Part shown: piece after piece, positions 1 through 64,000 of the stretch
Layout: each line of letters opens with the position of its first letter
Position numbering within the stretch: the stretch's first letter is position 1
From: Motiliproteus sp.
Lineage (GTDB): Bacteria > Pseudomonadota > Gammaproteobacteria > Pseudomonadales > Balneatricaceae
Assembly (NCBI GenBank): GCA_965230185.1
Contig: OZ245995.1
Location: 1,849,583-1,913,582, forward strand
Direction: 5' to 3'
DNA: 64,000 nt
Notes under the pieces: generated by a model
The model's input: the letters and a program-made list of their open reading frames with translations, nothing else
What the model was told of the DNA's origin: nothing
The model's database searches: none
Made by a program: the position numbers and the translations under genes

Positions 1-387
1 CATGTCGATCACCTTCGTTACTGCCATATTTTAACAATAGGTCAAAATGGCGACAGTGTGACTCCGGTTGCCAGAACGCTGATAGGAGTATGGCAGATCC
101 TCTGTAGCGAAAGCACGCCTGTTTATATACGAGCCCGGGCTACATTCCCGGAGTCGTCATGAATGGCGTGGTACTCTGTATATTTGCTGTCGGTTCTGTT
201 CGGGCAGGAAACGGATATCAGCAGCAGATCGCTGAACAGCTACTGATAATTGCATTCGGCTTGCTTCATTTACCGATGGCTAGTGGGGCAGGGAGCCTGG
301 TGAAAGAGACGCCGGGATTCGGTAACGGCTATTCCCGGTAGTAACACAGGCAGGGTGAATGACCGATTCTTACGAACCATCGTGCAC

Positions 388-420
388 AAAAAAAACCACC
401 TGCAACACAGGTGGTTTTTT
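388..420. terminator. Bidirectional rho-independent terminator downstream of the adenylating-enzyme operon
   Basis: The stem ACCACCTG / CAGGTGGT has a 5-nt loop. It is flanked by an A-run (388-395) and a T-run (415-420), and lies 8 nt past the stop at 428-430. Confidence 0.8.
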
Positions 421-427
421 CTTCAGA

Positions 428-1999
428 TCAACTGGCAGTGAGCTCTCGTTTCAGCTCGTCTTTGTTGATCTTGTTTTTATCGCTCTGCACCAGTGGCAAG
501 GACCGTTTATAGACCACCCGACCCGGGATCATATAGGAAGCCAGGTGCTTCTTGAGTTCAAACAGGATCTCCTTCTCAGAGATCTCACTGACCGATGAGT
601 AGACCATCACAATCTCTTCTTCGATAAGCTCGTTCTCGATGCCAAAGACCGCGCACTGGTCAATCTGCGGGATATTCCTGGCGACAACAGATTCGACTTC
701 GTAGGGAGAAACCCGGAAGCCTCTGGTCTTTATCATGTCATCATGTCTTGAGACAAAGTATAAATATCCCTCTTCGTCTTTATAGACGTAATCCCCGGTC
801 GCCACCACGAGTTCATCGGTCAGCTGACCTTCCAGATTGATAGCATCTTTGAGAATCTGAACCGATTTAAAGCGCAGTGCATTCTGCTCCGGCGCATTCC
901 AGAAACCACGGTAGATATAGCCGCCTCGATGGATCAGTTCACCTACTTCACGGACGCCACATTCTTTACCATCTTCATTGAGCACATAGAGCTCAACATC
1001 CGGAATCGCTTTACCGATGGAGTCCGGTCTGATCTGAACCTGTGAAGGATCAAGGTAGGTTGAGCGAAATGCTTCGGTCAGCCCGTGCATGGAGTAGAAG
1101 TCCGCCTTCTGGAAAGTCTTCTTGCAGTCTTTGATCATTCTGGCTGTAACATTGCCACCCGAGGAGGTAATGGTTTTGACGCTGTCAAACAGCTCCGGGC
1201 TTGGTATCCGTTGCAGGTCCTCATCAAACATCTGCGAAATATTCACGGGCATCAGCGGCAGAACAGTGACTTTGTCGTTGATCAGGTGATTAAAGAAGTC
1301 TTCCGGCAGAATAAACCGATGCAGTGCAAGCGTGGCTCTTTTATAGAGTGCGCAGAATATCTGATTTAATCCGTAATCAAGATTAAAGATCAGTAACCCT
1401 GAAATGACGTCATCTTCTTCCAGCTTCAGGTATTGAGAGACGACTCGGGCCGAATCGATCAGGTTCCGATGGGAAATAACGATCCCTTTCGGCGTTCCGG
1501 TCATGCCAAAAGAGTAGGTGATAACCGCATTATCATGGCCATTTACATCACAAATATACGGCTTGTTGTAGTATTTGTAGATCTCTTCAAATGAGGCGAT
1601 CTCTTTGGCCGTGGTTTCGTAGGAAATAATGTGGCCGTCAAAATCAATCTCTTCAATGCTTTCAAGCTTCAGCTTGTCTGTGATAATGCACTTAATATCA
1701 CAATCGTTAATGATGTACTCAACCTGTTCAGATTTGAGCATCTTTGTCAGCGGAACCAGGATGTAATCCGTAGACAGAATCGCGAGGATCGCTACAACCT
1801 GCTCAATACCCTTATTGGAATAGACTCCGATGCGGGTATCTTTTGGAAGCCCCAGCTCATTTAAATAGAAGGCTACCTGATTTACCCTGGTATAGAGTTC
1901 ATCATATGTAATGCTCTGATCATTAAACACCACAGCGGTTTTATCGCTGTGAGTCTGCACTGCCCCTTCAAGAAGCGCTCTGATACAGTTTATTGACAT
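428..1999 (-). CDS. Adenylate-forming enzyme (AMP-dependent synthetase/ligase, stand-alone A-domain-like)
   Basis: This 523-aa ORF has a P-loop-like motif SFGMTGTPKG and a core motif GDYVYKDEEGYLYFVSRHDDMIKTRGFRVSPYEVE. Its start overlaps the upstream gene's stop by 10 nt, consistent with an operon. Confidence 0.85.
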   Translation of the reverse strand: MSINCIRALLEGAVQTHSDKTAVVFNDQSITYDELYTRVNQVAFYLNELGLPKDTRIGVYSNKGIEQVVAILAILSTDYILVPLTKMLKSEQVEYIINDCDIKCIITDKLKLESIEEIDFDGHIISYETTAKEIASFEEIYKYYNKPYICDVNGHDNAVITYSFGMTGTPKGIVISHRNLIDSARVVSQYLKLEEDDVISGLLIFNLDYGLNQIFCALYKRATLALHRFILPEDFFNHLINDKVTVLPLMPVNISQMFDEDLQRIPSPELFDSVKTITSSGGNVTARMIKDCKKTFQKADFYSMHGLTEAFRSTYLDPSQVQIRPDSIGKAIPDVELYVLNEDGKECGVREVGELIHRGGYIYRGFWNAPEQNALRFKSVQILKDAINLEGQLTDELVVATGDYVYKDEEGYLYFVSRHDDMIKTRGFRVSPYEVESVVARNIPQIDQCAVFGIENELIEEEIVMVYSSVSEISEKEILFELKKHLASYMIPGRVVYKRSLPLVQSDKNKINKDELKRELTAS

Positions 2000-3192
2000 G
2001 ACTCTTTTCCTTTCGCGCCAAGCGTCCAGATATCGTAGTTAGTATCCAGAACAACTACAGGCTTGTGATCTGAGGTAAGAATTTTCTTATAGAAGAATGA
2101 CACGATATCTTCTATCTCTTCAGTGGTTAATACCTTGGTAATACCGCCGGTCAGCACCAGCGAATTTATCGCCAGCAACTTCAGGTTGACGTAGGCCTTG
2201 CGGTAATGGGAAATCTTACACAACACCAGAAAAACGGCGAGTTGCATCAATATCTTAGTTGCTTTTGCACTCTGCTCTTCAAAGATGTTCTCTGTTACTT
2301 TCAGATGCATCAGCAACTCATAGACAAACTCGTTATTCTTTGCTGCAAAAATCAATGACTGCTTTGATTTGTACACGCCCAGTTTTTTGAAAACGAGTCG
2401 GTCATATTCGTTTCTGGTCACGATATTATCGGCAACCAGGTCTTTTGAATAATGGACGTCTGTGGTAGCACCGCCAATATCAAGAAGTACGAAAGGATTC
2501 ACGACAGAATACCGTGCATCAATTAGTGGCAGCGCTTTATTTACAATGTATGGCGTTGAATAGATCTGATTGTCGGTAATATCATACAGATGCTTGATAT
2601 CTTCTTTACCTTCAATATCCTGCTGGTAAAGGTTAGTGAGATACTCTTTCAGTGCGTCTTCGACGATATGCAGTTTGTTGTCGATGATGTTTGGCAGAAT
2701 CACGACATCTTCAATATTCTCTTTTACTGCCGGAGCATCCTGCTCGCTGCCCACAAACACAATGTTGGAGTACTTCAGCTGATCAAGGTATCGATACAAG
2801 CTATCAGAAAACATACCGGCACATGAATCGATACCGCCCACCACAATAACGACATCGATAAGATCACTCGGCAGCGAGTACTCCTCTATATTCTGATAGA
2901 GGACCGTATCAATGATGTTGATGCCGGAATTGAAGGCGATATTAGTCGCATACTTCAGCGAATAGGAGTTTGTGATACCGATAATCAGCGTGCTTAAACC
3001 ACCGTTTGCAGACGAGCAGATATGCACATCATTTTTATCAAAGCGATCGATCGTATCGCCGCATTTATTGACCAGATCATCCAGAATATCCTTATTGAAA
3101 TCTCTGAAGTGCTGCTCAATACTGTTGGATGTGCTGACCTTGAAATAGGTACTGCCAACGTCAATAAGCAACTTGTCGTTATCCTGGCTCAT
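1990..3192 (-). CDS. glmL: GlmL/MutL-like glutamate mutase accessory protein (actin-fold ATPase)
   Basis: This 400-aa ORF has an N-terminal LLIDVGSTYFKV motif and an LLDIGGATTDVHY motif, both typical of GlmL/MutL-type ATPases. It shares an ATGA overlap with the upstream GlmE-like gene. Confidence 0.7.
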   Translation of the reverse strand: MSQDNDKLLIDVGSTYFKVSTSNSIEQHFRDFNKDILDDLVNKCGDTIDRFDKNDVHICSSANGGLSTLIIGITNSYSLKYATNIAFNSGINIIDTVLYQNIEEYSLPSDLIDVVIVVGGIDSCAGMFSDSLYRYLDQLKYSNIVFVGSEQDAPAVKENIEDVVILPNIIDNKLHIVEDALKEYLTNLYQQDIEGKEDIKHLYDITDNQIYSTPYIVNKALPLIDARYSVVNPFVLLDIGGATTDVHYSKDLVADNIVTRNEYDRLVFKKLGVYKSKQSLIFAAKNNEFVYELLMHLKVTENIFEEQSAKATKILMQLAVFLVLCKISHYRKAYVNLKLLAINSLVLTGGITKVLTTEEIEDIVSFFYKKILTSDHKPVVVLDTNYDIWTLGAKGKESCQ

Positions 3193-4553
3193 TGCATAAT
3201 TCCTATATCGTGAACAATATCATTGACGATACTGGTGGTATCTTTGGTCAAATCACACTGTGCTTTCTCATACTCGTAACAGCGGTCCGGAATAGGAACA
3301 TTTGCTCGCTTGATAATTCTGATGTTTTTATTGGCATCCCTGATAGTAATCATCTCGTTATGATTGATGATATGCGGTGAAAAAGGCACATCGATAATGC
3401 CGCTTTTTATCGAGTTGAAGACTTTCCGCCATAGCGTATCCGCCGGATCATTCAATACCGCCTCCATAATGGCTTTGACTTCCAGCGTCAGAATCTCTTC
3501 TTCCTCTTCGTCAACAACCTTCGGCAGTCCATTCAGTATGCCCAGAGTGTACTGAGTGTTGGCCACGGTCTTGGCATTGGCTTCTTTAGTCGGAATGCCC
3601 GCCGCCTCTTCCCGGGTTTTGGTGATGATCTTGTCGGCCCCCACCATGGCCGCAATCACCGTGGACATATTGATCAGCTGTTCGGCGTAGTCTTTATTGG
3701 TTGGGAAGGCGCCCATCCACTGGTGATATACCAGATGGATTGCCGCATCGGAGCAGTTGATCTGCTCGGCGTAGTAGCTGGCCAATTTCTTGATGACGGC
3801 CCCGGTGACGATATCCTGGTTCATGGAACCGGTCTGGGAAAATGAAACCGAGAAGGACTTAACACCCTCTTCCAGTGACAGCAACATCTCCAGCAGCTGA
3901 ATCACGATCGTGATGGCGGGTGGCACCAGGGTTGCGGTAAGCGGGCCAAACGATTCCCGATTGATCGGCAGATTCAGCTCCGAATAGTTGGCACAGACCC
4001 GTTCCACATACTTCCAGTACAGGAAGGCTTTATCCAGAGGAAAGTTCTTGGAATAGGGCAGGAGATAGGTAATCGGCCCGCCTTCTATCTCGAAGATACC
4101 GGATGCAATCGCTGTCTCGATCAGCAATCGGGCATCGGGAGTACCGTGTCTTAAACTCACCGGTTTATTGAAGTGAGTGATCATCTTGCGTGTCGTTCGA
4201 TAGCCATGATTAACCAGGGGATAACCATTGAGCATATCGATATCGTTTTCTTCGCTCAGCCGCAGCATTTTGCTTGCCGTAGCGTAGTCATTCAGGCGTG
4301 TATTGGAATCAATGGTCAACGGCAGAACGTCGACGTTAGCCTCGACAAAAAACTCATTCAGGGCAAACTGCTTTTTATAAGTGGGAAACCCACCCCTTGG
4401 CTGAACAAGCATCTTATTTCTGTTTTTGAAATGATGCGATATAAAGAGTTCTTTGTTGGCGTTTTTTACAAATTCTGTTACTTCGGCAAAGTCGAAAGTA
4501 TCAACATATTCATTGCTAAGAATTATTTCTCTTTCTTCTTGAAGCAAACTCAT
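3189..4553 (-). CDS. glmE: Glutamate mutase epsilon (large, catalytic) subunit-like protein
   Basis: This 454-aa ORF resembles the methylaspartate mutase E chain along its length (for example VQPRGGFPT, LPLTIDSNTRLN, SLRHGTPDARLL, EGGPITYLLPYSK). It shares ATGA overlaps with the genes on both sides. Confidence 0.75.
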   Translation of the reverse strand: MSLLQEEREIILSNEYVDTFDFAEVTEFVKNANKELFISHHFKNRNKMLVQPRGGFPTYKKQFALNEFFVEANVDVLPLTIDSNTRLNDYATASKMLRLSEENDIDMLNGYPLVNHGYRTTRKMITHFNKPVSLRHGTPDARLLIETAIASGIFEIEGGPITYLLPYSKNFPLDKAFLYWKYVERVCANYSELNLPINRESFGPLTATLVPPAITIVIQLLEMLLSLEEGVKSFSVSFSQTGSMNQDIVTGAVIKKLASYYAEQINCSDAAIHLVYHQWMGAFPTNKDYAEQLINMSTVIAAMVGADKIITKTREEAAGIPTKEANAKTVANTQYTLGILNGLPKVVDEEEEEILTLEVKAIMEAVLNDPADTLWRKVFNSIKSGIIDVPFSPHIINHNEMITIRDANKNIRIIKRANVPIPDRCYEYEKAQCDLTKDTTSIVNDIVHDIGIMQ

Positions 4554-4963
4554 TCTTTATTTCTCTTTTCTATAAATGCTTCCAGAGCGTCCAGGCCGGT
4601 ATTGAGGTCAACCTGGTGGCAAACCAGATCAAAACCGTAGTTTTTGTACCTGGGCACAATCTCTTCCGCATTTCCACTACCAACAACCAGATTGCCACCA
4701 ATCATCATAATCAGGTTGTCTAAATTCTTATATTTTGCCTTGAGAGGCTTAACCTCGCGGCTCCACCCCTCCGCTTCCCCGTTCAGGGAGGAGATCAGCA
4801 GGACATCCGCGCCCGTCTCAACCGCCGCATCAAAGAACTCTTCCAGGTAGGTGTTGACACCCAGATTAAACACTTCGAAGCCTCTGGCTCGCAGCGATAG
4901 GTCAATGAGTCGATTAGCGACGACATGGATGTCGTTACCAACTACGCCTGTAACTACCTTCAT
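4550..4963 (-). CDS. glmS: Glutamate mutase sigma (small, B12-binding) subunit-like protein
   Basis: This 137-aa ORF has the same length and layout as GlmS/MutS. It carries the B12-binding-domain motifs GNDIHVVAN (DxHxxG-like, but ending in Ala), ISSL (SxL) and IGGN (GG). Confidence 0.75.
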   Translation of the reverse strand: MKVVTGVVGNDIHVVANRLIDLSLRARGFEVFNLGVNTYLEEFFDAAVETGADVLLISSLNGEAEGWSREVKPLKAKYKNLDNLIMMIGGNLVVGSGNAEEIVPRYKNYGFDLVCHQVDLNTGLDALEAFIEKRNKE

Positions 4964-5071
4964 ATCTTCTCTGGCCCAGGATGTAAAAGGCGCTATGATA
5001 GCAAAGCGCTGTGCAAAAAACGGCTACATGGTGCTAGAATTGTGCGCCAAAATTGGGAACAGGAAGCTTTT

Positions 5072-5551
5072 ATGTCGTTTTTTACAGCCGATATCTGTGA
5101 TGAGTACAGCGAGAAGGTATCTGTGCTAGGCGCAGGCTACAAAAACTATGGTGGTGCCGACAAATGCCAGGGCGAGATCGTCACCGTAAAGCTGGACAGG
5201 AACAACTCTGAACTCATCAGGCTACTGAGAGATGAAGACGGCACCGGCAAAGTTGTCGTAGTCGATGTCGATCGCGAATACTATGCCGTCGTCGGTGAAA
5301 ACCTGATGAAGTTTGCTCTGCAGAACAACTATGCAGGCATTATCGTCAACGGTTACATCAGAGATACCGAACAAATAAAGGATATTCCTGTTGTCCTGTA
5401 TGCGCTGGGTACCTGTCCGCGTAAATATATCCCTGTTACAGAGGGTGAAAAAGACGCGCAGTTATCCTTCGATGGAATTGAATTTAACAGTGGTGATTAC
5501 CTGTACGCCGACACCGATGGCGTGATTGTTACCGCCGGGAAGATCGTATAA
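5072..5551 (+). CDS. RraA family protein (RNase E regulator / HMG-CHA aldolase / oxaloacetate decarboxylase family)
   Basis: The product is 159 aa from the internal ATG at 5072, which has an AGGAAG Shine-Dalgarno site 7 nt upstream. MSFFTADICDEY...GEIVTVK...GKVVVVDV...GENLMKFALQNNYAGIIVNGYIRD aligns with the RraA fold. The longer ORF starting at 4925 overlaps the divergent gene. Confidence 0.8.
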   Translation: MSFFTADICDEYSEKVSVLGAGYKNYGGADKCQGEIVTVKLDRNNSELIRLLRDEDGTGKVVVVDVDREYYAVVGENLMKFALQNNYAGIIVNGYIRDTEQIKDIPVVLYALGTCPRKYIPVTEGEKDAQLSFDGIEFNSGDYLYADTDGVIVTAGKIV

Positions 5552-5581
5552 GTATCTGCAGTTCGATTACTGTTCGAAAAT

Positions 5582-5619
5582 AAAAAAGCCGCCGCTAATA
5601 ACATTAACGGCGGCTTTTT
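5582..5619. terminator. Bidirectional terminator between the convergent rraA-like and aspC-like genes
   Basis: The stem AGCCGCCG / CGGCGGCT has a 13-nt loop, with an A-run on the 5' side and a T-run on the 3' side. Confidence 0.8.
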
Positions 5620-5651
5620 ATTACCTGCTTTTTTACTGCCTGTGCTTTTTA

Positions 5652-6842
5652 TTACTTCAGCACGGCAGCAATCGACCGGGTCAGATAATCAACGTTATCC
5701 GGGGATACACCGGCAAGGTTAATGCGACTCGAACCTACGATGTAGATACTGTACTCATCCTGCAAACGCTGGATCTGCTCAGGATCGATACCCAGAAATG
5801 AAAACATACCATTCTGTCGGGTAATAAAGCTGAAGTCCTGAGTAACGCCATTCTCTGCAAGTTTATCAACCAGCAGTTGTCGCATACCGCCAATGCGGTC
5901 ACGCATCTGTTTCAGCTCATCGTGCCACTGGCTGGTAAGCTCATCTGAACTCAGGATCGTTTCTACGATTGCCGCACCGTGGGCTGGCGGCATGGAGTAG
6001 TTAACCCGAACCACTGTCACCATAACCGCACCGATGATATCCGCCGCGCTGGCATCTTTACCGATAATGGAGCAGGCACCGATGCGATCACGGTACAGAC
6101 CAAAGTTCTTTGAACAGGAGCTGCAGATGATCATCTGCTCGACCGTATCCGCCATCAGCCGCAGACCGTAAGCATCGACATCCAGGCCCTGTCCAAACCC
6201 CTGATAAGCAATATCGATAACCGGGGTAAAGCCGATATCTCTGGCCAGTTCAGCCACCTGTTGCCACTGATCCTGATTGAGGTCCATACCGCTGGGGTTA
6301 TGGCAGCAGGCATGGAACAGTACCGCATCTTCTTCCGGAATCTGCTTCAGCGCTTCAACCATGCCGGCAAAATCCAGGCATTTGTTCTCATAATCGTAAT
6401 AAGGATAGGTTTTTACGTTGAGGCCGGCGGCCTTGAAGACACCCTGGTGGTTTGCCCAGGTCGGGTTGCTCACCCAGATAGTCGCACCGGGCTTGCTTCT
6501 GTTTATCAGTTCACCGGCGATGCGTAATGCCCCCGTGCCGCCGGGAGTCGATACCGTGCGGACACGGTTGTCACGAATAACCTTATGATCACCCAGTACC
6601 AGCGAGGCTATCTTGTCATTGAATAACGGAGAGCCTGTAGAGCCCAGATAGATCTTACTGGCTTCGTTATCAACACGAGATTGTTCAGCAGTTTTTACAC
6701 AAGCTAAAACTGGCGTATTACCAGCCTCATCTTTGTAAATACCAGGACCAAGATCAATTTTGCTCGGGTTGCTATCGGCTTTAAATTTGACCGATAGACC
6801 CAGAATCGGATCAGCTGGCGGTTGCTGTAACTGAGAAAACAT
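5652..6842 (-). CDS. aspC: Aspartate/aromatic amino acid aminotransferase (class I, AspC/TyrB family)
   Basis: This 396-aa ORF is collinear with E. coli AspC (PADPILGL, GIYKDEAGNTPVL, SKNFGLYRDRIGA, NYSMPPAHGA). Confidence 0.9.
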   Translation of the reverse strand: MFSQLQQPPADPILGLSVKFKADSNPSKIDLGPGIYKDEAGNTPVLACVKTAEQSRVDNEASKIYLGSTGSPLFNDKIASLVLGDHKVIRDNRVRTVSTPGGTGALRIAGELINRSKPGATIWVSNPTWANHQGVFKAAGLNVKTYPYYDYENKCLDFAGMVEALKQIPEEDAVLFHACCHNPSGMDLNQDQWQQVAELARDIGFTPVIDIAYQGFGQGLDVDAYGLRLMADTVEQMIICSSCSKNFGLYRDRIGACSIIGKDASAADIIGAVMVTVVRVNYSMPPAHGAAIVETILSSDELTSQWHDELKQMRDRIGGMRQLLVDKLAENGVTQDFSFITRQNGMFSFLGIDPEQIQRLQDEYSIYIVGSSRINLAGVSPDNVDYLTRSIAAVLK

Positions 6843-7243
6843 AAGATTTAGTACCTTTTAATTGCGCTGTTTCATTTGAATGACTGGCTGGAGTCCACCA
6901 GGGACTACAGGCTGAACCGACCAGCTTTACAGATCCTTTACCGCTTGTTGATCTGTTGGCCTGCGAAGTCAAATAGCAGCATGTTATTCCTTAACGATGT
7001 TGCCGTACAGCGTTAAGGTTAATTTCGATGCAATCACAGGCACTCCGTCGCTTCCGCGCCTGTTGTGACTCTGGTTCCGGTTCGTTGCTGTGTTAGCCGC
7101 CGCACAGGTCTCCGGCACTGAGCTGGCCTGCTTTCCTTAAACACCAGCGAAGCATCACGAATAACGGTCCTTGGTAGCGACCAGGTTCAGCTGTTCTCAA
7201 TCTGCAGGTCCGATCCGGATTGAACTGATAATGGGGCAGAGGA

Positions 7244-8161
7244 TCAGGTCTTCTGAAGCTCTTCCAGCCAGGTACTCAGGACCAGATTGGGGCGGGCGCC
7301 CTTGCGGGTGATGGCGGAAAACTGGGTGATGTAGTTGAACTGGTGGGGCAGCAGCGCTCGCATTTTACCCTCTCTGACCCAGCGGTCCGCCAGATGGACC
7401 GGCAGAAAGCCGATATAGCGACCGGTCAGAAGCAGAAAGGCGATGCCCTCGCGGTCAGTGGCGGTGGCGCTGTCCTTCAGCTGCTGGTGCAGGGCCTTGA
7501 TCTCGGCGGTCTGGGCGTAGGCCGGCACCACGGCATCGCATTCGGTGATCTGCTCGGTGCTGAGGCTGTCATTGTCGATTGCGAACAGCGGATGGTCGGC
7601 GCTGCAATAGAGTCGTGATTCCTCCTCATACAGCGGCAGGTATTCCAGTCCCGCCAGGGTGCGCAGGTCGGGTACCACACCCACATGGAGCTGACCGTCC
7701 AACACCGCCAGTTCGATCTCGTTGGGTGGAATCATGCGGATATGAACCCGTACGCCGGGGCCTTTGTCTTTGAGGATCGCCAGTGAGTTGGTGATCCGCA
7801 TATGGGGCATGGTGACCAGGTTGTCGGTGATGCCGATATTCAGGTCCCCCTTCAGCTGGGCGTGCAGCGCATTGACCTGGGTGCGGAAATCCTCCAGTGA
7901 GGCCAGCAGTTGCAGGGTCAGTTCGTAAACCTCCCGGCCCTCGTCGGTCAGCGAAAAACCGGAGCGCCCGCGCTGGCAGAGTCGGAAGCCCAGTCGGGTC
8001 TCCAGGTCCGCCATGGAGATGCTGATGGCGGCGCGGCTGATATTGAGTTCCACCTCGGCAGCGGAAAAGCCACCACACTCCACCACGGTCCGATAGATCC
8101 GCAGCATCCGCAGATCGACATCGCTGAGTCGGCCGGTAAACTCTTTTTTACGAATTGCCAT
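7244..8161 (-). CDS. LysR family transcriptional regulator
   Basis: This 305-aa ORF has an N-terminal HTH (LRMLRIYRTVVECGGFSAAEVELNISRAAISISMADLETRLGFRLCQR) and a LysR substrate-binding-type C-terminus. Confidence 0.85.
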   Translation of the reverse strand: MAIRKKEFTGRLSDVDLRMLRIYRTVVECGGFSAAEVELNISRAAISISMADLETRLGFRLCQRGRSGFSLTDEGREVYELTLQLLASLEDFRTQVNALHAQLKGDLNIGITDNLVTMPHMRITNSLAILKDKGPGVRVHIRMIPPNEIELAVLDGQLHVGVVPDLRTLAGLEYLPLYEEESRLYCSADHPLFAIDNDSLSTEQITECDAVVPAYAQTAEIKALHQQLKDSATATDREGIAFLLLTGRYIGFLPVHLADRWVREGKMRALLPHQFNYITQFSAITRKGARPNLVLSTWLEELQKT

Positions 8162-8295
8162 GGTTGCTCCAGAGGTCCGGATTGGGGGAGTAGCGGTCCG
8201 GGATTATACCCGGATTCTGAATACAGTTTAGTAATTGGTTAACTTTGTGCGGTTCTCTTGCTGATCCATGAATTTAAGAGCGGGCGGGTATCGGG

Positions 8296-9801
8296 TCATG
8301 GGATCGCTGAACGCGAACTCGAAAACAGCAGCGGTCGCAGAATCTCCGCCAGTGCACCGATGCCTTTTTCCATCTGCGGCCGATCGAAGCCGGCAAACCC
8401 GATGACCAGCCCCTGTGGTTTTTCCGCCGTTGAGTAGAACAGCGACAGGGGGCGAATACCCAGTCCGGCGGCTTCTCCCTGGCGACAGATCTGTTGATCG
8501 CAACAGCCATCGGGCAGCAGAAAAACCGAGTGCATACCACCGTCGCTTTGCTCGGGTTTCAGTCGATCGCCGAAACGGTTGGCCATCAGCTGGTGCAGCA
8601 GCTGACGTCGCTGCTGATACAGTTTACGCATTCGCCGTACGTGACTGACGAACTGACCGCTGGCCATAAACTCCGCCAGAGCCAGCTGCGGTAGCAGCGA
8701 CAGGCCGCCGTCGATGTAACGGCGGGCGTTGCGGAACAGATCGATCAGCGATTCCGGCAGCACCAGATAACCCAGTCGGATCGACGGGTGGAGGATGCGG
8801 CTGAAGGTACCGGTGTAAAGCACGGTCGATTCTCCATCCAGTCCCTGCAGCGAGGTCAGCGGAGGCCCGTCAAAACGGATCTCGCTGTCGTAGTCATCTT
8901 CGATAATCCAGCCGCCCCGAGCGGCGGCCCAGTTAAGCAGCTCTATACGTCGCTCCAGACTGAGGGTGTAGCCCATGGGATAGTTGCGCGACGGTGTCAG
9001 CAGGGCAACGCGGGCATCAGCAGCCAGCGCCAGCCCCCGCTGTAACTGAAAACCGTCCTGATCGGCCGGGACCGAAATTTTTGCGGCACCGGCTGCGGCC
9101 AGCGCCCCATCAACGCCGTAATAGCCGGGGTCCTCCACCAGCACCGGCTCGCCGGCGTTGACCAGCAGCTGCAATGCCAGATACATGGCCTGCTGCGAGC
9201 CGGAGCAGATCATCACCTGCCGGGCATTGCAGCGGACGCCCCGGGTGATCTGCAGATAGCTGGCGATCTGTTCACGGAGCAGCTCGCTTCCCATGCCGGA
9301 CTGACCGGGTTCATGCTTCATGCGTCGTCCAGCCATCGTCACATGGCGCTGCCACTGTCCCCAGGGAAAACTGCTGACACAGGGGCTGGCGGGCAGCATA
9401 AGTCTGCCATTGGGCTGATGAGCGCTGCTCCCCAACTGGTCCAGTCGTTGTGCCAGTGCCGACAGCTCGGGCAGAGGGCGGGCAGAGCGGTTTTCACCGG
9501 TATCGCTGATGGCGGTGGGCTGTTGGTCCGGCAGGCTTCGGGATACGAAGCTGCCGGAGCCGTGCCGGGTCTCAATATAGCCTTCGGCCAGCAGCATTTC
9601 CCAGGCGGCCCGCAGGGTGTTGCGGGAGACACCCAGGGCTTCGCCAAGGGGGCGACTGGCGGGGAGACGGGTGCCCGGCGAAAGCACGCCCTGGAGAATG
9701 GCCTGCTGAAAGGCGCGAAACAGCCGCAGATATTGCGGTCCGGACTTTTCCGACTCCAGGAAAGGCAGAAACAGTTCCGATGAGAAGGCTGATGATCGCA
9801 A
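8296..9801 (-). CDS. MocR-type regulator (GntR wHTH fused to a class I aminotransferase-like domain)
   Basis: This 501-aa ORF has a GntR HTH (LPASRPLGEALGVSRNTLRAAWEMLLAEGYIETRHGSGSFV) followed by a roughly 350-aa PLP-fold domain. Confidence 0.85.
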   Translation of the reverse strand: MRSSAFSSELFLPFLESEKSGPQYLRLFRAFQQAILQGVLSPGTRLPASRPLGEALGVSRNTLRAAWEMLLAEGYIETRHGSGSFVSRSLPDQQPTAISDTGENRSARPLPELSALAQRLDQLGSSAHQPNGRLMLPASPCVSSFPWGQWQRHVTMAGRRMKHEPGQSGMGSELLREQIASYLQITRGVRCNARQVMICSGSQQAMYLALQLLVNAGEPVLVEDPGYYGVDGALAAAGAAKISVPADQDGFQLQRGLALAADARVALLTPSRNYPMGYTLSLERRIELLNWAAARGGWIIEDDYDSEIRFDGPPLTSLQGLDGESTVLYTGTFSRILHPSIRLGYLVLPESLIDLFRNARRYIDGGLSLLPQLALAEFMASGQFVSHVRRMRKLYQQRRQLLHQLMANRFGDRLKPEQSDGGMHSVFLLPDGCCDQQICRQGEAAGLGIRPLSLFYSTAEKPQGLVIGFAGFDRPQMEKGIGALAEILRPLLFSSSRSAIP

Positions 9802-9823
9802 AGTGGGCCCTTACCTTGTTTCA

Positions 9824-9849
9824 AAATGGGTCTTTAGTGAGACCCATTT
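9824..9849. promoter_or_regulatory. Perfect 10-bp inverted repeat in the MocR/GNAT divergent intergenic region (candidate operator)
   Basis: The sequence is AAATGGGTCT-ttagtg-AGACCCATTT. It lies between the divergent starts at 9801 (minus strand) and 9904 (plus strand). Confidence 0.4.
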
Positions 9850-9903
9850 GGCTCCTATCCTGAACAGAAATCAACCCACAACCAACAGATACAGGATTGA
9901 AAC

Positions 9904-10656
9904 ATGAGACAGACTGATGCGCAGGAAAAACCGTTTCCCAGAGTCCTGTCGGGTCATCCGGTGGCGGTCACTCCCCCCGGACTAGTGCCTGCTCGCCAGC
10001 CCATCGAGGGGTGCTATGTCCGGCTGGAGCCGCTGAGCGCGGCAGATCATGCCGAGGCACTGTACCAGGCCGGCCACGGCAGCAAGGAAGCGTTGCGAAT
10101 CTGGGATTACCTGGCCTATGGACCCTGGCCGGATCTGCAGAGCTATCGGCAGGCCCTGCGGCAGCAGTCCGCCAGTTTCGAACCGATCTTCTTTGCTATT
10201 CGTGATCTGGAATCCGGTGAAGTGGCTGGCCAGGCCAGCTATCTCGATATTCAGCCGGAAAATGGTGTTATCGAGATTGGTCATATCTGGTTTGGCCCGA
10301 CGCTTCAGCGAACCCGGGCAGCCACCGAAGCGCTGTTTCTGATGATTCGCCATGCCATGGATGAGCTGGGTTACCGGCGGATGGAGTGGCGTTGCAATGC
10401 TCTGAACGCCGGATCCCGAAAGGCGGCGAGAAGACTCGGCTTCCGCTTCGAAGGGGTGTTTTTCAATCACATGATATTCAAAGGGAAGAACCGGGATACC
10501 GCCTGGTACTCGATTCTGGACAACGAGTGGCCGGTAATCCGGGAAGTGATGGAAAGCTGGCTGCGCCCGCAAAATTTCGATGGCAACGGTATGGCGCTGA
10601 CTTCGCTGTCGGAGTGCATGAACAATCGTGGACCGGACGTTCGGAGCCGCCTCTGA
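9904..10656 (+). CDS. GNAT family N-acetyltransferase (RimJ/RimL-like)
   Basis: This 250-aa ORF is a paralogue of the next gene (shared GVIEIGHIWF / LGYRRMEWRCNALNAGSRKAARRLGFRFEGVF / RDTAWYSI blocks). Confidence 0.8.
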   Translation: MRQTDAQEKPFPRVLSGHPVAVTPPGLVPARQPIEGCYVRLEPLSAADHAEALYQAGHGSKEALRIWDYLAYGPWPDLQSYRQALRQQSASFEPIFFAIRDLESGEVAGQASYLDIQPENGVIEIGHIWFGPTLQRTRAATEALFLMIRHAMDELGYRRMEWRCNALNAGSRKAARRLGFRFEGVFFNHMIFKGKNRDTAWYSILDNEWPVIREVMESWLRPQNFDGNGMALTSLSECMNNRGPDVRSRL

Positions 10657-10676
10657 GAGGCGAAGGAGGATATTGT

Positions 10677-11384
10677 ATGAACAGTTTTGAGAGCACTACG
10701 GACCGGCCGGTTGGAGCGCCGGTCAGTGGCTGGAGCGGATGTAGCGTACCGCCCCATAGGACCCTGAAGGGACGGTATTGTGAGCTGCATCCCCTCAGTG
10801 TCGAACGTCACGGCAGAGCACTGTACGAAGCCTTTGGTCGGGATGCCGGCGGGAAGAACTGGACTTATCTGCCAGTTGAGCCTTTCGAAGATTACAGCGA
10901 ATTTGAACACTGGTTTCGGGGCTGTGCTGACAGTGAAGACCCGCAGTTCTATGCGGTCGTCGATGCCAGCACCGGCAGGGCCCTGGGGATGGCCAGCTAT
11001 TTGCGACCGGATCCGGCTAACGGAGTGATAGAGGTGGGGCATATCCATTTCTCGCCACTATTGCAGCGCACACCCATGGGCACAGAAGCCATGTATCTGA
11101 TGATGGGGCGTGTCTTCGACCAACTTGGCTACCGCCGCTATGAATGGAAATGTGATGCGCTGAATGAAGCGTCCAGAAAAGCGGCCGCAAGGCTCGGGTT
11201 TCAGTTCGAAGGTATCTTCCGGCAGGCCCTCGTCTACAAGGGACGCAACCGGGATACCGCCTGGTTTTCGGTGATCGACCGGGACTGGCCGTCGCTGAAG
11301 TCGGCCTTCGAGCAGTGGCTGCATCCCGATAATTTTGATCAGCAGGGAAACCAGATCAGTAGCCTCGGTATGTTCCGCTATTAG
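10677..11384 (+). CDS. GNAT family N-acetyltransferase (paralogue of the upstream gene)
   Basis: The product is 235 aa from the ATG at 10677, which is preceded by an AAGGAGGA Shine-Dalgarno site. The longer ORF starting at 10386 overlaps the previous gene. Conserved blocks are GVIEVGHIHF and LGYRRYEWKCDALNEASRKAAARLGFQFEGIF. Confidence 0.8.
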   Translation: MNSFESTTDRPVGAPVSGWSGCSVPPHRTLKGRYCELHPLSVERHGRALYEAFGRDAGGKNWTYLPVEPFEDYSEFEHWFRGCADSEDPQFYAVVDASTGRALGMASYLRPDPANGVIEVGHIHFSPLLQRTPMGTEAMYLMMGRVFDQLGYRRYEWKCDALNEASRKAAARLGFQFEGIFRQALVYKGRNRDTAWFSVIDRDWPSLKSAFEQWLHPDNFDQQGNQISSLGMFRY

Positions 11385-11436
11385 TCATCTGTCACTCGGA
11401 TGGAAAAGGTCCGGGTGACGAGTAAGGAGAGATTCA

Positions 11437-11913
11437 ATGAGCGGCAGTATCAGTGAAATGCCGGTTCGGGTGCGCAGTCTGCAGCCGGAGGACCGGGGGC
11501 AGTGGCAGGCGCTGTACATGGGCTATGCCGATTTTTATGGTGTCGAGATGGCTGAGGAGACTCTGAATCGGGTCTGGTCATGGATATTCGATCCGAACAA
11601 CCCTTTTTACGGTCTGGTGGCGCAACGTAGCGACGGTCAGCTGGTGGGGCTGATGCACTTTCGGGCGATGCCGTCACCGCTGCGTGGTGCCGTTGTCGGG
11701 TTTCTCGACGATCTCTATGTGGATCCGCAGAGTCGCGGGCTGGGTACGGTGGACGCCCTGTTTGAGGAGCTGAAGCTGCAGGCCCGTGAATATGGCTGGC
11801 CCTTCGTGCGCTGGATTACCGGGGATGACAACTATCGGGCGCGCAGTGTCTACGACCGGCTGGCGGAAAAGACCGGGTGGGTCACCTACCAGCTGGATAC
11901 CGGCGAACGCTGA
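11437..11913 (+). CDS. GNAT family N-acetyltransferase (small, single domain)
   Basis: This 158-aa ORF has an acetyl-CoA-binding-type segment, LYVDPQSRGLGTVDALFEEL. Confidence 0.75.
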   Translation: MSGSISEMPVRVRSLQPEDRGQWQALYMGYADFYGVEMAEETLNRVWSWIFDPNNPFYGLVAQRSDGQLVGLMHFRAMPSPLRGAVVGFLDDLYVDPQSRGLGTVDALFEELKLQAREYGWPFVRWITGDDNYRARSVYDRLAEKTGWVTYQLDTGER

Positions 11914-11928
11914 CAGGAGGCGGACGAA

Positions 11929-12480
11929 GTGTTGGAAGCTCTGTTATCACTGATAGCCGTTTCAATGCTGCTGATCGGGTCTCCCGGGCCGGCGCCGCTG
12001 GCGCTGGCTGCGGTGGGGGCGCGGGATGGGATCAGGAACGGTCTGCCTTTTCTGGGTGGCGTGCTCTGCGGTCTGATGGTCGCCAGCGCAGGCGCGGCCC
12101 TGGGACTGGCGACCCTGTTCGAGCGCTGGCCGCAGCTGCAGTTCTTCGCGCAGCTGCTGGGGGCGGGCTGGATCTGCTATCTGGCGTACCGAATGATGTG
12201 TCCGGCGGCGAATGGAAGAGCAGGAGATGAGGCGGGTCGCTGTTCTACCTTCATTGACGGAGCGCTGCTGAACTCTCTGAACCCCAAAGCCTGGGCGGCA
12301 TTTCTGGTCATTTTCTCTCAGTTCCCCCTGCCGTTTTCCGACGCTCGAATCAGTGTGGCAGTCACGGAGCTGGTCTGCATGCTGGTGGCAGTGGTGGTCG
12401 CATTCGCCTGGCTCTGGTCCGGCAGTTTGCTGAAAAGCCTGCTGATGGTGACCACGGTGCTAGCCTCCTTTGCACTCTGA
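11929..12480 (+). CDS. LysE/RhtB family amino-acid exporter
   Basis: This 183-aa hydrophobic ORF starts at GTG with an AGGAGG site 8 nt upstream. The N-terminal SPGPAPLALAAVG motif is typical of LysE-type translocators. It is slightly short for the family. Confidence 0.65.
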   Translation: MLEALLSLIAVSMLLIGSPGPAPLALAAVGARDGIRNGLPFLGGVLCGLMVASAGAALGLATLFERWPQLQFFAQLLGAGWICYLAYRMMCPAANGRAGDEAGRCSTFIDGALLNSLNPKAWAAFLVIFSQFPLPFSDARISVAVTELVCMLVAVVVAFAWLWSGSLLKSLLMVTTVLASFAL

Positions 12481-12695
12481 ATTGGGTGGTTGCTACGCGG
12501 TCAGTAATGTTGCAGTCACGGGCAGCAATTACGGCGGTTTTTGCAGGATTGATGCTTGTCTTTCTGATACCGGTATTAGTGGGACTGCCGGATTAGTCCG
12601 GTCCACTATCGACTAATAATGGCTCTGCCGAGGCGCTGTCACGGGACCGCCACGTATATGGTCTGAATTCAACCACTGCAAAAAGGAAAAATGTG

Positions 12696-13223
12696 ATGAT
12701 CAATCAAGTACCTGACGCTTTGTTCAAAACCCGTGTGCGCAACGACAGTCTGGGCGGTCCCAACCCCTTCGAGTGGAAGGAGCTGAGTTCAAACGATATT
12801 TTCAAAGATAAGAAGGTTGCATTACTTGCAGTACCCGGTGCATTCACCCCGGCTTGTTCGGATAGTCACCTTCCTGGATACGATACCCGTGCCAATGAGT
12901 TTTATGCTTTGGGAATAGACTCCATCATCTGCCTATCAGTCAACGATGCCTTCGTGATGTTTCAGTGGGCAAGAGCACAAAACATCGAACATGTCTTTAT
13001 GCTGCCAGACGGCAACGGTGAGTTCACCCGCAAGATGGGCATGCTGGTAGACCGATCCAGGCAGGGGCTGGGCATGCGCAGTTGGCGCTATTCGCTGTAC
13101 ATTGAAAACTGCAAGATCCTTAAGGCCTTTGTGGAACCCGGTTTTAAGGACAACCCCGATGGCGTGCCAGTCACCGTCTCAGGTGCCGATACCATGTTGG
13201 AGTATCTTCGTGCTCAACAATAA
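12696..13223 (+). CDS. Peroxiredoxin, Prx5-like (AhpC/TSA family)
   Basis: The PGAFTPACS peroxidatic-Cys motif is present and the product is about 175 aa. The ATG at 12696 has an AAGGA site 9 nt upstream. Confidence 0.85.
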   Translation: MINQVPDALFKTRVRNDSLGGPNPFEWKELSSNDIFKDKKVALLAVPGAFTPACSDSHLPGYDTRANEFYALGIDSIICLSVNDAFVMFQWARAQNIEHVFMLPDGNGEFTRKMGMLVDRSRQGLGMRSWRYSLYIENCKILKAFVEPGFKDNPDGVPVTVSGADTMLEYLRAQQ

Positions 13224-13291
13224 CTTTGCTTCATTATCCCATTATCAGCATCCTCAAAAAGATGCCTTTCTCACACCAGAGGTCCAGTACG

Positions 13292-13642
13292 ATGATTGCC
13301 GTTATTTTTGAAGTTAACCTTGCTGAAGGAAAGACCCAGGAGTACTTAGATATCGCTGCGGATCTGAAGCCGTTATTGGAGGGTACCGACGGTTTCATTT
13401 CCGTCGAACGCTTTTCCAGCCTGGTGGAAGAGGGCAAAGTTCTTTCGTTGTCTTTTTGGCGAGATGAGGAGGCTGTGAACGCCTGGCGAAACCTGGAGGC
13501 ACATCGGCATGCTCAAGCCAAAGGGCGTGGTGGCGTATTTAGCGATTATCGGCTCCGAGTGGCTAACGTATCCAGGGACTACGGAATGAAAAACCGGGAA
13601 CAAACACCTTCAGATAGCTTGAAAAGGCATGCAACAGGTTAG
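13292..13642 (+). CDS. Antibiotic-biosynthesis-monooxygenase (ABM) domain protein
   Basis: The product is 116 aa from the internal ATG. MIAVIFEVNLAEGKTQEYLDIAADLKPLLEGTDGFISVERF...SFWRDEEAVNAWRN is a typical ABM ferredoxin-like fold pattern. Confidence 0.7.
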   Translation: MIAVIFEVNLAEGKTQEYLDIAADLKPLLEGTDGFISVERFSSLVEEGKVLSLSFWRDEEAVNAWRNLEAHRHAQAKGRGGVFSDYRLRVANVSRDYGMKNREQTPSDSLKRHATG

Positions 13643-14255
13643 CGGAGCTGTGTTCTGTTATGAGCATAATCTGGACTTCCCCTGACTGACTCGGGGAAGA
13701 ACGCAGAATTCGGAAAAAATCGTACGCTAAGGAATTATTGCCATTCGTAGGGGGGCGAAACGGTCCCTCCTTTGATCTTGCATCGCTGACGCTTTCCTCG
13801 TGAGAGCCTGCTGCACGCTTCTCCGTGATGAAGAGGGTTGAAGAGCGACAGGTATTGCGACACCTTCCGATGCAGACCACCTGCATCAATTTTAGAAGTG
13901 CCCACAAAACTGGGGTAGGGCCTCTTTGCCGACATGCGGCCTCAGGTCTCGAGACTGTCCGGAAAGCTGGACAGGTAAATATCCGACAGGCCGGCCACAA
14001 TCCCGGCGTTCTGTGACAGCTGCCCGAAATTATGCCGAATTTTCACCGATATACCCGTCCTGGCGGCGGCCAGACTGATCTGTAATAACCAGGTAATAAA
14101 GGCTAATGCAGTTCGGCGCTGTTCTGTGTCATCCTGAAGTTAACGCGGCAGCGCCTGCTGCACCATAACGATAATCGGAGTCGCTGTTCCCGGTCCGGCG
14201 GAGATGACGGTCGCCATTTTCCAGCCCGGGCGTGGCTGACGAATGAGATACAGCA

Positions 14256-15719
14256 ATGCTCAATCACCTCTTTCATCTCTCACCGGACAGCGAGTCCAGT
14301 CTGCAGCAGCAGGTGCGGGAGCAGATTTCCGCGGCCATTCTCGACGGTCATATCCCGCTGGATGTACCGTTGCCCTCGACCCGCAAGCTGGCGGAGATGC
14401 TGGGCATTTCCCGCAATACGGTGATTCTGGCGTATCAGCACCTGATGGACGACGGCTACCTGGTATCCCGGGAGCGAGCCGGCTTCTACGTCAACGAGGA
14501 GATCCTCAAAGGTAATATCCGCGATGACGTCAGGGTCTGCGTCAAGCCCTCATCGCCGCCGGACTGGAACAGGCATCTGAAGAACAGACCCACCGAGCGC
14601 AAGCTGAACAAGCTGCACAACTGGCAGGCCTATCCCTATCCGTTTATTTACGGACAGCTGGATCCTGATATGTTCCCCACCAATCACTGGCGGGAGTGCT
14701 GCCGCGATGTGGGGAGTGTTCAGGCGATCCGGGACTGGGCCAGCGACTGTTACGATGAAGACGATCCGCTGCTGATCGAGCAGATTCACTCCCGCATCCT
14801 GCCCCGGCGCGGTGTCTGGGCCGATCCCGATCAGATCCTGATTACCGTGGGGGCGCAGCATGCCCTCTATATGGTGTTGCGGTTACTGCTGAACAGCTCC
14901 ACCACCATGGGGCTGGAGCAGCCGGGGTATCCGGATGTCACCCGGATAGCCGGTTGCACCGGGACCGCTACCCGGGATCTGGAGGTGGATCAGGACGGTC
15001 TGGTGGTGGATGATCAGCTTAACGGCTGCGATCTGATTTTCACCACGCCCAGCCACCACTTTCCCACTACGGTCACCATGCCGCTGGATCGTCGGGTAGC
15101 GCTGCTGGACAGGGCTTCATCGGAAGATTTCCTGATTATCGAAGACGATTACGAGTGTGAGACCAGCTTCGCCGAGCAGCCAACACCGGCTCTGAAGAGT
15201 CTCGATCGCAGTGACCGGGTGATCTATCTGGGCAGCCTCTCGAAGACCCTGGCGCCGGGATTACGGCTTGGCTATATGGTCGGTCCGCGGGAGCTGATTC
15301 AGGAGGTGCGTGAATTTCGGCGGATGATGATGCGTCACCCGCCCATGAACAATCAGCGGGCCATCGGCCTGTTTCTGGCCAGAGGTTACCACGACTCTCA
15401 GATTCGCAGTCTGGTGCAGCTCTACGAAGAGCGCTGGAAAGTACTGGGTGAATCGCTGCAGGCCTGTCTGCCGGAATCCGCCAGACCGCCGGTGTTCGGT
15501 GGTTCTGCCTACTGGGTCAGGGGGCCGGAAGGGCTGGATGCCCGGGAATTGAAACGGCGAGCGCTGGAGCGGGGGGTGGTGATCGAATCCGGCGATATCT
15601 ATTTCCATGGTGATAACCCGCCGCTTAATTATTTCCGCCTCGGCTACTCCTCTATTGCCACCGAACGTATCCGTCCGGGGATTGATCGGCTCGCCGAGAT
15701 TATCAGTGACCTGACCTGA
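14256..15719 (+). CDS. MocR-type regulator (GntR wHTH + aminotransferase-like domain), second copy
   Basis: This 487-aa ORF has the HTH LPSTRKLAEMLGISRNTVILAYQHLMDDGYLVSRERAGFYV followed by a PLP-fold domain. Confidence 0.85.
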   Translation: MLNHLFHLSPDSESSLQQQVREQISAAILDGHIPLDVPLPSTRKLAEMLGISRNTVILAYQHLMDDGYLVSRERAGFYVNEEILKGNIRDDVRVCVKPSSPPDWNRHLKNRPTERKLNKLHNWQAYPYPFIYGQLDPDMFPTNHWRECCRDVGSVQAIRDWASDCYDEDDPLLIEQIHSRILPRRGVWADPDQILITVGAQHALYMVLRLLLNSSTTMGLEQPGYPDVTRIAGCTGTATRDLEVDQDGLVVDDQLNGCDLIFTTPSHHFPTTVTMPLDRRVALLDRASSEDFLIIEDDYECETSFAEQPTPALKSLDRSDRVIYLGSLSKTLAPGLRLGYMVGPRELIQEVREFRRMMMRHPPMNNQRAIGLFLARGYHDSQIRSLVQLYEERWKVLGESLQACLPESARPPVFGGSAYWVRGPEGLDARELKRRALERGVVIESGDIYFHGDNPPLNYFRLGYSSIATERIRPGIDRLAEIISDLT

Positions 15720-16095
15720 GCCTGCCGGAGCAGGTGGATGTCGCCGCCACCTCTGAAAACAGCGGCGGCGTAGTGGGGGAGACGGTCGAATTTTCCCTCT
15801 GAGTCGCACCGGATACCGGTGGCTGTGATGGTCGGATTCTGCAGTGGTTTTTGCTTCTTTTTCATCGCTTCGCCGGTGAAAAATATTTTCCACAATGTCA
15901 ATTCTTTTAATACGGAAACAGCCCGGTATAATGCGCGCCCGGCCCCTGAATAATCTGATCGGGGCTGTTCACCATAATCATCCATTCAGCGGAGTTCTAA
16001 TGCTCAGGTAGTCTCTGAACATCGGCTTGTTACACCCTTTTTACTCCGTTTCTTCATTCGTTACGCTAACCATTCTGCATTGATATAGGTCGTCT

Positions 16096-18387
16096 GTGGT
16101 CGTTTTTAAGATCCTTAACAAGGTTACTGGTCAGAACTATGTGGGTTCCTGCCGGGGTGATATTTATGAGCGCTGGGAGCTCTATGCCCGGGCTGCTGAA
16201 GCCGGACTGGATTTTCCCATGTATCGGGAAATCCGTGAGCTGGGCGAAGAGCAGTTCTCCATCGTCGAGCTGGATTTCACGGAAGATCGGGAAGAGCTGA
16301 AGGAGATAGAGCTGCTCCATACCATCGAACTGAAGGCGCGTTCGCTGCGGGCGTATAAATTCGGAGTCAAGGATACGGTGGTCAAGCGTTGTACCAAGAC
16401 CGAACTGGACCAGGCCTGGATGAAGGAACTGTCCCAGCAGGTGCTTGAGGAACGTAATACCGAACTCGGCGTGAAGACACGCCTGCCGGCATCCGCAGAG
16501 GAAACATCGGAAGAGATCGCAGACAACAGTGGCAGGGTGAAAAGCGAAACGACCAGAGCAGACCAGAAATCCGCTGCCGCTGCGATTTCCCGGCTCAGGG
16601 CTATGTCGAAATCGACGACCGGCCGCAGTCCGGCCAGCCCGGATACCGCAGGGGAGGCCGGGCAGTCACCGGCTGCATTGTCCGCTGCCGCGACAGCACT
16701 ACTGAAGAAATCGCTGGGTGGTTCCGAATCTGTGAATTCGGCCGGAATTGGCAAGCAGGCACGGCAGGGGGAGTCGAAACCGGAGGATACACCGCTACGG
16801 ACTCCGGCTTCGGCCGACACGCTGTCGAAGCTGGCTGCACTGAAAGCGAAAGCCCAGGCGGAAAAAGCGAAGGCTGCGAAAGCCCAGAGAGTCGCGGAAG
16901 CACAGAAGGCCGCAGAAGCCCAGGAGGCAGCGGAAGCCCAGAGAGTCGCGGAAGTACAGAAGGCCGCAGAAGCCCTGGAGGCAGCGGAAGCCCAGAGAGT
17001 CGCAGAAGCGCAGCGGGCTGCGGAAGCACGTCGGGCCGCGGAAGAAACTGAGAACAGAAAAGCAGTCGGGAACAATGCAATGTCGGCCTCCCGTTCACCG
17101 GCGACTCCCGCATCCGTCGTCAGAGCCCCGTCTGCAGTGATCAGCCAGGTCAGCCCCGCTACTCAGGTTGCAGATGCCGAAACCGAACAGGAGCTGGAGA
17201 AAGCGATACTGGCAGAAGGCATCGGTTTGCTGGTGAAGACCCTGGGCAGTGCCGACAGGCTGACCCGCTTTCGCCGGCAGATCAGCGACCAGAGTCAGGC
17301 GGTAGCCCGGGCGCTGACCGAATCGGAGCAGGCGATCAGTCAGTTACAGAAACAACAGCAGCTGGCTGCCGAGCGGGCTCGTCAGGCGGTGGCTGCAGCA
17401 GAGGCGGCAGAGGCCGCTAACAGTGCTCTCAGTGAGGCTCACCAGCGCGCCCGTCGCTGTTCGGAAACGGTGCTTGAAGCGTTGCAGGAGAGCGCCGGAA
17501 CAGCAACTGAAGTCGAACAGCTGCAGGATGATCTTGTCTCGCTTCTCGACCGCCTGCGCGGCAGCACCGGCGGTACCGGTGACAAGCGGGCTGCAACGTC
17601 CGTGGCGGCCCACAGTCCGGGCTCAGATACGCAGCCGGAGGTTATCCCCTCTGCCAGTCGTTCTGTCAGCACGGCGACCGGGACTGTCGCCGAAGCGGAG
17701 TGCCAGACGCTGACAGAGACCACGGATAGCGTTGCTGTCGATACTTCCATCAGCCATCCTGAAATTAAAGAGGCAACAGCAGAGCCTGTTGAATCGGTTC
17801 CGGTTACTGAAAAACCGGAAGCGGATCTCATTACAGAGGCTGATAGCAACTCCGGAAACTCTCAGCCATCGTCTGGGGTTGTTATCGACCCTGTGGCAGA
17901 GGCTTCACCTGTTCAGTCATCGGTGGTTGAAACGTCTGCCGACGTGCCCGAGGGTATCGAGATGGTAAACCGGCTGAAGCAGCTGGGACAACTCTTGCAG
18001 CAGGAGTCCACACAGGTGCCGGAATCGGACCGGGCTGAATTGACAGCGCAGCCCGGCGCCGCCTCTGAGAGTGTTGTTGTGGTAAGCGAAGATTCTGACG
18101 AAGGCTCGGACCAGAATTCCGGGGAGCCGGAAAGTACGGTGTCAGCCGGCGCCCGTGCCTGGGTGGCACCGCTGGAGGAAGGACAGAACAGCGCTCGGGT
18201 CGTCGCCAGTGCCGCAGCGGCTAAGGTGGTGCGCCGTCGCTCCAGACAGGTTTCACTGAACGACAGCGGCGGTCGCCAGGTTCTCAATCCTCAGAATACT
18301 GTGGATGGTGGTTCTGTTTCGGCTGCGTTGTCCGTTACCGGGCGCCCGGTGCTGAGCCGGAAAAAACTGAGCATTCGAAGCCGCTGA
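16096..18387 (+). CDS. Protein with a GIY-YIG-like N-terminal domain and a ~650-aa low-complexity Ala/Glu/Gln/Ser-rich tail
   Basis: This 763-aa ORF starts at GTG. Its N-terminus, VFKILNKVTGQNYVGS...YERW...MYREIRELGEEQFSIVELDF...EIELLH, matches GIY-YIG spacing (about 10 aa between the GIY-like and YIG elements). Residues ~250-320 are imperfect AEAQ(K/R)(A/V)AEAQ repeats, seen as roughly 60-bp DNA repeats at 16860-17040. Confidence 0.65.
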   Translation: MVVFKILNKVTGQNYVGSCRGDIYERWELYARAAEAGLDFPMYREIRELGEEQFSIVELDFTEDREELKEIELLHTIELKARSLRAYKFGVKDTVVKRCTKTELDQAWMKELSQQVLEERNTELGVKTRLPASAEETSEEIADNSGRVKSETTRADQKSAAAAISRLRAMSKSTTGRSPASPDTAGEAGQSPAALSAAATALLKKSLGGSESVNSAGIGKQARQGESKPEDTPLRTPASADTLSKLAALKAKAQAEKAKAAKAQRVAEAQKAAEAQEAAEAQRVAEVQKAAEALEAAEAQRVAEAQRAAEARRAAEETENRKAVGNNAMSASRSPATPASVVRAPSAVISQVSPATQVADAETEQELEKAILAEGIGLLVKTLGSADRLTRFRRQISDQSQAVARALTESEQAISQLQKQQQLAAERARQAVAAAEAAEAANSALSEAHQRARRCSETVLEALQESAGTATEVEQLQDDLVSLLDRLRGSTGGTGDKRAATSVAAHSPGSDTQPEVIPSASRSVSTATGTVAEAECQTLTETTDSVAVDTSISHPEIKEATAEPVESVPVTEKPEADLITEADSNSGNSQPSSGVVIDPVAEASPVQSSVVETSADVPEGIEMVNRLKQLGQLLQQESTQVPESDRAELTAQPGAASESVVVVSEDSDEGSDQNSGEPESTVSAGARAWVAPLEEGQNSARVVASAAAAKVVRRRSRQVSLNDSGGRQVLNPQNTVDGGSVSAALSVTGRPVLSRKKLSIRSR

Positions 18388-18457
18388 GGGGCGGCTTTCC
18401 CCTGGCCCGCCACTTCAGATCCTGATCGGCCAGAGGCAATCGGGCCGGGATGAGCCG

Positions 18458-18500
18458 GGCAGACCACCAGGTTGTCAGAATCTGATGGCCTGCCTTTTTT
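18458..18500 (+). terminator. Putative rho-independent terminator after the GIY-YIG-like gene
   Basis: The imperfect stem GGCAGACCA ... TGGCCTGCC is followed by TTTTTT. Confidence 0.5.
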
Positions 18501-18666
18501 GCTTGTGTCTTATTTATGCAAACACAATCAGACTTGTTGTTTGCTTTGTGGCAACAAAGAGTTTTCAAAAAAATCAGATAGGAATCATGCCTGGTTCGCT
18601 GTGATTCAATTTAATGGCTTTACTTAACAAGTAGTTAGGTTTTATTTCCAGCTTCTGAAAATAAGC

Positions 18667-18682
18667 TGGCATGGTCGCTGCA
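18667..18682 (+). promoter_or_regulatory. Sigma-54 (-24/-12) promoter, peptide gene copy A
   Basis: TGGCATGGTCGCTGCA compares with the consensus TGGCAC-N5-TTGCW. The GG and GC elements are spaced correctly, and the element lies 54 nt upstream of the ATG. Confidence 0.65.
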
Positions 18683-18735
18683 ATATCCTGAGTGTCTTCA
18701 ACAGACTGCCTTCACAAAGAACCAGGAGTAAGATT

Positions 18736-18996
18736 ATGACCGCAGCCGTCCCCATGAAACAGCCGATGACCCTGATCGATCTGCCGATCAATAAGGAACT
18801 GGACCAGAGTGCCATGAAGCAGCTGGCCGGTGGTCACACCGCCGGAACCACGGTGAGTTATTCCTACTACACCACCATCCAGACCCAGTCGATCGGTTTC
18901 CTTAAGCGTCACCGTCGTAAGTACCACCACACTCGCAGAACCGTTCAGCGCTGGCACACTTACGGTCGTTGGGGCCGCTGGCACTTCCACCTGTAA
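18736..18996 (+). CDS. 86-aa double-glycine-leader cationic peptide precursor, copy A
   Basis: An AGGAG Shine-Dalgarno site lies 7 nt upstream and a terminator lies downstream. The protein is identical in all 4 copies, and every inter-copy nucleotide difference is synonymous. The leader is ...INKELDQSAMKQLAGG and the 53-aa core has no Asp, Glu or Cys. Confidence 0.85.
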   Translation: MTAAVPMKQPMTLIDLPINKELDQSAMKQLAGGHTAGTTVSYSYYTTIQTQSIGFLKRHRRKYHHTRRTVQRWHTYGRWGRWHFHL

Positions 18997-19045
18997 CTGA
19001 CAGGTAGCGCAGGCAGTAAGCTCTGAGAGCGATCTGCACTGACAG

Positions 19046-19069
19046 AAAAGGGGCTTCGGCCCCTTTTTT
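19046..19069 (+). terminator. Intrinsic terminator of copy A
   Basis: GGGGC-TTCG-GCCCC followed by TTTTTT. Confidence 0.85.
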
Positions 19070-19572
19070 GATATCCCCACCGCTGATCCGATCTCCTCCT
19101 GTCGATTATTATCCCTACCCATAATCCGATAACCTGCAGTCGGTTGCTATTCCTGTCGATGTCCCGCTCTGTCAATTCTGAGACAGATCCTCGCCAGTCC
19201 GTCACGATCCTTTTCTTCGAAGCCCGTCAGCGCCTGTTTCGGTATCAGCCGCAAGCTGTGATCCGGGTTGCCGGGACTGTCGCCGTGCGCCGCGCCTGTG
19301 GTGTTTCAGAGTACTTCCTGTCGATCCCTGAAAAAACCGGCTCCGATTCGGCCGTTGTCCGTGGGATCGGAAGTCCAGCGCCTTCTCCGGTGCCGAATGG
19401 CGATATTTTCTGCTGTCTGGTTTTCAGCAACAGTGTCAGAGAAATCGTTGGACGTTTCAGAACATAGCAGTCCGGGTGGTTGTCAGGGGATATCATCAAT
19501 TCGCGGTGGGAGTGATTTTTTTGTCCTACAGAACAACGCTTTATGTGCTTTTTGCTGGTGTCGATAAAAAGC

Positions 19573-19588
19573 TGGCACGGCGGCTGCA
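19573..19588 (+). promoter_or_regulatory. Sigma-54 (-24/-12) promoter, copy B
   Basis: TGGCACGGCGGCTGCA matches 15 of the 16 positions of TGGCACG-N4-TTGCW, counting the four N positions. Confidence 0.7.
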
Positions 19589-19641
19589 GTACCTTAAGTG
19601 TCTTCAACAGACTGCCTTCACAAAGAACCAGGAGCAGGATT

Positions 19642-19902
19642 ATGACCGCAGCCGTCCCCATGAAACAGCCGATGACCCTGATCGATCTGCCGATCAATAA
19701 GGAACTGGACCAGAGTGCCATGAAGCAGCTGGCCGGTGGTCACACCGCCGGAACCACAGTGAGTTATTCTTACTACACCACCATTCAGACCCAGTCGATC
19801 GGTTTCCTTAAGCGTCACCGTCGTAAGTACCACCACACTCGCAGAACCGTTCAGCGCTGGCACACTTACGGTCGTTGGGGCCGCTGGCACTTCCACCTGT
19901 AA
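19642..19902 (+). CDS. 86-aa double-glycine-leader cationic peptide precursor, copy B
   Basis: This copy has the same protein as copy A, with three synonymous differences (ACG>ACA, TCC>TCT, ATC>ATT). The ORF-track entry 19543..19902 includes a spurious 5' extension. Confidence 0.85.
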   Translation: MTAAVPMKQPMTLIDLPINKELDQSAMKQLAGGHTAGTTVSYSYYTTIQTQSIGFLKRHRRKYHHTRRTVQRWHTYGRWGRWHFHL

Positions 19903-19951
19903 TTGACAGGTACCGCAGGCAGTAAGCTCTGAGAGCAATCTGCACTGACAG

Positions 19952-19976
19952 AAAAGGGGCTTCGGCCCCTTTTTTT
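19952..19976 (+). terminator. Intrinsic terminator of copy B
   Basis: GGGGC-TTCG-GCCCC followed by TTTTTTT. Confidence 0.85.
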
Positions 19977-20469
19977 GGTTCTTCGCGCATAATAGTGAAA
20001 GTTCCGTAGCCTGCGCTGAGCGGACGTTTGCTTTAGTGATGCTTTGGGAGTTTAAAGCTCGTTTGCAGAGTCAGCTGATGTTTTTTGTTGCGCCCCGCGG
20101 CATTCGAACGTCCTTATTCATCAAAAGTGCACCCCACTTTGCCGCCCTGCGCGGTCCACTGCGTGCGATAGCGAAGCTGGGGGCGTCTGGACAGCGCTTC
20201 CCTACACTGACCATCTGGATCAGCTTACTTGCCTCGCCCCATTCCGGGCCTGATTCCATCCTCGTCACCGTGCTCGCCGGCTACGAGGGGAGAGGTGCCA
20301 AATTCGAACTACGGGAGTTAGTAGGCCCATTTTGTCGGCCTGAAGGCCGACCCACATGTAGCACGATCGTAGGTCGGGCTTCAGCCCGACAAATGGATTC
20401 CAGCTTGTGCCAATCCCGACGTCGGCTTTGCAGCCCAAAGCCGCCAATCCCCTTAAAGCGCGAAGAACC
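19977..20469. mobile_element. 493-bp MITE-like non-autonomous element (copy 1) inserted in the terminator T-tract
   Basis: It has perfect 12-bp terminal inverted repeats, GGTTCTTCGCGC ... GCGCGAAGAACC, flanked by T7 and T6. The empty sites at copies A and D read GGCCCC-TTTTTT-GATATCCCC, and the occupied site resumes with TTTTTT-GTTATCCCC. There is no credible ORF. It contains an inverted REP-like hairpin pair at 20321-20390. Confidence 0.55.
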
Positions 20470-21028
20470 TTTTTTGTTATCCCCATCTATCTTCCGCCCT
20501 CTGTCTGCTAATCCTGAGGCAGACTTCCAGAAGTCCCCAGGTCTCTTTTCCGCAAGCTGCGGACTTCGACTGCTACCACCAGCTGAGATGCCCACCCGGA
20601 TAATGCCGGTTCCTCCGCCCGTTCCTTGGCCCACCGCGCTTACTGCTGAATATTCTCAGCAGCCCCCCCCCCGAGAACCTGTAAACCGATCTGGCAGTTT
20701 CGCTGTCTCTCTAGGCCTCTCTGGGGCGTGAAAATGGCATCGGAGCCACTGAGAAACGCTCCTGCTCCGTTGTTGAGCGCCAGGTCCGGTCCGATTTTTG
20801 GCATGTTTTCCGGAGGGGGTGGAGGTGACAGCGCTGTCGGTTTTTATTCTTTCTGCCAGGTTTCAGGGGTGTTTTGTTTATAGGAACACTGGCATAAAAA
20901 TAGTTAGCTTACTGGGAACATAATTGCTTCGGTAATTGTTCGCAGATATTAAGCATCAGTGAATAATGAAGATTTTTATTTCAAATAAAACAATCGGTTG
21001 TGGTTTTTTTTGACTGTAAGCAGAAAGC

Positions 21029-21044
21029 TGGCACGGCCGCTGCA
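21029..21044 (+). promoter_or_regulatory. Sigma-54 (-24/-12) promoter, copy C
   Basis: The sequence is TGGCACGGCCGCTGCA. Confidence 0.7.
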
Positions 21045-21097
21045 CTACCTTAAGTGTCTTCAACAGACTGCCTTCACAAAGAACCAGGAGTAAGATT

Positions 21098-21358
21098 ATG
21101 ACCGCAGCCGTCCCCATGAAACAGCCAATGACCCTGATCGATCTGCCGATCAATAAGGAACTGGACCAGAGTGCCATGAAGCAGCTGGCCGGTGGTCACA
21201 CCGCCGGAACCACGGTGAGTTATTCCTATTACACCACCATCCAGACCCAGTCGATCGGTTTCCTTAAGCGTCACCGTCGTAAGTATCACCACACTCGCAG
21301 AACCGTTCAGCGCTGGCACACTTACGGTCGTTGGGGCCGCTGGCACTTCCACCTGTAA
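21098..21358 (+). CDS. 86-aa double-glycine-leader cationic peptide precursor, copy C
   Basis: This copy has the same protein, with three synonymous differences from copy A (CCG>CCA and TAC>TAT twice). Confidence 0.85.
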   Translation: MTAAVPMKQPMTLIDLPINKELDQSAMKQLAGGHTAGTTVSYSYYTTIQTQSIGFLKRHRRKYHHTRRTVQRWHTYGRWGRWHFHL

Positions 21359-21407
21359 TTGACAGGTACCGCAGGCAGTAAGCTCTGAGAGCGATCTGCA
21401 CTGACAG

Positions 21408-21432
21408 AAAAGGGGCTTCGGCCCCTTTTTTT
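21408..21432 (+). terminator. Intrinsic terminator of copy C
   Basis: GGGGC-TTCG-GCCCC followed by TTTTTTT. Confidence 0.85.
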
Positions 21433-21925
21433 GGTTCTTCGCGCATAATAGTGAAAGTTCCGTAGCCTGCGCTGAGCGGACGTTTGCTTTAGTGATGCTT
21501 TGGGAGTTTAAAGCTCGTTTGCAGAGTCAGCTGATGTTTTTTGTTGCGCTCCGCGGCATTCGAACGTCCTTGTTCATCGAAAGTGCACCCCACTTTGCCG
21601 CCCTGCGCGGTCCACTGCGTGCGATAACGAGGCTGGGGGCGTCTGGACAGCGCTTCCCTACACTGACCATCTGGCTCGGCTTGCTTGTCTCGCTCCATTC
21701 CGGGCCTGATTCCATCCTCGTCACCGTGCTCGCCGGCTACGAGGGGAGAGGTGCCAAATTCGAACTACGGGAGTTAGTAGGCCCATTTTGTCGGCCTGAA
21801 GGCCGACCCACATGTAGCACGATCGTAGGTCGGGCTTCAGCCCGACAAATGGATTCCAGCTTGTGCCAATCCCGACGTCGGCTTTGCAGCCCAAAGCCGC
21901 CAATCCCCTTAAAGCGCGAAGAACC
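21433..21925. mobile_element. 493-bp MITE-like element (copy 2), same position relative to peptide copy C
   Basis: It has the same 12-bp terminal inverted repeats (21433-21444 and 21914-21925). It differs from copy 1 mainly in a block that corresponds to 20090-20250. Confidence 0.55.
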
Positions 21926-22356
21926 TTTTTTGTTATCCCCATCTATCTTCCGGCCTCTGTCTGCTAATCCTGAGGCAGACTTCCGGAAGTCCCCAGGTCT
22001 CTTTTCCGCAAGCTGCGGACTTCGACTGCTACCACCAGCTGAGATGCCCACCCGGATAATGCCGGTTCCTCCGCCCGTTCCTTGGCCCACCGCGCTTACT
22101 GCTGAATAATCTCAGCCCCCCCGAGAACCTGTAAACCGATCTGGCAGTTTCGCTGTCTCTCTAGGCGTCTCTGGGGCGTGAAAATGGCATCGGAGCCACT
22201 GAGAAGCGCTCCTGCTCCGTTGTTGAGCGCCAGGTCCGGTCCGATTTTTGGCATGTTTTCCGGAGGGGGTGGAGGTGACAGCGCTGTCGGTTTTTATTCT
22301 TTCTGCCAGGTTTCAGGGGTGTTTTGTTTATAGGAACACTGGCATAAAAATAGTTA

Positions 22357-24051
22357 GTGTCCATCCATAAACGGCATCTTTTACGGATGCCCCTTATGGC
22401 AGAGAGGATCAGCTTGATCCTTCTTTGCCTATTTCGTGTCCCATTCACTCCAATCTGATGTCGAAGACAGATTGTAGGCCCCCCTGTCAGCCATTTTTGG
22501 CCATAGCTATTCATCGGTCAGTCGATGACCGGGGAGCTTGCTGCCGTCTCCTCGCTGGTGGGGCGGCTATGTGGCTGGCTGTCGCGAGAGCACGGCCAAG
22601 TTATGCACTACCACCGCAGACCAGACGTACGCCTTAAAATGCTCCAGTCCCTTCCAAGTGCAACGTGCCAAGCCGTAGGACCGCTTGAGGCAGGAGATGC
22701 CGGCTTCGACCCCTGCCCGGAAGTTGCGCAGTTTGCGATACACCCAATCACTCTTCGTCATCTGTGCAACCTTCAGGCCCTTTTTCTTGCTGAACGCCAC
22801 ATCTTTCACACCTTTTTCTTTGGCCAACTGCACATTGACTTTGCTGGCGTAACCGCCATCGGCTGCCATTTGCCGGGGAGCCCGTCCATAGATCTCTATC
22901 TGCCGCTCCAGCAGCGGAATAAAGCGCTCGCTGTCGGCCGGGTTACCGTCCTCGATTACCGCATCGAGAATCAACCCGCTCCGGCCGGTGGCCAAGTTCA
23001 GCTTGTGCCCATATTGAATATCGCGGCTACCTTTGACGATGATATCGCTGTGCTCCTCAAACAGGCTAAAGACCTTCTCTGCGGCGGGCACCTGTTCGCC
23101 TTTTATCACCCGCCGTTCGGCTTGATCGACCACCCGCTCAATCAGCGCCTGGTAGTGTTTGGCCTGCTCCTGCCAACCGGCGAATGCCGCATCATCCAGT
23201 TTCAGTAGGCTTAGCTGCAACCATGCCTTGGCCAGGTAATCGAGACCCTTGCCGGTTACCTTGATCAGATCCCGATACCATCGAACTTTCTTCTCCTTCC
23301 CTCTCGAATACTGGATCTGGTAGGCGCGCTTCTTGGCTACGCGTCGATGGTCATGCCAATCCAGGCGTGTCTCCCCCGCCAACTCTTGGGCTTGTTGCAA
23401 GAGCCGAACCTGAGTGCGGACGGCATCCCATAGCAGGCTACTATCACTCGGGGCATGGATCGGCGTCTCTGTGACGGTGCTATCGACCCGAACTGTGCGC
23501 CCTCGCTCGATCTTTAGCTCTTTCGCATCCTGCAACATCAATCGGTTGATCTGCTCCCAGACTGCATCGCGAATCGCTCCGATCCCCCCCTGGAGAGCAG
23601 ACTTCTTCGGCCGCCAGGTCTGTGGCAAGCGCGCAAAGGCTTGCAATGAAAGCGAGTCCTCCAAGTAAAAGGCCAACTCCTCATAGCTGAGCTGACGGTA
23701 TTGCTTGAGAATGGCACATCGCAGTATCGACTCCGCGGACAACCCCTCTCGCCCGGTGTTTTGGGCGTCCTGCCGGCACAGATCCTCAGCGACCCATTCC
23801 AGTATCTCGGAATGAGCATCCAGCCAATCGGACATCGTCTTTAATTCACGGCCGATCTCGTGATTGGCATACACATCGAATATACTGCTCTGGACAGTGC
23901 GTTTTTGACGCATTGTGGCCTCCGTGGGTTTTGGCTTTTTCTTTTATTTCAATGGGTTGAAACAAAAGATACCATTATCCACGTGAGGCATCACCGCTTA
24001 TCTCTTCATTTTCTCCAATAATATCAGCATATTACGTTTATGGATGGACAC
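22357..24051 (-). mobile_element. IS element (~1.7 kb, DDE transposase of the IS4/IS5 superfamily)
   Basis: It has 17-bp perfect terminal inverted repeats (GTGTCCATCCATAAACG). A direct duplication TAGTTA(G) is present at 22351-22357 and 24052-24058. The uninterrupted target sequence is visible at 20911-20917 in the neighbouring repeat unit. Confidence 0.9.
22567..23913 (-). CDS. IS transposase (DUF772-type N-terminus + DDE_Tnp_1-type catalytic domain; IS5/ISNCY-like)
   Basis: This 448-aa ORF has the motifs LSYEELAFYLEDSLSLQAFARL, VRVDSTVTETPIHAPSDSSLLWD, ADGGYAS and FRAGVEAGISCLKRSYGLARC. Confidence 0.85.
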   Translation of the reverse strand: MRQKRTVQSSIFDVYANHEIGRELKTMSDWLDAHSEILEWVAEDLCRQDAQNTGREGLSAESILRCAILKQYRQLSYEELAFYLEDSLSLQAFARLPQTWRPKKSALQGGIGAIRDAVWEQINRLMLQDAKELKIERGRTVRVDSTVTETPIHAPSDSSLLWDAVRTQVRLLQQAQELAGETRLDWHDHRRVAKKRAYQIQYSRGKEKKVRWYRDLIKVTGKGLDYLAKAWLQLSLLKLDDAAFAGWQEQAKHYQALIERVVDQAERRVIKGEQVPAAEKVFSLFEEHSDIIVKGSRDIQYGHKLNLATGRSGLILDAVIEDGNPADSERFIPLLERQIEIYGRAPRQMAADGGYASKVNVQLAKEKGVKDVAFSKKKGLKVAQMTKSDWVYRKLRNFRAGVEAGISCLKRSYGLARCTWKGLEHFKAYVWSAVVVHNLAVLSRQPAT

Positions 24052-24179
24052 TAGTTAGCTTACTGGGAACATAATTGCTTCGGTAATTGTTCGCAGATAT
24101 TAAGCATCAGTGAATAATGAAGATTTTTATTTCAAATAAAACAATCTGTTGTAGTTTTTTTTGACTGTAAGCAGAAAGC

Positions 24180-24195
24180 TGGCACGGCGGCTGCA
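24180..24195 (+). promoter_or_regulatory. Sigma-54 (-24/-12) promoter, copy D
   Basis: The sequence is TGGCACGGCGGCTGCA. Confidence 0.7.
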
Positions 24196-24248
24196 ATACC
24201 TTAAGTGTCTTCAACAGACTGCCTTCACAAAGAACCAGGAGCAAGATT

Positions 24249-24509
24249 ATGACCGCAGCCGTCCCCATGAAACAGCCGATGACCCTGATCGATCTGCCGA
24301 TCAATAAGGAACTGGACCAGAGTGCCATGAAGCAGCTGGCCGGTGGTCACACCGCCGGAACCACGGTGAGTTATTCCTATTACACCACCATCCAGACCCA
24401 GTCGATCGGTTTCCTTAAGCGTCACCGTCGTAAGTATCACCACACTCGCAGAACCGTTCAGCGCTGGCACACTTACGGTCGTTGGGGCCGCTGGCACTTC
24501 CACCTGTAA
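24249..24509 (+). CDS. 86-aa double-glycine-leader cationic peptide precursor, copy D
   Basis: This copy has the same protein, with two synonymous differences from copy A that are shared with copy C. Confidence 0.85.
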   Translation: MTAAVPMKQPMTLIDLPINKELDQSAMKQLAGGHTAGTTVSYSYYTTIQTQSIGFLKRHRRKYHHTRRTVQRWHTYGRWGRWHFHL

Positions 24510-24558
24510 TTGACAGGTACCGCAGGCAGTAAGCTCTGAGAGCGATCTGCACTGACAG

Positions 24559-24582
24559 AAAAGGGGCTTCGGCCCCTTTTTT
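24559..24582 (+). terminator. Intrinsic terminator of copy D
   Basis: GGGGC-TTCG-GCCCC followed by TTTTTT. Confidence 0.85.
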
Positions 24583-24746
24583 GATATCCCCACCGCTGAT
24601 CCGATCTCCTCCTGTCGATTATTGTCCCTACCCATAATCCGATGACCTACAGTCGGTTGTTATCCCTGTCGATGTCCCGCTCCTGGTCTGTCGATTCTGA
24701 GACAGGCCCCGCCAGTCCCTTCAGTGTCAGCCGGCCCTGAACAGGG

Positions 24747-25358
24747 TCAGGATATGGCCGATAACAGGAAATCAACGGTATTTCTTGCATGCACCTCAAT
24801 CTGTTGATCATCAGGCCTTTCCATCCCAATCAGTACAGCACCGCGATGGGCAAGTAACATCGCCGTCCACAACCGCACCGTGGTTTTGACGTCCCTGACA
24901 TTCAGTCTTTCCGAGAAAAACTCTGACAGTTTCTCATCCGTCTCATCTGGTCCGACGGCGCAGAAGCTGCGGGTCATCTCCGGAGCTTTGGCGCCTTCAG
25001 CAACCAGTAGCCTGTAGGTGGCCAGATGCTCGTCCGACAGATGGGCCCGGATGAAGTCCCGGGCAAATTTATACAGGGCCTGTTCCGTATCGGTATCCTG
25101 CAGGTGCGCAAGAAAACTCATCTCCGAGCTTTCGCCCATCTGCTGAAGGGTTGCTCTGAAAAGATCTGATTTGGACGGGAAATACCGGTAAATGGTCTGC
25201 TTTGTCACCTTCGCCTGAACGGCAATTCTGTCCATACTGGCGAGTACATAGCCATCGGACAGGAAAACCCCCTGTGCCGCCTGCAGAATGGCCTGTCGCT
25301 TTCTCTCTTTGTTCTGCTCTATTTTGCTCACGCGCTCTGGTCCATCAATATTTATCAT
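24747..25358 (-). CDS. TetR/AcrR family transcriptional regulator
   Basis: The HTH is KRQAILQAAQGVFLSDGYVLASMDRIAVQAKVTKQTIYRYFPSKSDLF. The start is placed at the internal ATG 25358, and the longer ORF would run through the operator region. Confidence 0.8.
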   Translation of the reverse strand: MINIDGPERVSKIEQNKERKRQAILQAAQGVFLSDGYVLASMDRIAVQAKVTKQTIYRYFPSKSDLFRATLQQMGESSEMSFLAHLQDTDTEQALYKFARDFIRAHLSDEHLATYRLLVAEGAKAPEMTRSFCAVGPDETDEKLSEFFSERLNVRDVKTTVRLWTAMLLAHRGAVLIGMERPDDQQIEVHARNTVDFLLSAIS

Positions 25359-25373
25359 ACCCGATAGTATGAT
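25354..25373. promoter_or_regulatory. Palindromic operator 2 (ATCATAC-N6-GTATGAT)
   Basis: The sequence ATCATACCCGATAGTATGAT overlaps the proposed TetR start codon. Confidence 0.55.
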
Positions 25374-25401
25374 TTTGTTGACATGGCTGCAAACTCGAAT
25401 A

Positions 25402-25421
25402 ATCATACTGGCCAGTATGAT
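25402..25421. promoter_or_regulatory. Palindromic operator 1 (perfect 20-bp palindrome)
   Basis: The sequence ATCATACTGGCCAGTATGAT lies 18 nt upstream of the DMT transporter ATG and has the same half-sites as operator 2. Confidence 0.6.
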
Positions 25422-25438
25422 TTAATTGAGAGGCAATC

Positions 25439-26362
25439 ATGTCAAACCCGATTACGAAATCCATCAGCCAGAAAAGCACTCGCACGGCTGGCGTTCTCAT
25501 CGCTCTGTTGGGTGCATTACTTATGAGTTTCGATCCCGTCTTTATCAGGTTCTCCGGTGTCAGTGGATTCGACACGGCCTTCCTGTTTGGTCTGTTTACA
25601 GCCATCTCCATGCCTGTTTTTATTCAGCTTCGCGATGAGCGGGGGCTGGTTAAGACCCTTAAAGCCAGTGGATGGCCTGTGCTGCTTTCAGGGGTTCTGA
25701 TGCTTGGAAGTGCTTCGGCGCTGGTGCTGAGTATCAAGAACACCTCGATCGCTAATACCTTTATCATACTCAGTGGCTCGCCGGCTCTGGCAGCGGTATT
25801 CAGCTGGTTATTTCTGGGGGAGGTCACGAAACGCTCCACCTGGTTCGCTATCGCTTCGGTCATGATCGGTATTGCTGTCGTGGTATCCGGATCATTTGAA
25901 ACCGGGAACTGGCTGGGTGACGCGCTCGCTGTTTTTGCTGTTACCTGCCTGTCCCTGAATCAGACGCTGTTGCGCAGGTATCAGGATGTGAGCCGCATGG
26001 CCAGCGTGGGCTTTGGCGGATTGTTCCTGGCCATCGTAATGTTCTTCCTGGCAGCCCCCTCGACCTTCAGTGTCGGCACCTGGGTCATTATGGCCGTGAT
26101 GGGGCTGTTTACCGCGCCGTTCGGCCGGGTCATGTCGCAGGTAGCGACCCGTTACATCACCGCGCCGGAAGTGGGTCTGATCCTGATGATTGAAGCGGTT
26201 TTTGCTCCTCTCTGGGGGTTTGGCTTTTTTGGAGAAATTCCGCCGGTGGCAAGCCTTATCGGCGGGATGATCATTCTGGGTACGATCCTGCTGTACGCCA
26301 TCTCAACGGTCAGACAGGATCGGTCAGCACAGAAAGGAGAGGTAATATGTCAGCAGAATTAA
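25439..26362 (+). CDS. DMT superfamily (EamA-like) transporter
   Basis: This 307-aa polytopic hydrophobic protein has two EamA-like halves. A GAGAGG Shine-Dalgarno site lies upstream. Confidence 0.8.
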   Translation: MSNPITKSISQKSTRTAGVLIALLGALLMSFDPVFIRFSGVSGFDTAFLFGLFTAISMPVFIQLRDERGLVKTLKASGWPVLLSGVLMLGSASALVLSIKNTSIANTFIILSGSPALAAVFSWLFLGEVTKRSTWFAIASVMIGIAVVVSGSFETGNWLGDALAVFAVTCLSLNQTLLRRYQDVSRMASVGFGGLFLAIVMFFLAAPSTFSVGTWVIMAVMGLFTAPFGRVMSQVATRYITAPEVGLILMIEAVFAPLWGFGFFGEIPPVASLIGGMIILGTILLYAISTVRQDRSAQKGEVICQQN

Positions 26363-26751
26363 AATTTATCGGACATATCAGAACGCCCTACAGGACGATT
26401 GAGGATTGTCCGAATAATATTCAGTCCGGAGGACCGCTCTGTCATCTCAGGCTGAATCAGGAATATCAGGATGAGCTGGCCGGTCTCAGCGAAGGGCAGA
26501 GCATTCTGATTCTTTACTGGCTGGGGAATTCCGACCGCATATTGGCGGGACAGAGGGTGGAATCGGATGAAGAGGGAACCGGAACATTCGCACTGCGCAC
26601 CCCCTTAAGGCCAAATCCGATCGGCGTCGCGGTGTTGCCCATCGAGCATATCGAAATCGGCCAGCTGACAGTCCGAGGGCTGGATTGTCTGGATAATACC
26701 GAGCTGCTCGATATTAAGCCTGCCATCTACCGGGAGGCCGCAGGTCACTGA
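26347..26751 (+). CDS. TsaA/TrmO-like (YaeB/UPF0066) SAM-dependent methyltransferase domain protein
   Basis: This 134-aa ORF contains IGHIRTPY...DCPNN...RTPLRPNPIGV...LDCLDNTELLDIKP. It overlaps the DMT gene by 16 nt, consistent with an operon. Confidence 0.75.
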   Translation: MSAELKFIGHIRTPYRTIEDCPNNIQSGGPLCHLRLNQEYQDELAGLSEGQSILILYWLGNSDRILAGQRVESDEEGTGTFALRTPLRPNPIGVAVLPIEHIEIGQLTVRGLDCLDNTELLDIKPAIYREAAGH

Positions 26752-27476
26752 GTCCTGCGCTCCGGGAACTGCCTGGTTTTATCCTTAAAGATCGATCCTG
26801 TACCGAGCAGAAAATCCGGCGGATTCTTATTGCTCCCCGGTCGGTTCCGGTCTTTCCGGTGCGCTTTTTCTGCTCCTTTTGTGCGGCGCAAAGCTGGTAC
26901 CAGCCGGGTAATCTGTGCTGGTACCAGAGCCAGCTGTTTCTTCCTCGAAAATCCTGCTGTCCTGCCCCCAGGCCAGAGAACACAGGGATCCCAGTTGGAA
27001 CCATAAAAAGGGTTGTCGTTGGGTCTATAGGCTTTTTTCACCCCTGGCCTATAGTCGATATCAAGTTAACGAGGCCCCGGACGGGAAGCCAGCCTGACAG
27101 AAAAATAATAAGCGGGTGAATGCAATGTCTCTTAAAAGTCTCATGACCGATCAGCAGCCGAACTGTCGCCGGAGTAATACTGCTTCGATCCGCGAAGCAG
27201 AACCTGTGACGCCGATCGTTATCCCCGGGGTGGTGACAGCTCCTCCTCCACCAACCTGATCGATCCGGTCGGGTGGGGTGTCAGCTTTTTGAACTGATTA
27301 TCAGCGCCTGAATCAGTTACCAGAATTTCATCTTTTCAGTATGCGAGCAGCTCTGCCTTGCAGGGACCGGGCTGTCCTGAGCACAGGGCAGGACGGGCGC
27401 GGAGGATCGCGATCCGGCAATGCTGAAACCCATGAATACAAACACAACAGCCAATGCGGAAAGAGGTTACTCCGTG

Positions 27477-28577
27477 ATGAACGCAGAAAATAATAATCAG
27501 TATGTTCGTTTCATCAACGTCAAGAAGAGCTACGACCAGAAAAATCTGGTGGTTAAAAACTTCAATCTGGACATCAAAAAAGGGGAGTTTGTCACCCTGC
27601 TGGGTCCTTCCGGTTCCGGCAAAACCACCTGCCTGATGATGCTGGCCGGTTTCGAGGATGTTACCAGCGGCAGCATTCTGGTAAACGGCCAGCCGGTCAC
27701 TGATGTTGCGCCCTACCATCGCAATATCGGCATGGTGTTTCAGCACTATGCGCTGTTTCCCCATATGACCATCGGTGAAAACCTCGCTTACCCGTTGCGG
27801 GTTCGCAAGATGCCGGCGGATCAGGTCGATCGTAAAGTCAAAGAGTCGCTGGGGCTGGTAGAGCTGGCTGATTTCAGGAACCGCTACCCGGGTCAGCTGT
27901 CCGGCGGCCAGAAGCAACGGGTGGCGCTGGCCCGTTCGCTGATTTTTGAACCCAGTATCGTCCTGATGGATGAGCCGCTGGGGGCGCTGGACAAAAATCT
28001 GCGGGAGCAGATGCAGTTCGAAATTAAGCGACTGCACGAGGATCTGGGATTCACCGCCATCTATGTAACCCACGACCAGACTGAAGCGCTGACTATGTCC
28101 GACCGTATTGCCGTATTTAACAATGGGGTGGTGCAGCAGTGTGCGGCACCTGATGTGCTCTATGAGCAGCCGGCCAACTCTTTCGTTGCCGACTTTATCG
28201 GCGAGAACAACCATATCCCCGGTACTGTTAAGTCGGTTCAACAGGGGGTGGCCCATATTGAACTGCCGGACGGTACCACCGCCACCTCGGTCGATATGAA
28301 CTGCCCGCCGCCGGGAGATCCCTGTGTACTGGCGATTCGCCCGGAGAATCTGTTTATCGCCAGCGATAAGCATCAGTTCGACAACGCTATCGAGGCTTCC
28401 TTTATCACCCGACTCTACGTCGGCGATTCTATCCGCTACTTCTTCAGGCTGGGATGTGGTTCGGAACTGATGATCAAGGCCATGAATGATCATGAGGCAC
28501 CGGAGATTCCGGCCGGAGCCCGAACCCGGCTGACCTGGGGCACGGAAGGCGGGCTGGCACTGGATCGTCCGGCCTGA
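27477..28577 (+). CDS. ABC transporter ATP-binding protein (PotA-like)
   Basis: It has Walker A (GPSGSGKTT), the signature LSGGQKQR and Walker B (VLMDEP), plus a C-terminal TOBE-like region. The start is uncertain between 27420, 27432 and 27477. ATG 27477 has a GAGG site 10 nt upstream. Confidence 0.85.
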   Translation: MNAENNNQYVRFINVKKSYDQKNLVVKNFNLDIKKGEFVTLLGPSGSGKTTCLMMLAGFEDVTSGSILVNGQPVTDVAPYHRNIGMVFQHYALFPHMTIGENLAYPLRVRKMPADQVDRKVKESLGLVELADFRNRYPGQLSGGQKQRVALARSLIFEPSIVLMDEPLGALDKNLREQMQFEIKRLHEDLGFTAIYVTHDQTEALTMSDRIAVFNNGVVQQCAAPDVLYEQPANSFVADFIGENNHIPGTVKSVQQGVAHIELPDGTTATSVDMNCPPPGDPCVLAIRPENLFIASDKHQFDNAIEASFITRLYVGDSIRYFFRLGCGSELMIKAMNDHEAPEIPAGARTRLTWGTEGGLALDRPA

Positions 28578-28699
28578 CTCGGGGCGTCACGATTTGCAAT
28601 AACCGAAGACCAGAAGCGCAAACACAGTTGTATTGCCTTACTCAAACCGAATGGTTCTCCGGAGCCGTTCAGATATCGTCCGTAAGAGGAAAAATAACA

Positions 28700-29755
28700 A
28701 TGAGAAAACTCAAGCGAATTGGTGCTGCTCTCGCACTGTCCACAGCCATCTCTCCGGCATTTGCGGATCAGCTGACTGCTGTCTCCTTTGGTGGTGCCTA
28801 CGGTGCCGCTCAGCAGAAGCACATGCTGGACCCCTTTATGGAGAAGACCGGCCATAAGATTCTGTTCGAAAATTATTCCGGTGGCATCGCCGAAATCAAA
28901 GCGCAGGTGGAGAGCGGCAACATTCTCTGGGATGTGGTTGATGTGGAAGTGATCGATCTGGAGCGGGCCTGCTCCGAAGGACTGTTAGAGGTGTTCCCGC
29001 AGGATACCCTGCCGCCCGGCGACAACGGGGTACCGGCCAGGGAGGACTTCGGTGCCGAGGCGCTGGCCAACGAATGCGGCGTAGGTAACATCATCTGGAC
29101 CATCCTGTTCTCTTACAACAATGACACCATTCAGGGCGGCAAGCCGGCCCGGGTGGCGGACTTCTTCAATACCGGCAAGTTCCCCGGTAAGCGCGCCCTG
29201 CGTAAGCGTCCTCAGGTCAATATGGAGTGGGCGCTGATCGCCGACGGTGTACCGAAGGAGCAGGTTTACGATGTACTGGCCACCGACGAAGGCCAGGCTC
29301 GCGCCTTTGCCAAGCTGGATACCATCAAGAACGATCTGGTCTGGTTCGACAGCTGGTCGCAGGCACCGCAGTTGCTGAACGACGGTGGTGCCGTGATGGT
29401 GCAGTCCGCCAACGGCCGTATCTTCGATGCCATTCAGAAGGACAACAAGCCCTTCGAGATGGTCTGGGATGCCCACGTATACGATCTGGATGTCTGGGCC
29501 ATCGTTAAGGGATCGAAGAAGAAAGCGCTGGCTGAGGAATTCATCCGCTTTGCCACCAGCTCGAAGCCGGAAGCGGGCATGCAGGATGTGGCCTATGGTC
29601 CGACTCGTCGCTCCTCCTATGCCTACGTCGACAAAAATGTCATCCCCAAACTGCCTTCCGCGCACCTGGATGAGGGGCTGAAAGCATCCGGTGAGTTCTG
29701 GGCAGACTACGGCGAATCCCTCGGTGAGAAGTTCAACGAATGGCTGCTGCAGTAG
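28700..29755 (+). CDS. Periplasmic solute-binding protein (PotD/PotF family)
   Basis: From ATG 28700 the product has a signal peptide, MRKLKRIGAALALSTAISPAFA. An AGAGGA Shine-Dalgarno site lies upstream. Confidence 0.8.
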   Translation: MRKLKRIGAALALSTAISPAFADQLTAVSFGGAYGAAQQKHMLDPFMEKTGHKILFENYSGGIAEIKAQVESGNILWDVVDVEVIDLERACSEGLLEVFPQDTLPPGDNGVPAREDFGAEALANECGVGNIIWTILFSYNNDTIQGGKPARVADFFNTGKFPGKRALRKRPQVNMEWALIADGVPKEQVYDVLATDEGQARAFAKLDTIKNDLVWFDSWSQAPQLLNDGGAVMVQSANGRIFDAIQKDNKPFEMVWDAHVYDLDVWAIVKGSKKKALAEEFIRFATSSKPEAGMQDVAYGPTRRSSYAYVDKNVIPKLPSAHLDEGLKASGEFWADYGESLGEKFNEWLLQ

Positions 29756-29935
29756 CCTGAATGACAAAGCCTGCGCGGGCTGCAGGCAGATCGCAGCCCG
29801 CCGGGAATAAACCGAGCACTCCGCCCTCTGTGGGACCTCAGGCTTACTGAGGGTGGAACCTGTAAGTTTCGAGCGCCGATTTTGATTGCTGCTGCGATCG
29901 GAGGCCGCGTTCATCGGAAGTGAGGGGCAGTTTCT

Positions 29936-31252
29936 ATGTCTCAGTTAGAACTCACCGCAGATCAGGTGGTTAATTCGGGGAGCCGCGATGATCGTTCATC
30001 GTCACCGGGGGATGATCAGATGACGCTGACGGCCGCGGAAATCGCTCAGAGCCGCAAAAACCAGCGTCGTCGTAAGCTCATCGCCGCCCTGTTTGTGACT
30101 CCGCTGATGCTGTTTGTGCTGATTGCCTTCGTGGCACCTATCGGCACCATGCTTTACCGAAGCGTCTACCATCCGACGGTAGCGCAGCTGATACCGGATA
30201 CCCTGCAGGGCCTGTCCGGCTGGGAAGAGACCTCTGATGTCCGCCCCGATGATGCCGTACTGAACGCCTTTGCTGTTGAACTGCAGAAACTGGCGAAAGA
30301 GCGTCGGGCCGGCAAGCTGGCCGAAGAGATCAATCGCTCACGTCCCGGCAGTTCCAGTCTGATCAAATCGTCGGCCCGAAAACTGAAGAAGATGGACAGC
30401 GCGCTGCTGGCCTCGGCCGGTGCCGAACAGCTGCTGAAGCTCAAACCGCAGTGGCAGGAGGTGGAGCTGTGGCGGGTGATCAAACGCTCCGGTGTCACCA
30501 TTACCGATAAGTTCTATCTGACCGCGCTGGATCTGACCCGTGACGATGCCGGTGAGATCGCCTCCCGGAACCCCAGTATCTACCTGAAGCTGTACTGGAA
30601 AAGCCTGAAAATCGCGCTGCTGATTACTCTGCTGACAGCGGTGATCGGATTCCCGCTCTCCTACTACCTGGCGACGGCGCCGGCAAAGACCGCCAATACC
30701 CTGATGGTGTTTGTGCTGCTGCCGTTCTGGACCTCGCTGCTGGTGCGGACCACCTCCTGGATCGCGTTGCTGCAGACCAATGGGGTGATTAACTCCTTCC
30801 TGCAGTCGATTCATGTCATCACCGAACCGATCGAGATGCTCTATACCCAGTTCTCGACGGTGATTGCCATGACCCACATCTTGCTGCCCTTTATGATCCT
30901 GCCGCTGTACAGCGTGATGAAGGGGATCGATCCCAGTTATTTCCGGGCGGCACTGTCGCTGGGGGCGAAACCGATTCCAGCCTTCGTGCGAATCTATATG
31001 CCGATGACCCTGCCGGGGATGAGTGCAGGGGCGCTGCTGGTTTTCATTATCTCCATCGGTTACTACATCACGCCGGCCCTGGTGGGCGGTACCGACGGTC
31101 AGATGATCAGTAACATCATCGCCTTCCATATGCAGTCTTCCAACAACTGGGAACTGGCGGCGGCACTGGGATCACTGCTGCTGGCGCTGATCACGCTGCT
31201 CTACTGGATTTACGACCGCACCGTCGGTGTCAGCAATATTAAGTTGGGGTAA
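29936..31252 (+). CDS. ABC transporter permease (PotB-like, with a ~150-aa insertion after TM1)
   Basis: This 438-aa ORF has a BPD_transp_1-type core with an EAA-like loop (FRAALSLGAKP). Confidence 0.8.
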   Translation: MSQLELTADQVVNSGSRDDRSSSPGDDQMTLTAAEIAQSRKNQRRRKLIAALFVTPLMLFVLIAFVAPIGTMLYRSVYHPTVAQLIPDTLQGLSGWEETSDVRPDDAVLNAFAVELQKLAKERRAGKLAEEINRSRPGSSSLIKSSARKLKKMDSALLASAGAEQLLKLKPQWQEVELWRVIKRSGVTITDKFYLTALDLTRDDAGEIASRNPSIYLKLYWKSLKIALLITLLTAVIGFPLSYYLATAPAKTANTLMVFVLLPFWTSLLVRTTSWIALLQTNGVINSFLQSIHVITEPIEMLYTQFSTVIAMTHILLPFMILPLYSVMKGIDPSYFRAALSLGAKPIPAFVRIYMPMTLPGMSAGALLVFIISIGYYITPALVGGTDGQMISNIIAFHMQSSNNWELAAALGSLLLALITLLYWIYDRTVGVSNIKLG

Positions 31253-31256
31253 GCCG

Positions 31257-32105
31257 ATGAATTTTCCAAAGTATTTCACCATCTGGCAGAAACTCGGCAT
31301 GCACAGTCTGCGACTGACCGCCTGGTCGGTACTGGCCTTCCTGATGCTGCCGATCCTGGTAATTATACCGTTATCTTTTAACGCTGAGCCGTACTTCACC
31401 TTCACCCAGGGGATGCTGGCGCTGGATCCCGAAGCCTACTCACTGAAGTGGTATGAGGAGATCGTCAACGATGACAAGTGGATGCTGGCGATCAGGAACA
31501 GCTTCTACATCGGCATCTGTGCCACGGTGCTGGCGACGGTGCTGGGCACGCTGGCGGCGATCGGCCTCAGCAACCCGGTGATGCCGATGCAGCGGATGAT
31601 CATGGCGGTGCTGCTGTCACCGATGATCGTGCCACTGATTATCACCGCGGCCGGGATGTACTTCTTCTACACCCAGCTGGGGCTGTCGGGCAGCTATCTG
31701 GGAGTGATCATCGCCCACGCGGCGCTGGGAACGCCCTTCGTGATTATCACCGTCAATGCGGCGCTGTCGGGCTTCGATTACTCGTTGATGCGGGCCTCAC
31801 TGGGGCTGGGGGCGACGCCGGTGCAGACTTTCTTCAAAGTGATTATGCCGCTGATCCGACCGGGAGTGATCTCCGGTTCGCTGTTCGCCTTCGTCACCTC
31901 CTTCGATGAAGTGGTGATCATCCTGTTCCTGGCGGGACCTGAGCAGCGCACCATCCCACGGCAGATGTTCTCTGGCCTGCGGGAGCAGATCAATCCGACC
32001 ATCCTGGCGGTGGCGGTACTGCTGGTGGTGGTGTCGGCCCTGATGCTGCTGACCATTGAATACCTGCGAGCGCGCGGCGAGCGTATTCGTAGCGGCGAGG
32101 TGTAA
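31257..32105 (+). CDS. ABC transporter permease (PotC-like)
   Basis: The product is 282 aa from ATG 31257. It has the EAA-like loop MRASLGLGATPVQTFFKV. Confidence 0.8.
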   Translation: MNFPKYFTIWQKLGMHSLRLTAWSVLAFLMLPILVIIPLSFNAEPYFTFTQGMLALDPEAYSLKWYEEIVNDDKWMLAIRNSFYIGICATVLATVLGTLAAIGLSNPVMPMQRMIMAVLLSPMIVPLIITAAGMYFFYTQLGLSGSYLGVIIAHAALGTPFVIITVNAALSGFDYSLMRASLGLGATPVQTFFKVIMPLIRPGVISGSLFAFVTSFDEVVIILFLAGPEQRTIPRQMFSGLREQINPTILAVAVLLVVVSALMLLTIEYLRARGERIRSGEV

Positions 32106-32265
32106 GCGGTACCCGGAAATCCCCGGCAATCTTCTGGTGACACTGGCGTCAGGTCCGCCTTCGGGCGGTATCTGAGGCCGGAGGCCGGTCTGAAATCGCT
32201 GTATCAGTCATGACGAGTTAAAAGAAGTAATCGATAACGAATTGTTCCAATCGGAGTTTTAAGCA

Positions 32266-33795
32266 ATGGCTTACGAATCAATCAAAATCAGAAATCATAT
32301 CAATGGCCAGTGGCTGGACGAGAGCAACGGTCAGTATGCGCCGCTGCGTAATCCGTCCACCGGACAGGTGATCGGCGAGGTACCGCTGTCTTCGGAAGAG
32401 ACCTCGGCGGCTGCCGTTGCCGCGGCCGCTGAAGCCTTTCCGGCCTGGAGCGCGATGCCGCTGCCAAAACGTATGGATTACATCTTTAAAATGCACCAGG
32501 CGATGAAGGATAACCACGAGATGCTGGCCGAATCCATTGCCATCGACCAGGCCAAGCACATCGCCGAGGCCCGTGGCGAAGTGGGGCGGGTGATCGAGAT
32601 TCTGCAGATGGCCTGCAGCATTCCGGCGCTGGTTCAGGGAGAGACGGTGCAGGGCATCGCCAACAACATCAACGGCCGGCTGATCAAGGCGCCGCTGGGG
32701 GTGTTCTGTGGCGTGGCGCCCTTTAACTTCCCGGCGCTGGTGTTCGGCTGGTTTATCCCCTTTGCCATCGGTACCGGCAACACCTTCGTTTACAAGCCCT
32801 CCACCGAATCACCGCTGTTTATGCAGAAAATGATGCAGCTGCTGGTGGATATCGGTCTGCCGGATGGGGTGGTCAATATCGTTCACGGTGATCGTCAGGT
32901 GGTGGAAGCCTGGTATGACGACGACAATGTCGCCGGCGTCTGCCTGGTGGGCTCCACTCCGACCGCTAAGGCGATCGCCGAAGGCTGCGGCCGCAGTGGC
33001 AAGAAGACCATGCTGCTGGGCGGTGCCAAGAACTTCCTGGTGGCGATGGAAGACGCTCCCATGGATCTGCTGATCGAGAATATTCTGATGTCCGGCTACG
33101 GCTCTGCCGGTCAGCGTTGTCTGGCGGTCTCCAATATCGCCGTGGTACCGGAGATCCACGACCAGTTTGTCGAGCGCCTGCTGGAAGCCTCAAAAACCGT
33201 GAAGATTGGCGATGCCATGGATCCCGATGTCTTTATGGGGCCGGTGATCTCCTCGAAGGCGAAGGAGAAGATTCTCGAGTATATCCGCATAGGCGAGGAG
33301 GGCGGTGCCACCCTGGCGCTGGACGGTCGTGACCCGCAGCTGCCGGAAGCCAATGAGGCGGGCTATTTCGTCGGCCCCACCGTGTTTACCGATGTCACCC
33401 CCTGCATGCAGATTGCTCAGGAGGAGATCTTTGGTCCGGTACTGAGCATTATGAAGGTGGGCTGCATCGACGGTGCGCTGCGGATGATCCGCAACCATGA
33501 GATGGGTAACGGTGCCTGTATCTTCACCCAGAACAGCTACTACACCGAGAAATTCATCAACGAAGCGGATGTGGGCATGATCGGCGTTAACGTCGGTATC
33601 TGTGCGCCGCACCCCTATCTGCCATTCGGCGGTATCAAGGGGTCGCTGGTGGGTAACAACAAGGTGCAGGGTAAGGATGCTATCGACTTCTTCACCCAGA
33701 ACAAGGTGGCCACAGTGCGGGTGGTCAACCCGAAGGGCGACAACGCGCCGGCGAAGCCCGCCGACAGCAGCGTCCGCAGCTGCGTCGCCAGCTGA
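32266..33795 (+). CDS. Aldehyde dehydrogenase of the CoA-acylating methylmalonate/malonate-semialdehyde dehydrogenase type
   Basis: This 509-aa ORF has the catalytic Cys context SAGQRCLA and GGAKN in place of the usual ELGGK, as in MmsA/IolA-type enzymes. Confidence 0.75.
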   Translation: MAYESIKIRNHINGQWLDESNGQYAPLRNPSTGQVIGEVPLSSEETSAAAVAAAAEAFPAWSAMPLPKRMDYIFKMHQAMKDNHEMLAESIAIDQAKHIAEARGEVGRVIEILQMACSIPALVQGETVQGIANNINGRLIKAPLGVFCGVAPFNFPALVFGWFIPFAIGTGNTFVYKPSTESPLFMQKMMQLLVDIGLPDGVVNIVHGDRQVVEAWYDDDNVAGVCLVGSTPTAKAIAEGCGRSGKKTMLLGGAKNFLVAMEDAPMDLLIENILMSGYGSAGQRCLAVSNIAVVPEIHDQFVERLLEASKTVKIGDAMDPDVFMGPVISSKAKEKILEYIRIGEEGGATLALDGRDPQLPEANEAGYFVGPTVFTDVTPCMQIAQEEIFGPVLSIMKVGCIDGALRMIRNHEMGNGACIFTQNSYYTEKFINEADVGMIGVNVGICAPHPYLPFGGIKGSLVGNNKVQGKDAIDFFTQNKVATVRVVNPKGDNAPAKPADSSVRSCVAS

Positions 33796-33815
33796 TCAAC
33801 CGGATCTGGTCGATT

Positions 33816-33839
33816 GCCGCCCCTCGGGGCGGCTTTTTT
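33816..33839 (+). terminator. Intrinsic terminator after the ALDH gene
   Basis: GCCGCCC-ctcg-GGGCGGC followed by TTTTTT. Confidence 0.8.
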
Positions 33840-33893
33840 CTACCTGTTCGGTCCGCGCCGGCGCCTCTCTGTTTGTCAGGTTGCTCCGTCTTT

Positions 33894-34408
33894 TGTAGCA
33901 GCCCGCGGCTACAGTTTCCTTACACCCGTAGCAGCCCGCCCCGAGGGCGACAGGGGGGCGAGCATTTGCACGGTAGCGATCGCGGTCGGAGCCCGCTGCT
34001 ACAGTTCCCTTAACAGCCGTAGCAGCCCGCTCCGAGGGCGACAGCGGTGTAGCCACTTGCACGGGGGTGATCGCGGTCGGAGCCCGCGGCTACAGTTTCC
34101 TTAACAGCCGTAGCAGCCCGCTCCGAGGGCGACAGCGGTGTGGCCACTTGCACGGGGGTGATCGCGGTCGGAGCCCGCTGCTACAGTTCCCTTAACAGAC
34201 GTAGCAACCCGCTACGAGGGCGACAGGGGGTAGTTATCTGCACGAGGTCGATCGCGGTCGGAACCCGCTGCTACAGTTCTCTTAACAGCCGTCGCAGCCC
34301 GCTCCGAGGGCGACAGTGGTGTGAGCGTTTGCACGGGAGTGATCGCGGTCGGAGCCCGCTGCTACTGTTCCCTTAACACCTGTAGCAGCCCGCTCAGAGG
34401 GCGACCGG
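33894..34408. repeat. Tandem array (~5.5 units of ~91 bp) of a REP-like inverted-arm unit
   Basis: The unit is GTAGCAGCCCGCTCCGAGGGCGA - loop - TCGCGGTCGGAGCCCGCTGCTAC - linker. The whole unit is conserved, so there are no unique spacers. Confidence 0.85.
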
Positions 34409-34441
34409 TAGCAATCGTGCCGGCATTCTGCCAACCGGTTA

Positions 34442-35047
34442 TCAACCAGCGCTGACCAGAAAGTGGCGGATCCCGGTAAAGATAATTTCTGCCGCCATGG
34501 CCGCCAGAATCAGGCCGGTGATCTTGCTCAGAATATTGAGTCCGGTACTGCCCAGCAGCCGCTCGACAGCGGCGGACAGCTGCAGCAATACCAGCAGTGC
34601 AGCCAGCGCCAGCAGCATACCGAGAATACCGTATACCAGTTCGGCCCCCTGCAGCTCGGCGCCGAACACCAGAATGGTGCCGATAGTGGCGGGGCCGATA
34701 ATGGTGGGTATCGCCAGAGGGACCACCGAGATATCGTCGCGTTGTTCATCCGGTACATCGGCATGGGTACGAACGCCATCCTTGACCAGGCTGATTGCCG
34801 ACAGAAACAACAGAGTCCCGGCGCCGATCCTGAACGAGTCGAGGGTAATGCCCAGCAGGCCAAACAGTGGATTACCGAAAAAGAACAGCACCAGACTGAT
34901 CAGCGCCGCCGACATTACCGCTCGCCTGGCGGTACTGCGCTTAGTGGTTGCCGACTCTCCCCGGGTCAGCGACAGGAACATCGACACCACAAAAAAGGGG
35001 GCGAACAGAAAGAAGAATTTGATCCAGGTTGAAAATAACAAACTCAT
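34442..35047 (-). CDS. MarC family (UPF0056) integral membrane protein
   Basis: This 201-aa ORF begins MSLLFSTWIKFFFLFAPFFVVSMFLSLT and has six predicted hydrophobic segments. Confidence 0.75.
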   Translation of the reverse strand: MSLLFSTWIKFFFLFAPFFVVSMFLSLTRGESATTKRSTARRAVMSAALISLVLFFFGNPLFGLLGITLDSFRIGAGTLLFLSAISLVKDGVRTHADVPDEQRDDISVVPLAIPTIIGPATIGTILVFGAELQGAELVYGILGMLLALAALLVLLQLSAAVERLLGSTGLNILSKITGLILAAMAAEIIFTGIRHFLVSAG

Positions 35048-35213
35048 AGTTAAATATATTTGACGGTCAAAAGGGCCGCGATCATAGCACAGTTGCCGGG
35101 CTGTTCAATCGGGTACTGTCAGAGGTTGGTGTGGCGGAGGCCGGGGAAAATGTAACAAATACCAGCCCGATGGCTGGCAACAACAACCGAAAGGGCTTCT
35201 GCCAGGTCGGCTG

Positions 35214-35849
35214 TCAGCCCTGCTTCGGGCTGATACGGTAACTGCAGCGCAGATCTCCGGATAGCAGGTACTGTTCGCGGCTGACCGAAACCCCATCGCC
35301 CATAACCTGCTGCAGTAATGCCAGTTCCGAGCGGCAGAAACCCTGGCAGCGGGTGGCGGCGGCGCAGATCGGGCAATGGTGCTCCAGTAGCAGATAATCT
35401 CCGCTTTCCAGCTGTTGCCACTCCGCCATATAGCCTTCGGCGGTGCGCAGGCTGGCCAGAATCTGCAGTCGTTCACCGATGCTGTCTGCTTCCGTCAGCG
35501 CCTGGCTATACTGCCGTAGCAGTTGCTGTTCCCGCCGTTGTATCAGCTTCTCCAGACCTTCATCTCCGAACAGCTCGGTGACGGAATCGATCAGTGTCAG
35601 GGTCAGTTCAGAGTGAGTGTCGGGAAAACGCCGCAGCGCCGTTTCGGTAAGATGCCAGCTCCTTCTGGGGCGTCCCCGCCCGCTGGGAGTATCCTGCCAG
35701 CACACCAGCTGCTGCTGCTCAAGGCTCTGCAGATGCTGGCGTGCACCCATAGAGGTGATATCGAGGCTTTTTCCCAGTTCCGCTGCGCTGAGGGGGCCTC
35801 GGGTCTTAAGCAGGTAGAGGATACGGTCGGCATTGTTCTGTGTATGCAT
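35214..35849 (-). CDS. Winged-helix (ArsR/DeoR-like) transcriptional regulator with a Cys-rich C-terminal domain
   Basis: This 211-aa ORF has the HTH ILYLLKTRGPLSAAELGKSLDITSMGARQHLQSLEQQQLV and a C-terminal HHCPICAAATRCQGFC motif. Confidence 0.65.
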   Translation of the reverse strand: MHTQNNADRILYLLKTRGPLSAAELGKSLDITSMGARQHLQSLEQQQLVCWQDTPSGRGRPRRSWHLTETALRRFPDTHSELTLTLIDSVTELFGDEGLEKLIQRREQQLLRQYSQALTEADSIGERLQILASLRTAEGYMAEWQQLESGDYLLLEHHCPICAAATRCQGFCRSELALLQQVMGDGVSVSREQYLLSGDLRCSYRISPKQG

Positions 35850-35959
35850 GGGGCAATTATCAGCCAGTGTTTTTAATATATCAACATAAAGCTTTACTTA
35901 AACGGAAGTGTGAGTATATTAAATAAAGTTATTTGTTGTTTTATTTGGCTGGGCGGGAT

Positions 35960-37204
35960 ATGACTCGTACTGAACTGATTCTGTTTCTGACGGTGATGCT
36001 GGCGGTGGCCGGATTCAGTCTGCCGTCGCCGGTAATTACGCCGCTGTTTCTGGAACAGGGTGGTGGTCTGCTGCCGGCAGAGGCCGAACGCACTGTTCGG
36101 GTGTGGTGGCTGGCACTGATGCTGGGTTTGTATCCGCTGGGACAGATTATTGGCGCGCCCTGGCTGGGCAGACTGTCCGACCGCCTGGGCCGTAAACGAG
36201 TTCTGCTGCTGTCGCTGGTCGGGGTGCTGGCCGGCTATCTGGTGATGGCGGTGGCGGTGGATCAGCGCTGGCTGGCGGTACTGCTGATCACCCGGTTCTG
36301 GGAGGGACTCTGTAACGGCAATGTCGGCATCGCCCAGGCCATGGCCGCAGATATCAGCACGCCGGAACGGAAGCCGAGGTTGTTCGGGCTGCTGAACGTC
36401 GGCCTCAATATGGGCTGGATTGTTGGTCCGCTGCTGGGCGGCTATATGGCCGAACTGGGCGGTGCATTGGCGATTCCTTTCGCACTGGCGGCATTGCTGG
36501 CGTTACTGAATCTGATGGCGGTACTGTTCGGATTGTCTGAGCGTCCCGCTATGCAGGCGGCCGTTGTGTCGGCAAAAGCGCGGGGTACTCATTTCGAGCT
36601 GCTGACTCTGCCGGGGCTGCGACTGTTCTTTCTGCTGACTCTGCTCAGCTATGGCGCGGTGATGCTCTATTTCAGCTTCTTCAATGTCTGGCTGGTGGAG
36701 AAGTTTTCAGCATCGCCTGTCGATCTGGCCCAGGCCGCCGTGGTTATCAGCGTACCGATGATGTTCGGCAGCTGGCTGGCGGGTCGGCTGGCCGGGAAAA
36801 TGCGACTGCCCTGGCTGGGGGTGCTGGGACATCTGCTGATGGCGGTCGGCATGGTCAGTTTCGTGCTGCCTGACCGGTTGTTGAGCCTGGGGCTGGTGAT
36901 GGCGATCGCCGGCATCGGTATTACCATCGGTGAGCTGGCGACTTCGGTGGCGGTCTCGAATAACGCGCCGAAGCCAAGGCAGGGGGAGGCGATGGGGCTG
37001 TACCGAGCACTGGCGATGACCAGCGAACTGCTGGCTGCCGGCCTGGGGGCTTTGCTGATCATTCCCGGCACGGCGTGGGTTTACGTGGGAGCGTCGGCGC
37101 TGGCGCTGATCTGCGCGCTGATCTTTATGAGACTGCTGGCGGTCAGCGGCAAAACGGAGCCGCACCACAGTCTGGTGGCGAAACGTTCCGCGGACCAGCT
37201 CTGA
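35960..37204 (+). CDS. MFS transporter
   Basis: The protein has about 12 TM segments and the MFS motif A-like GRLSDRLGRKRV. The start is placed at ATG 35960. Confidence 0.8.
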   Translation: MTRTELILFLTVMLAVAGFSLPSPVITPLFLEQGGGLLPAEAERTVRVWWLALMLGLYPLGQIIGAPWLGRLSDRLGRKRVLLLSLVGVLAGYLVMAVAVDQRWLAVLLITRFWEGLCNGNVGIAQAMAADISTPERKPRLFGLLNVGLNMGWIVGPLLGGYMAELGGALAIPFALAALLALLNLMAVLFGLSERPAMQAAVVSAKARGTHFELLTLPGLRLFFLLTLLSYGAVMLYFSFFNVWLVEKFSASPVDLAQAAVVISVPMMFGSWLAGRLAGKMRLPWLGVLGHLLMAVGMVSFVLPDRLLSLGLVMAIAGIGITIGELATSVAVSNNAPKPRQGEAMGLYRALAMTSELLAAGLGALLIIPGTAWVYVGASALALICALIFMRLLAVSGKTEPHHSLVAKRSADQL

Positions 37205-37212
37205 TCACCGGG

Positions 37213-39090
37213 CTATCCTGTCCCTGAACCCAGCTCGACGGTATTGTCGCAGCTCAGGTAGCGATTTCGTCCCGCCACCTTAGCCCGGTACATGGCGTCG
37301 TCGGCCTGGTTGATCATCGCGTCCAGGCTTTCGGCATCCCGGGGGCAGATGCAGGCGCCGATACTGGCGGTGATCAGGATACTCAGCTTGTCGATCTGAA
37401 TCGGTTGCTGCAGGTTGCTCAGCAACCGCTGGCAAATCTGGTCGACCTCTTCCGGAGACTGCAGGGCTGGCATCAGCACGATGAACTCATCGCCGGCAAA
37501 GCGGGCCGCGGTATCCTGCTGGCGAACACTGATTTTCAGTCGTTCCGCGAATTCCACCAGCACCCGGTCACCGACGCTGTGACCGTAGTTGTCGTTAATC
37601 TGCTTGAAATGATCGAGGTCGATAAACAGCAATGCCAGCGGCTGCAAAGTTCGCTGCTGCTGACTGATGGCCTGATGGGCCCTATCCTGCAGCAGCGCCC
37701 GGTTAGGCAGGTTGGTGAGCAGATCATAGTTGGCCTGATGCCAGATACGAGCTTCCGCCTTTTTGCGGTCGGTAATATCAATTCCGGAGATAATCCGATA
37801 ACCGTTGCGCGGTTCTCTGTCCGCCAGTGGAACGACCCTCAGGCTCAGCACCGAGCAACGGTTATCCGGCCCGGGGACCCGGAGTTCCCGTAGTTGCTCC
37901 ACCCGGTCTTCGGAGCTGTTTGCCAGCCACTGCTGAAAGTAGTGGCTGTCTTCCGGAACCAGCAGTTCATGGAAGGGGCGGTTCAGCAACTGACGGCGGT
38001 TACGACCGGTGATCTGTTCGGCAGCAGCGTTGGCCCGGCAGATGCTGCCGTCCGGATAGAGTACAAAAGTGATGCTGCTGCTGGTTTCAAACATCGTTGT
38101 TTCAAAGGCTTTCTCATCCTCGAGAGCCTGCCTGGAGTGCTCCAGCGCCCGGGTTTTTCGGCTCAGTTTCCGGCACAGCCAGATCATCATGCCGGCAAAC
38201 AGCATATAGACGGACACCAGCAGCACCAGAAGCTGGTACCAGCGCTGGAATGCGGCACTGTCGTCGATCCCCAGAGTAATCACCAGTGGCAGATCAGAAA
38301 GCTGCCGGTGGGCGACCAGCCGCAGAAAGCCGTCGGTTTTTGCCGGCGGCCTGGATACGCCAACAGGGTTAACGGGCAGTATTTCGCTGAACAGCTTGCC
38401 TTCAGCAAAATTTCGGCCTTCGATGCGGTTGCTGAATGGATGGCGGGCGAAGCCTGTACCGTTGCGGTGAAAGATCGACAAAGAATCTTCCGCCCCCAGC
38501 ATCAGCAGCTTGTGGAACCCACGGAAGTAGCTGGAAACGATCCGGGCCGCCACCACTCCGGCAAAGGTGCCGTCCGGCTTGCTGACCTTTCGACTGAGCA
38601 CCAGGTGCCACTGATCTGTGCCTCTGCTCTGCTGAGGTTCGGAGATATAGAGCTCCGCCGGCCCCGGTGCGTTGTGAATCCGGAACCAGGGCTGGGCTGC
38701 GACTGCTTTCGGATCAGCAGCTGCAGCCCCCCGGGTGTTGCTGTTATAGAGCGCTGTCCCGGTTGCATCGAAGATACTGAGTGTTGAAATCTGAGGAAGG
38801 CCGGCGGCAAAGGCACTCATTTGCTGCGAAAAAGCGGTGGTCTGAATCAGCTCTGAGCGCCCGGCCAGTTGTCCGGCCGAGGATAGGATTCTGCCCACCT
38901 GTCGAAAGGACTCAGTGGTCTGATAATCCATCAGCTCGGCCAGCCGCAGAGCCTTTTCACGCCCCCCCTGATCGATTGAGCTACACACCTGCCACAGGTA
39001 GGCACTGAGGGCAATTGCCAGACCTGCCAGCAGTGCTATCGTCAGTTGCACTATCAGGCGGGGGGTTGAAGTGGCTGGTAATTCAGGCAT
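37213..39090 (-). CDS. Membrane diguanylate cyclase (Cache-like periplasmic domain, PAS, GGDEF with AGDEF active-site variant)
   Basis: This 625-aa ORF has a TM segment, a Cache-like region and a second TM segment, then a PAS domain. The GGDEF domain carries DLDHFKQINDNYGH, the I-site-like RQQD and RFAGDEF. Confidence 0.85.
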   Translation of the reverse strand: MPELPATSTPRLIVQLTIALLAGLAIALSAYLWQVCSSIDQGGREKALRLAELMDYQTTESFRQVGRILSSAGQLAGRSELIQTTAFSQQMSAFAAGLPQISTLSIFDATGTALYNSNTRGAAAADPKAVAAQPWFRIHNAPGPAELYISEPQQSRGTDQWHLVLSRKVSKPDGTFAGVVAARIVSSYFRGFHKLLMLGAEDSLSIFHRNGTGFARHPFSNRIEGRNFAEGKLFSEILPVNPVGVSRPPAKTDGFLRLVAHRQLSDLPLVITLGIDDSAAFQRWYQLLVLLVSVYMLFAGMMIWLCRKLSRKTRALEHSRQALEDEKAFETTMFETSSSITFVLYPDGSICRANAAAEQITGRNRRQLLNRPFHELLVPEDSHYFQQWLANSSEDRVEQLRELRVPGPDNRCSVLSLRVVPLADREPRNGYRIISGIDITDRKKAEARIWHQANYDLLTNLPNRALLQDRAHQAISQQQRTLQPLALLFIDLDHFKQINDNYGHSVGDRVLVEFAERLKISVRQQDTAARFAGDEFIVLMPALQSPEEVDQICQRLLSNLQQPIQIDKLSILITASIGACICPRDAESLDAMINQADDAMYRAKVAGRNRYLSCDNTVELGSGTG

Positions 39091-39199
39091 ACATCCCTGC
39101 AGTCGAATCAGAGTTCCTGAATATATAGACGAAGCCGTTACTGCGGGTCAACCTGGAGGGGCGGTAACTTATTGACTCAGCTCAGTCTGCGGACAGTTA

Positions 39200-40111
39200 T
39201 CAGTCCCGTTCACCGGCGGCGTTACGATCCACCAGTTTCGCCTGATCGCCGGTGACCCAGCGGATAACCGCCCCGTCCGGATTATCCTGCTGAACCCGAT
39301 CGCAGGCGTTGAGACACTGACCGCACTGGGTACAGGTGAACTTTGCCCGCTTGATGCTGCGGGTGTGAAGGCGCATCGGGCAGGCCTTGTCGCACTCCCG
39401 GTCGCAGCCCTTGCAGAGTGAAGCCCGTGATTTATCAAAACTGACCACCAGCGCTTTCGAGTTTCCCATCCACAGCAGACTCTGGAATACACCCAGGGCA
39501 CAGCCGAATTTGCAGAACAGGTGACGGGCAAAGAGAAAATCGATGGTGAACACCAGGGTGGCTACGGCCAGAAAGATAGCTGGTTTAAAACCCAGCTGGC
39601 CCAGGATCAGATCCTGGAACAGCGGCTTCGGTGGCAGCAGATAGGTGAGCAGGCTGAAGGCCCAGATAAAGGCCATGCCGATACTGACCGTTGCTACCAG
39701 CAGCCAGGGCAGAATTCCCCGGGTTTTTGCGGATGCTTTCTCCCACAGAGTGACCCGGTTGAGATGCTTCAGCATCAGCTGGTTGATCATCTCCACGACC
39801 GAGAAATGCGGACAGAGCCAGCCACAATAGACCCGTCCCAGTCGCCAGACGATCACCGCAGCAATCAGGATAAACAGGGATACCGGTAGAAAGGTACGGA
39901 GCAACAGGTTGGAAGCAACCTCAATGGCGTCGCCGCCCTGCTGCTGAAAGCCCTCCATCCCCAGAGTCCAGTTCTGACCAAAGATGATGAAATTGCCGAT
40001 TGTCAGATCGAGGCGAAAGATATCAAGCGTCGGCGCCAGCAGGAACAGCAGAAAGAAGCTGGTGCGGGTCAGCAGGCGGGCCTGATCCCGGGTTGGTCTG
40101 AATGAGGACAT
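39200..40111 (-). CDS. Membrane polyferredoxin (CcoG/RdxA/NapH-like 4Fe-4S protein, short form)
   Basis: This 303-aa ORF has several TM segments. It carries CGWLCPH, CKFGC, CKGCDRECDKACP and CTQCGQCLNAC cluster motifs. Confidence 0.7.
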   Translation of the reverse strand: MSSFRPTRDQARLLTRTSFFLLFLLAPTLDIFRLDLTIGNFIIFGQNWTLGMEGFQQQGGDAIEVASNLLLRTFLPVSLFILIAAVIVWRLGRVYCGWLCPHFSVVEMINQLMLKHLNRVTLWEKASAKTRGILPWLLVATVSIGMAFIWAFSLLTYLLPPKPLFQDLILGQLGFKPAIFLAVATLVFTIDFLFARHLFCKFGCALGVFQSLLWMGNSKALVVSFDKSRASLCKGCDRECDKACPMRLHTRSIKRAKFTCTQCGQCLNACDRVQQDNPDGAVIRWVTGDQAKLVDRNAAGERD

Positions 40112-40235
40112 CTGAACTGGGGCCTGTCGTACTTAATGGGATTGGCGTTACTGCGGTCATTGCAGGTTCCATCAACCGATGACCGATACCTTACCGGCAA
40201 TGACCGCGAGTCGCCTTGAGGCGGGTTAAGTTGCG

Positions 40236-40607
40236 TCAGCTTTCGACGATATCGGCCCGGGTGCTGTCGATAAAGGCCAGCACCTGTCCCCGTTCCGGCT
40301 CCGGTACGCTGAAGCTGTCGAGGGTCGCTTCCAGATGGCCGATAAAGGCGGACCAGTCGCCACTGCTGATATTCATACCTTTGTGGGACAGCTTCATATC
40401 GCGACCGGTGTAGTACATGGGGCCGCCGGCCGAGTTGCACAGGTAGTCGATCAGCAACTGTTTTTCACGGTTGATGCCGTCTTCGCCGCGATTCTGCCAG
40501 AAGCGACCGAGCAGCGAGTCGGCCTGCAGGCGGGGCAGCAGGTCGTTTACGACAGCGGTAACCGCATCGTAACCGCCAAGTCTTTCGTAGAGAGTTTTTT
40601 CGCTCAT
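40236..40607 (-). CDS. Group I truncated haemoglobin (trHbN)
   Basis: This 123-aa ORF contains LYERLGG...FW...LSHKGMNIS (proximal His context)...HL, typical of 2-on-2 globins. Confidence 0.85.
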   Translation of the reverse strand: MSEKTLYERLGGYDAVTAVVNDLLPRLQADSLLGRFWQNRGEDGINREKQLLIDYLCNSAGGPMYYTGRDMKLSHKGMNISSGDWSAFIGHLEATLDSFSVPEPERGQVLAFIDSTRADIVES

Positions 40608-40803
40608 TTCAGGCTCCTCTGTGGTTTCCGGGATGTACTGTTATGTCAGTATAGAAACTGGCAGCGGCCGGGCCTTCTCTGGCCGGTTTACAGTGGTTGA
40701 AAGGGTACCGGCTATGGCCGGTGGAGGTGTGACAGGGGAGTGATTTGTTTGTGAGATTTTTGTGATATTTCTGTCCGCCGCTGCCGCAACAGTCGGCGGA
40801 TGG

Positions 40804-41751
40804 TTAGTCGATCGATAGCAGATAGCCGATGCCGGAAATGGTCCGGATGCTGAGACCGGGCAGCTTTTTACGCAGTCGGCGGACCAGCGCCCGCAATGAA
40901 GACTCGCTGACAATCACGTCCGGCCAGATCTGCTGCTCGATCAGGCGGTGCTCCACCACCTGGTTAAGCCGGCTGACCAGCAGTTCAAACAGCAATGATT
41001 CCTTTCGGGTCAGTGCGACCCGCTCCGCCTCATAATAGAGGCTGCGTTCATCGCTCCGGTAGTGGTACTGTCGGTTGAGCTGGATGGTGGCGCCGGCCGA
41101 CTCAGCGGCGGCGCTGCGCTGACGCATAATCGTCGCCAGCCGTTTTTTATAGGACTGCAGCTCCTCTTCGACCTGAACGCGGCGGATATTGTTGCGCCAG
41201 GCGCGGATCAGGTTGCTGCAGGTGGACAGGAACGGTGCCAGGTAATCCACCAGCGCCTGGTCGTAACCGCCATCACGGTTGGCGATGCCGACCACGCCCT
41301 GTAGTTGTTGTCCACAGTAGAAGGGGAGTCCCAGGAAACTGTTCAGCGGCGGATGACCTTTCGGCAGACCGCCGCTGCGAGGATCGCTGGCTGGATTGTT
41401 GGAGATCACCGGACGGGCGGTCTTCAGAACTTCACCGTAGAGCGAATCCAGTTTCGAAAACAGCATGCCTTTCTCGGCGGTCTCTTCGTAGAGCCGTCGG
41501 GTCTCGCCGCTCCAGGCGATATTGGTGGTAGCGTAGCTGCGGATGCAGGGCTGACCGTCGGTATAAAATACCTCACCGATAAAACCGTACTCACTGCCGG
41601 TCAGTTCCAGCAGGTCATCCAGCAGACCGTTAAACAGCACCCAGGGATTGGACTCGGTAATGTAGCTGGACAGAGTCTGGCTGATGGTTTCCAGCAGCCT
41701 GATGTTGTCCAGCGTTTGCGGATCCGCCGGTGTAGGTGCGCGGTCTGCCAT
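40804..41751 (-). CDS. GAF domain + OmpR/PhoB-type winged-helix DNA-binding protein (no receiver domain)
   Basis: This 315-aa ORF has a GAF-like N-terminus (YGFIGEVFY...FLGLPFYCGQQLQGVVGIANR). Its C-terminus is trans_reg_C-like (LTRKESLLFELLVSRLNQVV...IRTISGIGYLL). Confidence 0.75.
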   Translation of the reverse strand: MADRAPTPADPQTLDNIRLLETISQTLSSYITESNPWVLFNGLLDDLLELTGSEYGFIGEVFYTDGQPCIRSYATTNIAWSGETRRLYEETAEKGMLFSKLDSLYGEVLKTARPVISNNPASDPRSGGLPKGHPPLNSFLGLPFYCGQQLQGVVGIANRDGGYDQALVDYLAPFLSTCSNLIRAWRNNIRRVQVEEELQSYKKRLATIMRQRSAAAESAGATIQLNRQYHYRSDERSLYYEAERVALTRKESLLFELLVSRLNQVVEHRLIEQQIWPDVIVSESSLRALVRRLRKKLPGLSIRTISGIGYLLSID

Positions 41752-41889
41752 TCAGGGTTCTCCGGATTACAGATGGCTCAGCGATAAAAGCGGCCAGTGT
41801 AGCAGACCCCGGCCGGCTGTCCTTAATCCGGATCAGGTGGCGGCTGCGGAAGTCCGGTTCAGCGGACTTCCGCATAACCAGGAGAGCGG

Positions 41890-43641
41890 CTAGTCGCCCC
41901 GGGCGATGCCTTCGCGTCGGGAATCTGCACCGCCCTGCAGGCCCTGATCGGTAACCAGAATACCGTGGAGGCCACTGTTCAGCTCTCGTACGCTGATTGT
42001 GTGTCCCCGGGCTTCCAGTGCCGTTTTCAGGGCCGCGGCCGGGGTGTCCAGTTCCAGATCGGTGCCGCCGTTACGGTTGGTGACGTTGGGCAGATCGATG
42101 GCCTGCTGAATATCCAGCCCCCAGTCCAGCACCCCAACCAGGGTCTTGGCGACATAATTGATGATGCGGCTACCGCCCGGTGAACCGATCACCATCAGCA
42201 GCCGGTCATCGCTGTCGAACACCATCACCGGGGACATCGAGCTGCGTGGGCGCTTGTCGCCCTCAACCCGGTTAGCGACCGGTTTGCCGTCACGCTCCTT
42301 ACGGAAGGAGAAGTCGGTGAGCTGATTGTTGAGCAGAAACCCCCGGACCATCAATGTTGAGCCGAATGCCATCTCAATACTGGTGGTCATGGAGACGGCG
42401 TTGCCCTGGCCGTCGATCACCGAAATATGGGAGGTGGAGGGCTGGGCCAGGGTCGTACCTTCGACGTAGGCGGTTTTCATGGGGATCTCGCCGGCGCCGG
42501 CTTTACCCATATCCTGTTCCTTACTGATCAGCGTCGAACGTTGTTGCAGATAATCCCGATCGAGCAGACCGCTGACCGGTACTTCGACAAAATCACTGTC
42601 GGCCATGTAGCGGCCGCGATCGGCGTAGGCCAGTCTGGTGGCCTGGGTAAACAGGTGGATGGCCTGTTCATCCATTGCTGCATACTGGCTGAGCTTAAAG
42701 GGCTCCAGCAGGGTCAGGATCTGCAGAACCGTCAGTCCGCCGGAGGTGGGAGGGCCCATGCCACAGACTCTGAACTGGTGGTAGGGGGCGCAGACCGGTG
42801 GTCGTTCAATGGCCTCGTAGGCGATCAGATCCGCTTCGTTCAGCAGCCCCGGATTGTCACGGGCACCCTGAACGGCAGCGATGATATCCCGGGCGATGTC
42901 TCCCTTGTAGAAGGCCTTCGGGCCGAGGGTGGCAATGCGCCGGAAAGTGTCGGCCAGCTCCGGGTTGCGTAGCAGAGTGCCGGTCTTCAGCGGTTCGCCG
43001 CCGGGATAAAAATAGTTCCAGGCTTTGTCGTAGCGACCCAGCGCCGGATTGGTTTTCTTAACAATCAGCTGATGCAGGCGTTCGGAGACCTTAAAGCCGT
43101 TTTCCGACAGCTCGATCGCCTCCCTGAACAGCGAGCCCCAGGGCAGCTTACCGTGCTGCTTATGGGCCTTTGCCAGCGCCGCCAGCACGCCGGGAGCACC
43201 CACCGAGCGACCGCCGGCCAGCGCCTCCCACCAGTTCATCGGCTTGCCGTCCGGCCCCAGGAACAGGTCGCCGCTGGCAGCGGCCGGCGCCTTCTCGCGA
43301 CCATCCCAACTGGTCAGCTGACCGGCCTGCTGATTCCAGTGCAGCAGGAAAGCACCGCCGCCGATACCGGAGGACTGGGGTTCCACCAGCGTCAGCACCA
43401 TCTGCACGGCGATGGTGGCATCGATGGCGCTGCCTCCCTCCTTCAGCACCCGGTAGCCTGCCGCCACCGCGTGAGGGTTGGCGGCGGAGACCATGAATTT
43501 TTCGGCGCTGGTCGCCACTTTGCGATGAAAGCCGGTGGCGGCTTCCGGATCTCTGACCTCGGCCGTGGCCTGAGTGGCTGCGCCGACTGTGGCGCTCAGC
43601 CCCAGCACTAACAGCCCGGTTAAACAGAGCTTCAGTTTCAT
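41890..43641 (-). CDS. ggt: Gamma-glutamyltranspeptidase
   Basis: It has a signal peptide (MKLKLCLTGLLVLGLSATVGAA) and the autoprocessing Thr region PSTSHISVIDGQGNAVSMTTSIE, plus GSPGGSRII. The ATG at 43641 is preferred over the TTG at 43644. Confidence 0.9.
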   Translation of the reverse strand: MKLKLCLTGLLVLGLSATVGAATQATAEVRDPEAATGFHRKVATSAEKFMVSAANPHAVAAGYRVLKEGGSAIDATIAVQMVLTLVEPQSSGIGGGAFLLHWNQQAGQLTSWDGREKAPAAASGDLFLGPDGKPMNWWEALAGGRSVGAPGVLAALAKAHKQHGKLPWGSLFREAIELSENGFKVSERLHQLIVKKTNPALGRYDKAWNYFYPGGEPLKTGTLLRNPELADTFRRIATLGPKAFYKGDIARDIIAAVQGARDNPGLLNEADLIAYEAIERPPVCAPYHQFRVCGMGPPTSGGLTVLQILTLLEPFKLSQYAAMDEQAIHLFTQATRLAYADRGRYMADSDFVEVPVSGLLDRDYLQQRSTLISKEQDMGKAGAGEIPMKTAYVEGTTLAQPSTSHISVIDGQGNAVSMTTSIEMAFGSTLMVRGFLLNNQLTDFSFRKERDGKPVANRVEGDKRPRSSMSPVMVFDSDDRLLMVIGSPGGSRIINYVAKTLVGVLDWGLDIQQAIDLPNVTNRNGGTDLELDTPAAALKTALEARGHTISVRELNSGLHGILVTDQGLQGGADSRREGIARGD

Positions 43642-43845
43642 CAAAATCCCCTTCCTTGACGTTACAGATACAGATTGCCGAATTTCGGGATTGTCGCCGG
43701 GCGACAGACTGTCAGTCTAGACCACTCTGCCCGGTCGGGTCTCTGTCCGATCGCGACTAAAGAGGGACTATCGTTCGGTCGTGAAAGCTTGATCCGGTTT
43801 GCGGTTAACGTTAACGTCAGGTGAACATCTGACAGGGGAAGAGCA

Positions 43846-45501
43846 ATGAATACAGATGTCTCCGGCGCTGTTTCTGAGGCCGCAACCCGGGAGAACAGGC
43901 AGCCGGATTATCAGGCCGATTATGTGATTGTCGGCGCCGGTTCCGCCGGTTGCGTGCTGGCCAACCGGCTCTCCGCCAATCCCAACAACCGGGTACTGTT
44001 GCTTGAGGCGGGAGGCAGGGATGACTATTTCTGGATTCATATACCGGTCGGCTATCTCTTTACCATCAACAATAAGCGTACCGACTGGTGCTACAGCACC
44101 GAACCCGATGAGGGGCTTAACGGCCGCAGTCTCGGTTATCCCCGGGGCCGGGTGCTGGGGGGCTGCTCCTCCATCAACGGCATGATCTATATGCGTGGCC
44201 AGGCCCGGGACTATGATCACTGGCGTGATCTGGGTAATGACGGCTGGGGCTGGCAGGATGTGCTGCCGTATTTCAAAAAATCGGAAGATCATGTCAACGG
44301 CCCGTCCGAGATGCACGGAGCCGGCGGCGAGTGGCGGGTGGAAAATCAGCGACTCTCCTGGCCGATTCTTGACGCCTTCAGGGCGGCGGCCACTGAAAAC
44401 GGGATTCCCGCAAATGATGATTTCAATACCGGTGATAACTACGGGGTCGGTTACTTCCATGTCAATCAGAAACGGGGCAGGCGCTGGTCGACGGCTCGGG
44501 GGTTTCTGAAGCCGGTACTGGATCGGCCCAACCTGACGGTGGTGACCGACGCCCATGCTACCCGGCTGGAGGTCAGCGACAAACAGATCAAGGGGATTCA
44601 TTTCCGGCAGCAGGGCAGGGACTGTTATGCTCGCGCCGACAGGGAGGTACTGCTCAGTGCCGGGGCTGTCAGCTCACCGGTGCTGATGCAGCGCTCCGGC
44701 ATCGGTGCCTCTGAATTGCTGCAGCAACACGGTATCGAAACCATCCATGAACTGCCCGGGGTCGGTGAAAATCTGCAGGATCATCTGCAGGTCCGGGCCG
44801 CCTTTAAGGTAAAAAATACGCCCACCCTCAACGAGCGATCCCACAGTCTGTGGGGGCGGCTGACCATGGGGCTGGAGTACTTTCTGTTTAAGCGCGGTCC
44901 GCTGACGATGTCGCCGAGCCAGCTGGGCGGGTTTGTGAAAAGTGACCCATCACAGCAGAGCGCTAATCTTGAGTACCATATCCAGCCACTGAGTTGCGAG
45001 AAGCTGGGCGGTGAACTGCACCGGTTTCCGGCTTTCACCGCCTCGGTCTGCAACCTGCGACCGAAGAGTCGGGGGCATGTCCACCTGCGCTCCGCCGACC
45101 CGCTGGCGCCGCCCGTCATTAAGCCCAACTACCTGTCTCATCCCCAGGACCGTCAGGTGGCCGCCGACGCCCTGAAGCTGACCCGAACGATCTGTAAGGC
45201 GCCGGCGCTGGCCCCCTTCGAGCCGGAGGAGTTTAAGCCCGGCGTTGATATAGAGAGTGATGAGGAGCTGGCCCGGGCGGCCGGCGATATCGCCACCACC
45301 ATCTTCCATCCGGTGGGTACCTGTAAGATGGGCGACGACCCGATGGCGGTGGTCGATGCCCGCCTGCGCGTGCATGGGCTGACCGGGCTGCGGGTGGTGG
45401 ATGCCTCCATTATGCCGACCATCACTTCCGGTAACACCAACTCGCCGGTGGTGATGATCGCCGAAAAAGCGGCGGATATGATCCTGGAGGATAATGGCTG
45501 A
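43846..45501 (+). CDS. GMC family FAD oxidoreductase (choline/alcohol dehydrogenase-like)
   Basis: This 551-aa ORF has [19 protein letters not shown] and GMC signatures ([14 protein letters not shown], the HPVGTCKMG region). Confidence 0.9.
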
Positions 45502-45534
45502 GGCCGGTTACCTGCCCCCCTGAATAACTGGCTG

Positions 45535-46299
45535 TCAGGCTGGCTGCAGCTGGCCCGCCAGTTTATGCAGCGGTACGTTAAGCCTGCGTGCCAGTTTTCT
45601 GGCGACAGGCTGCAGGCGTCGGGAGCTGGTATCGGGGGTACCGCCCTTAAAGGCGTAGGCGATCAGATTGCCGTCGCTGACGGTGCAGGTCATGCAACCA
45701 TCGCCGAACAGGTTCCGTAATCGCTGCATTGCCAGTGGGTGACTGCCGCGTCCTTCTTCCCACAGGTTCAGCACCAGAATGCCATCGGGGCTGAGCAGCC
45801 TGTAGCAGTGCTGCAGAAAATCTTCACTCAGCTGGGTTTCGATCATACCGCTGTCATTGTAGATATCACTGAAGATCAGGTCGGTAGAGTTTTCAGCCAT
45901 CGAGCCCGCGCTGGCCATATAACAGCCGGCATCTTCAAGATGGAGTGACAGCCGGGCAGGGATCTCCAGCTCAAACCAGTCCTGCGCCACCCGGGCGACC
46001 GCCGGACGCAGTTCCACTACATCCAGCGCCAGTTCGGGGTCATAATCCAGCAGGCAGTGGGCCAGGCTGCCGGCGCCCAGCCCCAGCAGGGTGACATGGC
46101 TGGGTTGCGGCTGATAGAGCAGCGCCAGCATCATCGCCCGGGTATATTCATAGACCAGGGTCGCAGGATTCAGCAGGTCAACACAGCTCTGCTCGGCATC
46201 CCGCCCGAAGGACAGGTAGCGATGGCAGCCGTCCTCGAATACCCGGATAGGGCCGTATTCATCATAGCTGCGGTGAATCTCACCACCCGGGATCGCCAT
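45535..46299 (-). CDS. Spermidine-synthase-like class I SAM-dependent methyltransferase
   Basis: It contains LLGLGAGSL...DVVELRP...IFSDIY. The start is placed at ATG 46299 because the longer ORF runs into the tRNA gene. Confidence 0.7.
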
Positions 46300-46436
46300 C
46301 AGTGGCTCCGATATTGCGGAACAGTAAACAGGCCTGGAAACAGAGAGACGGAATCTGCAGGCAGGCGTACGGAGAGCGTCGATTGATGAATTCGGGAAAA
46401 CATGGATATCGGCAGCCTGGGTATAGGAAAGGAAAG

Positions 46437-46512
46437 TGGCTCCCCGAACAGGACTCGAACCTGTGACCAATAGATTAACAGTCTACTGCTCTACCAACTG
46501 AGCTATCGGGGA
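46437..46512 (-). tRNA. tRNA-Asn (GTT)
   Basis: This 76-nt cloverleaf reads TCCCCGATAGCTCAGTTGGTAGAGCAGTAGACTGTTAATCTA...GGTTCGAGTCC...GGGGAGCCA, with the anticodon loop CTGTTAA. Confidence 0.95.
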
Positions 46513-46548
46513 ACTGCCGATCAGCGTACTCAGAGACGCTGTGAAAAA

Positions 46549-46625
46549 TGGTCGGGGTAGAGAGATTCGAACTCCCGACATCCTGCTCCCAAAGCAGGCG
46601 CGCTACCAGACTGCGCTATACCCCG
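46549..46625 (-). tRNA. tRNA-Pro (TGG)
   Basis: This 77-nt sequence reads CGGGGTATAGCGCAGTCTGGTAGCGCGCCTGCTTTGGGAGCAGG...GGGAGTTCGAATCTCTC TACCCCG ACCA. Confidence 0.95.
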
Positions 46626-46645
46626 ACTACAGATGACTTAAGGGA

Positions 46646-46721
46646 TGGCTCCTCGAACAGGACTCGAACCTGTGACCAATAGATTAACAGTCTACTGCTC
46701 TACCAACTGAGCTATCGAGGA
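46646..46721 (-). tRNA. tRNA-Asn (GTT), second copy
   Basis: It matches the first Asn copy except for the acceptor stem (TCCTCGA/TCGAGGA). Confidence 0.95.
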
Positions 46722-46743
46722 ATCACGTCAACTGTGGGCGCGA

Positions 46744-46772
46744 ATAATATAGGCCTTTGTGGTTAGGGTCAA
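46744..46772 (-). promoter_or_regulatory. Sigma-70 promoter of the tRNA operon
   Basis: On the minus strand it reads TTGACC, a 17-nt spacer, TATTAT, then a GC-rich discriminator (TCGCGCCC). It lies about 25 nt upstream of the first tRNA. Confidence 0.6.
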
Positions 46773-47027
46773 GGGTTTTGACTTCGCTGAGCGGATCCGG
46801 TTCAAACCTGATTTTGATAATAAAAACAGTCGATTGAGGGGGATCCCGGTAAGGACTGTGGAATCCCTGCTGATTATTTTTCTGCAGGACCGACCGGTAT
46901 AGAAGCCTTACCGGCCCGCTGGCTTTTCATCGGCCGGATAACCCCCTATATTGCAGGGCTGAACTGCCACCGTCGGGGTGGCGACGGGTCGAGGGGTCGG
47001 CCGGTTATTGTCGGGAGTGCTGATCTG

Positions 47028-47816
47028 ATGCATCTGTTACTGATTGATGGTCTGAACCTGATTCGTCGCATTCACGCGGCAGTCCCGGGTGAGGGGCATG
47101 ATGCGGTTGCGGCGGCAGTGGACTCCTCGGTGCACTCGCTGAACCGGCTGTTCCGACAGTTCACGCCCAGCCATGCTGTCTGCTGTTTCGACGGCCCGGA
47201 GCTGAGCTGGCGCCATCTCGAGTATCCGGACTATAAGGCGGGGCGCAAGCCGATGCCCACGGAGTTGCGGGATGCCCTGCCGGGTTTTCGGGAGCAGTTT
47301 TCCCATATCGGTCTGGCCAGTCTGGCGCTGGCGACGGTGGAAGCCGATGATCTGGCGGCCACCCTGGCGGTCAAGATGCTGAATGCCGGTGGCCGGGTGA
47401 CTCTGGTATCGACCGATAAGGGATTTGCTCAGCTGCTGCCGCGGGAGGGAGCCGGCGAACGGCTCTGCCTCTGGGATGCGTTCGGCCGTCGCCAGATCGA
47501 CAGTGACAACGTCCGCCAACGATTCGGCGTTGATCCGCAGCAGCTGCGGGACTACTGGGCGCTGACCGGTGACAGTACCAACAATATCCGCGGCGTCGAA
47601 GGAGTCGGGCCGAAAACGGCGCAACGGCTGCTTGAGGAGCATAGTTCGCTGGATTCACTCTACCAGCAGCTGTCGGAGGTTACCGACAAGCTGGCGACGA
47701 AGCTGGAAAATCAGCGTCCCGAGGCGGAGCTGAGTCGCCGGCTGGTGACGCTCGCCACCGATCTGGAACTGGGTTGCCGGCTCAGTGATTTTCGATTTCT
47801 GCCGCCTCAGAGCTGA
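47028..47816 (+). CDS. xni: Flap endonuclease Xni (ExoIX, 5'-3' exonuclease family)
   Basis: This 262-aa ORF contains LLIDGLNLIRR, YKAGRKPMP, EADDL and LTGDSTNNIRGVEGVGPKTA (H3TH). Confidence 0.9.
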   Translation: MHLLLIDGLNLIRRIHAAVPGEGHDAVAAAVDSSVHSLNRLFRQFTPSHAVCCFDGPELSWRHLEYPDYKAGRKPMPTELRDALPGFREQFSHIGLASLALATVEADDLAATLAVKMLNAGGRVTLVSTDKGFAQLLPREGAGERLCLWDAFGRRQIDSDNVRQRFGVDPQQLRDYWALTGDSTNNIRGVEGVGPKTAQRLLEEHSSLDSLYQQLSEVTDKLATKLENQRPEAELSRRLVTLATDLELGCRLSDFRFLPPQS

Positions 47817-47974
47817 GTCTTCGGTGACCGGTTTCGGCGCTGTTATTTGAGCCCCCGGTTGGGTTAGAATCTGTTCCTTTACGGACCGGTCCGGCCCCCT
47901 GAAAGGCCCCTGCCTTTTGCCTCCTGATGCTGTGCAGGGCGGACCTCCTTCTGCAACTCTCAATAGGAAAATTC

Positions 47975-49441
47975 ATGCTTTTCAATAAGCTTCCTGATGA
48001 TCTGTTTCTGCCGTTATCGGGTCAGAATCGGTTTATCTACCAGGCAGTCTTGGTGGAGCTGGCGGATCTGTTTTTCGATGAGGATCTGATCGATCCCTTT
48101 ATTCCCCGGGATCTGGTCCGCTCTACCATCGAGGAGGCGGTGATTAAGCACGGCATCCGCAGCTGGGTTCCGGAAGGGGAAGAGACCGAGGAACAGGAAG
48201 CGCCCCGCTCAACCTCCGAATACGCCAGTCGTATCTACCGTCGGCTGGTGAAGACCGGCTGGCTGGATGAGGAGCAGCAGCTGTACCGCACCTATGTGCT
48301 GATGGCGCCTTCCATCAGCTACCTGCTACGTACCCTGATGCAGGTCGCCACCTTCCAGAAGAAGAGTTACGGCGGTGCCGTGCTGAACGTACTGAGCTCG
48401 GTGGAAGCGGCGATTAAGGATCCCCAGGGCCGTGGTCTGACCCTGCAGGAAGCGGCCCGATCGGCGGCGGAGTTCAGTGCCCACCTAACCGATATGTTGC
48501 TGGGACTGCGGGAGCTGAAACAGAGCTTCGCCGCCACCAGTAATCCCCAGGAGATCGTTAAGGGGTTCTTCGAGCAGTTTGTTGAGGCGATCCTGGTCTC
48601 CGACTACAAGACACTCAAGACCCATAACAACCCCTTCCGTTTCCGCCGTCAGCTGCTGGGAATGCTTAAAGAGTTGCAGTTTGACGAGGGCCGGCTGTCA
48701 ATGCTGATTCAGCACTATCAGGAGGTGCTGGAACTGGGTAATGCCGAAGCGGAAGCGAAGGTCCATAAACATATTTCGCGGATTATCCGGATCTTCGAAT
48801 CGGTGGATCAGCGGCTGGCGGCCATTGATGACTTCCGTTTCCGACTCGAAAAGCGGGTGTCCGATACCGTCCGTTATATGGACAAGACCACCCCGGGTAT
48901 GAGCTCCAGGCTGTCGCGGCTGATTGCCCGGCTGGCCGAGCAGGACGAAGAGAGCCTGCCGCTGGCCGATACCCTGGAAAGCTACGCTTTTCTGTCGCCG
49001 AAGAGTGTACGCAGCGCACCACGGCGCCGGACGCCGCCGACCCTGAAGATTATTCAGCAGAAGGTGATCGATCCGGAGGTGCTGGCCATGCGCCAGCGCT
49101 TCAAGGAGTACAAGGAGCGTCGTCAGATTACCGGGCCCAGACTGGACGCCTATATCGAACGTCATCTCGACGGTGGTGAGCGAATCAACGCCGGTGAATT
49201 CCGTATCGATTCCATCGAGGATTACATCTGTTTCAGCTATGTCCGCCATATCGCTTCGCTGGGTAACAAGGCAAAGAACATTCAGGGCAAATACCAACTT
49301 CAGTTTAAGGACCGCTATGTCAGCATCTGCGACATGGTGGAATGTCGGGACTTTACACTCTTGAAAAATCCAGATTTTAAGCCGTCGGATAAAGCACCGG
49401 CGGACAGCACTGCAGCCAGAGGAAGTCAGCATGCTCGGTGA
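47975..49441 (+). CDS. mksF: MksF/JetA-like kleisin-type subunit of an MksBEF condensin-like complex
   Basis: The product is 488 aa from ATG 47975, which has an AGGAAA Shine-Dalgarno site. The call rests on its position and size upstream of the mksE and mksB homologues and on the 11-nt overlap with mksE. Confidence 0.6.
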
Positions 49442-50195
49442 TCTTAAGAAAATTCTCAGCCGCTTTGAGCAGGTGGATGAAGAGGACTTTACCATCGCGG
49501 CCAACAAGCTGCTGGTCAACCAGTTCCTCTATGCCGACAAGCCGTCGCACCGGCCCCACTATTTTCTGATTTCCACACACGTGGAGTACTTCACCAACCT
49601 GTTTGCCGCCATCGGCTGGTCGCTGACCTGGCAGCCGGACGAGTCCTTTATCGGCCTGATCCCGAAAGGCGAGGAGCGTTACCTGCGTCTGCGTCTGGAT
49701 GAATCGCTGTTTCTGCTCTGTCTGCGTCAGCAGTATGAGGAGCGACTGGAGAACTTCGATGTTGAAGGTGGCAAGGCCTTTATCCATTCCGATGAGCTGC
49801 TGCAGCTGTATGAGAACCTGACGGCCAAAGAGATCCCCAACGAAACCCGCTATAAGGAGATCCTGTCGCTGTTCAGCCGTCATGGCATTATTGAGCGTGG
49901 CCGGCCCGCTGAGACCGACCCCAAGAATGTCCCGCTGATGATCAACCCGTCGATCCGTCAGGTGGTGGTTGAGGACTGGGTGCGTCAGCTGGAGGAGCTT
50001 GGTGATACCGCCGAAGAGCTGGAAAACGAGGCGGCTGCCGAGGAGGAACTGGCGGCTCAGGACGCTGAGTCGGCACCGGTGGCGAATAAGGCCGGAGAGA
50101 CAGATGCTAAGGCAGCCGGCGCTGAAGATGTGATCGCCGAAGAGACGCAACAGACAGAACAGGCCGGGGAGGTTGTCGATGAAGCTGCTCAATAA
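49431..50195 (+). CDS. mksE: MksE/JetB-like (DUF4194-type) subunit with an acidic C-terminal tail
   Basis: This 254-aa ORF contains [39 protein letters not shown]...[18 protein letters not shown]. It overlaps the genes on both sides. Confidence 0.7.
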
Positions 50196-53100
50196 GATCG
50201 TACTGGTTAACTGGTACGTGCTGGGGGCGGTCGAGATCCCCATTCGCGGCAATGTCGCCATCGTTGGCCCTAACGGCTCCGGTAAATCCTCGCTGCTGGA
50301 TGCGATCCAGACCGTGCTGGTCGGTGGCAATAAGCGCTACCTGAGTTTTAACGCCAGTGCCGGCCAGAAGAGCGAGCGCAGCCTGCGCACCTACTGTCTG
50401 GGCTTTCTGGATGATCATAGTGGCGGCCGGGCCAAGTCCCGGGAAGACTCGCTGACCTACCTGGCGATGGAGTTTAAAGATCAGGAGAGTGGTCAGTGCG
50501 ACACCGTCGGTCTGTGCATCAGTGCCTCGCTGGCGACACCGGAAGAGGAGGTGGAAGGCCGCTTTGTGCTGCCGAACACCACCGTTACTCTCGACGATTT
50601 TACCCGTCAGGAGCAGGGCGGCCGTATTCCCCGACCCTGGCTGGAAGTGCGGGAAGCTCTGCGTCAGCAGTGTCCGGAGATGGTGCTGGAGAAGCGCGCC
50701 AGCCGCTTTATCCGTGAAGTGATGGCCCAGCTCAGTGCTGACCGCGCGGTACCGGTGGACGACGAGAAGTTCCTCAAGAGTTTCCGCAACGCCATCAAAT
50801 TCACCCCCATCGACAGCCCCACCCGCTTTGTCCGCGAGTACGTGCTGGATCACAAGCTGGTGCAGGTGGGCGACTTCCGCAAGTCGCTGGAAGAGTACCG
50901 GGCGATGGAGCAGAAGACCCTGGAGGTCTCCAACCGGATCGAGGAGCTGGAGAAGGTTCAGGAGCTCTGTCACGGGGTTCGTCGTAATGCGAAAAATGCC
51001 GGCGAGTACGAGTGGGTGGTTCACGAGACTCGCTTTGAGGAGGCGGACCTGAAGAAGGAATCCGTCGAAGAGAAGCTGGAAAAGGAGCAGGAAAAGGAAG
51101 CCTCGCTGCAGGCCGACGCCGACCGGCTGGAACAGGAGCTTAACCGGCTGATGCAACAGCTGGCCGATACCCGCGCCGAGCTCAATAACTCCGATCACGC
51201 CAACCGGGTCAAGGAGCTGGAGCTGAAGATCGACGCCAAACAGCACGAGCTGGGAGTGGTGAAGGACAAGGTAGCCGGCATCTATAACCTGCTGCGTTCC
51301 ACGGTCGGCTTTGCTCATCATGAGAAACTGCTGCCCAACGCTTTTATGGATGTGGTCAAAGAAGGGGTCGAACTCTGGCGCCAGGGCGAAAACCTGCTCG
51401 GCTCGGTATGGCCGGAAGAGCCCGTAGCCGTGGATAACTGCCTCGAGCAGCTGAAGAAGCAGATAGACGGCGTACGACTGGAGGTTTCCCGTCAGTTCGA
51501 AGGGGCGGTAATCGACCTCAGCGCCATGCGGCAGCGGCTGGAGGGCCATCAGGGGGCTATCGAACAGCTTAAGCAGGGGCGGGCGCCGCTGAAGAAAAAC
51601 ACCCGGGAGCTGATTGCGCTGCTGGAGGAGTATGGCATTGAATCGACCCCGCTCTGTGAGCTGACCGAGGTTAGTGATGATCGCTGGCGCACCGCCATCG
51701 AAAGTTTCCTGGGTAACCGCCGGGAAGCGCTGATTGTCGATCCCGATCGGGTCAAGGATGCGATCACCCTGTATCGCCGCCGTGCCCGTCACCTGAAGGG
51801 CTGCCGGATTGTAAACACCACCAAGAGCGAGCACTGGCTCAACCGTTCCAAGCCCGGATCGCTGGCCGAGTACGTGGACTGCGATAACAGCCATGCGCTG
51901 GCTTACATCAACCGCACCCTGGGCGGAGTGATGGCGGTGGAAACCGAACAGGAGTTGCTGCGCCATGAGCGAGCGCTGACCTGGGACTGCATGCTGCAGA
52001 CCGAAGGCGCCACCACCTCGATCCACGAGCAGGCGCCGATGATGGGCAGCCGTCACCGGGAGAAACAGCTGCTGCAACAGGATCAGGATTTCGAGCGGTT
52101 GCAGGCGAAGTTCAGCGAGCAGGAGGCGGAGCACAAAGCCCTCGATAACCTTAAGGACTCGCTGATCAAACTGACCGCCGCGCTGACCGGGGTGACCGAG
52201 AGTACTTACAGCCTGGTTAACGACCGGGAAATGCTGAACGCCGAAGTCGAAGGGTACCGCCAGGCAATTCAGGATATTCGCAATCAGGATGATACCGGTA
52301 TCCAGCAGCGTCTGAGCCAGCTGGTCGAGGAGCAGAGCCTGACTCAGGCCGAGCATCAGAAACTGGTGGATCAGCTGAAATCGCTGGCCACCAGCAAGAT
52401 CAAGCGCGAAGCCAGCCTGGAAGTGTTGCAGCAGGAGCTGGAGGAGCATGCCGCTCAGCGCAGCAAGTGTGAGGACAAACCGGACTTCGACGCCGGGTCG
52501 GCCCAGGAGAAGCGCGATTATCTGGAGGAGTCCTGCGCCGGCGAACTGGAGCGGATTATCTTCGACGCCGCCCGCAAGGCCCAGAACGAACTGACCCTGG
52601 TGGAGAAGAAGAAAAACTCGGTGCGTGACGCGGTGGCGCAGTACAAGGCTCGCTACCACGGTTCCGGGATGACTCACCAGGAGCTGGACAATGTCACGCC
52701 GGAGTCCACTCATACCGAGCTTGAGAGCTTCGTGATCGCCACCACCGACGCCCTGAAACAGACCGAGCTGGCCCACTATACCAAGAAGGCGGAGCGGGCC
52801 CGGATCGAAGCGGAAACAGCCTTCCGTTCCGACTTTGTGGCGCACCTCAACGATCAGATTGACCGCATCAAGGAGCTGATCCGCGAGCTGAACAATCACC
52901 TCAAGTACCGTCCCTTCCATAAGGAGATGTACAGCTTCACCATGACGCCCAATCCGGAGCTGAAGGATGTACTGTCACTGGTGGAAACCTTCTCCCGGGC
53001 GGACCAGGCGAACGCCGGCGGACTGTTCGATTCGGCATTGGATGCCAACTCGCCCCACCGTGAGGCGCTGGAGCGTATCCATGAAGTGCTCAAGGATGAA

Positions 53101-53658
53101 GGTGAGGCCAGTATTCTGCAGGACTACCGGAACTTCTATAACTTCGAGCTGGTGATCAAGGACCTGGACGGCAATATCAAGACCAACCTCTCCCAGCGGA
53201 TCAAGACCGGTTCCGGTGGTGAGCATCAGGTGCCGTTCTACGTAGCCATTGCCGCCGGTCTCGGTGCCACCTACCGCCTCAGGCGGACACCGGAAGGCAA
53301 GCCGCTGGGCGGCTTCAGTCTCAGTATGTTCGACGAAGCCTTCAACAAGCTGGATGCGGAAAACACCCAGACCTCGCTCGGCTTTATGGGCGATCTGGGG
53401 CTGCAGACACTGATCGCAGCGCCGGACGACAAGTACTCGCTGATGGCTTCGGTGATGGATACGGTGATCAACGTCTGTCGCGACGGCAGCATCGTTGACC
53501 TGGATGTGGAATTCCCCATGGCCCGGGGCAAGGCGCTGCTGGATTCCGACAATCCCTACCGGATGGCGCGGGAAGCCCGAGAGGCCCGGAAGGCGGCTGA
53601 ACAGGGTGCAGAGCAGTCAGGCGGCGCGCCGGAAACCAATGAGGCTGAGATCGCCTGA
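50179..53658 (+). CDS. mksB: MksB/JetC-like SMC-family ATPase
   Basis: The product is about 1159 aa. It has Walker A (GPNGSGKSS) at the N-terminus, long coiled-coil regions, and the signature GSGGEHQ and Walker B (LSMFDEAF) at the C-terminus. The ATG at 50179 follows a GGGAGG site. Confidence 0.85.
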
Positions 53659-53714
53659 GTCATGGGCCGGTAAACACGTATTCCCGGCACGTTGGTTCAG
53701 CTGGTAATGAGCAA

Positions 53715-53745
53715 GGGCCTGATCTTCGGATCAGGCCCTTTTTTT
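53715..53745 (+). terminator. Intrinsic terminator after mksB
   Basis: GGGCCTGATC-TTCG-GATCAGGCCC followed by TTTTTTT. Confidence 0.9.
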
Positions 53746-53769
53746 ATGTTTGCGGTCTGTTGAGGTCTG

Positions 53770-54828
53770 GGCCTGCTCCGAGGGCGATTTCCGGGTGCTC
53801 GGGATAGTCATCTGTAGCGGTCGAAGCCCGCTGCTACAGTGGTGGGCGGAACCTGTAGCAGCCCGCTCCGAGGGCGATTTCCGGGTGTTCGGGATTGCCG
53901 CTTTGTCGCGGTCGGAACCCGCTGCTACGGTGGTGGGCAGGATCCTGTAGCAGCCCGCTCCGAGGGTGATTTCGGGGTGCTCTGGATTGCCGTCTATCGC
54001 GGTCAGAGCCCGCTGCTACAGTGGTGGGCGGATCCTGTAGCAGCCCGCTCCGAGGGCGATTTCCGGGTGCTCGGGATTGCCGTCTGTCGCGGTCGGAGCC
54101 CGCTGCTACGTTGGTGGGCAGGATCTGCAGCGGCCCGCTCTGAGGGCTATTTCCGGGTGCTCGGGATAGTCATCTGTCGCGGTCGGAGCCCGCTGCTACG
54201 GTGGTGGGTGGAACCTGTAGCAGCCTGCTCCGAGGGCGATTTCCGGGTGCTCGGGATTGCCGTCTGTCGCGGTCGGAGCCCGCTGCTACGGTGGTGGGCG
54301 GAATCTGTAGCAGCCTGCTCCGAGGGCGATTTCCGGGTGTTCGGGATTGCCGTCTGTCGCGGTTGGAGCCCGCTGCTACGGTGGTGGGCAGGATCTGTAG
54401 CGGCCTGCTCAGAGGGCGATTTCCGGGTGTTCGGGATTGTCGCTCTGTCGCGGTCGGAGCCCGCTGCTACGGTGGTGGGCGGATCCTGTAGCAGCCCGCT
54501 CCGAGGGCGATTTCGGGGTGCTCGGGATTGCCGTCTGTCGCGGTCTGAGCCCGCTGCTACGGTGGTGGGCGGATCCTGTAGCAGCCCGCTCCGAGGGCGA
54601 TTTCCGGGTGCTCGGGGTTGTCGTCTGTTACGGTCAGAGCCCGCTGATACGGTGGTGGGCAGGATCTGTAGCAATCCGCTCTGAGGGCGATTTCCGGGTG
54701 TTCGGGATTGTCGTCTGTCGCGGTCTGAGCCCGCTGCTAGGTGGGCGGATCCTGTAGCAGCCCGCTCCGAGGGCGATTTCGGGGTGCTCGGGATTGCCGT
54801 CTGTCGCGGTCTGAGCCCGCTGCTACAG
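53770..54828. repeat. Tandem array (~12 units of 90 bp) of a REP-like inverted-arm unit
   Basis: The arms are the same as in the 33.9-kb array (GTAGCAGCCCGCTCCGAGGGCGA / TCGCGGTCGGAGCCCGCTGCTAC). The loop (TTTCCGGGTGCTCGGGATTGCCGTCTG) and linker (GGTGGTGGGCGGATCCT) are different and locus-specific. Confidence 0.9.
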
Positions 54829-54856
54829 TTCGGGGCAGCCTGCACGGCTGGTTTCA

Positions 54857-55360
54857 ATGCCAAACGACAGGGCAGCGACTGCGAAGGCCAGTGTAATGAG
54901 TCACCGTTTCGGCAGTCATAATTGTATGGCGCAAGACTCTGTGTTCAAGCTCCCCGTATTGTTGAAACGACAACTGATCAGGCGTCGAAAGCTGTCCGTG
55001 CGACGCCTGTGGAGCAACCGCGGCAGCATGAGGAGCAAGTTTCCGGCAACTGTCAGCTGCCACCGGCTGCTGGCCGCAGAGTTGCGTTCGCTGTTGAAAG
55101 CCAGGGCGGGTCTCTGCGGTGTCTATTTCGATGGCTTCGCCCATTCAGAAGCGCTTAATCTGCCGGCGGCGATGGCTCGGGTTCGCCAGCGTCGTCGGGA
55201 TGCGATTCTGTTCTTTGACCGGCCTCAGGAGAGCCTGTTTCTGTTTCACAGCGGCGTGATCTGGATCTGCCACCGGAGCGAGCCATCTGCTCCGGCGTCC
55301 GTTAAGGAAGTCCGCAGACTGCGGGCGGAAGCTGCTGGCAAACAGGGCGGTCAGGCCTGA
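54857..55360 (+). CDS. Hypothetical protein (weak call)
   Basis: This 167-aa ORF is basic and has no recognisable motif. Its 3' end overlaps the convergent gene by 10 nt. Confidence 0.3.
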   Translation: MPNDRAATAKASVMSHRFGSHNCMAQDSVFKLPVLLKRQLIRRRKLSVRRLWSNRGSMRSKFPATVSCHRLLAAELRSLLKARAGLCGVYFDGFAHSEALNLPAAMARVRQRRRDAILFFDRPQESLFLFHSGVIWICHRSEPSAPASVKEVRRLRAEAAGKQGGQA

Positions 55361-56496
55361 GCGGCAGTGGCTGAGAATGCCTGTACGATGTCGGCCTGCA
55401 GATCCTCGGCGTCTTCTATCCCCACCGACAGACGCAGTACGCCGTCGCTGATACCGATGGCCTGTCGCTGTTCCGCTGTCATCTTGACGTGGGAAGTCGT
55501 GGCCGGCGAACAGATCGAGCTTTCCACGCCACCCAGACTCAGTGCCGGACTGATCATCTTCAGATTGCGCATAAAGGCGGTGGGATCGATACCCTCATCC
55601 AGTTCAAAGGCCATCATCGCGCCAAAGCCCTGCATCTGCCGGCAGGCGATCTGATGATCCGGATGGGAAACGAGGCCGGGATAAAACACCCTGCGGATCC
55701 CCTCCAGGGATTCCATAAAGGCTGCCAGCCGGACGGCGTTGTCGGACTGGCGCTCGACCCGCAGACTCAGGGTCTTGAGGCTGCGTTCCAGCAGACAGCA
55801 ACTCTGAGCATCGAGGCTGCCGCCGAAATTAATGGCGCTGCCATGCAGCCGCTCAATCAGCTCCCGACTGGCCATCGCGGCGCCGCAGCAGAGATCGCTG
55901 TGACCTGAAAGATATTTGGTGCCGCTGTGAACGACGATATCAACGCCGAGGGCGATGGGGTTCTGATTGATTGGTGAGGCGAAGGTGTTGTCGACAATGG
56001 TGGTGATACCGCGCCGGCGGGCCACATCGGTGACCCGTTCAATATCCACCACCGTCAGCAGCGGATTGGTGGGGGATTCCAGATAGATGACCCGGGTGTT
56101 ATCGGTAATGGCCTCGATAATGGCATCGGCCCGGGTCGGCGTCAGGCTGTATTCAATCCCCTGGCGTTCGAACTCCCTGACCACCAAATTGAAGGTGCCG
56201 CCGTAGAGCTCATCCTGCAGCACGATATGGTCGCCGGCCTGCAGCTGTGAGAACAGGGCCGTGGAGATCGCCGCCATGCCGGAGCCGAATACCATCGCCG
56301 CTTCGGCGCCTTCCAGCGCCGCCAGCTTGGCTGAGACGGCATCCTGATTGGGGGTGTTGAAGTAGCGGGGGTAGGGCTGGCGCTCGTTATCCAGGTAGTT
56401 GTAGGCCGAAGAGGTGAATACCGGGGTGTTGAGACCGGCGGTAATCGGATCCCGATAACCACCGCCGTGCACGCAGAGCGAGTTCTTTTTCATCAT
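55351..56496 (-). CDS. PLP-dependent Cys/Met metabolism enzyme (cystathionine gamma-synthase/beta-lyase family)
   Basis: The product is about 381 aa from ATG 56496 (AAGGAA Shine-Dalgarno site). It has the PLP-Lys context HSGTKYLSGHSD and an ESPTNPLL motif. Confidence 0.85.
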   Translation of the reverse strand: MMKKNSLCVHGGGYRDPITAGLNTPVFTSSAYNYLDNERQPYPRYFNTPNQDAVSAKLAALEGAEAAMVFGSGMAAISTALFSQLQAGDHIVLQDELYGGTFNLVVREFERQGIEYSLTPTRADAIIEAITDNTRVIYLESPTNPLLTVVDIERVTDVARRRGITTIVDNTFASPINQNPIALGVDIVVHSGTKYLSGHSDLCCGAAMASRELIERLHGSAINFGGSLDAQSCCLLERSLKTLSLRVERQSDNAVRLAAFMESLEGIRRVFYPGLVSHPDHQIACRQMQGFGAMMAFELDEGIDPTAFMRNLKMISPALSLGGVESSICSPATTSHVKMTAEQRQAIGISDGVLRLSVGIEDAEDLQADIVQAFSATAAQA

Positions 56497-56684
56497 AGAG
56501 GTTCCTTGTTCGCAGGCTTTCGAGTATGCGCTGAAAGCCGGTCGATATTCAAAGCTTTCGGCTCTGGTTGCAGAGGCTGACAAAAAAGCACCGGAAAACG
56601 CCGGCAGGAGACAATAATCTGAACCCTTACGGCTGCCGTTGCCACTACCTGAGTATCTCCCGGCTATGCAGAAGGAATCGAGTC

Positions 56685-56951
56685 ATGAAAACTCCGTTTG
56701 AAGTGCAGTATGTGGTTACCGATCAGCGCGATCTGGTGGTCGAGTCTGCCGCCTGTTATGAGTTTCGGGTGATCGACAGTCGCAGTGGTCAGCTGCTGAT
56801 GAGCTTCTGCGGTGAAGACCGGGGCAGCTGCAGTGGCTGGTGTTCCAGTGGTGTCGTCAACTGCAAGCTGGACGAGGAACTGGGCCTGGTACTGACTATT
56901 GACAGCGAAGGTCGGGTTCGGGAGTATTCACTGCCGACGATCCTGCACTGA
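56685..56951 (+). CDS. Small hypothetical protein (88 aa)
   Basis: The ATG has an AAGGA Shine-Dalgarno site. No family was recognised. Confidence 0.4.
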   Translation: MKTPFEVQYVVTDQRDLVVESAACYEFRVIDSRSGQLLMSFCGEDRGSCSGWCSSGVVNCKLDEELGLVLTIDSEGRVREYSLPTILH

Positions 56952-57003
56952 CCGGCAGGATCAGTTGTTGACTGACGGTAACAGGTTTCCCGGCCATCAG
57001 TAC

Positions 57004-57360
57004 TCAACCCTGAGCCGGCGGGAGTTTGACCCGCTGCCAGCCACGAGCCTCCATGCAGACTCGGAAATAACGACGGTGCAGATCGTGGTAACTGTGATGG
57101 GGATAGAAGTCATCGTGGTACGCCAGACCGGAGCGCAGGGCGGCGGGACGGTGGTTAAGGTGCACGGCGCCAAAGAAGCGGGTGTCACTTTCTGAGGCAT
57201 GTCTGGATGCCAGCTTGTTGCACTCCTGCTGATGTTGCTGCAGGCCGGCGGTATCCTCAATGTGCGGATGAACCCACTGATATTTACTGAGACTGCAACC
57301 GCTCAGCACGATTGCCAGCGACGCCAGCAGTGCCGTGCCGACGGTTCTGAACTGCTTCAT
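57004..57360 (-). CDS. Putative lipoprotein (118 aa)
   Basis: From ATG 57360 the product begins MKQFRTVGTALLASLAIVLSGC, which includes an LSGC lipobox. Confidence 0.6.
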   Translation of the reverse strand: MKQFRTVGTALLASLAIVLSGCSLSKYQWVHPHIEDTAGLQQHQQECNKLASRHASESDTRFFGAVHLNHRPAALRSGLAYHDDFYPHHSYHDLHRRYFRVCMEARGWQRVKLPPAQG

Positions 57361-57628
57361 AACCCGCTCCCGACCGGTGGTGATGCCGGTCTTCTGTCTG
57401 TTGGCTCCGGGACCAGTCGGCAGGCAGGTGGCGGGTAATCCTCCCCGCTCAGATGCCGGCTGTTGCAGAGCCATATAGAAGCAGACAGTGGTTGCAGCCA
57501 CTCTGTTCCCCGGCTGCTGATGGGATGATCCGACGCCTGTGGTTGTTCCGTACGAGTGATTCCGCCGGGATGCAACTAAGCTGAATTCAGATCCTCAGCA
57601 AAAAAACAGGATAACACCGGTCCCGCCG

Positions 57629-59368
57629 ATGATTGCACGCATTCGTCAGAGTCTGTTGCTGAAACTACTGCTGCCGCTGGTGGTGACAGGTCTGCTCGGA
57701 CTGTTGTTTCTGGCGACCTGGATCCCCGTCGTTATCGAAGAGGCCGCTATCCGGTCGGCGGTAGTCTCCGCCCGCAGTACCGCCGATCAGTATAAGGAGC
57801 TGCGTCGTTACTATACCGAGCAGGTGGTGGCCCGGGTCAGCAGGCACAGTGAGATGACCGTTGATCATCGCCACCGGTCGATTGAAGCCAGCATTCCGCT
57901 GCCGGCAACGCTGATCCATGATCTCAGTGAGCAGCTCGGCCATCGGGGTATTGCGGAGATTCGGCTGTACAGCGGCTATCCCTTTCCGAATCGCGCTGAT
58001 CGGCAACTGGATGATTTCGGACGTCGGGCGTGGCGGCAGCTGAGTCGGGATCCTCAGGGGGTGCTGACCGAAACGGTCATTGATAACGGGCCGACCCATG
58101 TCAGAGTAGCCATCCCCGATACCATGGCAGTGGCCACCTGCGTCAACTGTCACAACTATCATCCTGAAAGTCCCAAGACCGACTGGCAGCTCAACGATGT
58201 GCGCGGCATTCTGGAGGTCAGCGTACCGGTCACCGAACAGCTCCTGGCGGGTCGTAAGCTGAGTGGGACCCTGGTGGGGGTGATGAGCCTGTTGCTGGTA
58301 TTACTGGTGATCGGGGTACTGATCTACTACCTGCGCTTCAGCCAGCGTCTGCAGGTGTTGAACCGGACGTCGGCTGCGGTGGCCCGGGGCGATCTGGAGA
58401 GTCGCGCCGAGATTGCCGGCAGCGATGAGCTGAGTCAGTTTGCCGGCAGTTATAACGAGATGCTGGACAAGCTGGCCAGCACCCGTCTGAGCCTGCTGGA
58501 GAGTCAGTTTCAGTTGCAGGCCGCCAACGATGAACTGAAGGATTTTAACCGGACCCTGGAACAGCAGGTGGAGGAGCGTACCCACTCGATTCGTGAGATG
58601 CTGGCGTCACTGACCCGGGCTCGGGACGATCTGATGGAAGCTGAAAAAATGGCGTCTCTGGGAAATCTGGTGGCGGGGCTGACCCATGAGGTCAACACGC
58701 CGATCGGGATCTGTGTCACCGCCGTCTCCTCGCTGGAACAGCAGACCCGGGAGTTGCTGGATCGGCTTCAGCGACAGGCCCTGCGGCGTCAGGATCTGGA
58801 TGAGTATCTGGCTTTCAGCGGCGAGGGGCTGGCTATTATCAGCCAGAACATCGCCAGAGCCGCAGAGCTGATCCGCAGTTTTAAACTGGTTGCTGTGGAT
58901 CAGAGCGATGAGGTCAGTCGTTCATTCAATCTCCGCGATTATCTGCAGGAGATTCTGCGGGCGCTGACACCGAAACTGAAGTCGTCAGCGGTGGAGGTAC
59001 GGCTGGACTGTCCGGATGATCTGCTGATCGACAGCTATCCCAGCGCTTTCTACCAGATCATTTCCAATCTGGTGATCAATGCCATCCGACACGGTTTTGC
59101 CGGTCGCAGCGATAACTGTATCCGGATCAGTGTGTCGCAACAGGGGACCAAGCTGACTCTGATCTGTGAAGATAACGGCAGCGGAGTCGATGAGCGGTTA
59201 CTGCCACGACTGTTCGAAGCCTTTGTTACGTCAAAGCGCGACGATGGCGGCTCCGGAATCGGTCTGCACATTGTCCACTCTCTGGTAACGGAAAAGCTGG
59301 GTGGTGAAATCCACTGTGACAGCCGGCCCGGTTGTACCCGCTTTATCATGCGGTTACCGCTGGCCTGA
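57629..59368 (+). CDS. Sensor histidine kinase with a DUF3365-type (CxxCH-containing) sensor domain and HAMP
   Basis: This 579-aa ORF has the CVNCH motif followed by WQLNDVRGILEVSVP. It also has a TM-HAMP region, the H-box GLTHEVNTPI and an ATPase G-box (GGSGIGLHIV). Confidence 0.85.
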   Translation: MIARIRQSLLLKLLLPLVVTGLLGLLFLATWIPVVIEEAAIRSAVVSARSTADQYKELRRYYTEQVVARVSRHSEMTVDHRHRSIEASIPLPATLIHDLSEQLGHRGIAEIRLYSGYPFPNRADRQLDDFGRRAWRQLSRDPQGVLTETVIDNGPTHVRVAIPDTMAVATCVNCHNYHPESPKTDWQLNDVRGILEVSVPVTEQLLAGRKLSGTLVGVMSLLLVLLVIGVLIYYLRFSQRLQVLNRTSAAVARGDLESRAEIAGSDELSQFAGSYNEMLDKLASTRLSLLESQFQLQAANDELKDFNRTLEQQVEERTHSIREMLASLTRARDDLMEAEKMASLGNLVAGLTHEVNTPIGICVTAVSSLEQQTRELLDRLQRQALRRQDLDEYLAFSGEGLAIISQNIARAAELIRSFKLVAVDQSDEVSRSFNLRDYLQEILRALTPKLKSSAVEVRLDCPDDLLIDSYPSAFYQIISNLVINAIRHGFAGRSDNCIRISVSQQGTKLTLICEDNGSGVDERLLPRLFEAFVTSKRDDGGSGIGLHIVHSLVTEKLGGEIHCDSRPGCTRFIMRLPLA

Positions 59369-59800
59369 CCCCGACCTCTCTGGTCTGCTCCGTTATTGCC
59401 GATCCGGCCTCTGCTCAGGCAGCCGAGCTGTCTGTGCTGAGCTCCCGAAAGCTGTTGAGATCGGTCGAACAGGGCTGTTCCGGGAGTAGTTCCGTCAGTA
59501 ATCTGATCCACAGCTTCTGTGGATAACTCTGTTAGTTCTTTATGGGTAACGGGCTCCGGGCCCCGTGTTTTCACCACTTTCTGCAAAGCGTTCAAAAAAT
59601 AAACTGTCGACAATTAAAGTTCTTTAAAAACATGATGATAGGATTTTCAAGCGATTTTTATAAGAAATAATCGTTGATCTGAAAGCGACGAAGTGGCAGC
59701 GGGAGCGGACCTTGACGGAGGTGTGAATAAGTTTGTTGCTGCAGAGAAATGTCAAGAGTATTGCAGAAAAAAATCAGGATCAGCTGGAACTTTTCCGTTT

Positions 59801-61270
59801 TTATGCTTGTGGCCACTGTAACAGTACTTTCAGGCCCTGTTCGTTGCTCAGGCTGAGGCGTACATGATGGTAGTCGCAGATCGCCGCAACGAAGGTGAGG
59901 CCGAGTCCGTAGCCGGGCTGCTGCTTGTCCCGTTCCAGACGAAAAAAACGTGAAAGTACCTGCTGCTGAAAAGGGGTGGGGATTCCGGGGCCATTGTCGC
60001 TGATGCTGAGTTGCAGCGGGGATAGCTGCTCCACTCGAATCCCGATTCGAACCGGAGTCGGGCAGTACTTGAGACTGTTATCCAGCAGGTTGCTGAAACA
60101 CTGGAACCAGAGATTACTGTCTCCGCGAACCGGTAACGGATGCGTGGGCAGGGTGGTGATCAGCTCGCCGCCCTTTTCCTCCAGCAGTGGCTGGTAAAGC
60201 TCGGTAAGATCGCCGAGCAGATTCCGCAGATCGAACTCGGAGTCCGTGCCGGCGAGCGCTCCGCTTTCGATCCGGGAGATTCGCAGCAGGGTGTTGAAGG
60301 TGGCCAGCACCCGCTCGACCTCGGCGCTGGCCTGCTGCTGGTGGCGAAGGGAGTCGGGGTGCTCGCACAGCTGCTGAATCTGTTCGTGAAGGCGGGTCAG
60401 CGGGGTTCGAAGTTCATGGGCTATCTGATCTGATACCCGTCTGACATCCTCCAGCAGTACTTCGATCCGGTCCAGCATACGATTGATGCTGGCCGCCAGA
60501 CGGTCATATTCGTCACCATCCTCCCGGCAGGCGATACGCAATTGCAGGGAGCCGGTTTCGATGGCCGAACAGGTGCTGTTGATAGCGTCGATACGTCGCA
60601 GCGCTCGGCGGGTGATGGCGATACTGACCGCTGCCGACAGCAGCAACATCAGCGCCCAGCTGGCCTGAAGCACGGTTTCCAGCAGGGCGATCAGCTCTTT
60701 CAGGTAACCGATGTCCCTGCCCAGCCACAGGGTGCGGCCGTCGCTGAGTTCGGTGGCCAGCGCGTAATAGGTGGTCTCTTCGCCATCCGTGCTCGCTTGG
60801 TACTCGCCGTCAGCTTCATTAAGGTGGTTATCATCTCCAGACTCCGCCGGATGGTCATCGTCGGTTTGCTGTCGCCAGCTCTCCGGATAGGGGGCTTCGG
60901 CCCAGCCGAAGGAGGGGGCCGGAGCGGTCAGGGTGATCAGTCCGGAACTGTCGCGGTCGGTGATCTGGAAGCGTTCGACACTGGCGTAGAGCACCTGACG
61001 ATCGGCGGAAAACAGAATAAACAGATCGTCTTCCTGCCTGAGCAGCTCGATCAGCTGGTTGTTGTTCAGTGGTTGTTCGGCAATCCAGTCACCGGCCATC
61101 GCTGTTTCCAACTCAAGCTGTTCGATGGTGTCCGATTCCATCAGGTCACGGGTGACGAGATAGATGCCCGCCAGCAGCACTCCCACCAGCAACCACAGCA
61201 GGGTCAGGGAGAAGAAGGTCAGTCGGAAGCTGGTGGTTGAGAATATGCGCTTAAGGCCGGCGAAGGACAT
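59801..61270 (-). CDS. Two-component sensor histidine kinase (periplasmic sensor, HAMP, HisKA, HATPase)
   Basis: This 489-aa ORF has the H-box IAHELRTPLTRL, the N-box NLLDNSLKY and the G-boxes DNGPGIP and GYGLGLTFV. It overlaps the regulator gene by 20 nt. Confidence 0.9.
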   Translation of the reverse strand: MSFAGLKRIFSTTSFRLTFFSLTLLWLLVGVLLAGIYLVTRDLMESDTIEQLELETAMAGDWIAEQPLNNNQLIELLRQEDDLFILFSADRQVLYASVERFQITDRDSSGLITLTAPAPSFGWAEAPYPESWRQQTDDDHPAESGDDNHLNEADGEYQASTDGEETTYYALATELSDGRTLWLGRDIGYLKELIALLETVLQASWALMLLLSAAVSIAITRRALRRIDAINSTCSAIETGSLQLRIACREDGDEYDRLAASINRMLDRIEVLLEDVRRVSDQIAHELRTPLTRLHEQIQQLCEHPDSLRHQQQASAEVERVLATFNTLLRISRIESGALAGTDSEFDLRNLLGDLTELYQPLLEEKGGELITTLPTHPLPVRGDSNLWFQCFSNLLDNSLKYCPTPVRIGIRVEQLSPLQLSISDNGPGIPTPFQQQVLSRFFRLERDKQQPGYGLGLTFVAAICDYHHVRLSLSNEQGLKVLLQWPQA

Positions 61271-61925
61271 AGCCCACTCCCCGGACGGTATGGATCAGCG
61301 GCGGCTCGAAGCCTTTATCAATCTTGCTGCGCAGGCGACTGACATGGACGTCGATAACGCTGGTCTGGGGATCGAAATGGTAGTCCCAGACTTTCTCAAG
61401 CAGCATGGTCCGGGTTACCACCTGGTCGAGGTGGCGGGCCAGGTAGGCCAGCAGCCGGAACTCCCTGGGTTGCAGGCTGATCTTCTGTCCGGCCCGTTCC
61501 ACCTGGCGGCTGATCAGATTGATGCTGAGGTCGGCTACCTGAATCTCTGTGGCGGCTTCTTTCGGACGACCGCGCCGGGACAGGGCCTGCAGTCGTGCTT
61601 CCAGCTCGGAAAAAGCGAAGGGTTTGCAGAGATAGTCATCGGCACCGGCCTGCAGCCCCTCCACCCGGTGATCGACATCGCCCAGGGCGGTCAGCACGAT
61701 CACAGGCGTCTCCACCCGGGCGCCCCGCAACGAGCGGATCAGAGTCAGGCCATCGATACTGGGCAGCATACGGTCGATGATCATAGCGTCGTAATCGACT
61801 TCCAGTCCCTGCACCAGTGCTTCGGAGCCATTTTCCAGCCAGTCGACGCTGTGACCGCTCTGACTGAGGCCGCTGCGCAGGTAACCGGCGACCTGATGAT
61901 CATCTTCAACCAGTAGCAGTTTCAT
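61251..61925 (-). CDS. OmpR/PhoB family response regulator
   Basis: This 224-aa ORF has a receiver domain (LLLVEDD...IIDRMLP...KPF) and a wHTH (LQPREFRLLAYL...VHTVRGVGYVL). Confidence 0.9.
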   Translation of the reverse strand: MKLLLVEDDHQVAGYLRSGLSQSGHSVDWLENGSEALVQGLEVDYDAMIIDRMLPSIDGLTLIRSLRGARVETPVIVLTALGDVDHRVEGLQAGADDYLCKPFAFSELEARLQALSRRGRPKEAATEIQVADLSINLISRQVERAGQKISLQPREFRLLAYLARHLDQVVTRTMLLEKVWDYHFDPQTSVIDVHVSRLRSKIDKGFEPPLIHTVRGVGYVLRRP

Positions 61926-62185
61926 GACCGGTCATCTGTCGCAATGTTCATACCTCCGGATTGGAACAGTCGGTGCTGTCCGGTGAGCCGTCTCTCTGTG
62001 CGGTCGGGACCAGCAGCCGGGGGCTGTCGGATCAGTATATCTGAAGCGCGGCTGAAGTTTCTTACCAATCCGTAAGGTTCCATTAAGCCGGAGGTAAAAC
62101 CTGTTGCCGCAGACTGCAACTGATGACTTCTGCTTTTCAGAAGGCAGGAGAGATATCGGAAAACACCGGAACATGGAGATCGACG

Positions 62186-62764
62186 ATGAACAGGAAACTG
62201 ATTGCACTGATGGTTGCAGGAGTGATGGGAGTCAGTGGTTATGCGCTGGCGCAACAGCAAGGCGATGCCAGGGGCGCTGCTACGGCAGCGGAAAGCGGGG
62301 CAGTTACGAAGATGCTGAGCTCCCGGAGCGCTTTACCGCCTTTGACGGAATTCCGGTATGCCGGCTTCCGGTACGCGGACAGTGCCGCGCCCCGGCACCG
62401 TCCTTATGAGCAGGGCAGCGAGAAGGAGGAGTACGCGGACTGTGTGGAATACGAGGAGTATGAAGATGACCTGGCTGTCGGGATTGAGTCGGTCCTGACG
62501 CTGCAGTCGCTGCTCAGATTTGATACTCAGCAGCAGGCCCGGGTGAGCGCTATTGAAGCGTCGCTGAAGGCGATTGAGGCGTTGGACGGATTGTTTGCAG
62601 AAAACGGGGAAGCGGGTGTCAGCGTCCGTCTGGAGCGGGAAATCGGTGCTGTAGAAGTGATGCTCGAGGAGATGAGGAACATCGAGCGGGAGTGGCAGCT
62701 GCTGGCCGGCAGCCTGACGCCGGAACAGAAATCCCGGGTCAAGCAGCTTAAGATCAGGCTCTGA
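62186..62764 (+). CDS. Periplasmic LTxxQ-motif protein (Spy/CpxP/ZraP-like)
   Basis: From ATG 62186 (GGAGA Shine-Dalgarno site) the product has the signal peptide MNRKLIALMVAGVMGVSGYALA. It is a helical protein with SLTPEQKSRVKQL. The gene is divergent from the regulator/kinase pair. Confidence 0.6.
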   Translation: MNRKLIALMVAGVMGVSGYALAQQQGDARGAATAAESGAVTKMLSSRSALPPLTEFRYAGFRYADSAAPRHRPYEQGSEKEEYADCVEYEEYEDDLAVGIESVLTLQSLLRFDTQQQARVSAIEASLKAIEALDGLFAENGEAGVSVRLEREIGAVEVMLEEMRNIEREWQLLAGSLTPEQKSRVKQLKIRL

Positions 62765-62851
62765 TCGGAGAAGCCGTTTGCCAACCGCGATGCTTGATCC
62801 GGCGGGGACGGATCGAGCACTATAGAGGATCTGGAGCCGGGGTGGAGCCGA

Positions 62852-63445
62852 GTGGTGAAAAAGGTGGAGCTTAAACAGCTGGTGGCCGATGCCAGGGCCT
62901 GCCGGCTCTGTGAAGCGGTGTTGCCGAAGGGGCCCCGACCGGTGTTTCAGGCGCAGCGATCGGCTCGGATTCTGGTGGCCGGTCAGGCGCCGGGACGTAA
63001 GGTCCATGAAACCGGCATTCCCTTTAACGACCCCAGCGGTGATCGTCTGCGTGGCTGGATGGGGATTGATCGGGACACATTCTATGATCCGGAACGGATT
63101 GCGATCCTGCCGATGGGATTCTGTTACCCCGGTACCGGCCGTTCCGGCGACCTGCCGCCGCGGCCGGAATGTGCGCAGACCTGGCGGCAGGCCTTTCTCG
63201 AGGCATTGCCGGATATCCGGCTGGCGCTGATCATCGGCCGTTACGCCCAGCTCTGGCATCTGGGAGAGGGCAACCGTAAGACACTGACCGAAACGGTCAG
63301 GGCCTGGCAGGAGTTTCAGCCGACCCGGATTCCGCTACCGCACCCGAGCCCCCGAAATAATCGCTGGCTGCGCAACAACCCCTGGTTCGAGACGGAGCTG
63401 GTGCCTCACCTGCAGCAGCAGGTGCGCACGGTCTTGCAACAGTGA
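62852..63445 (+). CDS. Uracil-DNA glycosylase superfamily protein
   Basis: This 197-aa ORF has motif A-like GQAPG and motif B-like HPSPRN, plus CRLC near the N-terminus. It starts at GTG. Confidence 0.75.
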   Translation: MVKKVELKQLVADARACRLCEAVLPKGPRPVFQAQRSARILVAGQAPGRKVHETGIPFNDPSGDRLRGWMGIDRDTFYDPERIAILPMGFCYPGTGRSGDLPPRPECAQTWRQAFLEALPDIRLALIIGRYAQLWHLGEGNRKTLTETVRAWQEFQPTRIPLPHPSPRNNRWLRNNPWFETELVPHLQQQVRTVLQQ

Positions 63446-63473
63446 CAGGGGCTGCCAGTCAGGGCCTCTGTTC

Positions 63474-64000
63474 TCAGCCGTCGGCCAGAGTGAAGCGGTT
63501 GCGTCCTTCGGCTTTCGACCGGTACAGGGCCTGGTCGGCCTGCTGTAACCATTGCTGCACGGAGTGGGTGCCTTTATGGCAGGCTGCGATGCCCAGGCTG
63601 ACGGTGCAGCTGATCTCCTGGCCATCGAACTCAATAGTCAGCTGCTCAATGCGCTTACGTAGTCGCTCGGCGAAATAGGTAGCCTGGGCGGTGTCGGTGC
63701 TGACCAGCACGACACCGAACTCCTCACCGCCATAGCGGCCGGTGAGGTCGGTGGTGCGGGCGGTCTTCTGCAGACATTCCGCCACCCGCCGAATGACTTC
63801 ATCGCCGGCCTGGTGGCCGAAGGTGTCGTTAACCCGCTTAAAATGATCGATGTCGAACATTACCAGGGTAGCGGTGACGCCGGTGCGGCGGAAACGTTCG
63901 AATTCAGTGCTGAGCTGTTCTTCCCAGTGCCCTCTGTTAGTCAGTCCACTGAGGCGGTCGGTTCGGCTGAGGTTTTCCAGCTCGCCGTTCAGCCGGTTCA
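63474..64000 (-). CDS. GGDEF-domain diguanylate cyclase, C-terminal part (gene continues beyond the window)
   Basis: The frame stays open upstream of the listed Met and reads ...DRLSGLTNRGHWEE...LVMFDIDHFKRVNDTFGH...RYGGEEFGVVL. Confidence 0.85.
   Translation of the reverse strand, partial: NRLNGELENLSRTDRLSGLTNRGHWEEQLSTEFERFRRTGVTATLVMFDIDHFKRVNDTFGHQAGDEVIRRVAECLQKTARTTDLTGRYGGEEFGVVLVSTDTAQATYFAERLRKRIEQLTIEFDGQEISCTVSLGIAACHKGTHSVQQWLQQADQALYRSKAEGRNRFTLADG

Follow-up and report, generated by a model that had tools for sequence, protein, structure and literature searches.

A conserved cassette pairing a glutamate mutase-like enzyme with a putative amino-acid-adenylating ligase in marine bacteria

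In the clostridial system, glutamate mutase combines a B12-binding small subunit bearing a His-on motif with a large subunit that carries an arginine claw together with Glu171, Tyr177 and Tyr181, and is accompanied by an actin-fold L protein, with the genes arranged in the order S-L-E. In the vicenistatin and streptolydigin systems, the mutases VinH/VinI and SlgE1/E2 are paired with the stand-alone A-domain enzymes VinN and SlgN1, respectively, and the vicenistatin system additionally includes the ACP VinL and the decarboxylase VinO. Glutamate mutase also functions outside fermentation, in aerobes, in the haloarchaeal methylaspartate cycle, where 3-methylaspartate is a central intermediate and is processed using methylaspartase, CoA-transferase, hydratase and lyase (PMC8307300). 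Furthermore, a 'glutamate mutase pathway' to 2-ketobutyrate and isoleucine (Abramsky et al. 1962, as cited in PMC7476758) is outlined in a passage of that source as requiring glutamate mutase, beta-methylaspartate transaminase and beta-methyloxaloacetate decarboxylation.

The locus described herein lies in a 64,000-nucleotide stretch of Motiliproteus sp. DNA (the window; Table 1). Four overlapping minus-strand genes were located exactly where the original prediction had placed them, with overlaps of 4 nt between glmS and glmE, 4 nt between glmE and glmL, and 10 nt between glmL and the ligase gene; the S-E and E-L overlaps are 4 or 1 nt in nearly all cassette loci. Their low GC content was likewise recovered (0.42-0.49 in the cassette block versus ~0.58-0.60 elsewhere in the window). 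The four-gene operon had been proposed as the complete unit, but the low-GC conserved block does not end at 4963. It extends to ~7035 and includes an rraA-like gene and an AspC-type aminotransferase gene, and the DNA homologous to other cassettes spans 435..7035.

Table 1. Features of the cassette and its control elements (window coordinates)
Feature	Position	Strand	Remarks
Intrinsic terminator	388..420	-	CCACCTG-loop-CAGGTGG flanked by A-run and U-run, 3' of ligase gene
Stand-alone ANL adenylating enzyme, 523 aa	428..1999	-	VinN-like pocket; presumed 3-methylaspartate-activating
GlmL/MutL-like actin-fold ATPase, 400 aa	1990..3192	-	Pfam MutL; presumed mutase reactivase/chaperone
GlmE-like catalytic subunit, adenosylcobalamin glutamate mutase, 454 aa	3189..4553	-	Met_asp_mut_E, PDB 6H9E/1CB7
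GlmS/MutS-like B12-binding subunit, 137 aa	4550..4963	-	PRK02261, Pfam B12-binding
Divergent control region, 108 bp	4964..5071	.	Two back-to-back extended -10 promoter-like elements
Promoter-like element TGCTATCAT	5003-4995	-	glm operon side
Promoter-like element TGCTAGAAT	5032-5040	+	rraA-like gene side
RraA-like protein, 159 aa from M50 of 208-aa ORF	5072..5551	+	Presumed metal-dependent class II pyruvate-aldolase/beta-keto-acid decarboxylase
Hairpin, 17-bp stem, bidirectional terminator-like	5583..5619	.	Between convergent rraA-like and aminotransferase genes
AspC-type aspartate/aromatic aminotransferase, 396 aa	5652..6842	-	PRK09257; cassette member in Gammaproteobacteria

The cassette retains all the clostridial protein features named above, but its mutase is only ~35-37% identical to the clostridial one, its gene order is S-E-L, and neither methylaspartate ammonia-lyase nor mesaconase is included; its hosts are marine Gammaproteobacteria and Campylobacterota, and a ligase gene and an RraA-like gene accompany those of the mutase. 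The pairing of a mutase with a stand-alone A-domain enzyme is shared with the vicenistatin and streptolydigin systems, whereas the ACP, PLP decarboxylase, acyltransferase and PKS of the vicenistatin system are missing, the hosts are Gram-negative and the genes are far more conserved than those of secondary metabolism. As the original prediction had stated, methylaspartate ammonia-lyase, carrier protein, PLP decarboxylase and PKS/NRPS are absent, both from the 37 annotated window ORFs and from the flanks of 82 cassette loci. Nor do the four enzyme types of the methylaspartate cycle occur in or near the cassette. For the 'glutamate mutase pathway', by contrast, candidates for all three enzymes are encoded; the pathway itself has no ATP-dependent ligase step.

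By sequence scan, 440 stretches were confirmed as encoding a relative. Across the 80 best loci, which belong to Gammaproteobacteria and Campylobacterota, GlmE is 87-95% identical even though synonymous sites are saturated. Across the six genes, pN is 0.03-0.12 versus a largely saturated pS of 0.59-0.93, and all six are under very strong purifying selection. Among loci extending far enough to be counted, the mutase is linked to the ligase in 72 of 73, to rraA in 73 of 76 and to the AspC-type aminotransferase in 41 of 68, the last not forming part of the Vibrio and Campylobacterota cassettes. The same core is kept in a subclade whose ligase identity is only 60%. The cassette thus crosses phyla with extreme conservation, and its neighbours are housekeeping genes in the small genomes of chemolithoautotrophs (Sulfurimonas, ~2.8-2.95 Mb). 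This undescribed cassette of five to six genes, on which a literature search found no paper, occurs with hardly any change in hundreds of species of marine bacteria.

Mutase and adenylating ligase

Profile searches placed the four operon proteins in the B12-binding, Met_asp_mut_E, MutL and AMP-binding families, as anticipated. GlmS passed the cut-off of NCBIfam PRK02261 (methylaspartate mutase subunit S; 151 bits, cut-off 110) and matched Pfam B12-binding (47 bits), and its motifs D11-x-H13-x-x-A16, S58-S-L60 and G89-G90 are invariant in 79/79 sequences. GlmE matched Pfam Met_asp_mut_E (389 bits) and the glutamate mutase structures 6H9E/1CB7 (E = 1e-80), while its NCBIfam TIGR01503 score of 371 bits falls slightly under the equivalog cut-off of 390. 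Mapping of the arginine claw and other active-site residues, an open point of the original prediction, related R53, R86, R135, H136, E157, Y163, Y167, K312 and E316 to R66, R100, R149, H150, E171, Y177, Y181, K326 and E330 of Clostridium cochlearium; all nine of these glutamate- and cofactor-site residues are invariant in 82/82 sequences. The mutase therefore looks genuine. Identity to C. cochlearium GlmE and to the closest plasmid-borne matches is ~35-37% (weaker plasmid matches reach down to 25%), and since the TIGR01503 score is also below cut-off, an altered substrate is conceivable. GlmL matched Pfam MutL/GlmL (86 bits) and, weakly, the NCBIfam GlmL models (70 bits, cut-off 475), with the phosphate-binding motifs DxGSTYFK and DxGGATTD invariant in 79/79 sequences.

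The ligase contains the core ANL motifs and matched Pfam AMP-binding (214 bits) and AMP-binding_C (30 bits). Its best NCBIfam model over the full length is TIGR03098 (acyl-CoA ligase, AMP-forming, exosortase A system-associated; 441 bits, E = 6e-132); the score lies under the cut-off of 592, and the locus lacks an exosortase, PEP-CTERM or decarboxylase setting. The TIGR03098 family itself has no known substrate. When the full-length ligase was compared with the PDB, the top matches were NRPS A domains, with VinN only in 13th place, and dicarboxylate CoA ligases such as MatB and oxalate-CoA ligase were also among the matches. The pocket fragment (residues 173-367), by contrast, matched VinN best (3WV4/3WVN, E = 3e-11), followed by tyrocidine synthase 1 (TycA) chain 5N81 (8e-7), which is listed as engineered for beta-Phe (PMC11253843). 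The key residues of VinN are D230, F231, S299, K330 and R331 (reviewed in PMC11253843); four of the five positions are matched, with D208, Y209, S280 and R312 of the ligase corresponding to D230, F231, S299 and R331 and an aromatic residue thus kept at 231, while Phe replaces K330. VinN also has a shortened beta13-beta14 loop. Residues D208, Y209, S280, F311 and R312 are invariant in 74/74 sequences, and D208, Y209, S280 and R312 are kept in the divergent subclade as well. Retention of the amino-group-binding Asp (D208), together with NRPS A domains as the nearest PDB relatives, marks the ligase by its sequence as being of the amino-acid type and not of the fatty- or aryl-acid type. Of 74 family members, only 20 carry Lys at the position of the canonical A10 catalytic lysine (K510 in the window protein), which is odd for an enzyme selected for its adenylation step.

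RraA-like enzyme and aminotransferase

The RraA-like protein, whose homologues are 159 aa long, matched Pfam RraA-like (118 bits) and passed the RraA equivalog cut-off of NCBIfam PRK09372 (144 bits). Within the cassette family, the R97-D98 dyad and E76 are invariant; E. coli RraA carries R-Q at the dyad position. The acidic E76 precedes the Arg by 21 residues; at this site, the RraA proteins of P. aeruginosa, T. thermophilus and E. coli have Asp, Gly and Ala, respectively. E76 presumably corresponds to the D/G of the D/G-X20-R-D motif. The RraA fold and the dyad are shared with HMG/CHA aldolase, where the counterparts of R97 and D98 are Arg-123, a catalytic residue, and Asp-124, a metal ligand (PMC5065237). 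That enzyme decarboxylates oxaloacetate as well, and RraA-family class II pyruvate aldolases make or cleave 4-hydroxy-2-oxoglutarate derivatives (PMC5065237). In contrast to HMG/CHA aldolase, the cassette protein has its closest sequence relatives among small RraA proteins (3C8O from P. aeruginosa, 1Q5X from E. coli), carries Gln instead of the E/D that follows RDxx as second position of the motif, and lacks an aromatic-degradation context.

The aminotransferase, encoded within the homologous block, passed the cut-off of NCBIfam PRK09257 (564 bits, cut-off 377) and is closer to E. coli AspC 1AAW (440 bits) than to TyrB (311-315 bits). The alignment shows both the arginine of its RxNYS motif and that of the SRIN motif at its C-terminus; we take them to be Arg292 and Arg386 in AspC numbering, the presumed dicarboxylate-binding pair.

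Proposed role and alternatives

The explanation we favour, at roughly even odds (about 0.5) for the reading as a whole, is a horizontally spread, self-contained cassette in the order aspC-like, divergent rraA-like, glmS-glmE-glmL-ligase, the last four genes forming one operon, that would convert glutamate to 3-methylaspartate and remove the product by two exits. Judged by family membership and intact active sites, GlmS and GlmE would form an adenosylcobalamin glutamate mutase converting L-glutamate to (2S,3S)-3-methylaspartate, and GlmL would be its ATP-dependent reactivase. The mutase equilibrium is unfavourable to methylaspartate (PMC8307300) and favours glutamate, so that 3-methylaspartate must be pulled away. 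The co-transcribed ligase, with its VinN-like pocket, would use ATP to adenylate it as a beta-amino acid, with C4 the probable site, and would hand the activated acid to an acceptor outside the cassette, for which CoA, a housekeeping carrier and a small nucleophile are candidates. Both 3-methylaspartate as ligase substrate and the existence of an acceptor are our inferences, and neither an acceptor nor a carrier for the ligase was found at the 82 loci. A second, irreversible and ligase-independent exit may be provided by the RraA-like protein, as a metal-dependent lyase/decarboxylase, with the AspC-type transaminase: on chemical grounds, and following the earlier 'glutamate mutase pathway', 3-methylaspartate and 2-oxoglutarate would yield 3-methyloxaloacetate and glutamate, and 3-methyloxaloacetate would yield 2-oxobutyrate and CO2. 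The original prediction thus holds for the mutase, the helper ATPase and an amino-acid-type ligase, but had not seen the second exit, the cross-phylum spread or the extreme conservation. Its proposal that the ligase adenylates the mutase product is partly upheld, with the pocket and the 72/73 linkage in favour and the sparse A10 lysine against. Further points against the favoured explanation are the Phe at the K330 position, the full-length rank of VinN, the exosortase-associated best model and the sub-cut-off, divergent GlmE, which may have an altered substrate; in addition, the two exits are not joined into one pathway, and one of them, that of the ligase or that of the RraA/aminotransferase pair, stays partly unexplained.

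A less likely alternative gives the second exit the leading part, the real job of the cassette being the glutamate-mutase route to 2-oxobutyrate for isoleucine, postulated long ago, and the ligase an auxiliary, for example for side-product removal or 2-aminobutyrate activation. The AspC-like enzyme would aminate 2-oxoglutarate with 3-methylaspartate as donor, the glutamate would be rearranged to 3-methylaspartate, and the RraA-like protein would decarboxylate 3-methyloxaloacetate. The net reaction, 2-oxoglutarate to 2-oxobutyrate and CO2 without ATP or NADPH, would close with cassette enzymes alone. The 'glutamate mutase pathway' was reportedly described biochemically in E. coli W. The rraA linkage is as tight as that of the ligase, the Arg-Asp dyad is that of an oxaloacetate-decarboxylating enzyme, and the aminotransferase keeps both arginines that we assume to bind dicarboxylates; the route is one of nine to 2-ketobutyrate cited in a passage that assigns no genes to it (PMC7476758). 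Vibrio and Campylobacterota cassettes, however, dispense with the aminotransferase, and a translationally coupled, nearly always present 523-aa enzyme with an invariant pocket fitting an amino acid with an extra carboxylate would go unexplained.

An unlikely reading is a catabolic or anaplerotic methylaspartate-pathway variant, in which the ligase substitutes for methylaspartase and CoA-transferase: 3-methylaspartate would become a C4 CoA thioester (a beta-aminoacyl-CoA) and then mesaconyl-C1-CoA plus ammonia, and enzymes encoded elsewhere would carry it to beta-methylmalyl-CoA, glyoxylate and propionyl-CoA. The lack of methylaspartase in the annotated window ORFs and surveyed flanks and the MatB and oxalate-CoA ligase matches are consistent with it, activation with the regiochemistry of VinN would fall on the carboxyl destined to be C1 of mesaconate, and the methylaspartate cycle does run via mesaconyl-CoA (PMC8307300). 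The reading has to suppose CoA use by the ligase, however, it gives the RraA-like protein and the aminotransferase no role, and ammonia-lyase, hydratase and beta-methylmalyl-CoA lyase adjoin the cassette at 0/82 loci. More doubtful still is a substituted glutamate as mutase substrate, built by the RraA-like aldolase and the aminotransferase from pyruvate and glyoxylate, or pyruvate alone, via a 4-hydroxy-2-oxo acid to 4-hydroxy- or 4-hydroxy-4-methyl-glutamate, then rearranged by the GlmE-like enzyme and activated by the ligase. This would give all six genes a place in one linear route and would suit both the aldolase chemistry of the RraA family (PMC5065237) and the divergence of GlmE, but each known glutamate-holding residue is unchanged with no sequence sign of a bigger pocket, aldol condensation is thermodynamically weak, and such a mutase substrate is without precedent. 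Finally, a mutase with a 3-methylaspartate-adenylating enzyme is otherwise known only from natural-product pathways (VinN and SlgN1; PMC11253843), so that the cassette was also considered as a sub-cluster supplying a precursor to a pathway of the vicenistatin or streptolydigin kind, with carrier protein and PKS/NRPS elsewhere in the genome. This is highly improbable: none of the 82 loci has a carrier protein, PKS or NRPS within 8-10 kb, the setting is one of housekeeping genes in small chemolithoautotroph genomes, and 87-95% conservation across phyla is unlike that of secondary-metabolite genes.

Control region and terminators

The terminator predicted directly after the operon is confirmed as a hairpin with a U-run, folding at -21.9 kcal/mol (z = -5.58; 0/200 shuffles as stable). 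It could act in both directions because an A-run and a U-run flank the stem, and DNA-level homology to other cassettes stops close to it, at ~435. In the divergent control region, an alignment of 63 such intergenic regions from Gammaproteobacteria and Campylobacterota shows the blocks ATTCTAG..CA and TTTG.TATCAT to be shared by 80% or more of them, and TGCTATCAT and TGCTAGAAT are putative promoters by their consensus. No Rfam family, cobalamin riboswitch included, matched this region. The hairpin between the convergent genes was found by the terminator scan and corresponds to inverted repeat I2, which is 94% complementary.

Extent, distribution and conservation of the cassette

The original prediction described a low-GC operon of four overlapping minus-strand ORFs, encoding the S, E and L components of a glutamate-mutase-like system followed by an AMP-forming ligase and a terminator. 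The ORFs were found at the predicted positions with overlaps of 4, 4 and 10 nt, and profile searches agreed with all four identities. The GC content of the region is 0.42–0.49, against 0.58–0.60 in most of the window, and the sequence 3' of the ligase stop codon, AAAAAACCACCUG-UGUUG-CAGGUGGUUUUUUUU, forms a stable fold (-21.9 kcal/mol, z = -5.6). On these grounds the observation holds; only its four-gene extent has to be revised, since the conserved unit also includes a divergent rraA-like gene, separated from glmS by a 108-bp gap, and an AspC-like aminotransferase gene convergent with it (hereafter, the cassette). At the DNA level, the window and related loci are homologous from position 435 to ~7035, exactly these six genes, and GC content rises sharply to 0.6 at ~7250. 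A repeat search around the low-GC island gave no convincing flanking repeats or integration signatures. A LysR regulator gene adjoins the island, and nearby are two genes for MocR-type regulators, which combine a GntR with an aminotransferase domain; none of the three is conserved beside the cassette elsewhere, which makes them at most candidate regulators of it.

Features of the cassette and of other loci in the window (window coordinates)
Feature	Position	Strand	Basis or remark
Terminator	388-420		after ligase gene
AMP-binding enzyme with C-terminal subdomain (ligase), 523 aa	1999..428	-	ORF list and profile search
A10 region, ligase residues 506-513	~461-484	-	
glmL, MutL/GlmL, 400 aa	3192..1990	-	ORF list; Pfam 86 bits
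glmE, Met_asp_mut_E, 454 aa	4553..3189	-	ORF list and profile search
glmS, B12-binding subunit, 137 aa	4963..4550	-	ORF list and profile search
Extended -10-like element TGCTATCAT	5003-4995	-	cross-species alignment; toward glm operon
Extended -10-like element TGCTAGAAT	5032-5040	+	cross-species alignment; toward rraA
rraA-like gene, 159 aa	5072-5551	+	true start M50 of 208-aa ORF
AspC-like aminotransferase gene	6842-5652	-	
LysR regulator	7244-8161	-	adjoins low-GC island
MocR-type regulator	8296-9801	-	
MocR-type regulator	14256-15719	+	
DDE transposase (PF01609)	22567-23913	-	
Wadjet-type defence locus	47927-54684	+	
JetA	47927-49441	+	PF18982, 301 bits
DUF4194/JetB	49431-50195	+	
SMC-like JetC	50173-53658	+	
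281-aa ORF, candidate JetD	53839-54684	+	no Pfam match

Alignment of the rraA–glmS intergenic regions (n = 63, both phyla) revealed two conserved blocks. By their consensus, TGCTATCAT and TGCTAGAAT look like back-to-back candidate extended -10 promoters, and both elements are common to Gammaproteobacteria and Campylobacterota. The most frequent spacings between the two genes are 108–109 nt. A sigma-70 promoter scan returned 8 matches, below the chance expectation of 10.8, and missed both elements, which became visible through the cross-species alignment alone. No cobalamin riboswitch or other RNA element was matched by Rfam in the control region or elsewhere in the window, the only returns being two sRNA matches under the threshold and three tRNAs (46.4–46.7 kb).

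A protein search with GlmE yielded 2591 relatives, the best 120 of which were all 91–95% identical; the named sources among these 120 were Amphritea, Colwellia, Thalassotalea, Litorilituus and Sulfurimonas (Campylobacterota). Furthermore, a scan covering a single genome from each species identified 440 confirmed stretches encoding a GlmE relative. Cultured carriers include Sulfurimonas gotlandica GD1, Amphritea balenae, Thalassotalea fonticola and several Vibrio isolates. The best 80 of these loci showed 87–95% identity and included Vibrio, Halioglobus, Spongiibacteraceae, Reinekea, an Osedax symbiont, Arcobacteraceae and Marinarcus, together with two MAGs labelled Cryomorphaceae (L042) and Parasphingorhabdus (L048). 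The two MAGs are the sole carriers outside Gammaproteobacteria and Campylobacterota, and their GlmE nests within Halioglobus/Cellvibrionales clades; they may reflect binning contamination and not true transfer to Bacteroidota or Alphaproteobacteria. The cassette clade had no plasmid GlmE in PLSDB, where all plasmid matches were <40% identical.

Gene neighbourhoods were surveyed in 82 non-redundant loci, each count covering only those that extend far enough. The predicted association of mutase and ligase was confirmed, the ligase gene lying 3' of glmL in 72/73 loci; at the sole exception, L063, housekeeping genes take its place and no alternative enzyme is encoded. The rraA-like gene is upstream in 73/76 loci, and 41/68 loci have an adjacent AspC-like gene, essentially Gammaproteobacteria outside the main Vibrio clade. 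The remaining neighbours are lineage-specific; the small ORFs 3' of the ligase encode cytochrome c, ribosomal protein L31, toxin-antitoxin products and, by eye, a ferritin-like protein. The lyase, carrier protein and decarboxylase that had been reported missing were indeed not seen: methylaspartate ammonia-lyase and mesaconase were absent from the annotated window ORFs and from the recurrent neighbours in the 82 loci, and no carrier protein or PLP decarboxylase (counterparts of VinL and VinO of the vicenistatin pathway) occurred in those loci. The same core of rraA, glmS, glmE, glmL and ligase is found in a divergent Campylobacterota subclade whose ligase is 60% identical. When a representative library was searched with the ligase, giant NRPSs dominated, and the one single-domain relative (P0123, 60% identity) adjoins glmL.

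At the nucleotide level, cassettes are 71–82% identical, with pS of 0.59–0.93, indicating largely saturated synonymous sites, and pN of 0.03–0.12. Recent transfer was therefore rejected as the source of the high protein identity, which instead points to very strong purifying selection since transfers that are old. In a neighbour-joining tree, Campylobacterota fall into a single clade within a background of gammaproteobacterial lineages. For a gamma-glutamyltransferase encoded in the high-GC part of the window, identity to the nearest relatives does not exceed 80%, and to that of the nearest named genus, Alkalimarinus, it is 72%; with this one protein as comparator, the cassette proteins in our judgement evolve at about the slow pace of the most conserved housekeeping proteins.

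Amphritea genomes hold two clearly different cassette lineages (L001/L007 and L015/L034), and the window cassette groups with the former. Judged by a housekeeping-type gene, the window genome itself (5.8-Mb contig, GC ~0.58) does not resemble Amphritea; for that gene, Alkalimarinus and Litoribacillus are the closest named genera (~72%). In several Campylobacterota loci, toxin-antitoxin pairs (Phd/ParE, RelB/YafQ, MNT/HepT) adjoin the cassette, as at L020:186-783, L085:2044-2684 and L086:11669-12959. At L086, in addition, an inserted two-component system separates rraA from glmS, and glmE is parted from glmL by two small genes. The cassette neighbourhood is an insertion hotspot in which the five core genes persist. 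Eleven Campylobacterota loci, mostly Sulfurimonas (L002:7504-8984 and 10 others), carry a gene for a TRAP-type DctP solute-binding protein after rraA in the same orientation, usually with a gene for a very acidic 114-aa protein in between; this neighbour may tie an imported dicarboxylate or amino acid to the cassette.

Catalytic features of the encoded enzymes

The small mutase subunit matched NCBIfam PRK02261 (methylaspartate mutase subunit S) at 151 bits (cut-off 110), and its D11-I-H13-V-V-A16 (Ala for the Gly of DxHxxG), S58-S-L60 and G89-G90 are unchanged in 79/79 sequences; the pattern DxHxxG ... SxL ... GG is the base-off/His-on B12-binding motif. GlmE matched Pfam PF06368 (Met_asp_mut_E) at 389 bits (cut-off 27) and C. 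cochlearium glutamate mutase in the PDB at E = 1e-80. Mapping of the arginine-claw residues onto the 454-aa protein, as had been proposed, found all of them in place: R66/R100/R149, along with H150, E171, Y177, Y181, K326 and E330 (C. cochlearium numbering), are unchanged in 82/82 homologues. In the C. cochlearium structures, the three arginines form the glutamate-binding claw, and K326 and E330 lie on the cofactor side. GlmL, the presumed reactivase of the mutase, keeps both actin-fold phosphate motifs. Altogether, the cassette enzyme has every sequence-level hallmark of a genuine glutamate mutase, and is predicted to interconvert glutamate and (2S,3S)-3-methylaspartate. Since it scores slightly under the cut-off of the NCBIfam equivalog TIGR01503 (371 against 390 bits), it is assigned to a distinct subfamily.

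The ligase, by sequence an adenylating enzyme of the amino-acid type, contains the ANL core motifs SFGMTGTPKG, HGLTE, TGDYVY and KTRGFRV. At full length its top PDB relatives are NRPS A domains; with the pocket segment (residues 173–367), the top match was VinN, the 3-methylaspartate adenylating enzyme of the vicenistatin pathway (E = 3e-11), followed by 5N81 (8e-7), a tyrocidine synthase 1 (TycA) chain engineered for beta-Phe (PMC11253843). A 2024 review names D230, F231, S299, K330 and R331 as the residues by which VinN binds (2S,3S)-3-methylaspartate in the manner of a beta-amino acid (PMC11253843). The residues aligned to these are D208, Y209, S280, F311 and R312, all unchanged in 74/74 cassette ligases and in the divergent subclade. 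D208 corresponds to the amino-group-binding Asp (VinN D230, GrsA D235); among the other four positions, three are equivalent and K330, replaced by F311, is not. For the predicted use of the mutase product as ligase substrate, a pocket closest to VinN and four of five key positions speak in favour and the Phe at K330 against. This VinN-like pocket is the strongest support for a ligase acting on the mutase product. VinN-type enzymes have a beta13–beta14 loop one residue shorter than that of alpha-amino-acid A domains; the ligase–VinN alignment is gapless there, the length relative to GrsA not being fixed by sequence alone. In an AF2 model (mean pLDDT 74.6), residues 304–420, including the specificity loop, fell below 50, and Foldseek with this model retrieved generic ANL enzymes and gave no discrimination.

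The best family match of the ligase was NCBIfam TIGR03098 (exosortase-A-associated acyl-CoA ligase), a family with no known substrate. Membership was rejected because the score of 441 bits lies under the cut-off of 592 and no exosortase or decarboxylase genes occur among the recurrent neighbours in the surveyed loci. The A10 catalytic lysine (GrsA K517) is K510 in the window ligase, and the position is variable in the family (K 20, Q 30, R 14, L 6, I 2, S 2; n = 74), being other than Lys in 54/74 sequences although the rest of the ligase is under very strong purifying selection. In the divergent subclade, the canonical motif GK(I/V)D(K/R) can be recognised clearly; the departures from Lys belong to the main marine clade. 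The nearby K508 is Lys in 66/74 sequences; it may substitute for the A10 lysine, or the adenylation chemistry may depart from the textbook case.

The RraA-like protein, at 159 aa from M50, has the length of all its homologues and resembles small RraA proteins. Against models of RraA, the protein inhibitor of RNase E, it exceeded the cut-off of PRK09372 (144 bits against 136) and fell below that of the enterobacterial model TIGR02998 (103 bits against 241). R97-D98 and E76 are unchanged in 75–76 of the 76 cassette proteins, at positions where E. coli RraA has R-Q in place of the dyad and Ala in place of the glutamate. An X20 motif, with an acidic or Gly position 21 residues before Arg-Asp, was reportedly described by Mazurkewich et al. 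in 2014, and E76 sits 21 residues upstream of R97. In HMG/CHA aldolase, which also decarboxylates oxaloacetate, Arg-123 is essential and stabilises the enolate, and Asp-124 is a metal ligand (PMC5065237). RraA-family enzymes are found elsewhere as well, e.g., as a dehydratase/decarboxylase of alginate catabolism (PMC8563752). Judged by these residues, the RraA-like protein carries the predicted catalytic set of class II pyruvate aldolases/oxaloacetate decarboxylases.

The aminotransferase matched PRK09257 at 564 bits (cut-off 377) and was much nearer E. coli AspC (440 bits) than TyrB. The alignment places Arg in its RxNYS and SRIN motifs, which we take to be the dicarboxylate-binding Arg292 and Arg386 in AspC numbering. 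AspC chains 4F5F-4F5M scored 442–452 bits, slightly above 1AAW and other E. coli AspC chains (440); these entries are presumably engineered, aromatic-accepting AspC variants. At the positions presumed to be AspC A293 and N297, the cassette enzyme has V and M. Sequence comparison thus hints at an altered side-chain pocket.

Predicted pathway and its rivals

Known settings of glutamate mutase are the anaerobic fermentation of glutamate, the methylaspartate cycle of haloarchaea and a small number of antibiotic pathways in actinomycetes. The cassette is neither the fermentative pathway nor the haloarchaeal cycle, since it lacks methylaspartase, and it is not of the vicenistatin or streptolydigin type, since it lacks a carrier protein, decarboxylase and PKS. 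Its enzymes come from known families and their combination fits no described system; a full-text literature search found no description of this gene combination.

In the proposed pathway, the mutase would yield (2S,3S)-3-methylaspartate from glutamate. As the mutase equilibrium favours glutamate (PMC8307300), an irreversible step is needed after it, and two exits are envisaged. One would be ATP-dependent activation of 3-methylaspartate by the ligase, probably at C4 as in VinN. In the other, a transaminase would convert 3-methylaspartate and 2-oxoglutarate to 3-methyloxaloacetate and glutamate, and the RraA-like decarboxylase would then release CO2 to give 2-oxobutyrate. This second exit corresponds to the 'glutamate mutase pathway', one of the listed routes to 2-ketobutyrate (PMC7476758). 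The two exits stand as separate schemes, and no acceptor for the activated acid was found in the 82 surveyed loci.

The boldest reading, with a probability of about 0.35, is that the cassette encodes an entire B12-dependent pathway that has gone unrecognised in marine bacteria, comprising either the genes behind the 'glutamate mutase route', now 60 years old, which would lead from 2-oxoglutarate to 2-oxobutyrate and isoleucine with an unexpected ATP-dependent step, or the biosynthesis of a small 3-methylaspartate-derived metabolite by a carrier-independent adenylating enzyme. The transaminase and RraA-like exit is that of the classical route to 2-ketobutyrate, and supply of 2-oxobutyrate to isoleucine would by itself explain these two enzymes; the cassette adds a ligase that the route does not need, and the isoleucine route alone is considered unlikely. 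A CoA-dependent route to mesaconyl-CoA, with the ligase as the CoA-linked step, is rather improbable, the RraA-like protein and the aminotransferase having no part in it. Slightly lower still is the chance that the mutase takes a substituted glutamate; its score just under the equivalog cut-off speaks for this, and its complete arginine claw against. A detached natural-product sub-cluster, which the pairing of mutase and adenylating enzyme would recall, is very improbable, no carrier protein accompanying the cassette at any of the 82 loci.

In the cassette, glutamate mutase is combined compactly with a VinN-like ligase and an RraA-like lyase, and often with AspC as well. It is carried by hundreds of marine members of the Gammaproteobacteria and Campylobacterota, and its extreme conservation implies an important function. 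Once assigned, this function would provide a new reason for the vitamin B12 need of marine bacteria. Its assignment could also supply the genes that the glutamate-mutase route to isoleucine has so far lacked, and would reveal the use of 3-methylaspartate by a carrier-less amino-acid adenylating enzyme; under either identity, if true, a new and widespread cobalamin-dependent function would enter marine B12 ecology. The interest lies in the breadth across phyla (440 stretches), in the exceptional conservation and in making an old question testable, namely the genes of the route and the purpose of a free-standing enzyme that activates 3-methylaspartate.

Other loci of the window

Outside the cassette, the DDE transposase gene lies in a lower-GC stretch (~0.50–0.55, 19–26 kb), which points to another segment of foreign origin there. 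Further downstream, the window holds a Wadjet-type defence locus, in which the genes for JetA, JetB and JetC are followed by the candidate jetD.

What the first reader, a model, noticed from the sequence alone, without database searches (positions are those of the whole stretch)
18660..24590. Four self-contained copies of an 86-aa double-glycine-leader, hyper-cationic peptide gene with no exporter, immunity gene or maturase nearby
The ORF MTAAVPMKQPMTLIDLPINKELDQSAMKQLAGG|HTAGTTVSYSYYTTIQTQSIGFLKRHRRKYHHTRRTVQRWHTYGRWGRWHFHL occurs four times (18736, 19642, 21098, 24249). Each copy has an AGGAG ribosome-binding site, its own promoter-like element and a strong GGGGC-TTCG-GCCCC-T6/7 terminator.

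The N-terminal 33 aa end in ...LDQSAMKQLAGG. This matches the hydrophobic spacing of the double-glycine leader consensus (LSxxELxxIxGG) used by class II bacteriocins and microcins and many RiPPs.

The 53-aa region after GG has no Asp, Glu or Cys. It contains 8 Arg, 2 Lys, 7 His, 3 Trp, 5 Tyr and 9 Thr, giving a Thr/Tyr/Ser-rich N-half and an Arg/His/Trp-rich C-half. That composition recalls cationic Trp/Arg antimicrobial peptides more than the Gly/Ser-rich Gram-negative microcins I know.

No C39-peptidase ABC exporter, immunity-like small membrane protein, radical-SAM or other maturase, or sigma-54 activator is present in the 64-kb window.

Working hypothesis (inference): this is a multi-copy, strongly inducible secreted peptide, either a bacteriocin/microcin-like toxin or a RiPP precursor, whose processing machinery is encoded elsewhere. 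The aromatic-x-basic triplets YGR, WGR and WHF also resemble substrates of three-residue-cyclophane radical-SAM maturases. An alternative is an intracellular, highly basic nucleic-acid-binding mini-protein.
Basis: partly seen in the sequence, partly recalled or inferred. Interest (0 to 1): 0.88.

Follow-up and report, generated by a model that had tools for sequence, protein, structure and literature searches.

The report
Sigma-54-driven multicopy cationic leader-peptide gene
Four near-identical stand-alone genes, each switched on by a sigma-54 promoter with conserved activator sites, encode an uncharacterised 86-residue peptide that looks like an export-leader plus a very basic beta-sheet peptide; the gene is real and conserved, but export and function are unproven.

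Summary
There are four copies of an 86-aa ORF with identical protein sequence, an AGGAG ribosome-binding site and a GGGGCTTCGGCCCC-T6/7 terminator, and the reported composition is exact.

The gene is protein-coding. All 6 sites that vary among the copies are synonymous, and dN/dS against orthologues is about 0.1-0.2.

The "promoter-like element" is a sigma-54 promoter (TGGCAY-N5-CTGCA). It occurs only at the four copies in the window (0.09 expected). It precedes every close homologue found, and a variant of it precedes the most distant one (32% identity).

Two dyads of the form TGTT-N11-AACA sit at about -159 and -127 from the promoter in unrelated flanks. These are probably activator binding sites.

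The family is tiny (about 20 sequences), unnamed and has no Pfam or NCBIfam model. It occurs in marine or sediment Gammaproteobacteria (Motiliproteus and Neptunomonas MAGs), in several copies per genome, always monocistronic and with unrelated neighbours.

The invariant leader residues are exactly -1, -2, -7 and -12, with -4 nearly invariant. These are the positions read by C39/PCAT peptidases. No exporter, immunity gene, maturase or activator lies near any copy, and the rest of the genome could not be searched.

Best reading (about 0.4): an inducible, exported double-glycine peptide whose machinery is encoded elsewhere. Main rival: an intracellular polycationic mini-protein.

The parts
18506..18524 (+). 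Unit 1, upstream dyad A (TGTCTTATTTATGCAAACA), -161 from the promoter; candidate enhancer-binding-protein site
   Evidence: same position in 14 of 15 family loci with enough upstream sequence
18538..18556 (+). Unit 1, upstream dyad B (TGTTTGCTTTGTGGCAACA), -129
18667..18682 (+). Unit 1 sigma-54 promoter TGGCATGGTCGCTGCA (-24 GG / -12 GC)
18736..18996 (+). Copy 1 CDS, 86 aa. Leader is 18736-18834 (33 aa, ends in GG). Core is 18835-18993 (53 aa). RBS AGGAG at 18724-18728.
19046..19069 (+). Unit 1 intrinsic terminator AAAAGGGGCTTCGGCCCCTTTTTT
   Evidence: sequence; conserved in all copies; conserved in close homologues
19414..19432 (+). Unit 2, upstream dyad A (TGTCTGGTTTTCAGCAACA), -159
19573..19588 (+). 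Unit 2 sigma-54 promoter TGGCACGGCGGCTGCA
19642..19902 (+). Copy 2 CDS, 86 aa
19950..19976 (+). Unit 2 terminator
19568..21023 (+). First 1456-bp tandem unit. It holds peptide gene 2 plus about 1 kb of spacer with no credible ORF and with REP-like hairpins. The unit is repeated at 21024-22357 and 24051-24174.
   Evidence: sequence
20870..20888 (+). Unit 3, upstream dyad A (TGTTTTGTTTATAGGAACA), -159
20902..20920 (+). Unit 3, upstream dyad B (AGTTAGCTTACTGGGAACA), -127
21029..21044 (+). Unit 3 sigma-54 promoter TGGCACGGCCGCTGCA
21098..21358 (+). Copy 3 CDS, 86 aa
21406..21432 (+). Unit 3 terminator
22320..22338 (+). Unit 4 dyad A, now displaced 1.7 kb from its promoter by the IS insertion
22358..24050 (-). 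IS element: a DDE_Tnp_1/DUF772 transposase at 22567-23913 (-), 17-18 bp terminal inverted repeats (TGTCCATCCATAAACGG) and a TAGTTA(G) target duplication. It is inserted between dyads A and B of unit 4.
24053..24071 (+). Unit 4, upstream dyad B (AGTTAGCTTACTGGGAACA), -127. Its left half is regenerated by the IS target duplication.
24180..24195 (+). Unit 4 sigma-54 promoter TGGCACGGCGGCTGCA
24249..24509 (+). Copy 4 CDS, 86 aa
24559..24582 (+). Unit 4 terminator AAAAGGGGCTTCGGCCCCTTTTTT

Best explanation
Each copy is an independent, monocistronic cassette of about 0.6 kb. It consists of two activator dyads (TGTT-N11-AACA at about -159 and -127), an A/T-rich spacer, a sigma-54 promoter, a roughly 55-nt 5' UTR with a strong RBS, an 86-codon ORF and an intrinsic terminator.

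Transcription is off unless an unidentified bacterial enhancer-binding protein, encoded elsewhere, is activated. At least 6 gene copies in this genome would then fire together and give a burst of precursor.

The product is a precursor. A 33-aa double-glycine-type leader, with an amphipathic helix over about residues 20-31, is recognised by the C39 peptidase domain of a PCAT-type ABC exporter encoded elsewhere. The leader is cut after Gly33. A 53-aa peptide of about 6.66 kDa and charge +10, rich in His, Arg, Trp and Tyr and predicted to be a three-stranded beta meander, is released from the cell. There it acts on a polyanionic target such as a competitor's envelope, in the manner of a microcin or bacteriocin.

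Status of each step:
- Shown here: the gene is coding and under purifying selection; the sigma-54 promoter and the dyads are conserved with the gene across the whole family; the genes are monocistronic, multicopy and have no conserved neighbours.
- Inferred: dependence on a dedicated activator.
- Inferred from the conservation pattern only: cleavage after GG and export.
- Speculative: extracellular antimicrobial activity.
For: Coding:
- All 6 variable sites among the four copies are synonymous. Nonsynonymous changes are 0 of about 200 sites, against pS of 0.05-0.10.
- dN/dS is 0.13-0.16 against L001, L003 and L004, and 0.11 between the two Motiliproteus paralogues.

Sigma-54 promoter:
- TGGCAY-N5-CTGCA occurs 4 times in the window, only at the four copies, with 0.09 expected.
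- It is present upstream of every homologue in L001-L012.
- A variant, TGGCAT-N5-TTGAA, precedes the most distant homologue.

Activator sites:
- The dyad [TA]GT[TC]-N11-[AG]AC[AT] lies at -157 to -161 in 14 of 15 loci with enough upstream sequence.
- A second dyad lies at -124 to -129 in about 9 loci. This includes L013, at 32% protein identity in an AT-rich genome.
- The background rate is 2.7e-4 per nt per strand.

Leader:
- The invariant columns across 11 sequences are D15, L16, L22 (-12), M27 (-7), G32 and G33. L30 (-4) is nearly invariant.
- This matches the C39 recognition pattern Leu-12...Leu-7...Val-4...Gly-Gly (PMC6363468).
- Indels sit at the extreme N-terminus and just after GG.
- AlphaFold gives a helix at 20-31 followed by a beta meander at 42-79, with core pLDDT 71-89.
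- The leading NCBIfam near-hits, and the only ones shared by more than one family member, are GG-leader RiPP models.

No Sec signal peptide is evident in the sequence (by eye; no predictor was run).
Against: - No PCAT or C39 ABC transporter, HlyD partner, immunity-like gene or enhancer-binding protein lies within the 64-kb window or near any of more than 10 homologous loci. Two of these were examined over 20 kb.
- The leader scores below every curated double-glycine model (14.2 against 25 bits). Position -8 is Ala rather than Glu.
- The core is more conserved than the leader in most close comparisons. No other core shares this leader. That pattern suits a folded protein with one fixed partner.
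- The spacing L-x4-M-x2-L followed by GG is also what an amphipathic helix packing on a beta sheet, followed by a turn, would look like.
- A toxin gene without linked immunity is unusual.
- The helix and leader region of the model is low confidence (pLDDT below 50).
Confidence: 0.4

Rival explanations
1. An intracellular, uncleaved 86-aa mini-protein. The helix at 20-31 packs on, or regulates, the polycationic beta sheet, and GG is simply a helix-terminating turn. It is made in a burst under a sigma-54-controlled stress or nutrient signal. It binds a polyanion in the cell, such as RNA, DNA, the ribosome or polyphosphate, acting like a hibernation or nucleoid factor.
For: - The core is under stronger constraint than the leader in most close pairs, and leader and core are never found apart.
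- No exporter, immunity gene or maturase lies near any copy in any genome.
- The protein has charge +10 with no acidic residue in 53 aa.
- The top Foldseek hits, though weak, are helix-on-sheet folds such as cystatin and NTF2-like.
- Many sigma-54 regulons are intracellular stress or nitrogen responses (general knowledge).
Against: - Foldseek matches are not significant (best E = 0.19, TM about 0.3). The helix is not confidently placed (pLDDT below 50).
- No similarity was found to any known nucleic-acid-binding or ribosome-associated family.
- This reading does not explain why the invariant N-terminal residues fall precisely on the -1/-2/-7/-12 register (with -4 nearly invariant), or why the segment right after GG is the most indel-prone part.
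Confidence: 0.3
2. A RiPP precursor. The GG leader recruits an unlinked maturase before export. Candidates are an rSAM cyclophane-forming enzyme acting on the conserved [WYF]-H-x-[YF]-G-x-W motif, or a JmjC/RoxA-type Arg/His hydroxylase.
For: - There are sub-threshold hits to the RiPP leader models TIGR04149 (4 of 11 members) and TIGR04497 (2 of 11).
- H74, G77 and W79 are invariant, and aromatics are conserved at positions 73 and 76.
- In two MAG contigs (L001, L002) a JmjC_2+WHD_ROXA gene lies 128 nt downstream of the peptide gene.
Against: - No rSAM, YcaO, LanM, MNIO or ATP-grasp gene lies near any copy.
- The JmjC neighbour occurs in only one of the eight or so distinct contexts. It is separated from the peptide gene by the terminator. 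It looks like the ordinary ribosomal oxygenase gene.
- The core is conserved rather than hypervariable.
- All model scores are below their cut-offs.
Confidence: 0.15
3. The conserved unit is a sigma-54-dependent regulatory RNA, like the multicopy Qrr sRNAs, and the ORF is incidental or secondary.
For: It is multicopy, sigma-54-driven, short (about 400 nt) and terminator-bounded.
Against: - The substitution pattern is that of a protein. All 6 differences among copies are synonymous, and dN/dS is about 0.1-0.2.
- Amino-acid motifs persist at 32-37% identity while the DNA has diverged.
- There is no Rfam match even at E<=1.
- UTRs are poorly conserved outside close relatives.
Confidence: 0.02

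Closest known systems
Double-glycine-leader peptides processed by C39/PCAT (AMS) transporters: class II bacteriocins and class II microcins such as colicin V (CvaC)
   Same: - An N-terminal leader ends in Gly-Gly, with conserved hydrophobic residues at -4, -7 and -12 and a predicted helix.
- The mature part is small (53 aa).
- No Sec signal is evident by eye.
- The host is Gram-negative.
   Different: - The leader is 33 aa, against about 15-19 in microcins (own knowledge).
- Ala replaces Glu at -8.
- The mature part is hyper-cationic and rich in His, Arg, Trp and Tyr. Known class II microcins are Gly/Ser/Ala-rich and hydrophobic (own knowledge).
- No linked immunity, PCAT or MFP genes are present.
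- Control is by sigma-54 and an activator.
- The genes are multicopy and dispersed.
- No curated model hit reaches its cut-off.
TIGR04149 (GG_sam_targ_CFB), a family of rSAM-modified RiPP precursors in Bacteroidota
   Same: It is the best, though sub-threshold, profile match. The match lies on the leader segment ending in GG (residues 20-39). Its members are also paralogous small-peptide families.
   Different: - The score is 14.2 bits against a 25-bit cut-off.
- The phylum is different.
- No rSAM/SPASM neighbour is present.
- The core is Cys-free.
Prochlorosin-type organisation: many precursor genes scattered in a genome and served by one distant maturase and PCAT (own knowledge)
   Same: Precursor genes with a conserved GG-type leader are dispersed and unlinked to processing or export genes, with several copies per genome.
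   Different: Prochlorosin cores are hypervariable and leaders are Nif11-like. Here the core is conserved, and identical in four copies. The regulation is sigma-54.
Regulatory analogues: VasH/sigma-54 control of orphan hcp loci in Vibrio cholerae, and PrsR/sigma-54 'PEP-CTERM box' genes (own knowledge, not tested)
   Same: Small secreted-protein genes are scattered around the genome. Each has its own sigma-54 promoter and a shared upstream box. They are driven by one activator encoded at the machinery locus.
   Different: There is no sequence relationship. The activator and machinery here are unidentified.
Qrr sRNAs (multicopy sigma-54/LuxO-dependent small transcripts)
   Same: They are multicopy, sigma-54-dependent, short, terminator-bounded units.
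   Different: This unit encodes a protein under purifying selection. There is no Rfam match. The upstream dyad is not the LuxO site.

Membership tests
Double-glycine (C39/PCAT-processed) leader peptides | Gly-Gly (or Gly-Ala/Gly-Ser) at -2/-1 | tested here: met
   G32 and G33 are invariant in all 11 aligned family members, including those at 32-37% identity
Double-glycine (C39/PCAT-processed) leader peptides | Hydrophobic residues at -4, -7 and -12 on a helix (Leu-12-x3-Glu-8-Leu-7; Val-4) | tested here: met
   L22 (-12) and M27 (-7) are invariant and L30 (-4) is nearly invariant. A helix is predicted at 20-31, at low confidence. The pattern is taken from PMC6363468. Glu-8 is replaced by Ala.
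Double-glycine (C39/PCAT-processed) leader peptides | Match to a curated double-glycine or bacteriocin leader profile | tested here: not met
   The best NCBIfam hit is TIGR04149 at 14.2 bits (cut-off 25), E=0.03. Pfam gave no leader or bacteriocin family.
Double-glycine (C39/PCAT-processed) leader peptides | A C39-peptidase ABC exporter (with an MFP in Gram-negatives) encoded in the genome, usually adjacent | tested here: inconclusive
   None is present in the 64-kb window or near any homologous locus.
Double-glycine (C39/PCAT-processed) leader peptides | Cleavage after GG and export of the mature peptide | not testable with these tools
   Needs LC-MS of supernatant or an in vitro C39 assay
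Class II microcins | Compact cluster of structural gene, immunity gene, PCAT and MFP | tested here: not met
   Every copy is monocistronic with its own terminator, and neighbours are unrelated across loci
RiPP precursors (rSAM cyclophane/triceptide, TIGR04149-type) | Co-located maturase (rSAM/SPASM or other) | tested here: not met
   No such Pfam domain was found in the window or in the L010, L011 and L013 contexts
RiPP precursors (rSAM cyclophane/triceptide, TIGR04149-type) | Conserved leader with a variable core | tested here: not met
   Core dN/dS (0.06-0.14) is at or below leader dN/dS (0.2-0.33) in most close pairs. No different core shares this leader.
Sigma-54-dependent promoters | -24 GG and -12 GC elements with TGGCAC-N5-TTGCW spacing, at a suitable distance upstream of the gene | tested here: met
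   TGGCA[CT]-N5-CTGCA lies 54-55 nt upstream of each ATG. There are 4 hits against 0.09 expected. It is conserved in homologues L001-L012. L013 has TTGAA at -12.
Sigma-54-dependent promoters | Upstream activator sequences for an enhancer-binding protein | tested here: met
   Dyads TGTT-N11-AACA lie at fixed positions of about -159 and -127 in unrelated flanks. Binding itself was not tested.
Sigma-54-dependent promoters | Transcription requires RpoN and a cognate activator | not testable with these tools
   No bEBP (GAFTGA motif) is present in the window or the loci. Genetics or RNA-seq is needed.
Sigma-54-dependent sRNAs (Qrr-like) | Conserved RNA sequence and structure without coding constraint | tested here: not met
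   No Rfam hit at gathering score or at E<=1. The substitution pattern is that of a coding sequence.

The most novel reading that the evidence does not exclude
A previously undescribed, deeply conserved regulon module. One dedicated enhancer-binding protein recognises paired TGTT-N11-AACA dyads. Through sigma-54 it drives scattered multicopy genes for a polycationic, Cys-free beta-sheet peptide with a double-glycine leader. This would be a new class of Gram-negative exported peptide (microcin-like toxin or signal) that is genetically unlinked from its exporter, immunity and regulator.
Probability: 0.35. Interest if true: 0.75.

Novelty: new variant of a known kind. Interest (0 to 1): 0.6.

Why it matters
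If the peptide is exported, it would broaden the very small known set of Gram-negative double-glycine peptides. It would add a chemically different type (hyper-cationic, His/Arg/Trp/Tyr-rich, beta-sheet). It would also show that such genes can live as scattered, activator-gated cassettes, which cluster-based genome mining misses.

Independently of function, the strict co-inheritance of gene, sigma-54 promoter and paired dyads gives a clean way to find an unassigned enhancer-binding protein and its signal. The family has no name, Pfam model or NCBIfam model, so any function assigned would be new annotation.

Tried and rejected
- **RNA families.** Rfam at gathering score on the whole window, and at E<=1 on 18400-24800, found nothing at the repeats. 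The RNA-only reading was rejected, also because of the synonymous-only variation.
- **Protein families.** Pfam, NCBIfam, PHROGs and PADLOC on the peptide and on distant homologues gave only sub-threshold noise.
- **Solved structures.** A PDB sequence search and Foldseek of the AlphaFold model against PDB gave no significant match.
- **Exhaustive profile search.** The search of 1.84 billion representatives found only 4 further relatives. It also found one spurious hit to a repeat adhesin, P0017, whose TLDQSAVQDLDAG repeats mimic the leader.
- **Leader-only profile search.** This was run to find other cores sharing the leader. It found only the same family plus truncated or frameshifted calls.
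- **Collection scans.**
  - The first genome-contig scan found nothing.
  - The second found 3 loci in Motiliproteus and Neptunomonas MAGs.
  - The metagenome-contig scan returned only the already known sediment contig.
  - The viral-contig scan found none, so the family is not phage-borne.
- **The window's own genome.** Attempts to reach it through exact look-up of P0001, P0002 and P0007 failed. The genome-wide search for a C39 exporter or activator could not be done.
- **JmjC/RoxA neighbour.** The neighbour in L001 and L002 was considered as a maturase. It was set aside because it occurs in only one of the eight or so contexts and lies behind the terminator.
- **Literature.** Searches for sigma-54 combined with double-glycine, microcin, RiPP or PCAT, for Motiliproteus and Neptunomonas, and for the dyad motif found no description of this family.
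- **L004b.** The 82-aa ORF at the end of L004 is not a homologue.

Full report
**1. The observation**

The four ORFs exist at the stated coordinates: 18736-18996, 19642-19902, 21098-21358 and 24249-24509, all on the + strand. All four translate to the same 86-aa protein.

An alignment of the four loci shows where the repeated unit begins and ends.
- It starts abruptly at AAGCTGGCAC, about 70 nt before the ATG.
- It ends at the T-run after GGGGCTTCGGCCCC.
- The unit is therefore one promoter-to-terminator cassette of about 400 nt.

AGGAG lies 7 nt before each ATG.

**2. It is a protein-coding gene**

The four copies differ at 6 positions inside the ORF, and all 6 are synonymous third-position changes.
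- There are no nonsynonymous differences at about 200 sites, while pS between copies is 0.05-0.10.
- Only about 23% of random changes would be synonymous, so six out of six has P of about 1e-4.

Against orthologues:
- dN/dS is 0.13-0.16 for L001, L003 and L004.
- It is 0.11 between the two Motiliproteus paralogues L010 and L011.
- In most close pairs the core (0.06-0.14) is more constrained than the leader (0.2-0.33).

Rfam finds nothing at the repeats, either at gathering thresholds or at E<=1. The "conserved RNA" alternative is rejected.

**3. The promoter is sigma-54 type and travels with the gene**

Each copy is preceded by TGGCA[CT]-N5-CTGCA, the -24 GG / -12 GC elements.
- This pattern occurs four times in the 64-kb window, only at the four copies, with 0.09 expected by chance.
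- The same element, almost always TGGCAC-N5-CTGCAATA, precedes every homologue recovered in L001-L012.
- That includes the distant ones in L008 and L009.
- The most distant homologue, P0016 in L013, has TGGCAT-N5-TTGAA.

Further upstream, flanking sequences are otherwise unrelated, yet two dyads of the form TGTT-N11-AACA sit at fixed distances from the promoter.
- Dyad A lies at -157 to -161 in 14 of 15 loci with enough upstream sequence.
- Dyad B lies at -124 to -129 in about 9 loci, roughly three helical turns from A.
- The background frequency of the relaxed pattern is 2.7e-4 per nt per strand.
- L013 comes from an AT-rich genome and shares only 32% protein identity, yet has perfect TGTT-N11-AACA at both -159 and -126.

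I read these dyads as binding sites for one conserved enhancer-binding protein. This is inference, since binding was not tested. I found no published site with this consensus.

No enhancer-binding protein is encoded in the window or in any fetched locus. Pfam scans found none, and no GAFTGA motif occurs in any frame.

**4. Local architecture**

Copies 2, 3 and 4 are a tandem array of a 1456-bp unit. Each unit holds the peptide cassette plus about 1 kb of spacer without a credible ORF.

The spacing between copies 3 and 4 is inflated by a 1.69-kb IS element at 22358-24050.
- It carries a DDE_Tnp_1/DUF772 transposase on the - strand.
- It has 17-18-bp terminal inverted repeats and a TAGTTA(G) target duplication.
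- It landed exactly between dyads A and B of copy 4. That copy therefore keeps only dyad B close to its promoter.

Copy 1 and copy 4 share the same downstream flank.

Two further paralogues, P0002 and P0007 at 95% identity, are recorded on a contig of the same 5,812,322-bp length. The genome therefore has at least six copies.

**5. The family**

Three searches were run: a word-indexed search of 5.8 billion proteins, an exhaustive profile search of 1.84 billion representatives, and a leader-only profile search.
- Together they give only about 20 distinct sequences of 82-94 aa.
- The only name any source gives is "hypothetical protein".
- None has a Pfam domain.

Named sources are MAGs of Motiliproteus sp. 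(two copies) and Neptunomonas sp.. The rest come from unnamed MAG contigs and from marine or sediment metagenomes. The family was not found in viral contigs.

Several genomes carry two or more copies. Neighbours differ at every locus:
- a JmjC/RoxA-like oxygenase, or an acyl-CoA dehydrogenase (L001, L002);
- a nitroreductase (L003);
- DUF599 and arginase (L004, L005);
- a HAD hydrolase and an HPP membrane protein (L010);
- a cupin, an aminotransferase IV and a TRAP transporter (L011);
- a FecR protein, a cadherin-repeat protein and a two-component system (L013).

None contains a C39/ABC exporter, an HlyD partner, an rSAM enzyme or a sigma-54 activator.

**6. What the protein looks like**

Across 11 sequences down to 32% identity the invariant positions fall in two groups.
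- In the N-terminal part: D15, L16, L22, M27, G32 and G33, with D23, A26 and L30 nearly invariant.
- In the C-terminal part: Q49, R60, H64, H74, G77 and W79, with G54, F55, L56 and T69 nearly invariant.

Counted back from the Gly-Gly, L22, M27 and L30 are positions -12, -7 and -4. These are exactly the hydrophobic positions that C39 peptidase domains read on a helical leader. The reference pattern is Leu-12-x3-Glu-8-Leu-7, with Val-4/Leu-7/Leu-12 sitting in the LahT groove (PMC6363468). Position -8 is Ala, not Glu.

Indels are confined to the extreme N-terminus and to the 8-10 residues right after GG. That is the pattern expected for a leader and the N-terminus of a mature peptide.

AlphaFold2 with the family alignment gives the following.
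- A low-confidence leader (pLDDT below 50) with a helix at residues 20-31.
- A moderately confident core (pLDDT 71-89) forming a three-stranded antiparallel beta meander: strands 42-53, 56-67 and 71-79.

Foldseek and PDB sequence searches give nothing significant. The leading NCBIfam near-hits are the GG-leader RiPP models TIGR04149 (4 of 11 members, best E 0.024, 14 bits against a 25-bit cut-off) and TIGR04497 (2 of 11). Two unrelated families each weakly matched a single member.

**7. Interpretation**

Firmly established:
- a real, selected small-protein gene;
- one cassette per copy;
- sigma-54 promoter and paired upstream dyads co-inherited with the gene throughout the family;
- multicopy, dispersed genes with no conserved neighbours.

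Best-supported mechanism (confidence about 0.4): an activator-gated burst of a precursor whose double-glycine leader is removed by a PCAT-type exporter encoded elsewhere. This would release a 53-aa polycationic beta-sheet peptide.

The evidence for the export step is only the conservation register, the predicted helix and the placement of indels.

Against it:
- no linked exporter or immunity gene anywhere;
- failure to reach any curated leader-model cut-off;
- a core that is more conserved than the leader;
- a leader that is never combined with another core.

The same hydrophobic spacing followed by GG could be an amphipathic helix and turn in a small intracellular helix-plus-sheet protein that binds a polyanion. 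I rate this rival at about 0.3.

A RiPP variant (about 0.15) has no positive evidence beyond the weak leader hits and a single-context JmjC neighbour that sits behind the terminator.

Dispersed precursor genes served by distant machinery have precedents: prochlorosins, and sigma-54/VasH-driven orphan hcp loci. These are analogies from my own knowledge, not tests.

**8. Limits**

The genome that contains the window could not be reached outside the window. So does the search for the activator. No expression or proteomic data are available.

**9. Verdict**

- The thing is an uncharacterised, rare family that I classify as a new variant of the double-glycine-leader peptide theme. It has an unusual, deeply conserved sigma-54/activator control and an orphan, multicopy organisation.
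- Interest is about 0.6. It is attractive because it is directly testable, through the defined dyads, the predicted cleavage site and the predicted mass. Its function is still inferred.

Noticed in passing
window 22358-24050: An IS element (DDE_Tnp_1/DUF772 transposase, 448 aa, - strand; terminal inverted repeats TGTCCATCCATAAACGG; TAGTTA(G) duplication) is inserted precisely between the two upstream dyads of peptide copy 4. It moves dyad A 1.7 kb away, so copy 4 may be regulated differently from the others.
   Followed up: partly
window 19977-21023 and 21433-22357: The roughly 1-kb spacer of the 1456-bp tandem unit has no credible ORF on either strand. It contains REP-like G+C-rich hairpins, for example GTCGGCCTGAAGGCCGAC and GTCGGGCTTCAGCCCGAC around 20334-20394. 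There is no Rfam match. Its nature is unknown.
   Followed up: partly
window 16096-18387 (+): A 763-aa ORF lies directly upstream of copy 1. Its N-terminus is GIY-YIG/homing-endonuclease-like (PHROG hits, E=1e-5; weak PADLOC UzuA hit). It has an 18-nt (6-aa, AEAQ[KR]A-type) tandem repeat at 16835-17044 and a long low-complexity tail. There is no Pfam hit.
   Followed up: partly
window 47927-53658 (+): A Wadjet/Mks-type condensin-like defence operon: JetA (PF18982), DUF4194/MksE (JetB) and an SMC-like JetC of 1161 aa. The following ORFs at 53839-55360 have no Pfam hit; one could be JetD.
   Followed up: no
window 46437-46721 (-): A cluster of three tRNA genes: Asn-GTT, Pro-TGG and Asn-GTT.
   Followed up: no
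L001 3520-4737 and L002 2849-4054: A roughly 400-aa JmjC_2 + WHD_ROXA (ribosomal-oxygenase-like) gene lies 128 nt downstream of the peptide gene in two MAG contigs whose upstream genes differ. It is probably a chance neighbour, but an Arg/His hydroxylase next to an Arg/His-rich peptide is worth a co-occurrence test.
   Followed up: partly
L012 4320-4586; proteins P0019, P0021, P0022: The Neptunomonas MAG copy has an in-frame stop in the leader (…AAMQ*LVGG…). Two metagenomic members are frameshifted or truncated. These may be sequencing errors or decaying copies.
   Followed up: no
L013 9913-9928: The most distant homologue keeps both TGTT-N11-AACA dyads perfectly. Its -12 element reads TTGAA instead of TTGC/CTGC. 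It may be a weakened or atypical sigma-54 promoter.
   Followed up: no
window 428-4553 (-): A methylaspartate (glutamate) mutase E chain, a MutL-like reactivase and an AMP-binding enzyme form an apparent operon at the left end of the window.
   Followed up: no
protein P0005 (113 aa): The public gene call for this homologue starts too far upstream. Its N-terminal extension is a translation of the sigma-54 promoter and 5' UTR, so automatic annotation of the family is inconsistent.
   Followed up: no

What the first reader, a model, noticed from the sequence alone, without database searches (positions are those of the whole stretch)
18667..24195. Near-consensus RpoN (-24/-12) promoter in front of each peptide copy, with unrelated upstream regions and no activator gene in the window
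Each ATG has a TGGCA(C/T)G-N4-CTGCA element 54 nt upstream. The elements are TGGCATGGTCGCTGCA at 18667, TGGCACGGCGGCTGCA at 19573, TGGCACGGCCGCTGCA at 21029 and TGGCACGGCGGCTGCA at 24180. The established consensus is TGGCACG-N4-TTGCW. The GG and GC dinucleotides are exactly 10 nt apart, and only the first T of TTGC deviates.

Homology among all four copies begins only a few nucleotides upstream of the -24 element. The regions where an enhancer-binding-protein site would normally lie (about -80 to -150) differ between copy A, copy B and copies C/D.
- Copy A has a small palindrome, CTTTGT-GGCA-ACAAAG, at 18544-18559.
- Copies C and D have an imperfect repeat, GAACATAATTG...TAATTGTTC, at about 20925-20950.

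Sigma-54 promoters are strictly activator-dependent. Four such promoters on one small gene family therefore imply tight, signal-dependent and potentially massive induction.
Basis: partly seen in the sequence, partly recalled or inferred. Interest (0 to 1): 0.62.

Follow-up and report, generated by a model that had tools for sequence, protein, structure and literature searches.

The report
Sigma-54 promoters driving a multicopy peptide
Four copies of a small gene for an uncharacterised leader-bearing cationic peptide each carry a complete, evolutionarily conserved sigma-54 promoter (two activator sites, an IHF-like site, the -24/-12 core and a terminator), an ordinary kind of switch on an unstudied peptide family whose activator and function remain unknown.

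Summary
TGGCAYG-N4-CTGCA lies at 18667, 19573, 21029 and 24180, 69 nt before four ORFs that encode the identical 86-aa peptide.

Comparison with other loci strongly supports the sigma-54 reading. Every homologous gene elsewhere with enough 5' sequence has TGGCA-N6-CTGCA at the same place (8 independent loci, down to 34-41% peptide identity). T-26GGCA-22 and C-15TGCA-11 are invariant, the spacer varies, and the 5'UTR length ranges from 39 to 63 nt. One further locus has a GC-to-GA variant at -12.

They share a gapped dyad, GTY-N11-RAC (often TGTY-N11-RACA), at two fixed positions, starting at -184 and -152 and 32 bp apart. They also share an IHF-like WATCAR-N4-TTR at -68. This is the textbook layout: enhancer, bend, then -24/-12.

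The tandem dyad occurs nowhere else in the window or in 1.5 Mb of comparison DNA. An IS element has split the enhancer of copy D.

No activator gene and no peptidase-domain (C39) exporter gene is in the window. The peptide has a double-glycine-type leader and a cationic core predicted to form beta strands, and it belongs to no named family. Read depth suggests roughly 10-15 copies per genome.

No transcript data exist. Sigma-54 dependence, the activator and the peptide's function are all inferred.

The parts
18507..18523 (+). Copy A distal activator-site candidate (GTCTTATTTATGCAAAC; GTY-N11-RAC, start -186)
18539..18555 (+). Copy A proximal activator-site candidate (GTTTGCTTTGTGGCAAC, start -154).
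18625..18637 (+). Copy A IHF-like site TAACAAGTAGTTA (1 mismatch to WATCARNNNNTTR, start -68)
18667..18682 (+). Copy A -24/-12 element TGGCATGGTCGCTGCA
18692..18698 (+). Copy A conserved GTGTCTT at the predicted transcription start (-1..+6). The same motif lies at 19598-19604, 21054-21060 and 24205-24211.
18736..18996 (+). Copy A ORF, 86-aa peptide (leader ending ...MKQLAGG, then a 53-aa cationic core)
19050..19069 (+). Copy A intrinsic terminator GGGGCTTCGGCCCC-T6
19415..19431 (+). Copy B distal activator-site candidate GTCTGGTTTTCAGCAAC (start -184)
19447..19463 (+). Copy B proximal activator-site candidate GTTGGACGTTTCAGAAC (start -152)
19531..19543 (+). Copy B weak IHF-like site GAACAACGCTTTA (2 mismatches, same position)
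19573..19588 (+). Copy B -24/-12 element TGGCACGGCGGCTGCA
19642..19902 (+). Copy B ORF, identical 86-aa peptide
19956..19976 (+). Copy B intrinsic terminator
20871..20887 (+). Copy C distal activator-site candidate GTTTTGTTTATAGGAAC (start -184)
20903..20919 (+). Copy C proximal activator-site candidate GTTAGCTTACTGGGAAC (start -152)
20988..21000 (+). Copy C IHF-like site AAACAATCGGTTG (1 mismatch, start -67)
21029..21044 (+). Copy C -24/-12 element TGGCACGGCCGCTGCA
21098..21358 (+). Copy C ORF, identical 86-aa peptide
21412..21432 (+). Copy C intrinsic terminator
22321..22337 (+). Distal activator-site candidate that belonged to copy D. The IS insertion now separates it from D's promoter by an extra 1.7 kb.
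22357..24051 (-). IS element, 1695 bp. Its DDE_Tnp_1/DUF772 transposase ORF is at 22567-23913 (-). It has terminal inverted repeats GTGTCCATCCATAAACG and a 6-bp target duplication TAGTTA at 22351-22356 and 24052-24057. It inserted at the 5' edge of copy D's proximal dyad.
24054..24070 (+). Copy D proximal activator-site candidate GTTAGCTTACTGGGAAC (start -152), kept intact by the target duplication
24139..24151 (+). Copy D IHF-like site AAACAATCTGTTG (1 mismatch)
24180..24195 (+). Copy D -24/-12 element TGGCACGGCGGCTGCA
24249..24509 (+). Copy D ORF, identical 86-aa peptide
24563..24582 (+). Copy D intrinsic terminator

Best explanation
**What each unit is.** Each of the four units is a self-contained monocistronic gene transcribed by RNA polymerase carrying sigma-54.

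**Proposed mechanism (inferred from the anatomy)**
1. An unlinked enhancer-binding protein (a AAA+ activator of the NtrC class) binds two dyad sites, (T)GTY-N11-RAC(A), centred near -176 and -144. The sites are three helical turns apart and so lie on the same face of the DNA.
2. The AT-rich tract between the sites and the promoter, with an IHF-like site centred near -62, bends the DNA.
3. The activator then contacts the closed complex sitting on TGGCAC-N5-CTGCA (GG at -25/-24, GC at -13/-12).
4. ATP hydrolysis opens the promoter, and transcription starts at or next to the G of the conserved GTGTCTT.
5. The mRNA is about 380 nt. It has a 43-nt leader with an AGGAG ribosome-binding site and the 86-codon ORF, and it ends at the hairpin GGGGCTTCGGCCCC-T6/7.

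**Consequence.** The same module sits on all copies (four here, probably 10-15 per genome). One signal acting through one activator should therefore switch the whole family from silent to strongly expressed. Copy D has lost its distal site to an IS insertion and is expected to respond more weakly.

**The product.** It is most likely a precursor with a double-glycine-type leader (...ELDQSAMKQLAGG / HTAG...). An exporter with a peptidase domain, encoded elsewhere, would cut it to release a 53-residue peptide. That peptide carries about +10 charge, is rich in His, Arg, Trp and Tyr, and is predicted to form beta strands. A bacteriocin-like or signalling role is plausible.

**Shown versus inferred**
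- Shown: the sequence elements, their conservation and their fixed positions; purifying selection on the ORF; the absence of a linked activator or exporter gene.
- Inferred: sigma-54 dependence, the transcription start, the identity and signal of the activator, IHF binding, and cleavage, export and activity of the peptide.
For: **1. The -24/-12 core is conserved across the family.**
- TGGCA-N6-CTGCA with exact spacing lies upstream of the four window copies and of the homologues in L001, L002, L003, L004, L086, L092, L093 and L094.
- T-26 to A-22 and C-15 to A-11 are invariant, positions -20 to -16 vary freely, and 5'UTR length ranges from 39 to 63 nt.
- L092 and L094 encode peptides only 34-41% identical to the window peptide.

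**2. The extended consensus fits.**
- A is found at -29/-30, C at -27 in most, and AATA follows CTGC.
- CTGCAAT is found in ChIP-supported Salmonella promoters (astC, STM2840), and CTGCA in glmY and argT (PMC3844500 Table 3).
- Weight-matrix scores of 15.5-17.7 for copies A, C and D, and 17-19 for most homologues, compare with a training range of 16.5-24.5.

**3. A conserved tandem dyad lies upstream.**
- I searched all 3-nt dyad half-sites, spacers of 4-15 and all positions. The best result was GTY-N11-RAC at -185, present in 8 of 9 independent promoters. Shuffles reached at most 2-3.
- A second copy of the dyad lies 32 bp downstream.
- The tandem pattern matches only upstream of these peptide genes, both in the 64-kb window and in 1.5 Mb of loci. 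Each dyad pair is found on both strands.
- This includes the most distant member (P0010, loci L087-L089), where the dyads lie at exactly -184 and -151 from its TGGCAT.

**4. An IHF-like site is positionally conserved.**
- A site with at most 1 mismatch lies at -68/-67 on the + strand in 6 of 10 independent promoters. In shuffles, 4 or more coincided in 1 of 500.
- The remaining promoters have 2-mismatch versions at the same place.
- The 100 nt upstream of the core are 67-72% A+T (55% in copy B) in a genome region of 57% G+C.

**5. No conserved sigma-70 promoter.** No -35/-10 pair lies inside or just upstream of the unit.

**6. The architecture matches a proven case.** At E. coli glmY, GlrR binds three TGTCN10GACA motifs more than 100 bp upstream, IHF is essential, and the promoter is sigma-54 dependent (PMC3045617).

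**7. The ORF is a real gene.**
- All 6 variable CDS sites among the four copies are synonymous.
- Homologues conserve both the leader and the core.
- AlphaFold2 gives pLDDT 74-91 for residues 41-86, as three beta strands.

**8. The leader fits the double-glycine pattern.** Hydrophobic residues occupy -4, -7 and -12 and GG is invariant. There is a weak match to the leader of TIGR04149 (E 0.02-0.03).
Against: - **No transcript evidence.** No RNA-seq run holds this sequence. The start site and rpoN dependence are therefore untested.
- **The genome beyond the window was not available.** The presence of rpoN, of a matching activator and of a peptidase-domain exporter is assumed. That assumption rests on the closest relative being Motiliproteus (88% identity of a PotA-like ATPase) and on general knowledge of motile marine Gammaproteobacteria.
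- **The core deviates from the ideal.** The -15 position is C rather than the consensus T in all members.
- **Copy B scores low.** Its matrix score is 11.6 because of G at -10.
- **One locus has a variant -12.** The P0010 locus has GA instead of GC at -13/-12, plus a good sigma-70-like TTGACT-17-TAGATT overlapping it. So at least one member may use, or also use, sigma-70.
- **The matrix score alone is within reach of shuffled sequence**.
- **The dyad matches no known activator consensus.** It is one base pair longer than the GlrR and TyrR boxes and three longer than the NifA box. A T-N11-A core is also what LysR-type regulators recognise.
- **No exporter, immunity or modification gene lies near any family member**.
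- **The peptides fall below the threshold of every leader-peptide model**.
Confidence: 0.8

Rival explanations
1. The TGGCA-N6-CTGCA element is not a sigma-54 promoter. It would instead be an operator or another conserved DNA or RNA element, and the genes would be transcribed from a sigma-70 or other sigma-factor promoter in the AT-rich upstream region.
For: - The weight-matrix score alone is not significant in a 64-kb window.
- The distant P0010 locus has TTGACT-17-TAGATT overlapping a -12 element that reads GA instead of GC.
- Weak sigma-70-like matches lie about 90 nt upstream of copies C and D.
- No transcript data exist.
Against: - No sigma-70-like pair is shared by the four copies or by the homologues.
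- The invariant and variable positions fall exactly as sigma-54 contacts predict: GG and GC blocks fixed, the spacer free, and the spacing exact in 12 promoters.
- The two blocks are not a palindrome and cannot pair as RNA.
- The upstream dyads and the IHF-like site keep a fixed distance to this element, not to the ATG. UTR length ranges from 39 to 63 nt.
Confidence: 0.06
2. The promoter is sigma-54 dependent, but the conserved GTY-N11-RAC dyads are not the enhancer. They would bind another regulator, such as a LysR-type protein (T-N11-A box), a repressor or a nucleoid protein. The activator would then act from solution or from another site, for example the conserved GTGTCTT at +1.
For: - The core of the dyad is T-N11-A, the LysR-type signature (general knowledge).
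- The dyad matches no published activator consensus. Scans for the NifA, LuxO and NtrC patterns gave no consistent hits.
- GTGTCTT is conserved at the start site in 10 of 13 promoters, and it resembles the left half of copy A's distal dyad.
Against: - The position (-136 to -186), the tandem arrangement, the 32-bp spacing and the IHF-like site in between are all typical of enhancers. NtrC at glnAp2 (general knowledge) and GlrR at glmY are examples.
- LysR-type sites normally lie at about -65 and -35.
- TGT...ACA half-sites are common for the Fis-type helix-turn-helix of these activators (NifA, GlrR, TyrR/PhhR; general knowledge).
Confidence: 0.12
3. The peptide is not an exported double-glycine-leader precursor. 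It would be an intracellular small basic protein, for example one that binds nucleic acid or metal or acts in a stress response, and it would function uncleaved.
For: - No C39-peptidase ABC transporter, immunity gene or modifying enzyme lies in the window or near homologues.
- The peptides are below threshold for every leader or bacteriocin model.
- The core is very basic and has 7 His, which is compatible with binding nucleic acid or metal (composition).
- Sigma-54 regulons include many stress genes (PMC3844500).
Against: - The N-terminal 33 residues are conserved as strongly as the core. GG is invariant, and hydrophobic residues occupy -4, -7 and -12, the pattern recognised by peptidase-domain exporters.
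- The only sub-threshold model match is to a GG-leader family, and it falls over exactly this stretch.
- Precursors that lie far from their transporter and occur in many copies are known for the prochlorosin/Nif11 type (general knowledge).
Confidence: 0.35

Closest known systems
E. coli / Salmonella glmY and glmZ promoters (GlrR/QseF + IHF + sigma-54)
   Same: - Small genes present in more than one copy, each with its own sigma-54 promoter and terminator.
- Several dyad activator sites with TGT...ACA half-sites more than 100 bp upstream.
- IHF sites between the enhancer and the promoter.
- The glmY core reads TGGCACAATTACTGCA, which has the same CTGCA (PMC3045617; PMC3844500).
   Different: - The product here is a translated peptide, not an sRNA.
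- The dyad is TGTY-N11-RACA (19 bp), whereas GlrR's is TGTC-N10-GACA (18 bp).
- There are two sites here rather than three.
- The activator gene is not adjacent.
Vibrio Qrr1-5 sRNA genes (LuxO + sigma-54)
   Same: Four or five near-identical small genes, each with a private sigma-54 promoter and terminator, are switched together by one unlinked activator. This is gene dosage used as an output amplifier (general knowledge).
   Different: - The LuxO site is TTGCA-N3-TGCAA, and it was not found here.
- The products there are sRNAs.
- The copies here are partly tandem and probably number 10-15.
NtrC-dependent glnAp2 promoter
   Same: Two strong activator dyads lie 32 bp apart, upstream of a -24/-12 promoter (general knowledge).
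   Different: - No NtrC consensus TGCACCA-N3-TGGTGCA is present.
- The sites here lie about 35 bp further upstream.
- An IHF-like site lies in between.
Double-glycine-leader peptides (class II microcins and bacteriocins; multicopy prochlorosin/Nif11-type and TIGR04149-type RiPP precursors)
   Same: - A leader of about 33 residues ends in an invariant GG, with hydrophobic residues at -4, -7 and -12.
- The precursor is present in many copies and lies far from any transporter.
- The core is cationic.
   Different: - It is below threshold for every model (TIGR04149 scores 14 bits against a cutoff of 25).
- There is no Cys, Ser or Thr pattern typical of lanthipeptides.
- No exporter, immunity or modification gene is nearby.
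- I found no report of sigma-54 control of such producer genes in the library searched.

Membership tests
Sigma-54 (-24/-12) promoter | GG at -25/-24 and GC at -13/-12 with exactly 10 nt between the dinucleotides | tested here: met
   All four copies and 8 homologous loci have it. One distant locus has GA at -13/-12.
Sigma-54 (-24/-12) promoter | Match to the extended consensus, scored against experimentally supported sites | tested here: inconclusive
   A matrix from 29 Salmonella ChIP sites scores A 17.7, D 17.0, C 15.5 and B 11.6. The training range is 16.5-24.5. These are the top hits in the window, but shuffled windows reach 11-18.
Sigma-54 (-24/-12) promoter | Upstream activator sites (an enhancer) at a conserved distance | tested here: met
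   A tandem GTY-N11-RAC starts at -184 and -152 in 8 of 9 and 7 of 9 independent promoters. Shuffles reach at most 3, and the pattern is unique to these genes in 1.5 Mb. Binding by an activator was not tested.
Sigma-54 (-24/-12) promoter | DNA bend or IHF site between the enhancer and the promoter | tested here: met
   WATCAR-N4-TTR with at most 1 mismatch lies at -68/-67 in 6 of 10 independent promoters. In shuffles, 4 or more coincided in 1 of 500. The tract is AT-rich.
Sigma-54 (-24/-12) promoter | No functional sigma-70 -35/-10 serving the same start site | tested here: met
   No shared sigma-70-like pair was found. The exception is the P0010 locus.
Sigma-54 (-24/-12) promoter | Transcription depends on rpoN and on an ATP-hydrolysing activator, with the 5' end 11-13 nt downstream of the GC | not testable with these tools
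   No RNA runs were found. Only the window of this genome is available.
Sigma-54 (-24/-12) promoter | The genome encodes sigma-54 and at least one enhancer-binding protein | not testable with these tools
   Neither is in the window. This is inferred from the closest relative being Motiliproteus, order Oceanospirillales.
Double-glycine-leader peptide (bacteriocin / RiPP precursor) | N-terminal leader ending in GG, with conserved hydrophobic residues at -4, -7 and -12 | tested here: met
   G32 and G33 are invariant. L/V is at -4, M at -7 and L at -12 in 10 family members.
Double-glycine-leader peptide (bacteriocin / RiPP precursor) | Passes a curated leader or precursor profile | tested here: not met
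   TIGR04149 gives 14.2-14.6 bits against a cutoff of 25. There are no Pfam hits of substance.
Double-glycine-leader peptide (bacteriocin / RiPP precursor) | Cognate C39-peptidase ABC exporter (and an immunity or modification gene) in the neighbourhood | tested here: not met
   None was found in the 64-kb window or in the 20-kb and 14-kb contexts of P0007 and P0010. The rest of the genome was not available.
GlrR/QseF regulon | Activator sites TGTC-N10-GACA | tested here: not met
   The sites here are TGTY-N11-RACA, one base pair longer.
NifA regulon | Upstream site TGT-N10-ACA | tested here: not met
   Only two scattered matches were found, at non-conserved positions.

The most novel reading that the evidence does not exclude
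These genes would define a previously undescribed regulon in marine Oceanospirillales-like bacteria. A single unlinked enhancer-binding protein with a new 19-bp recognition dyad (TGTY-N11-RACA) would switch on, through sigma-54, a family of 10 or more copies of double-glycine-leader peptides. The matured products would be unmodified, cationic, beta-structured 53-mers released in a burst as an antimicrobial or a signal. This would be the first case of sigma-54 control of bacteriocin-like producer genes, and of a regulatory module co-inherited with its peptide family across distant taxa.
Probability: 0.4. Interest if true: 0.6.

Novelty: new member of a known kind. Interest (0 to 1): 0.5.

Why it matters
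**What makes it useful.** The promoter type is textbook, but the case is unusually clean and easy to test.
- It is a complete module (enhancer, bend, -24/-12 core) that has stayed attached to one small, unannotated peptide family across genomes of very different base composition.
- It supplies a defined 19-bp dyad with which to fish out an unknown activator.
- It offers a multicopy, all-or-none output that should be easy to detect.
- The family is very rare: 14 proteins among 5.8 billion clusters, and 5 clusters among 1.84 billion representatives.

**If the peptide is exported.** Sigma-54 would then be linked to production of a bacteriocin-like peptide. I found no report of this in the library searched.

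**The natural mutant.** The IS insertion that splits the enhancer of copy D allows the two-site requirement to be tested without making a mutant.

Tried and rejected
- **Ungapped k-mer search.** Searching the upstream regions with ungapped 7-10-mers found only A/T tracts, barely above shuffles (timed out, 35). The enhancer appeared only when I searched for gapped dyads.
- **Known activator consensus sequences.** NifA TGT-N10-ACA, LuxO TTGCA-N3-TGCAA and two forms of the NtrC site gave no consistent hits.
- **Sigma-54 weight matrix as a stand-alone test.** It ranks the sites first but is not significant against shuffles.
- **Public-collection scans with the peptide alignment.** The genome-contig scan returned nothing. 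The metagenome scan returned only a contig already known.
- **Second genome scan, with the PotA-like ATPase.** It gave the taxon (Motiliproteus, 88%). No peptide gene or promoter was found in any of the 80 loci.
- **RNA evidence.** No RNA run was found. The runs that hold the sequence are DNA.
- **Rfam.** Only three tRNAs were found in the window.
- **Structure and sequence comparison of the peptide with the PDB.** Nothing meaningful (Foldseek E of at least 1, hmmsearch E 0.7).
- **Pfam and NCBIfam for the peptides.** Nothing above threshold.
- **Search of all held loci for an rpoN box or GAFTGA.** This was meant to give a probe for the read set. It found none usable.
- **Literature searches for sigma-54 control of double-glycine peptides or microcins.** No relevant paper was found.

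Full report
**1. The observation**

- The pattern TGGCAYG-N4-CTGCA occurs four times in the window, at 18667, 19573, 21029 and 24180 on the + strand. Shuffles predict 0.05 occurrences.
- Each element lies 69 nt (counted from T of TGGCA to A of ATG) in front of an 86-codon ORF: 18736-18996, 19642-19902, 21098-21358 and 24249-24509.
- The four ORFs encode exactly the same peptide. The six nucleotide positions that vary among them are all synonymous, so the ORF is under purifying selection and is a real gene.
- An alignment of the four units shows that homology starts at AAGC, 4 nt before TGGCA. It ends just after a canonical intrinsic terminator, GGGGCTTCGGCCCC followed by six or seven T. Each unit is thus promoter, 5'UTR, ORF and terminator.
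- Self-comparison of the region gives the duplication history:
  - Unit B plus 930 bp downstream is repeated as unit C plus its downstream segment (97.6%, 1340 bp).
  - Unit C with 128 bp of upstream sequence is repeated as unit D (98.9%).
  - Units A and D share their downstream flank (95%).

**2. Context**

- Pfam scans of about 50 large ORFs in the window found ordinary metabolic, transport and regulatory genes. Among them are a glutamate mutase cluster, GNAT, LysE, redoxin, MocR-type regulators, a Pot-like ABC importer, aldehyde dehydrogenase, GGDEF, Wadjet JetA/JetC and a Cpx-like two-component system.
- They found no Sigma54_activat domain and no C39-peptidase ABC transporter.
- A six-frame search for GAFTGA, ESELFG and GESGxGK was negative. 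The statement that no activator gene is in the window holds.
- The closest genome, judged by a PotA-like ATPase, is Motiliproteus sp. MSK22-1 (88%), followed by Neptunomonas, Amphritea and Marinobacterium. The window therefore comes from a marine gammaproteobacterium of the Oceanospirillales group.
- That such organisms carry rpoN is general knowledge. It was not tested here.

**3. The peptide family**

- The peptide has no Pfam or NCBIfam family. Its only near hit is the leader part of TIGR04149, a family of double-glycine-leader RiPPs, at E 0.02-0.03 and 14 bits against a cutoff of 25.
- The family is very small: 14 proteins in the 5.8-billion-cluster database and 5 clusters among 1.84 billion representatives. 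All come from marine or sediment samples.
- The alignment shows two conserved parts.
  - The first is an N-terminal stretch: D-L-P/E...L-D-x-x-A-M-x-x-L-x-G-G. GG is invariant, and hydrophobic residues occupy -4, -7 and -12 relative to the presumed cut. This is the pattern of double-glycine leaders.
  - The second is a core: ...Q-T-Q-S-x-G-F-L-K-R-H-R-x-x-Y-H-x-x-R-x-T...H-T-Y-G-x-W.
- In the window peptide the core is 53 residues. It has 8 Arg, 2 Lys, 7 His, 3 Trp, 5 Tyr and no acidic residue.
- AlphaFold2 on the 10-sequence alignment gives pLDDT 74-91 for residues 41-86, as three beta strands. Confidence for the leader is low.
- No PDB fold or sequence match is meaningful.
- The longer contexts of P0007 (20 kb) and P0010 (14 kb) contain no exporter, modification enzyme or activator gene, and they share no neighbour with the window.

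**4. Is the -24/-12 element conserved? (the main test)**

- I fetched the DNA around every family member that could be looked up.
- All eight loci with enough 5' sequence have TGGCA-N6-CTGCA, 65-89 nt before the ATG: L001, L002, L003, L004, L086, L092, L093 and L094.
- Anchored on TGGCA, the column counts over ten independent promoters are as follows:
  - T-26 G G C A-22 is invariant, and C-21 is found in 9 of 10.
  - Positions -20 to -16 vary freely.
  - C-15 T G C A-11 is invariant.
  - A-8, C-6 and G-1 are invariant.
- Upstream of -30 and downstream of +7 the sequences are otherwise unalignable between loci.
- The 5'UTR length ranges from 39 to 63 nt. The element is therefore fixed as a unit in itself, not relative to the ATG.
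- L092 and L094 encode peptides only 34-41% identical to the window peptide, so the element is as old as the family.
- The one exception is the P0010 locus (L087-L089, a low-G+C genome). It reads TGGCATCAAGTTTGAC, with GA in place of GC, and it overlaps a plausible sigma-70 pair, TTGACT-17-TAGATT.
- Two contigs (L090, L091) break 27-35 nt before the ATG and are uninformative.
- C at -15 is not a problem. CTGCA occurs in ChIP-supported Salmonella promoters (astC, argT, glmY, STM2840), and CTGCAAT exactly in astC and STM2840 (PMC3844500 Table 3).

**5.

- A matrix built from the 29 intergenic Salmonella sites of that table ranks the four sites first in the window. Scores are A 17.7, D 17.0, C 15.5 and B 11.6, the last tied with two unrelated hits at 11.6.
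- Most homologues score 17-19. The training range is 16.5-24.5.
- Mononucleotide-shuffled windows reach 11-18. The score alone proves nothing.
- Similarly, a search with at most 1 mismatch to TGGCACG-N4-TTGCW finds only copies B, C and D. Three or more hits arise in 8 of 100 shuffles.

**6. The upstream regions are not unrelated**

- An ungapped k-mer search found only A/T tracts.
- A search for gapped dyads found (T)GTY-N11-RAC(A) at two fixed places, starting at -184 (+/-2) and -152 (+/-2) relative to the predicted start and 32 bp apart.

| Site | Promoters that have it |
|---|---|
| Distal, start about -184 | A, B, C, L001, L003, L004, L086, L092 |
| Proximal, start about -152 | A, B, C, D, L001, L002, L003, L086 |

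- As a control against having chosen the pattern after seeing it, I searched all 3-nt half-sites (with one R/Y position), all spacers from 4 to 15 and all positions. The best result in the real data is exactly GTY-N11-RAC at -185, in 8 of 9 independent promoters. In 40 shuffles the best was 2 or 3.
- The tandem form (two dyads separated by 13-17 nt) occurs nowhere in the 64-kb window or in 1.5 Mb of fetched loci except upstream of these peptide genes. The sites are A 18507, B 19415, C 20871, and those in L001, L003, L086 and L087-L089.
- In the distant P0010 locus the two dyads lie at -184 and -151 from its TGGCAT. This shows that its degenerate element is the homologue of the others.
- An a-priori IHF consensus (WATCARNNNNTTR, at most 1 mismatch) is found at -68/-67 on the + strand in A, C, D, L001, L002, L086 and L093. 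That is 6 of 10 independent promoters at the same position. In shuffles, 4 or more coincided in 1 of 500.
- The remaining promoters have 2-mismatch versions of the same CAR-N3-GTTR core at the same place.
- The 100 nt before the core are 67-72% A+T (55% in B), within a window of 57% G+C.

**7. Interpretation**

- Two dyads on the same helical face more than 100 bp upstream, an IHF-type bend site, a -24/-12 core and no sigma-70 promoter together make the standard architecture of an activator-dependent sigma-54 promoter.
- The nearest worked example is glmY. There, GlrR binds three TGTCN10GACA motifs more than 100 bp upstream, IHF is essential, and the sigma-54 core reads ...CTGCA (PMC3045617).
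- The dyad here is one base pair longer than the GlrR box and the TyrR box, and three longer than the NifA box. It does not match the LuxO or NtrC sites. The activator cannot be named.
- In three long contexts the activator gene is not linked to the peptide genes. This suggests one regulator serving many scattered targets.
- I rate the sigma-54 reading at about 0.8 to 0.85. What is missing is any transcript or genetic evidence.

**8. Copy number and the IS element**

- Contigs of a DNA run from the same organism have word depth of about 17.5 on the flanks and 110-390 over the unit. One 85-nt unitig alone has a depth of 126.
- Allowing for double counting where unitigs overlap, this points to roughly 10-15 copies of the unit per genome.
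- Supporting details are extra upstream and downstream flanks seen as loose ends, and a variant that matches P0002 (95% identical, same 5.8-Mb contig).
- L001 shows that tandem copies also exist in another genome.
- A 1695-bp IS (22357-24051) carries a DDE_Tnp_1/DUF772 transposase and inverted repeats GTGTCCATCCATAAACG, and has a target duplication TAGTTA. It inserted exactly at the 5' edge of copy D's proximal dyad.
- The duplication keeps that proximal dyad intact. D's distal dyad (22321-22337) is now 1.7 kb further away. D is therefore a natural one-site variant.

**9. Unexplained**

- GTGTCTT at -1 to +6 is conserved in 10 of 13 promoters: intact in nine, GTGTCTC in L086, and absent from L088, L092 and L094.
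- It is neither part of the sigma-54 consensus nor obviously structural. It could be a preferred initiation sequence, a 5'-end stability element or a further protein-binding site.

**10. Novelty and verdict**

- The promoter class and its logic are known. What is new is this instance: a rare, unannotated family of double-glycine-leader-like peptides that carries a complete sigma-54 module everywhere it is found, with an activator-site consensus that matches no described regulator.
- Three literature searches found no report of sigma-54 control of such producer genes. The library searched is incomplete.
- I classify the finding as a new member of a known kind, of moderate interest (0.5).

Noticed in passing
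window 22357-24051 (target duplication at 22351-22356 and 24052-24057): A 1695-bp IS (DDE_Tnp_1/DUF772 transposase on the - strand, 17-bp terminal inverted repeats, 6-bp target duplication TAGTTA) sits between the distal and proximal dyads of copy D's promoter. This makes D a natural enhancer mutant.
   Followed up: yes
window 18692-18698, 19598-19604, 21054-21060, 24205-24211; also L001, L002, L003, L004, L086, L093: GTGTCTT is conserved exactly at the predicted transcription start (-1..+6) in 10 of 13 promoters. It is not part of the sigma-54 consensus and its role is unknown.
   Followed up: partly
window 18300-19300 laid on run X1: Word depth is about 17.5 on the flanks and 110-390 over the peptide unit. 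Extra flanking sequences and a P0002-like variant (changes at 18936-18944) also appear. Together these suggest roughly 10-15 copies of the unit in the genome, not just the four in the window.
   Followed up: partly
window 16096-18387 (+): The ORF just upstream of copy A (763 aa if it starts at the GTG) has a GIY-YIG / group-I-intron-endonuclease-like N-terminus (TIGR01453, E 1e-5, below cutoff). A long low-complexity stretch rich in Ala, Glu and Gln follows, and there is no Pfam family.
   Followed up: partly
window 20320-20400 and 21765-21850: The duplicated spacer between units contains a pair of GC-rich hairpins (GTCGGCCTGAAGGCCGAC ... GTCGGGCTTCAGCCCGAC) that look like a REP-type intergenic repeat.
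   Followed up: no
window 47927-53658 (and probably to about 55360): A Wadjet-type anti-plasmid defence locus: JetA (47927-49441, PF18982, E 1e-89) and an SMC-like JetC (50173-53658). The small ORF between them and the ORFs after JetC have no Pfam hit and were not examined.
   Followed up: no
window 46440-46721 (-): Three tRNA genes in a row (Rfam RF00005, 68-74 bits).
   Followed up: no
window 1990-4963 (-): A glutamate (methylaspartate) mutase cluster: B12-binding S subunit, E subunit and a MutL-like reactivase. An AMP-binding enzyme and an RraA-like aldolase lie next to it.
   Followed up: no
L088 9913-9960 (P0010 locus): In the most distant family member the -12 element reads TTGAC (GA instead of GC) and overlaps a good sigma-70-like TTGACT-17-TAGATT. 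The two dyads and the IHF-like site are kept at the same distances. This may be a promoter in transition, or a dual sigma-54/sigma-70 promoter like the one at E. coli glmY.
   Followed up: partly
L092 1-35; L001 2-97: In L092 the peptide gene lies about 300 bp downstream of the 3' end of a tRNA gene. In L001 the end of a second peptide copy precedes the complete copy by about 800 bp, so tandem copies also occur in that metagenome-assembled genome.
   Followed up: no
P0011: A 2868-aa protein matches profile positions 21-53 (end of the leader and start of the core) in 19 separate stretches, at E 6e-6. It is probably a repeat protein with a similar short motif. It was not examined.
   Followed up: no
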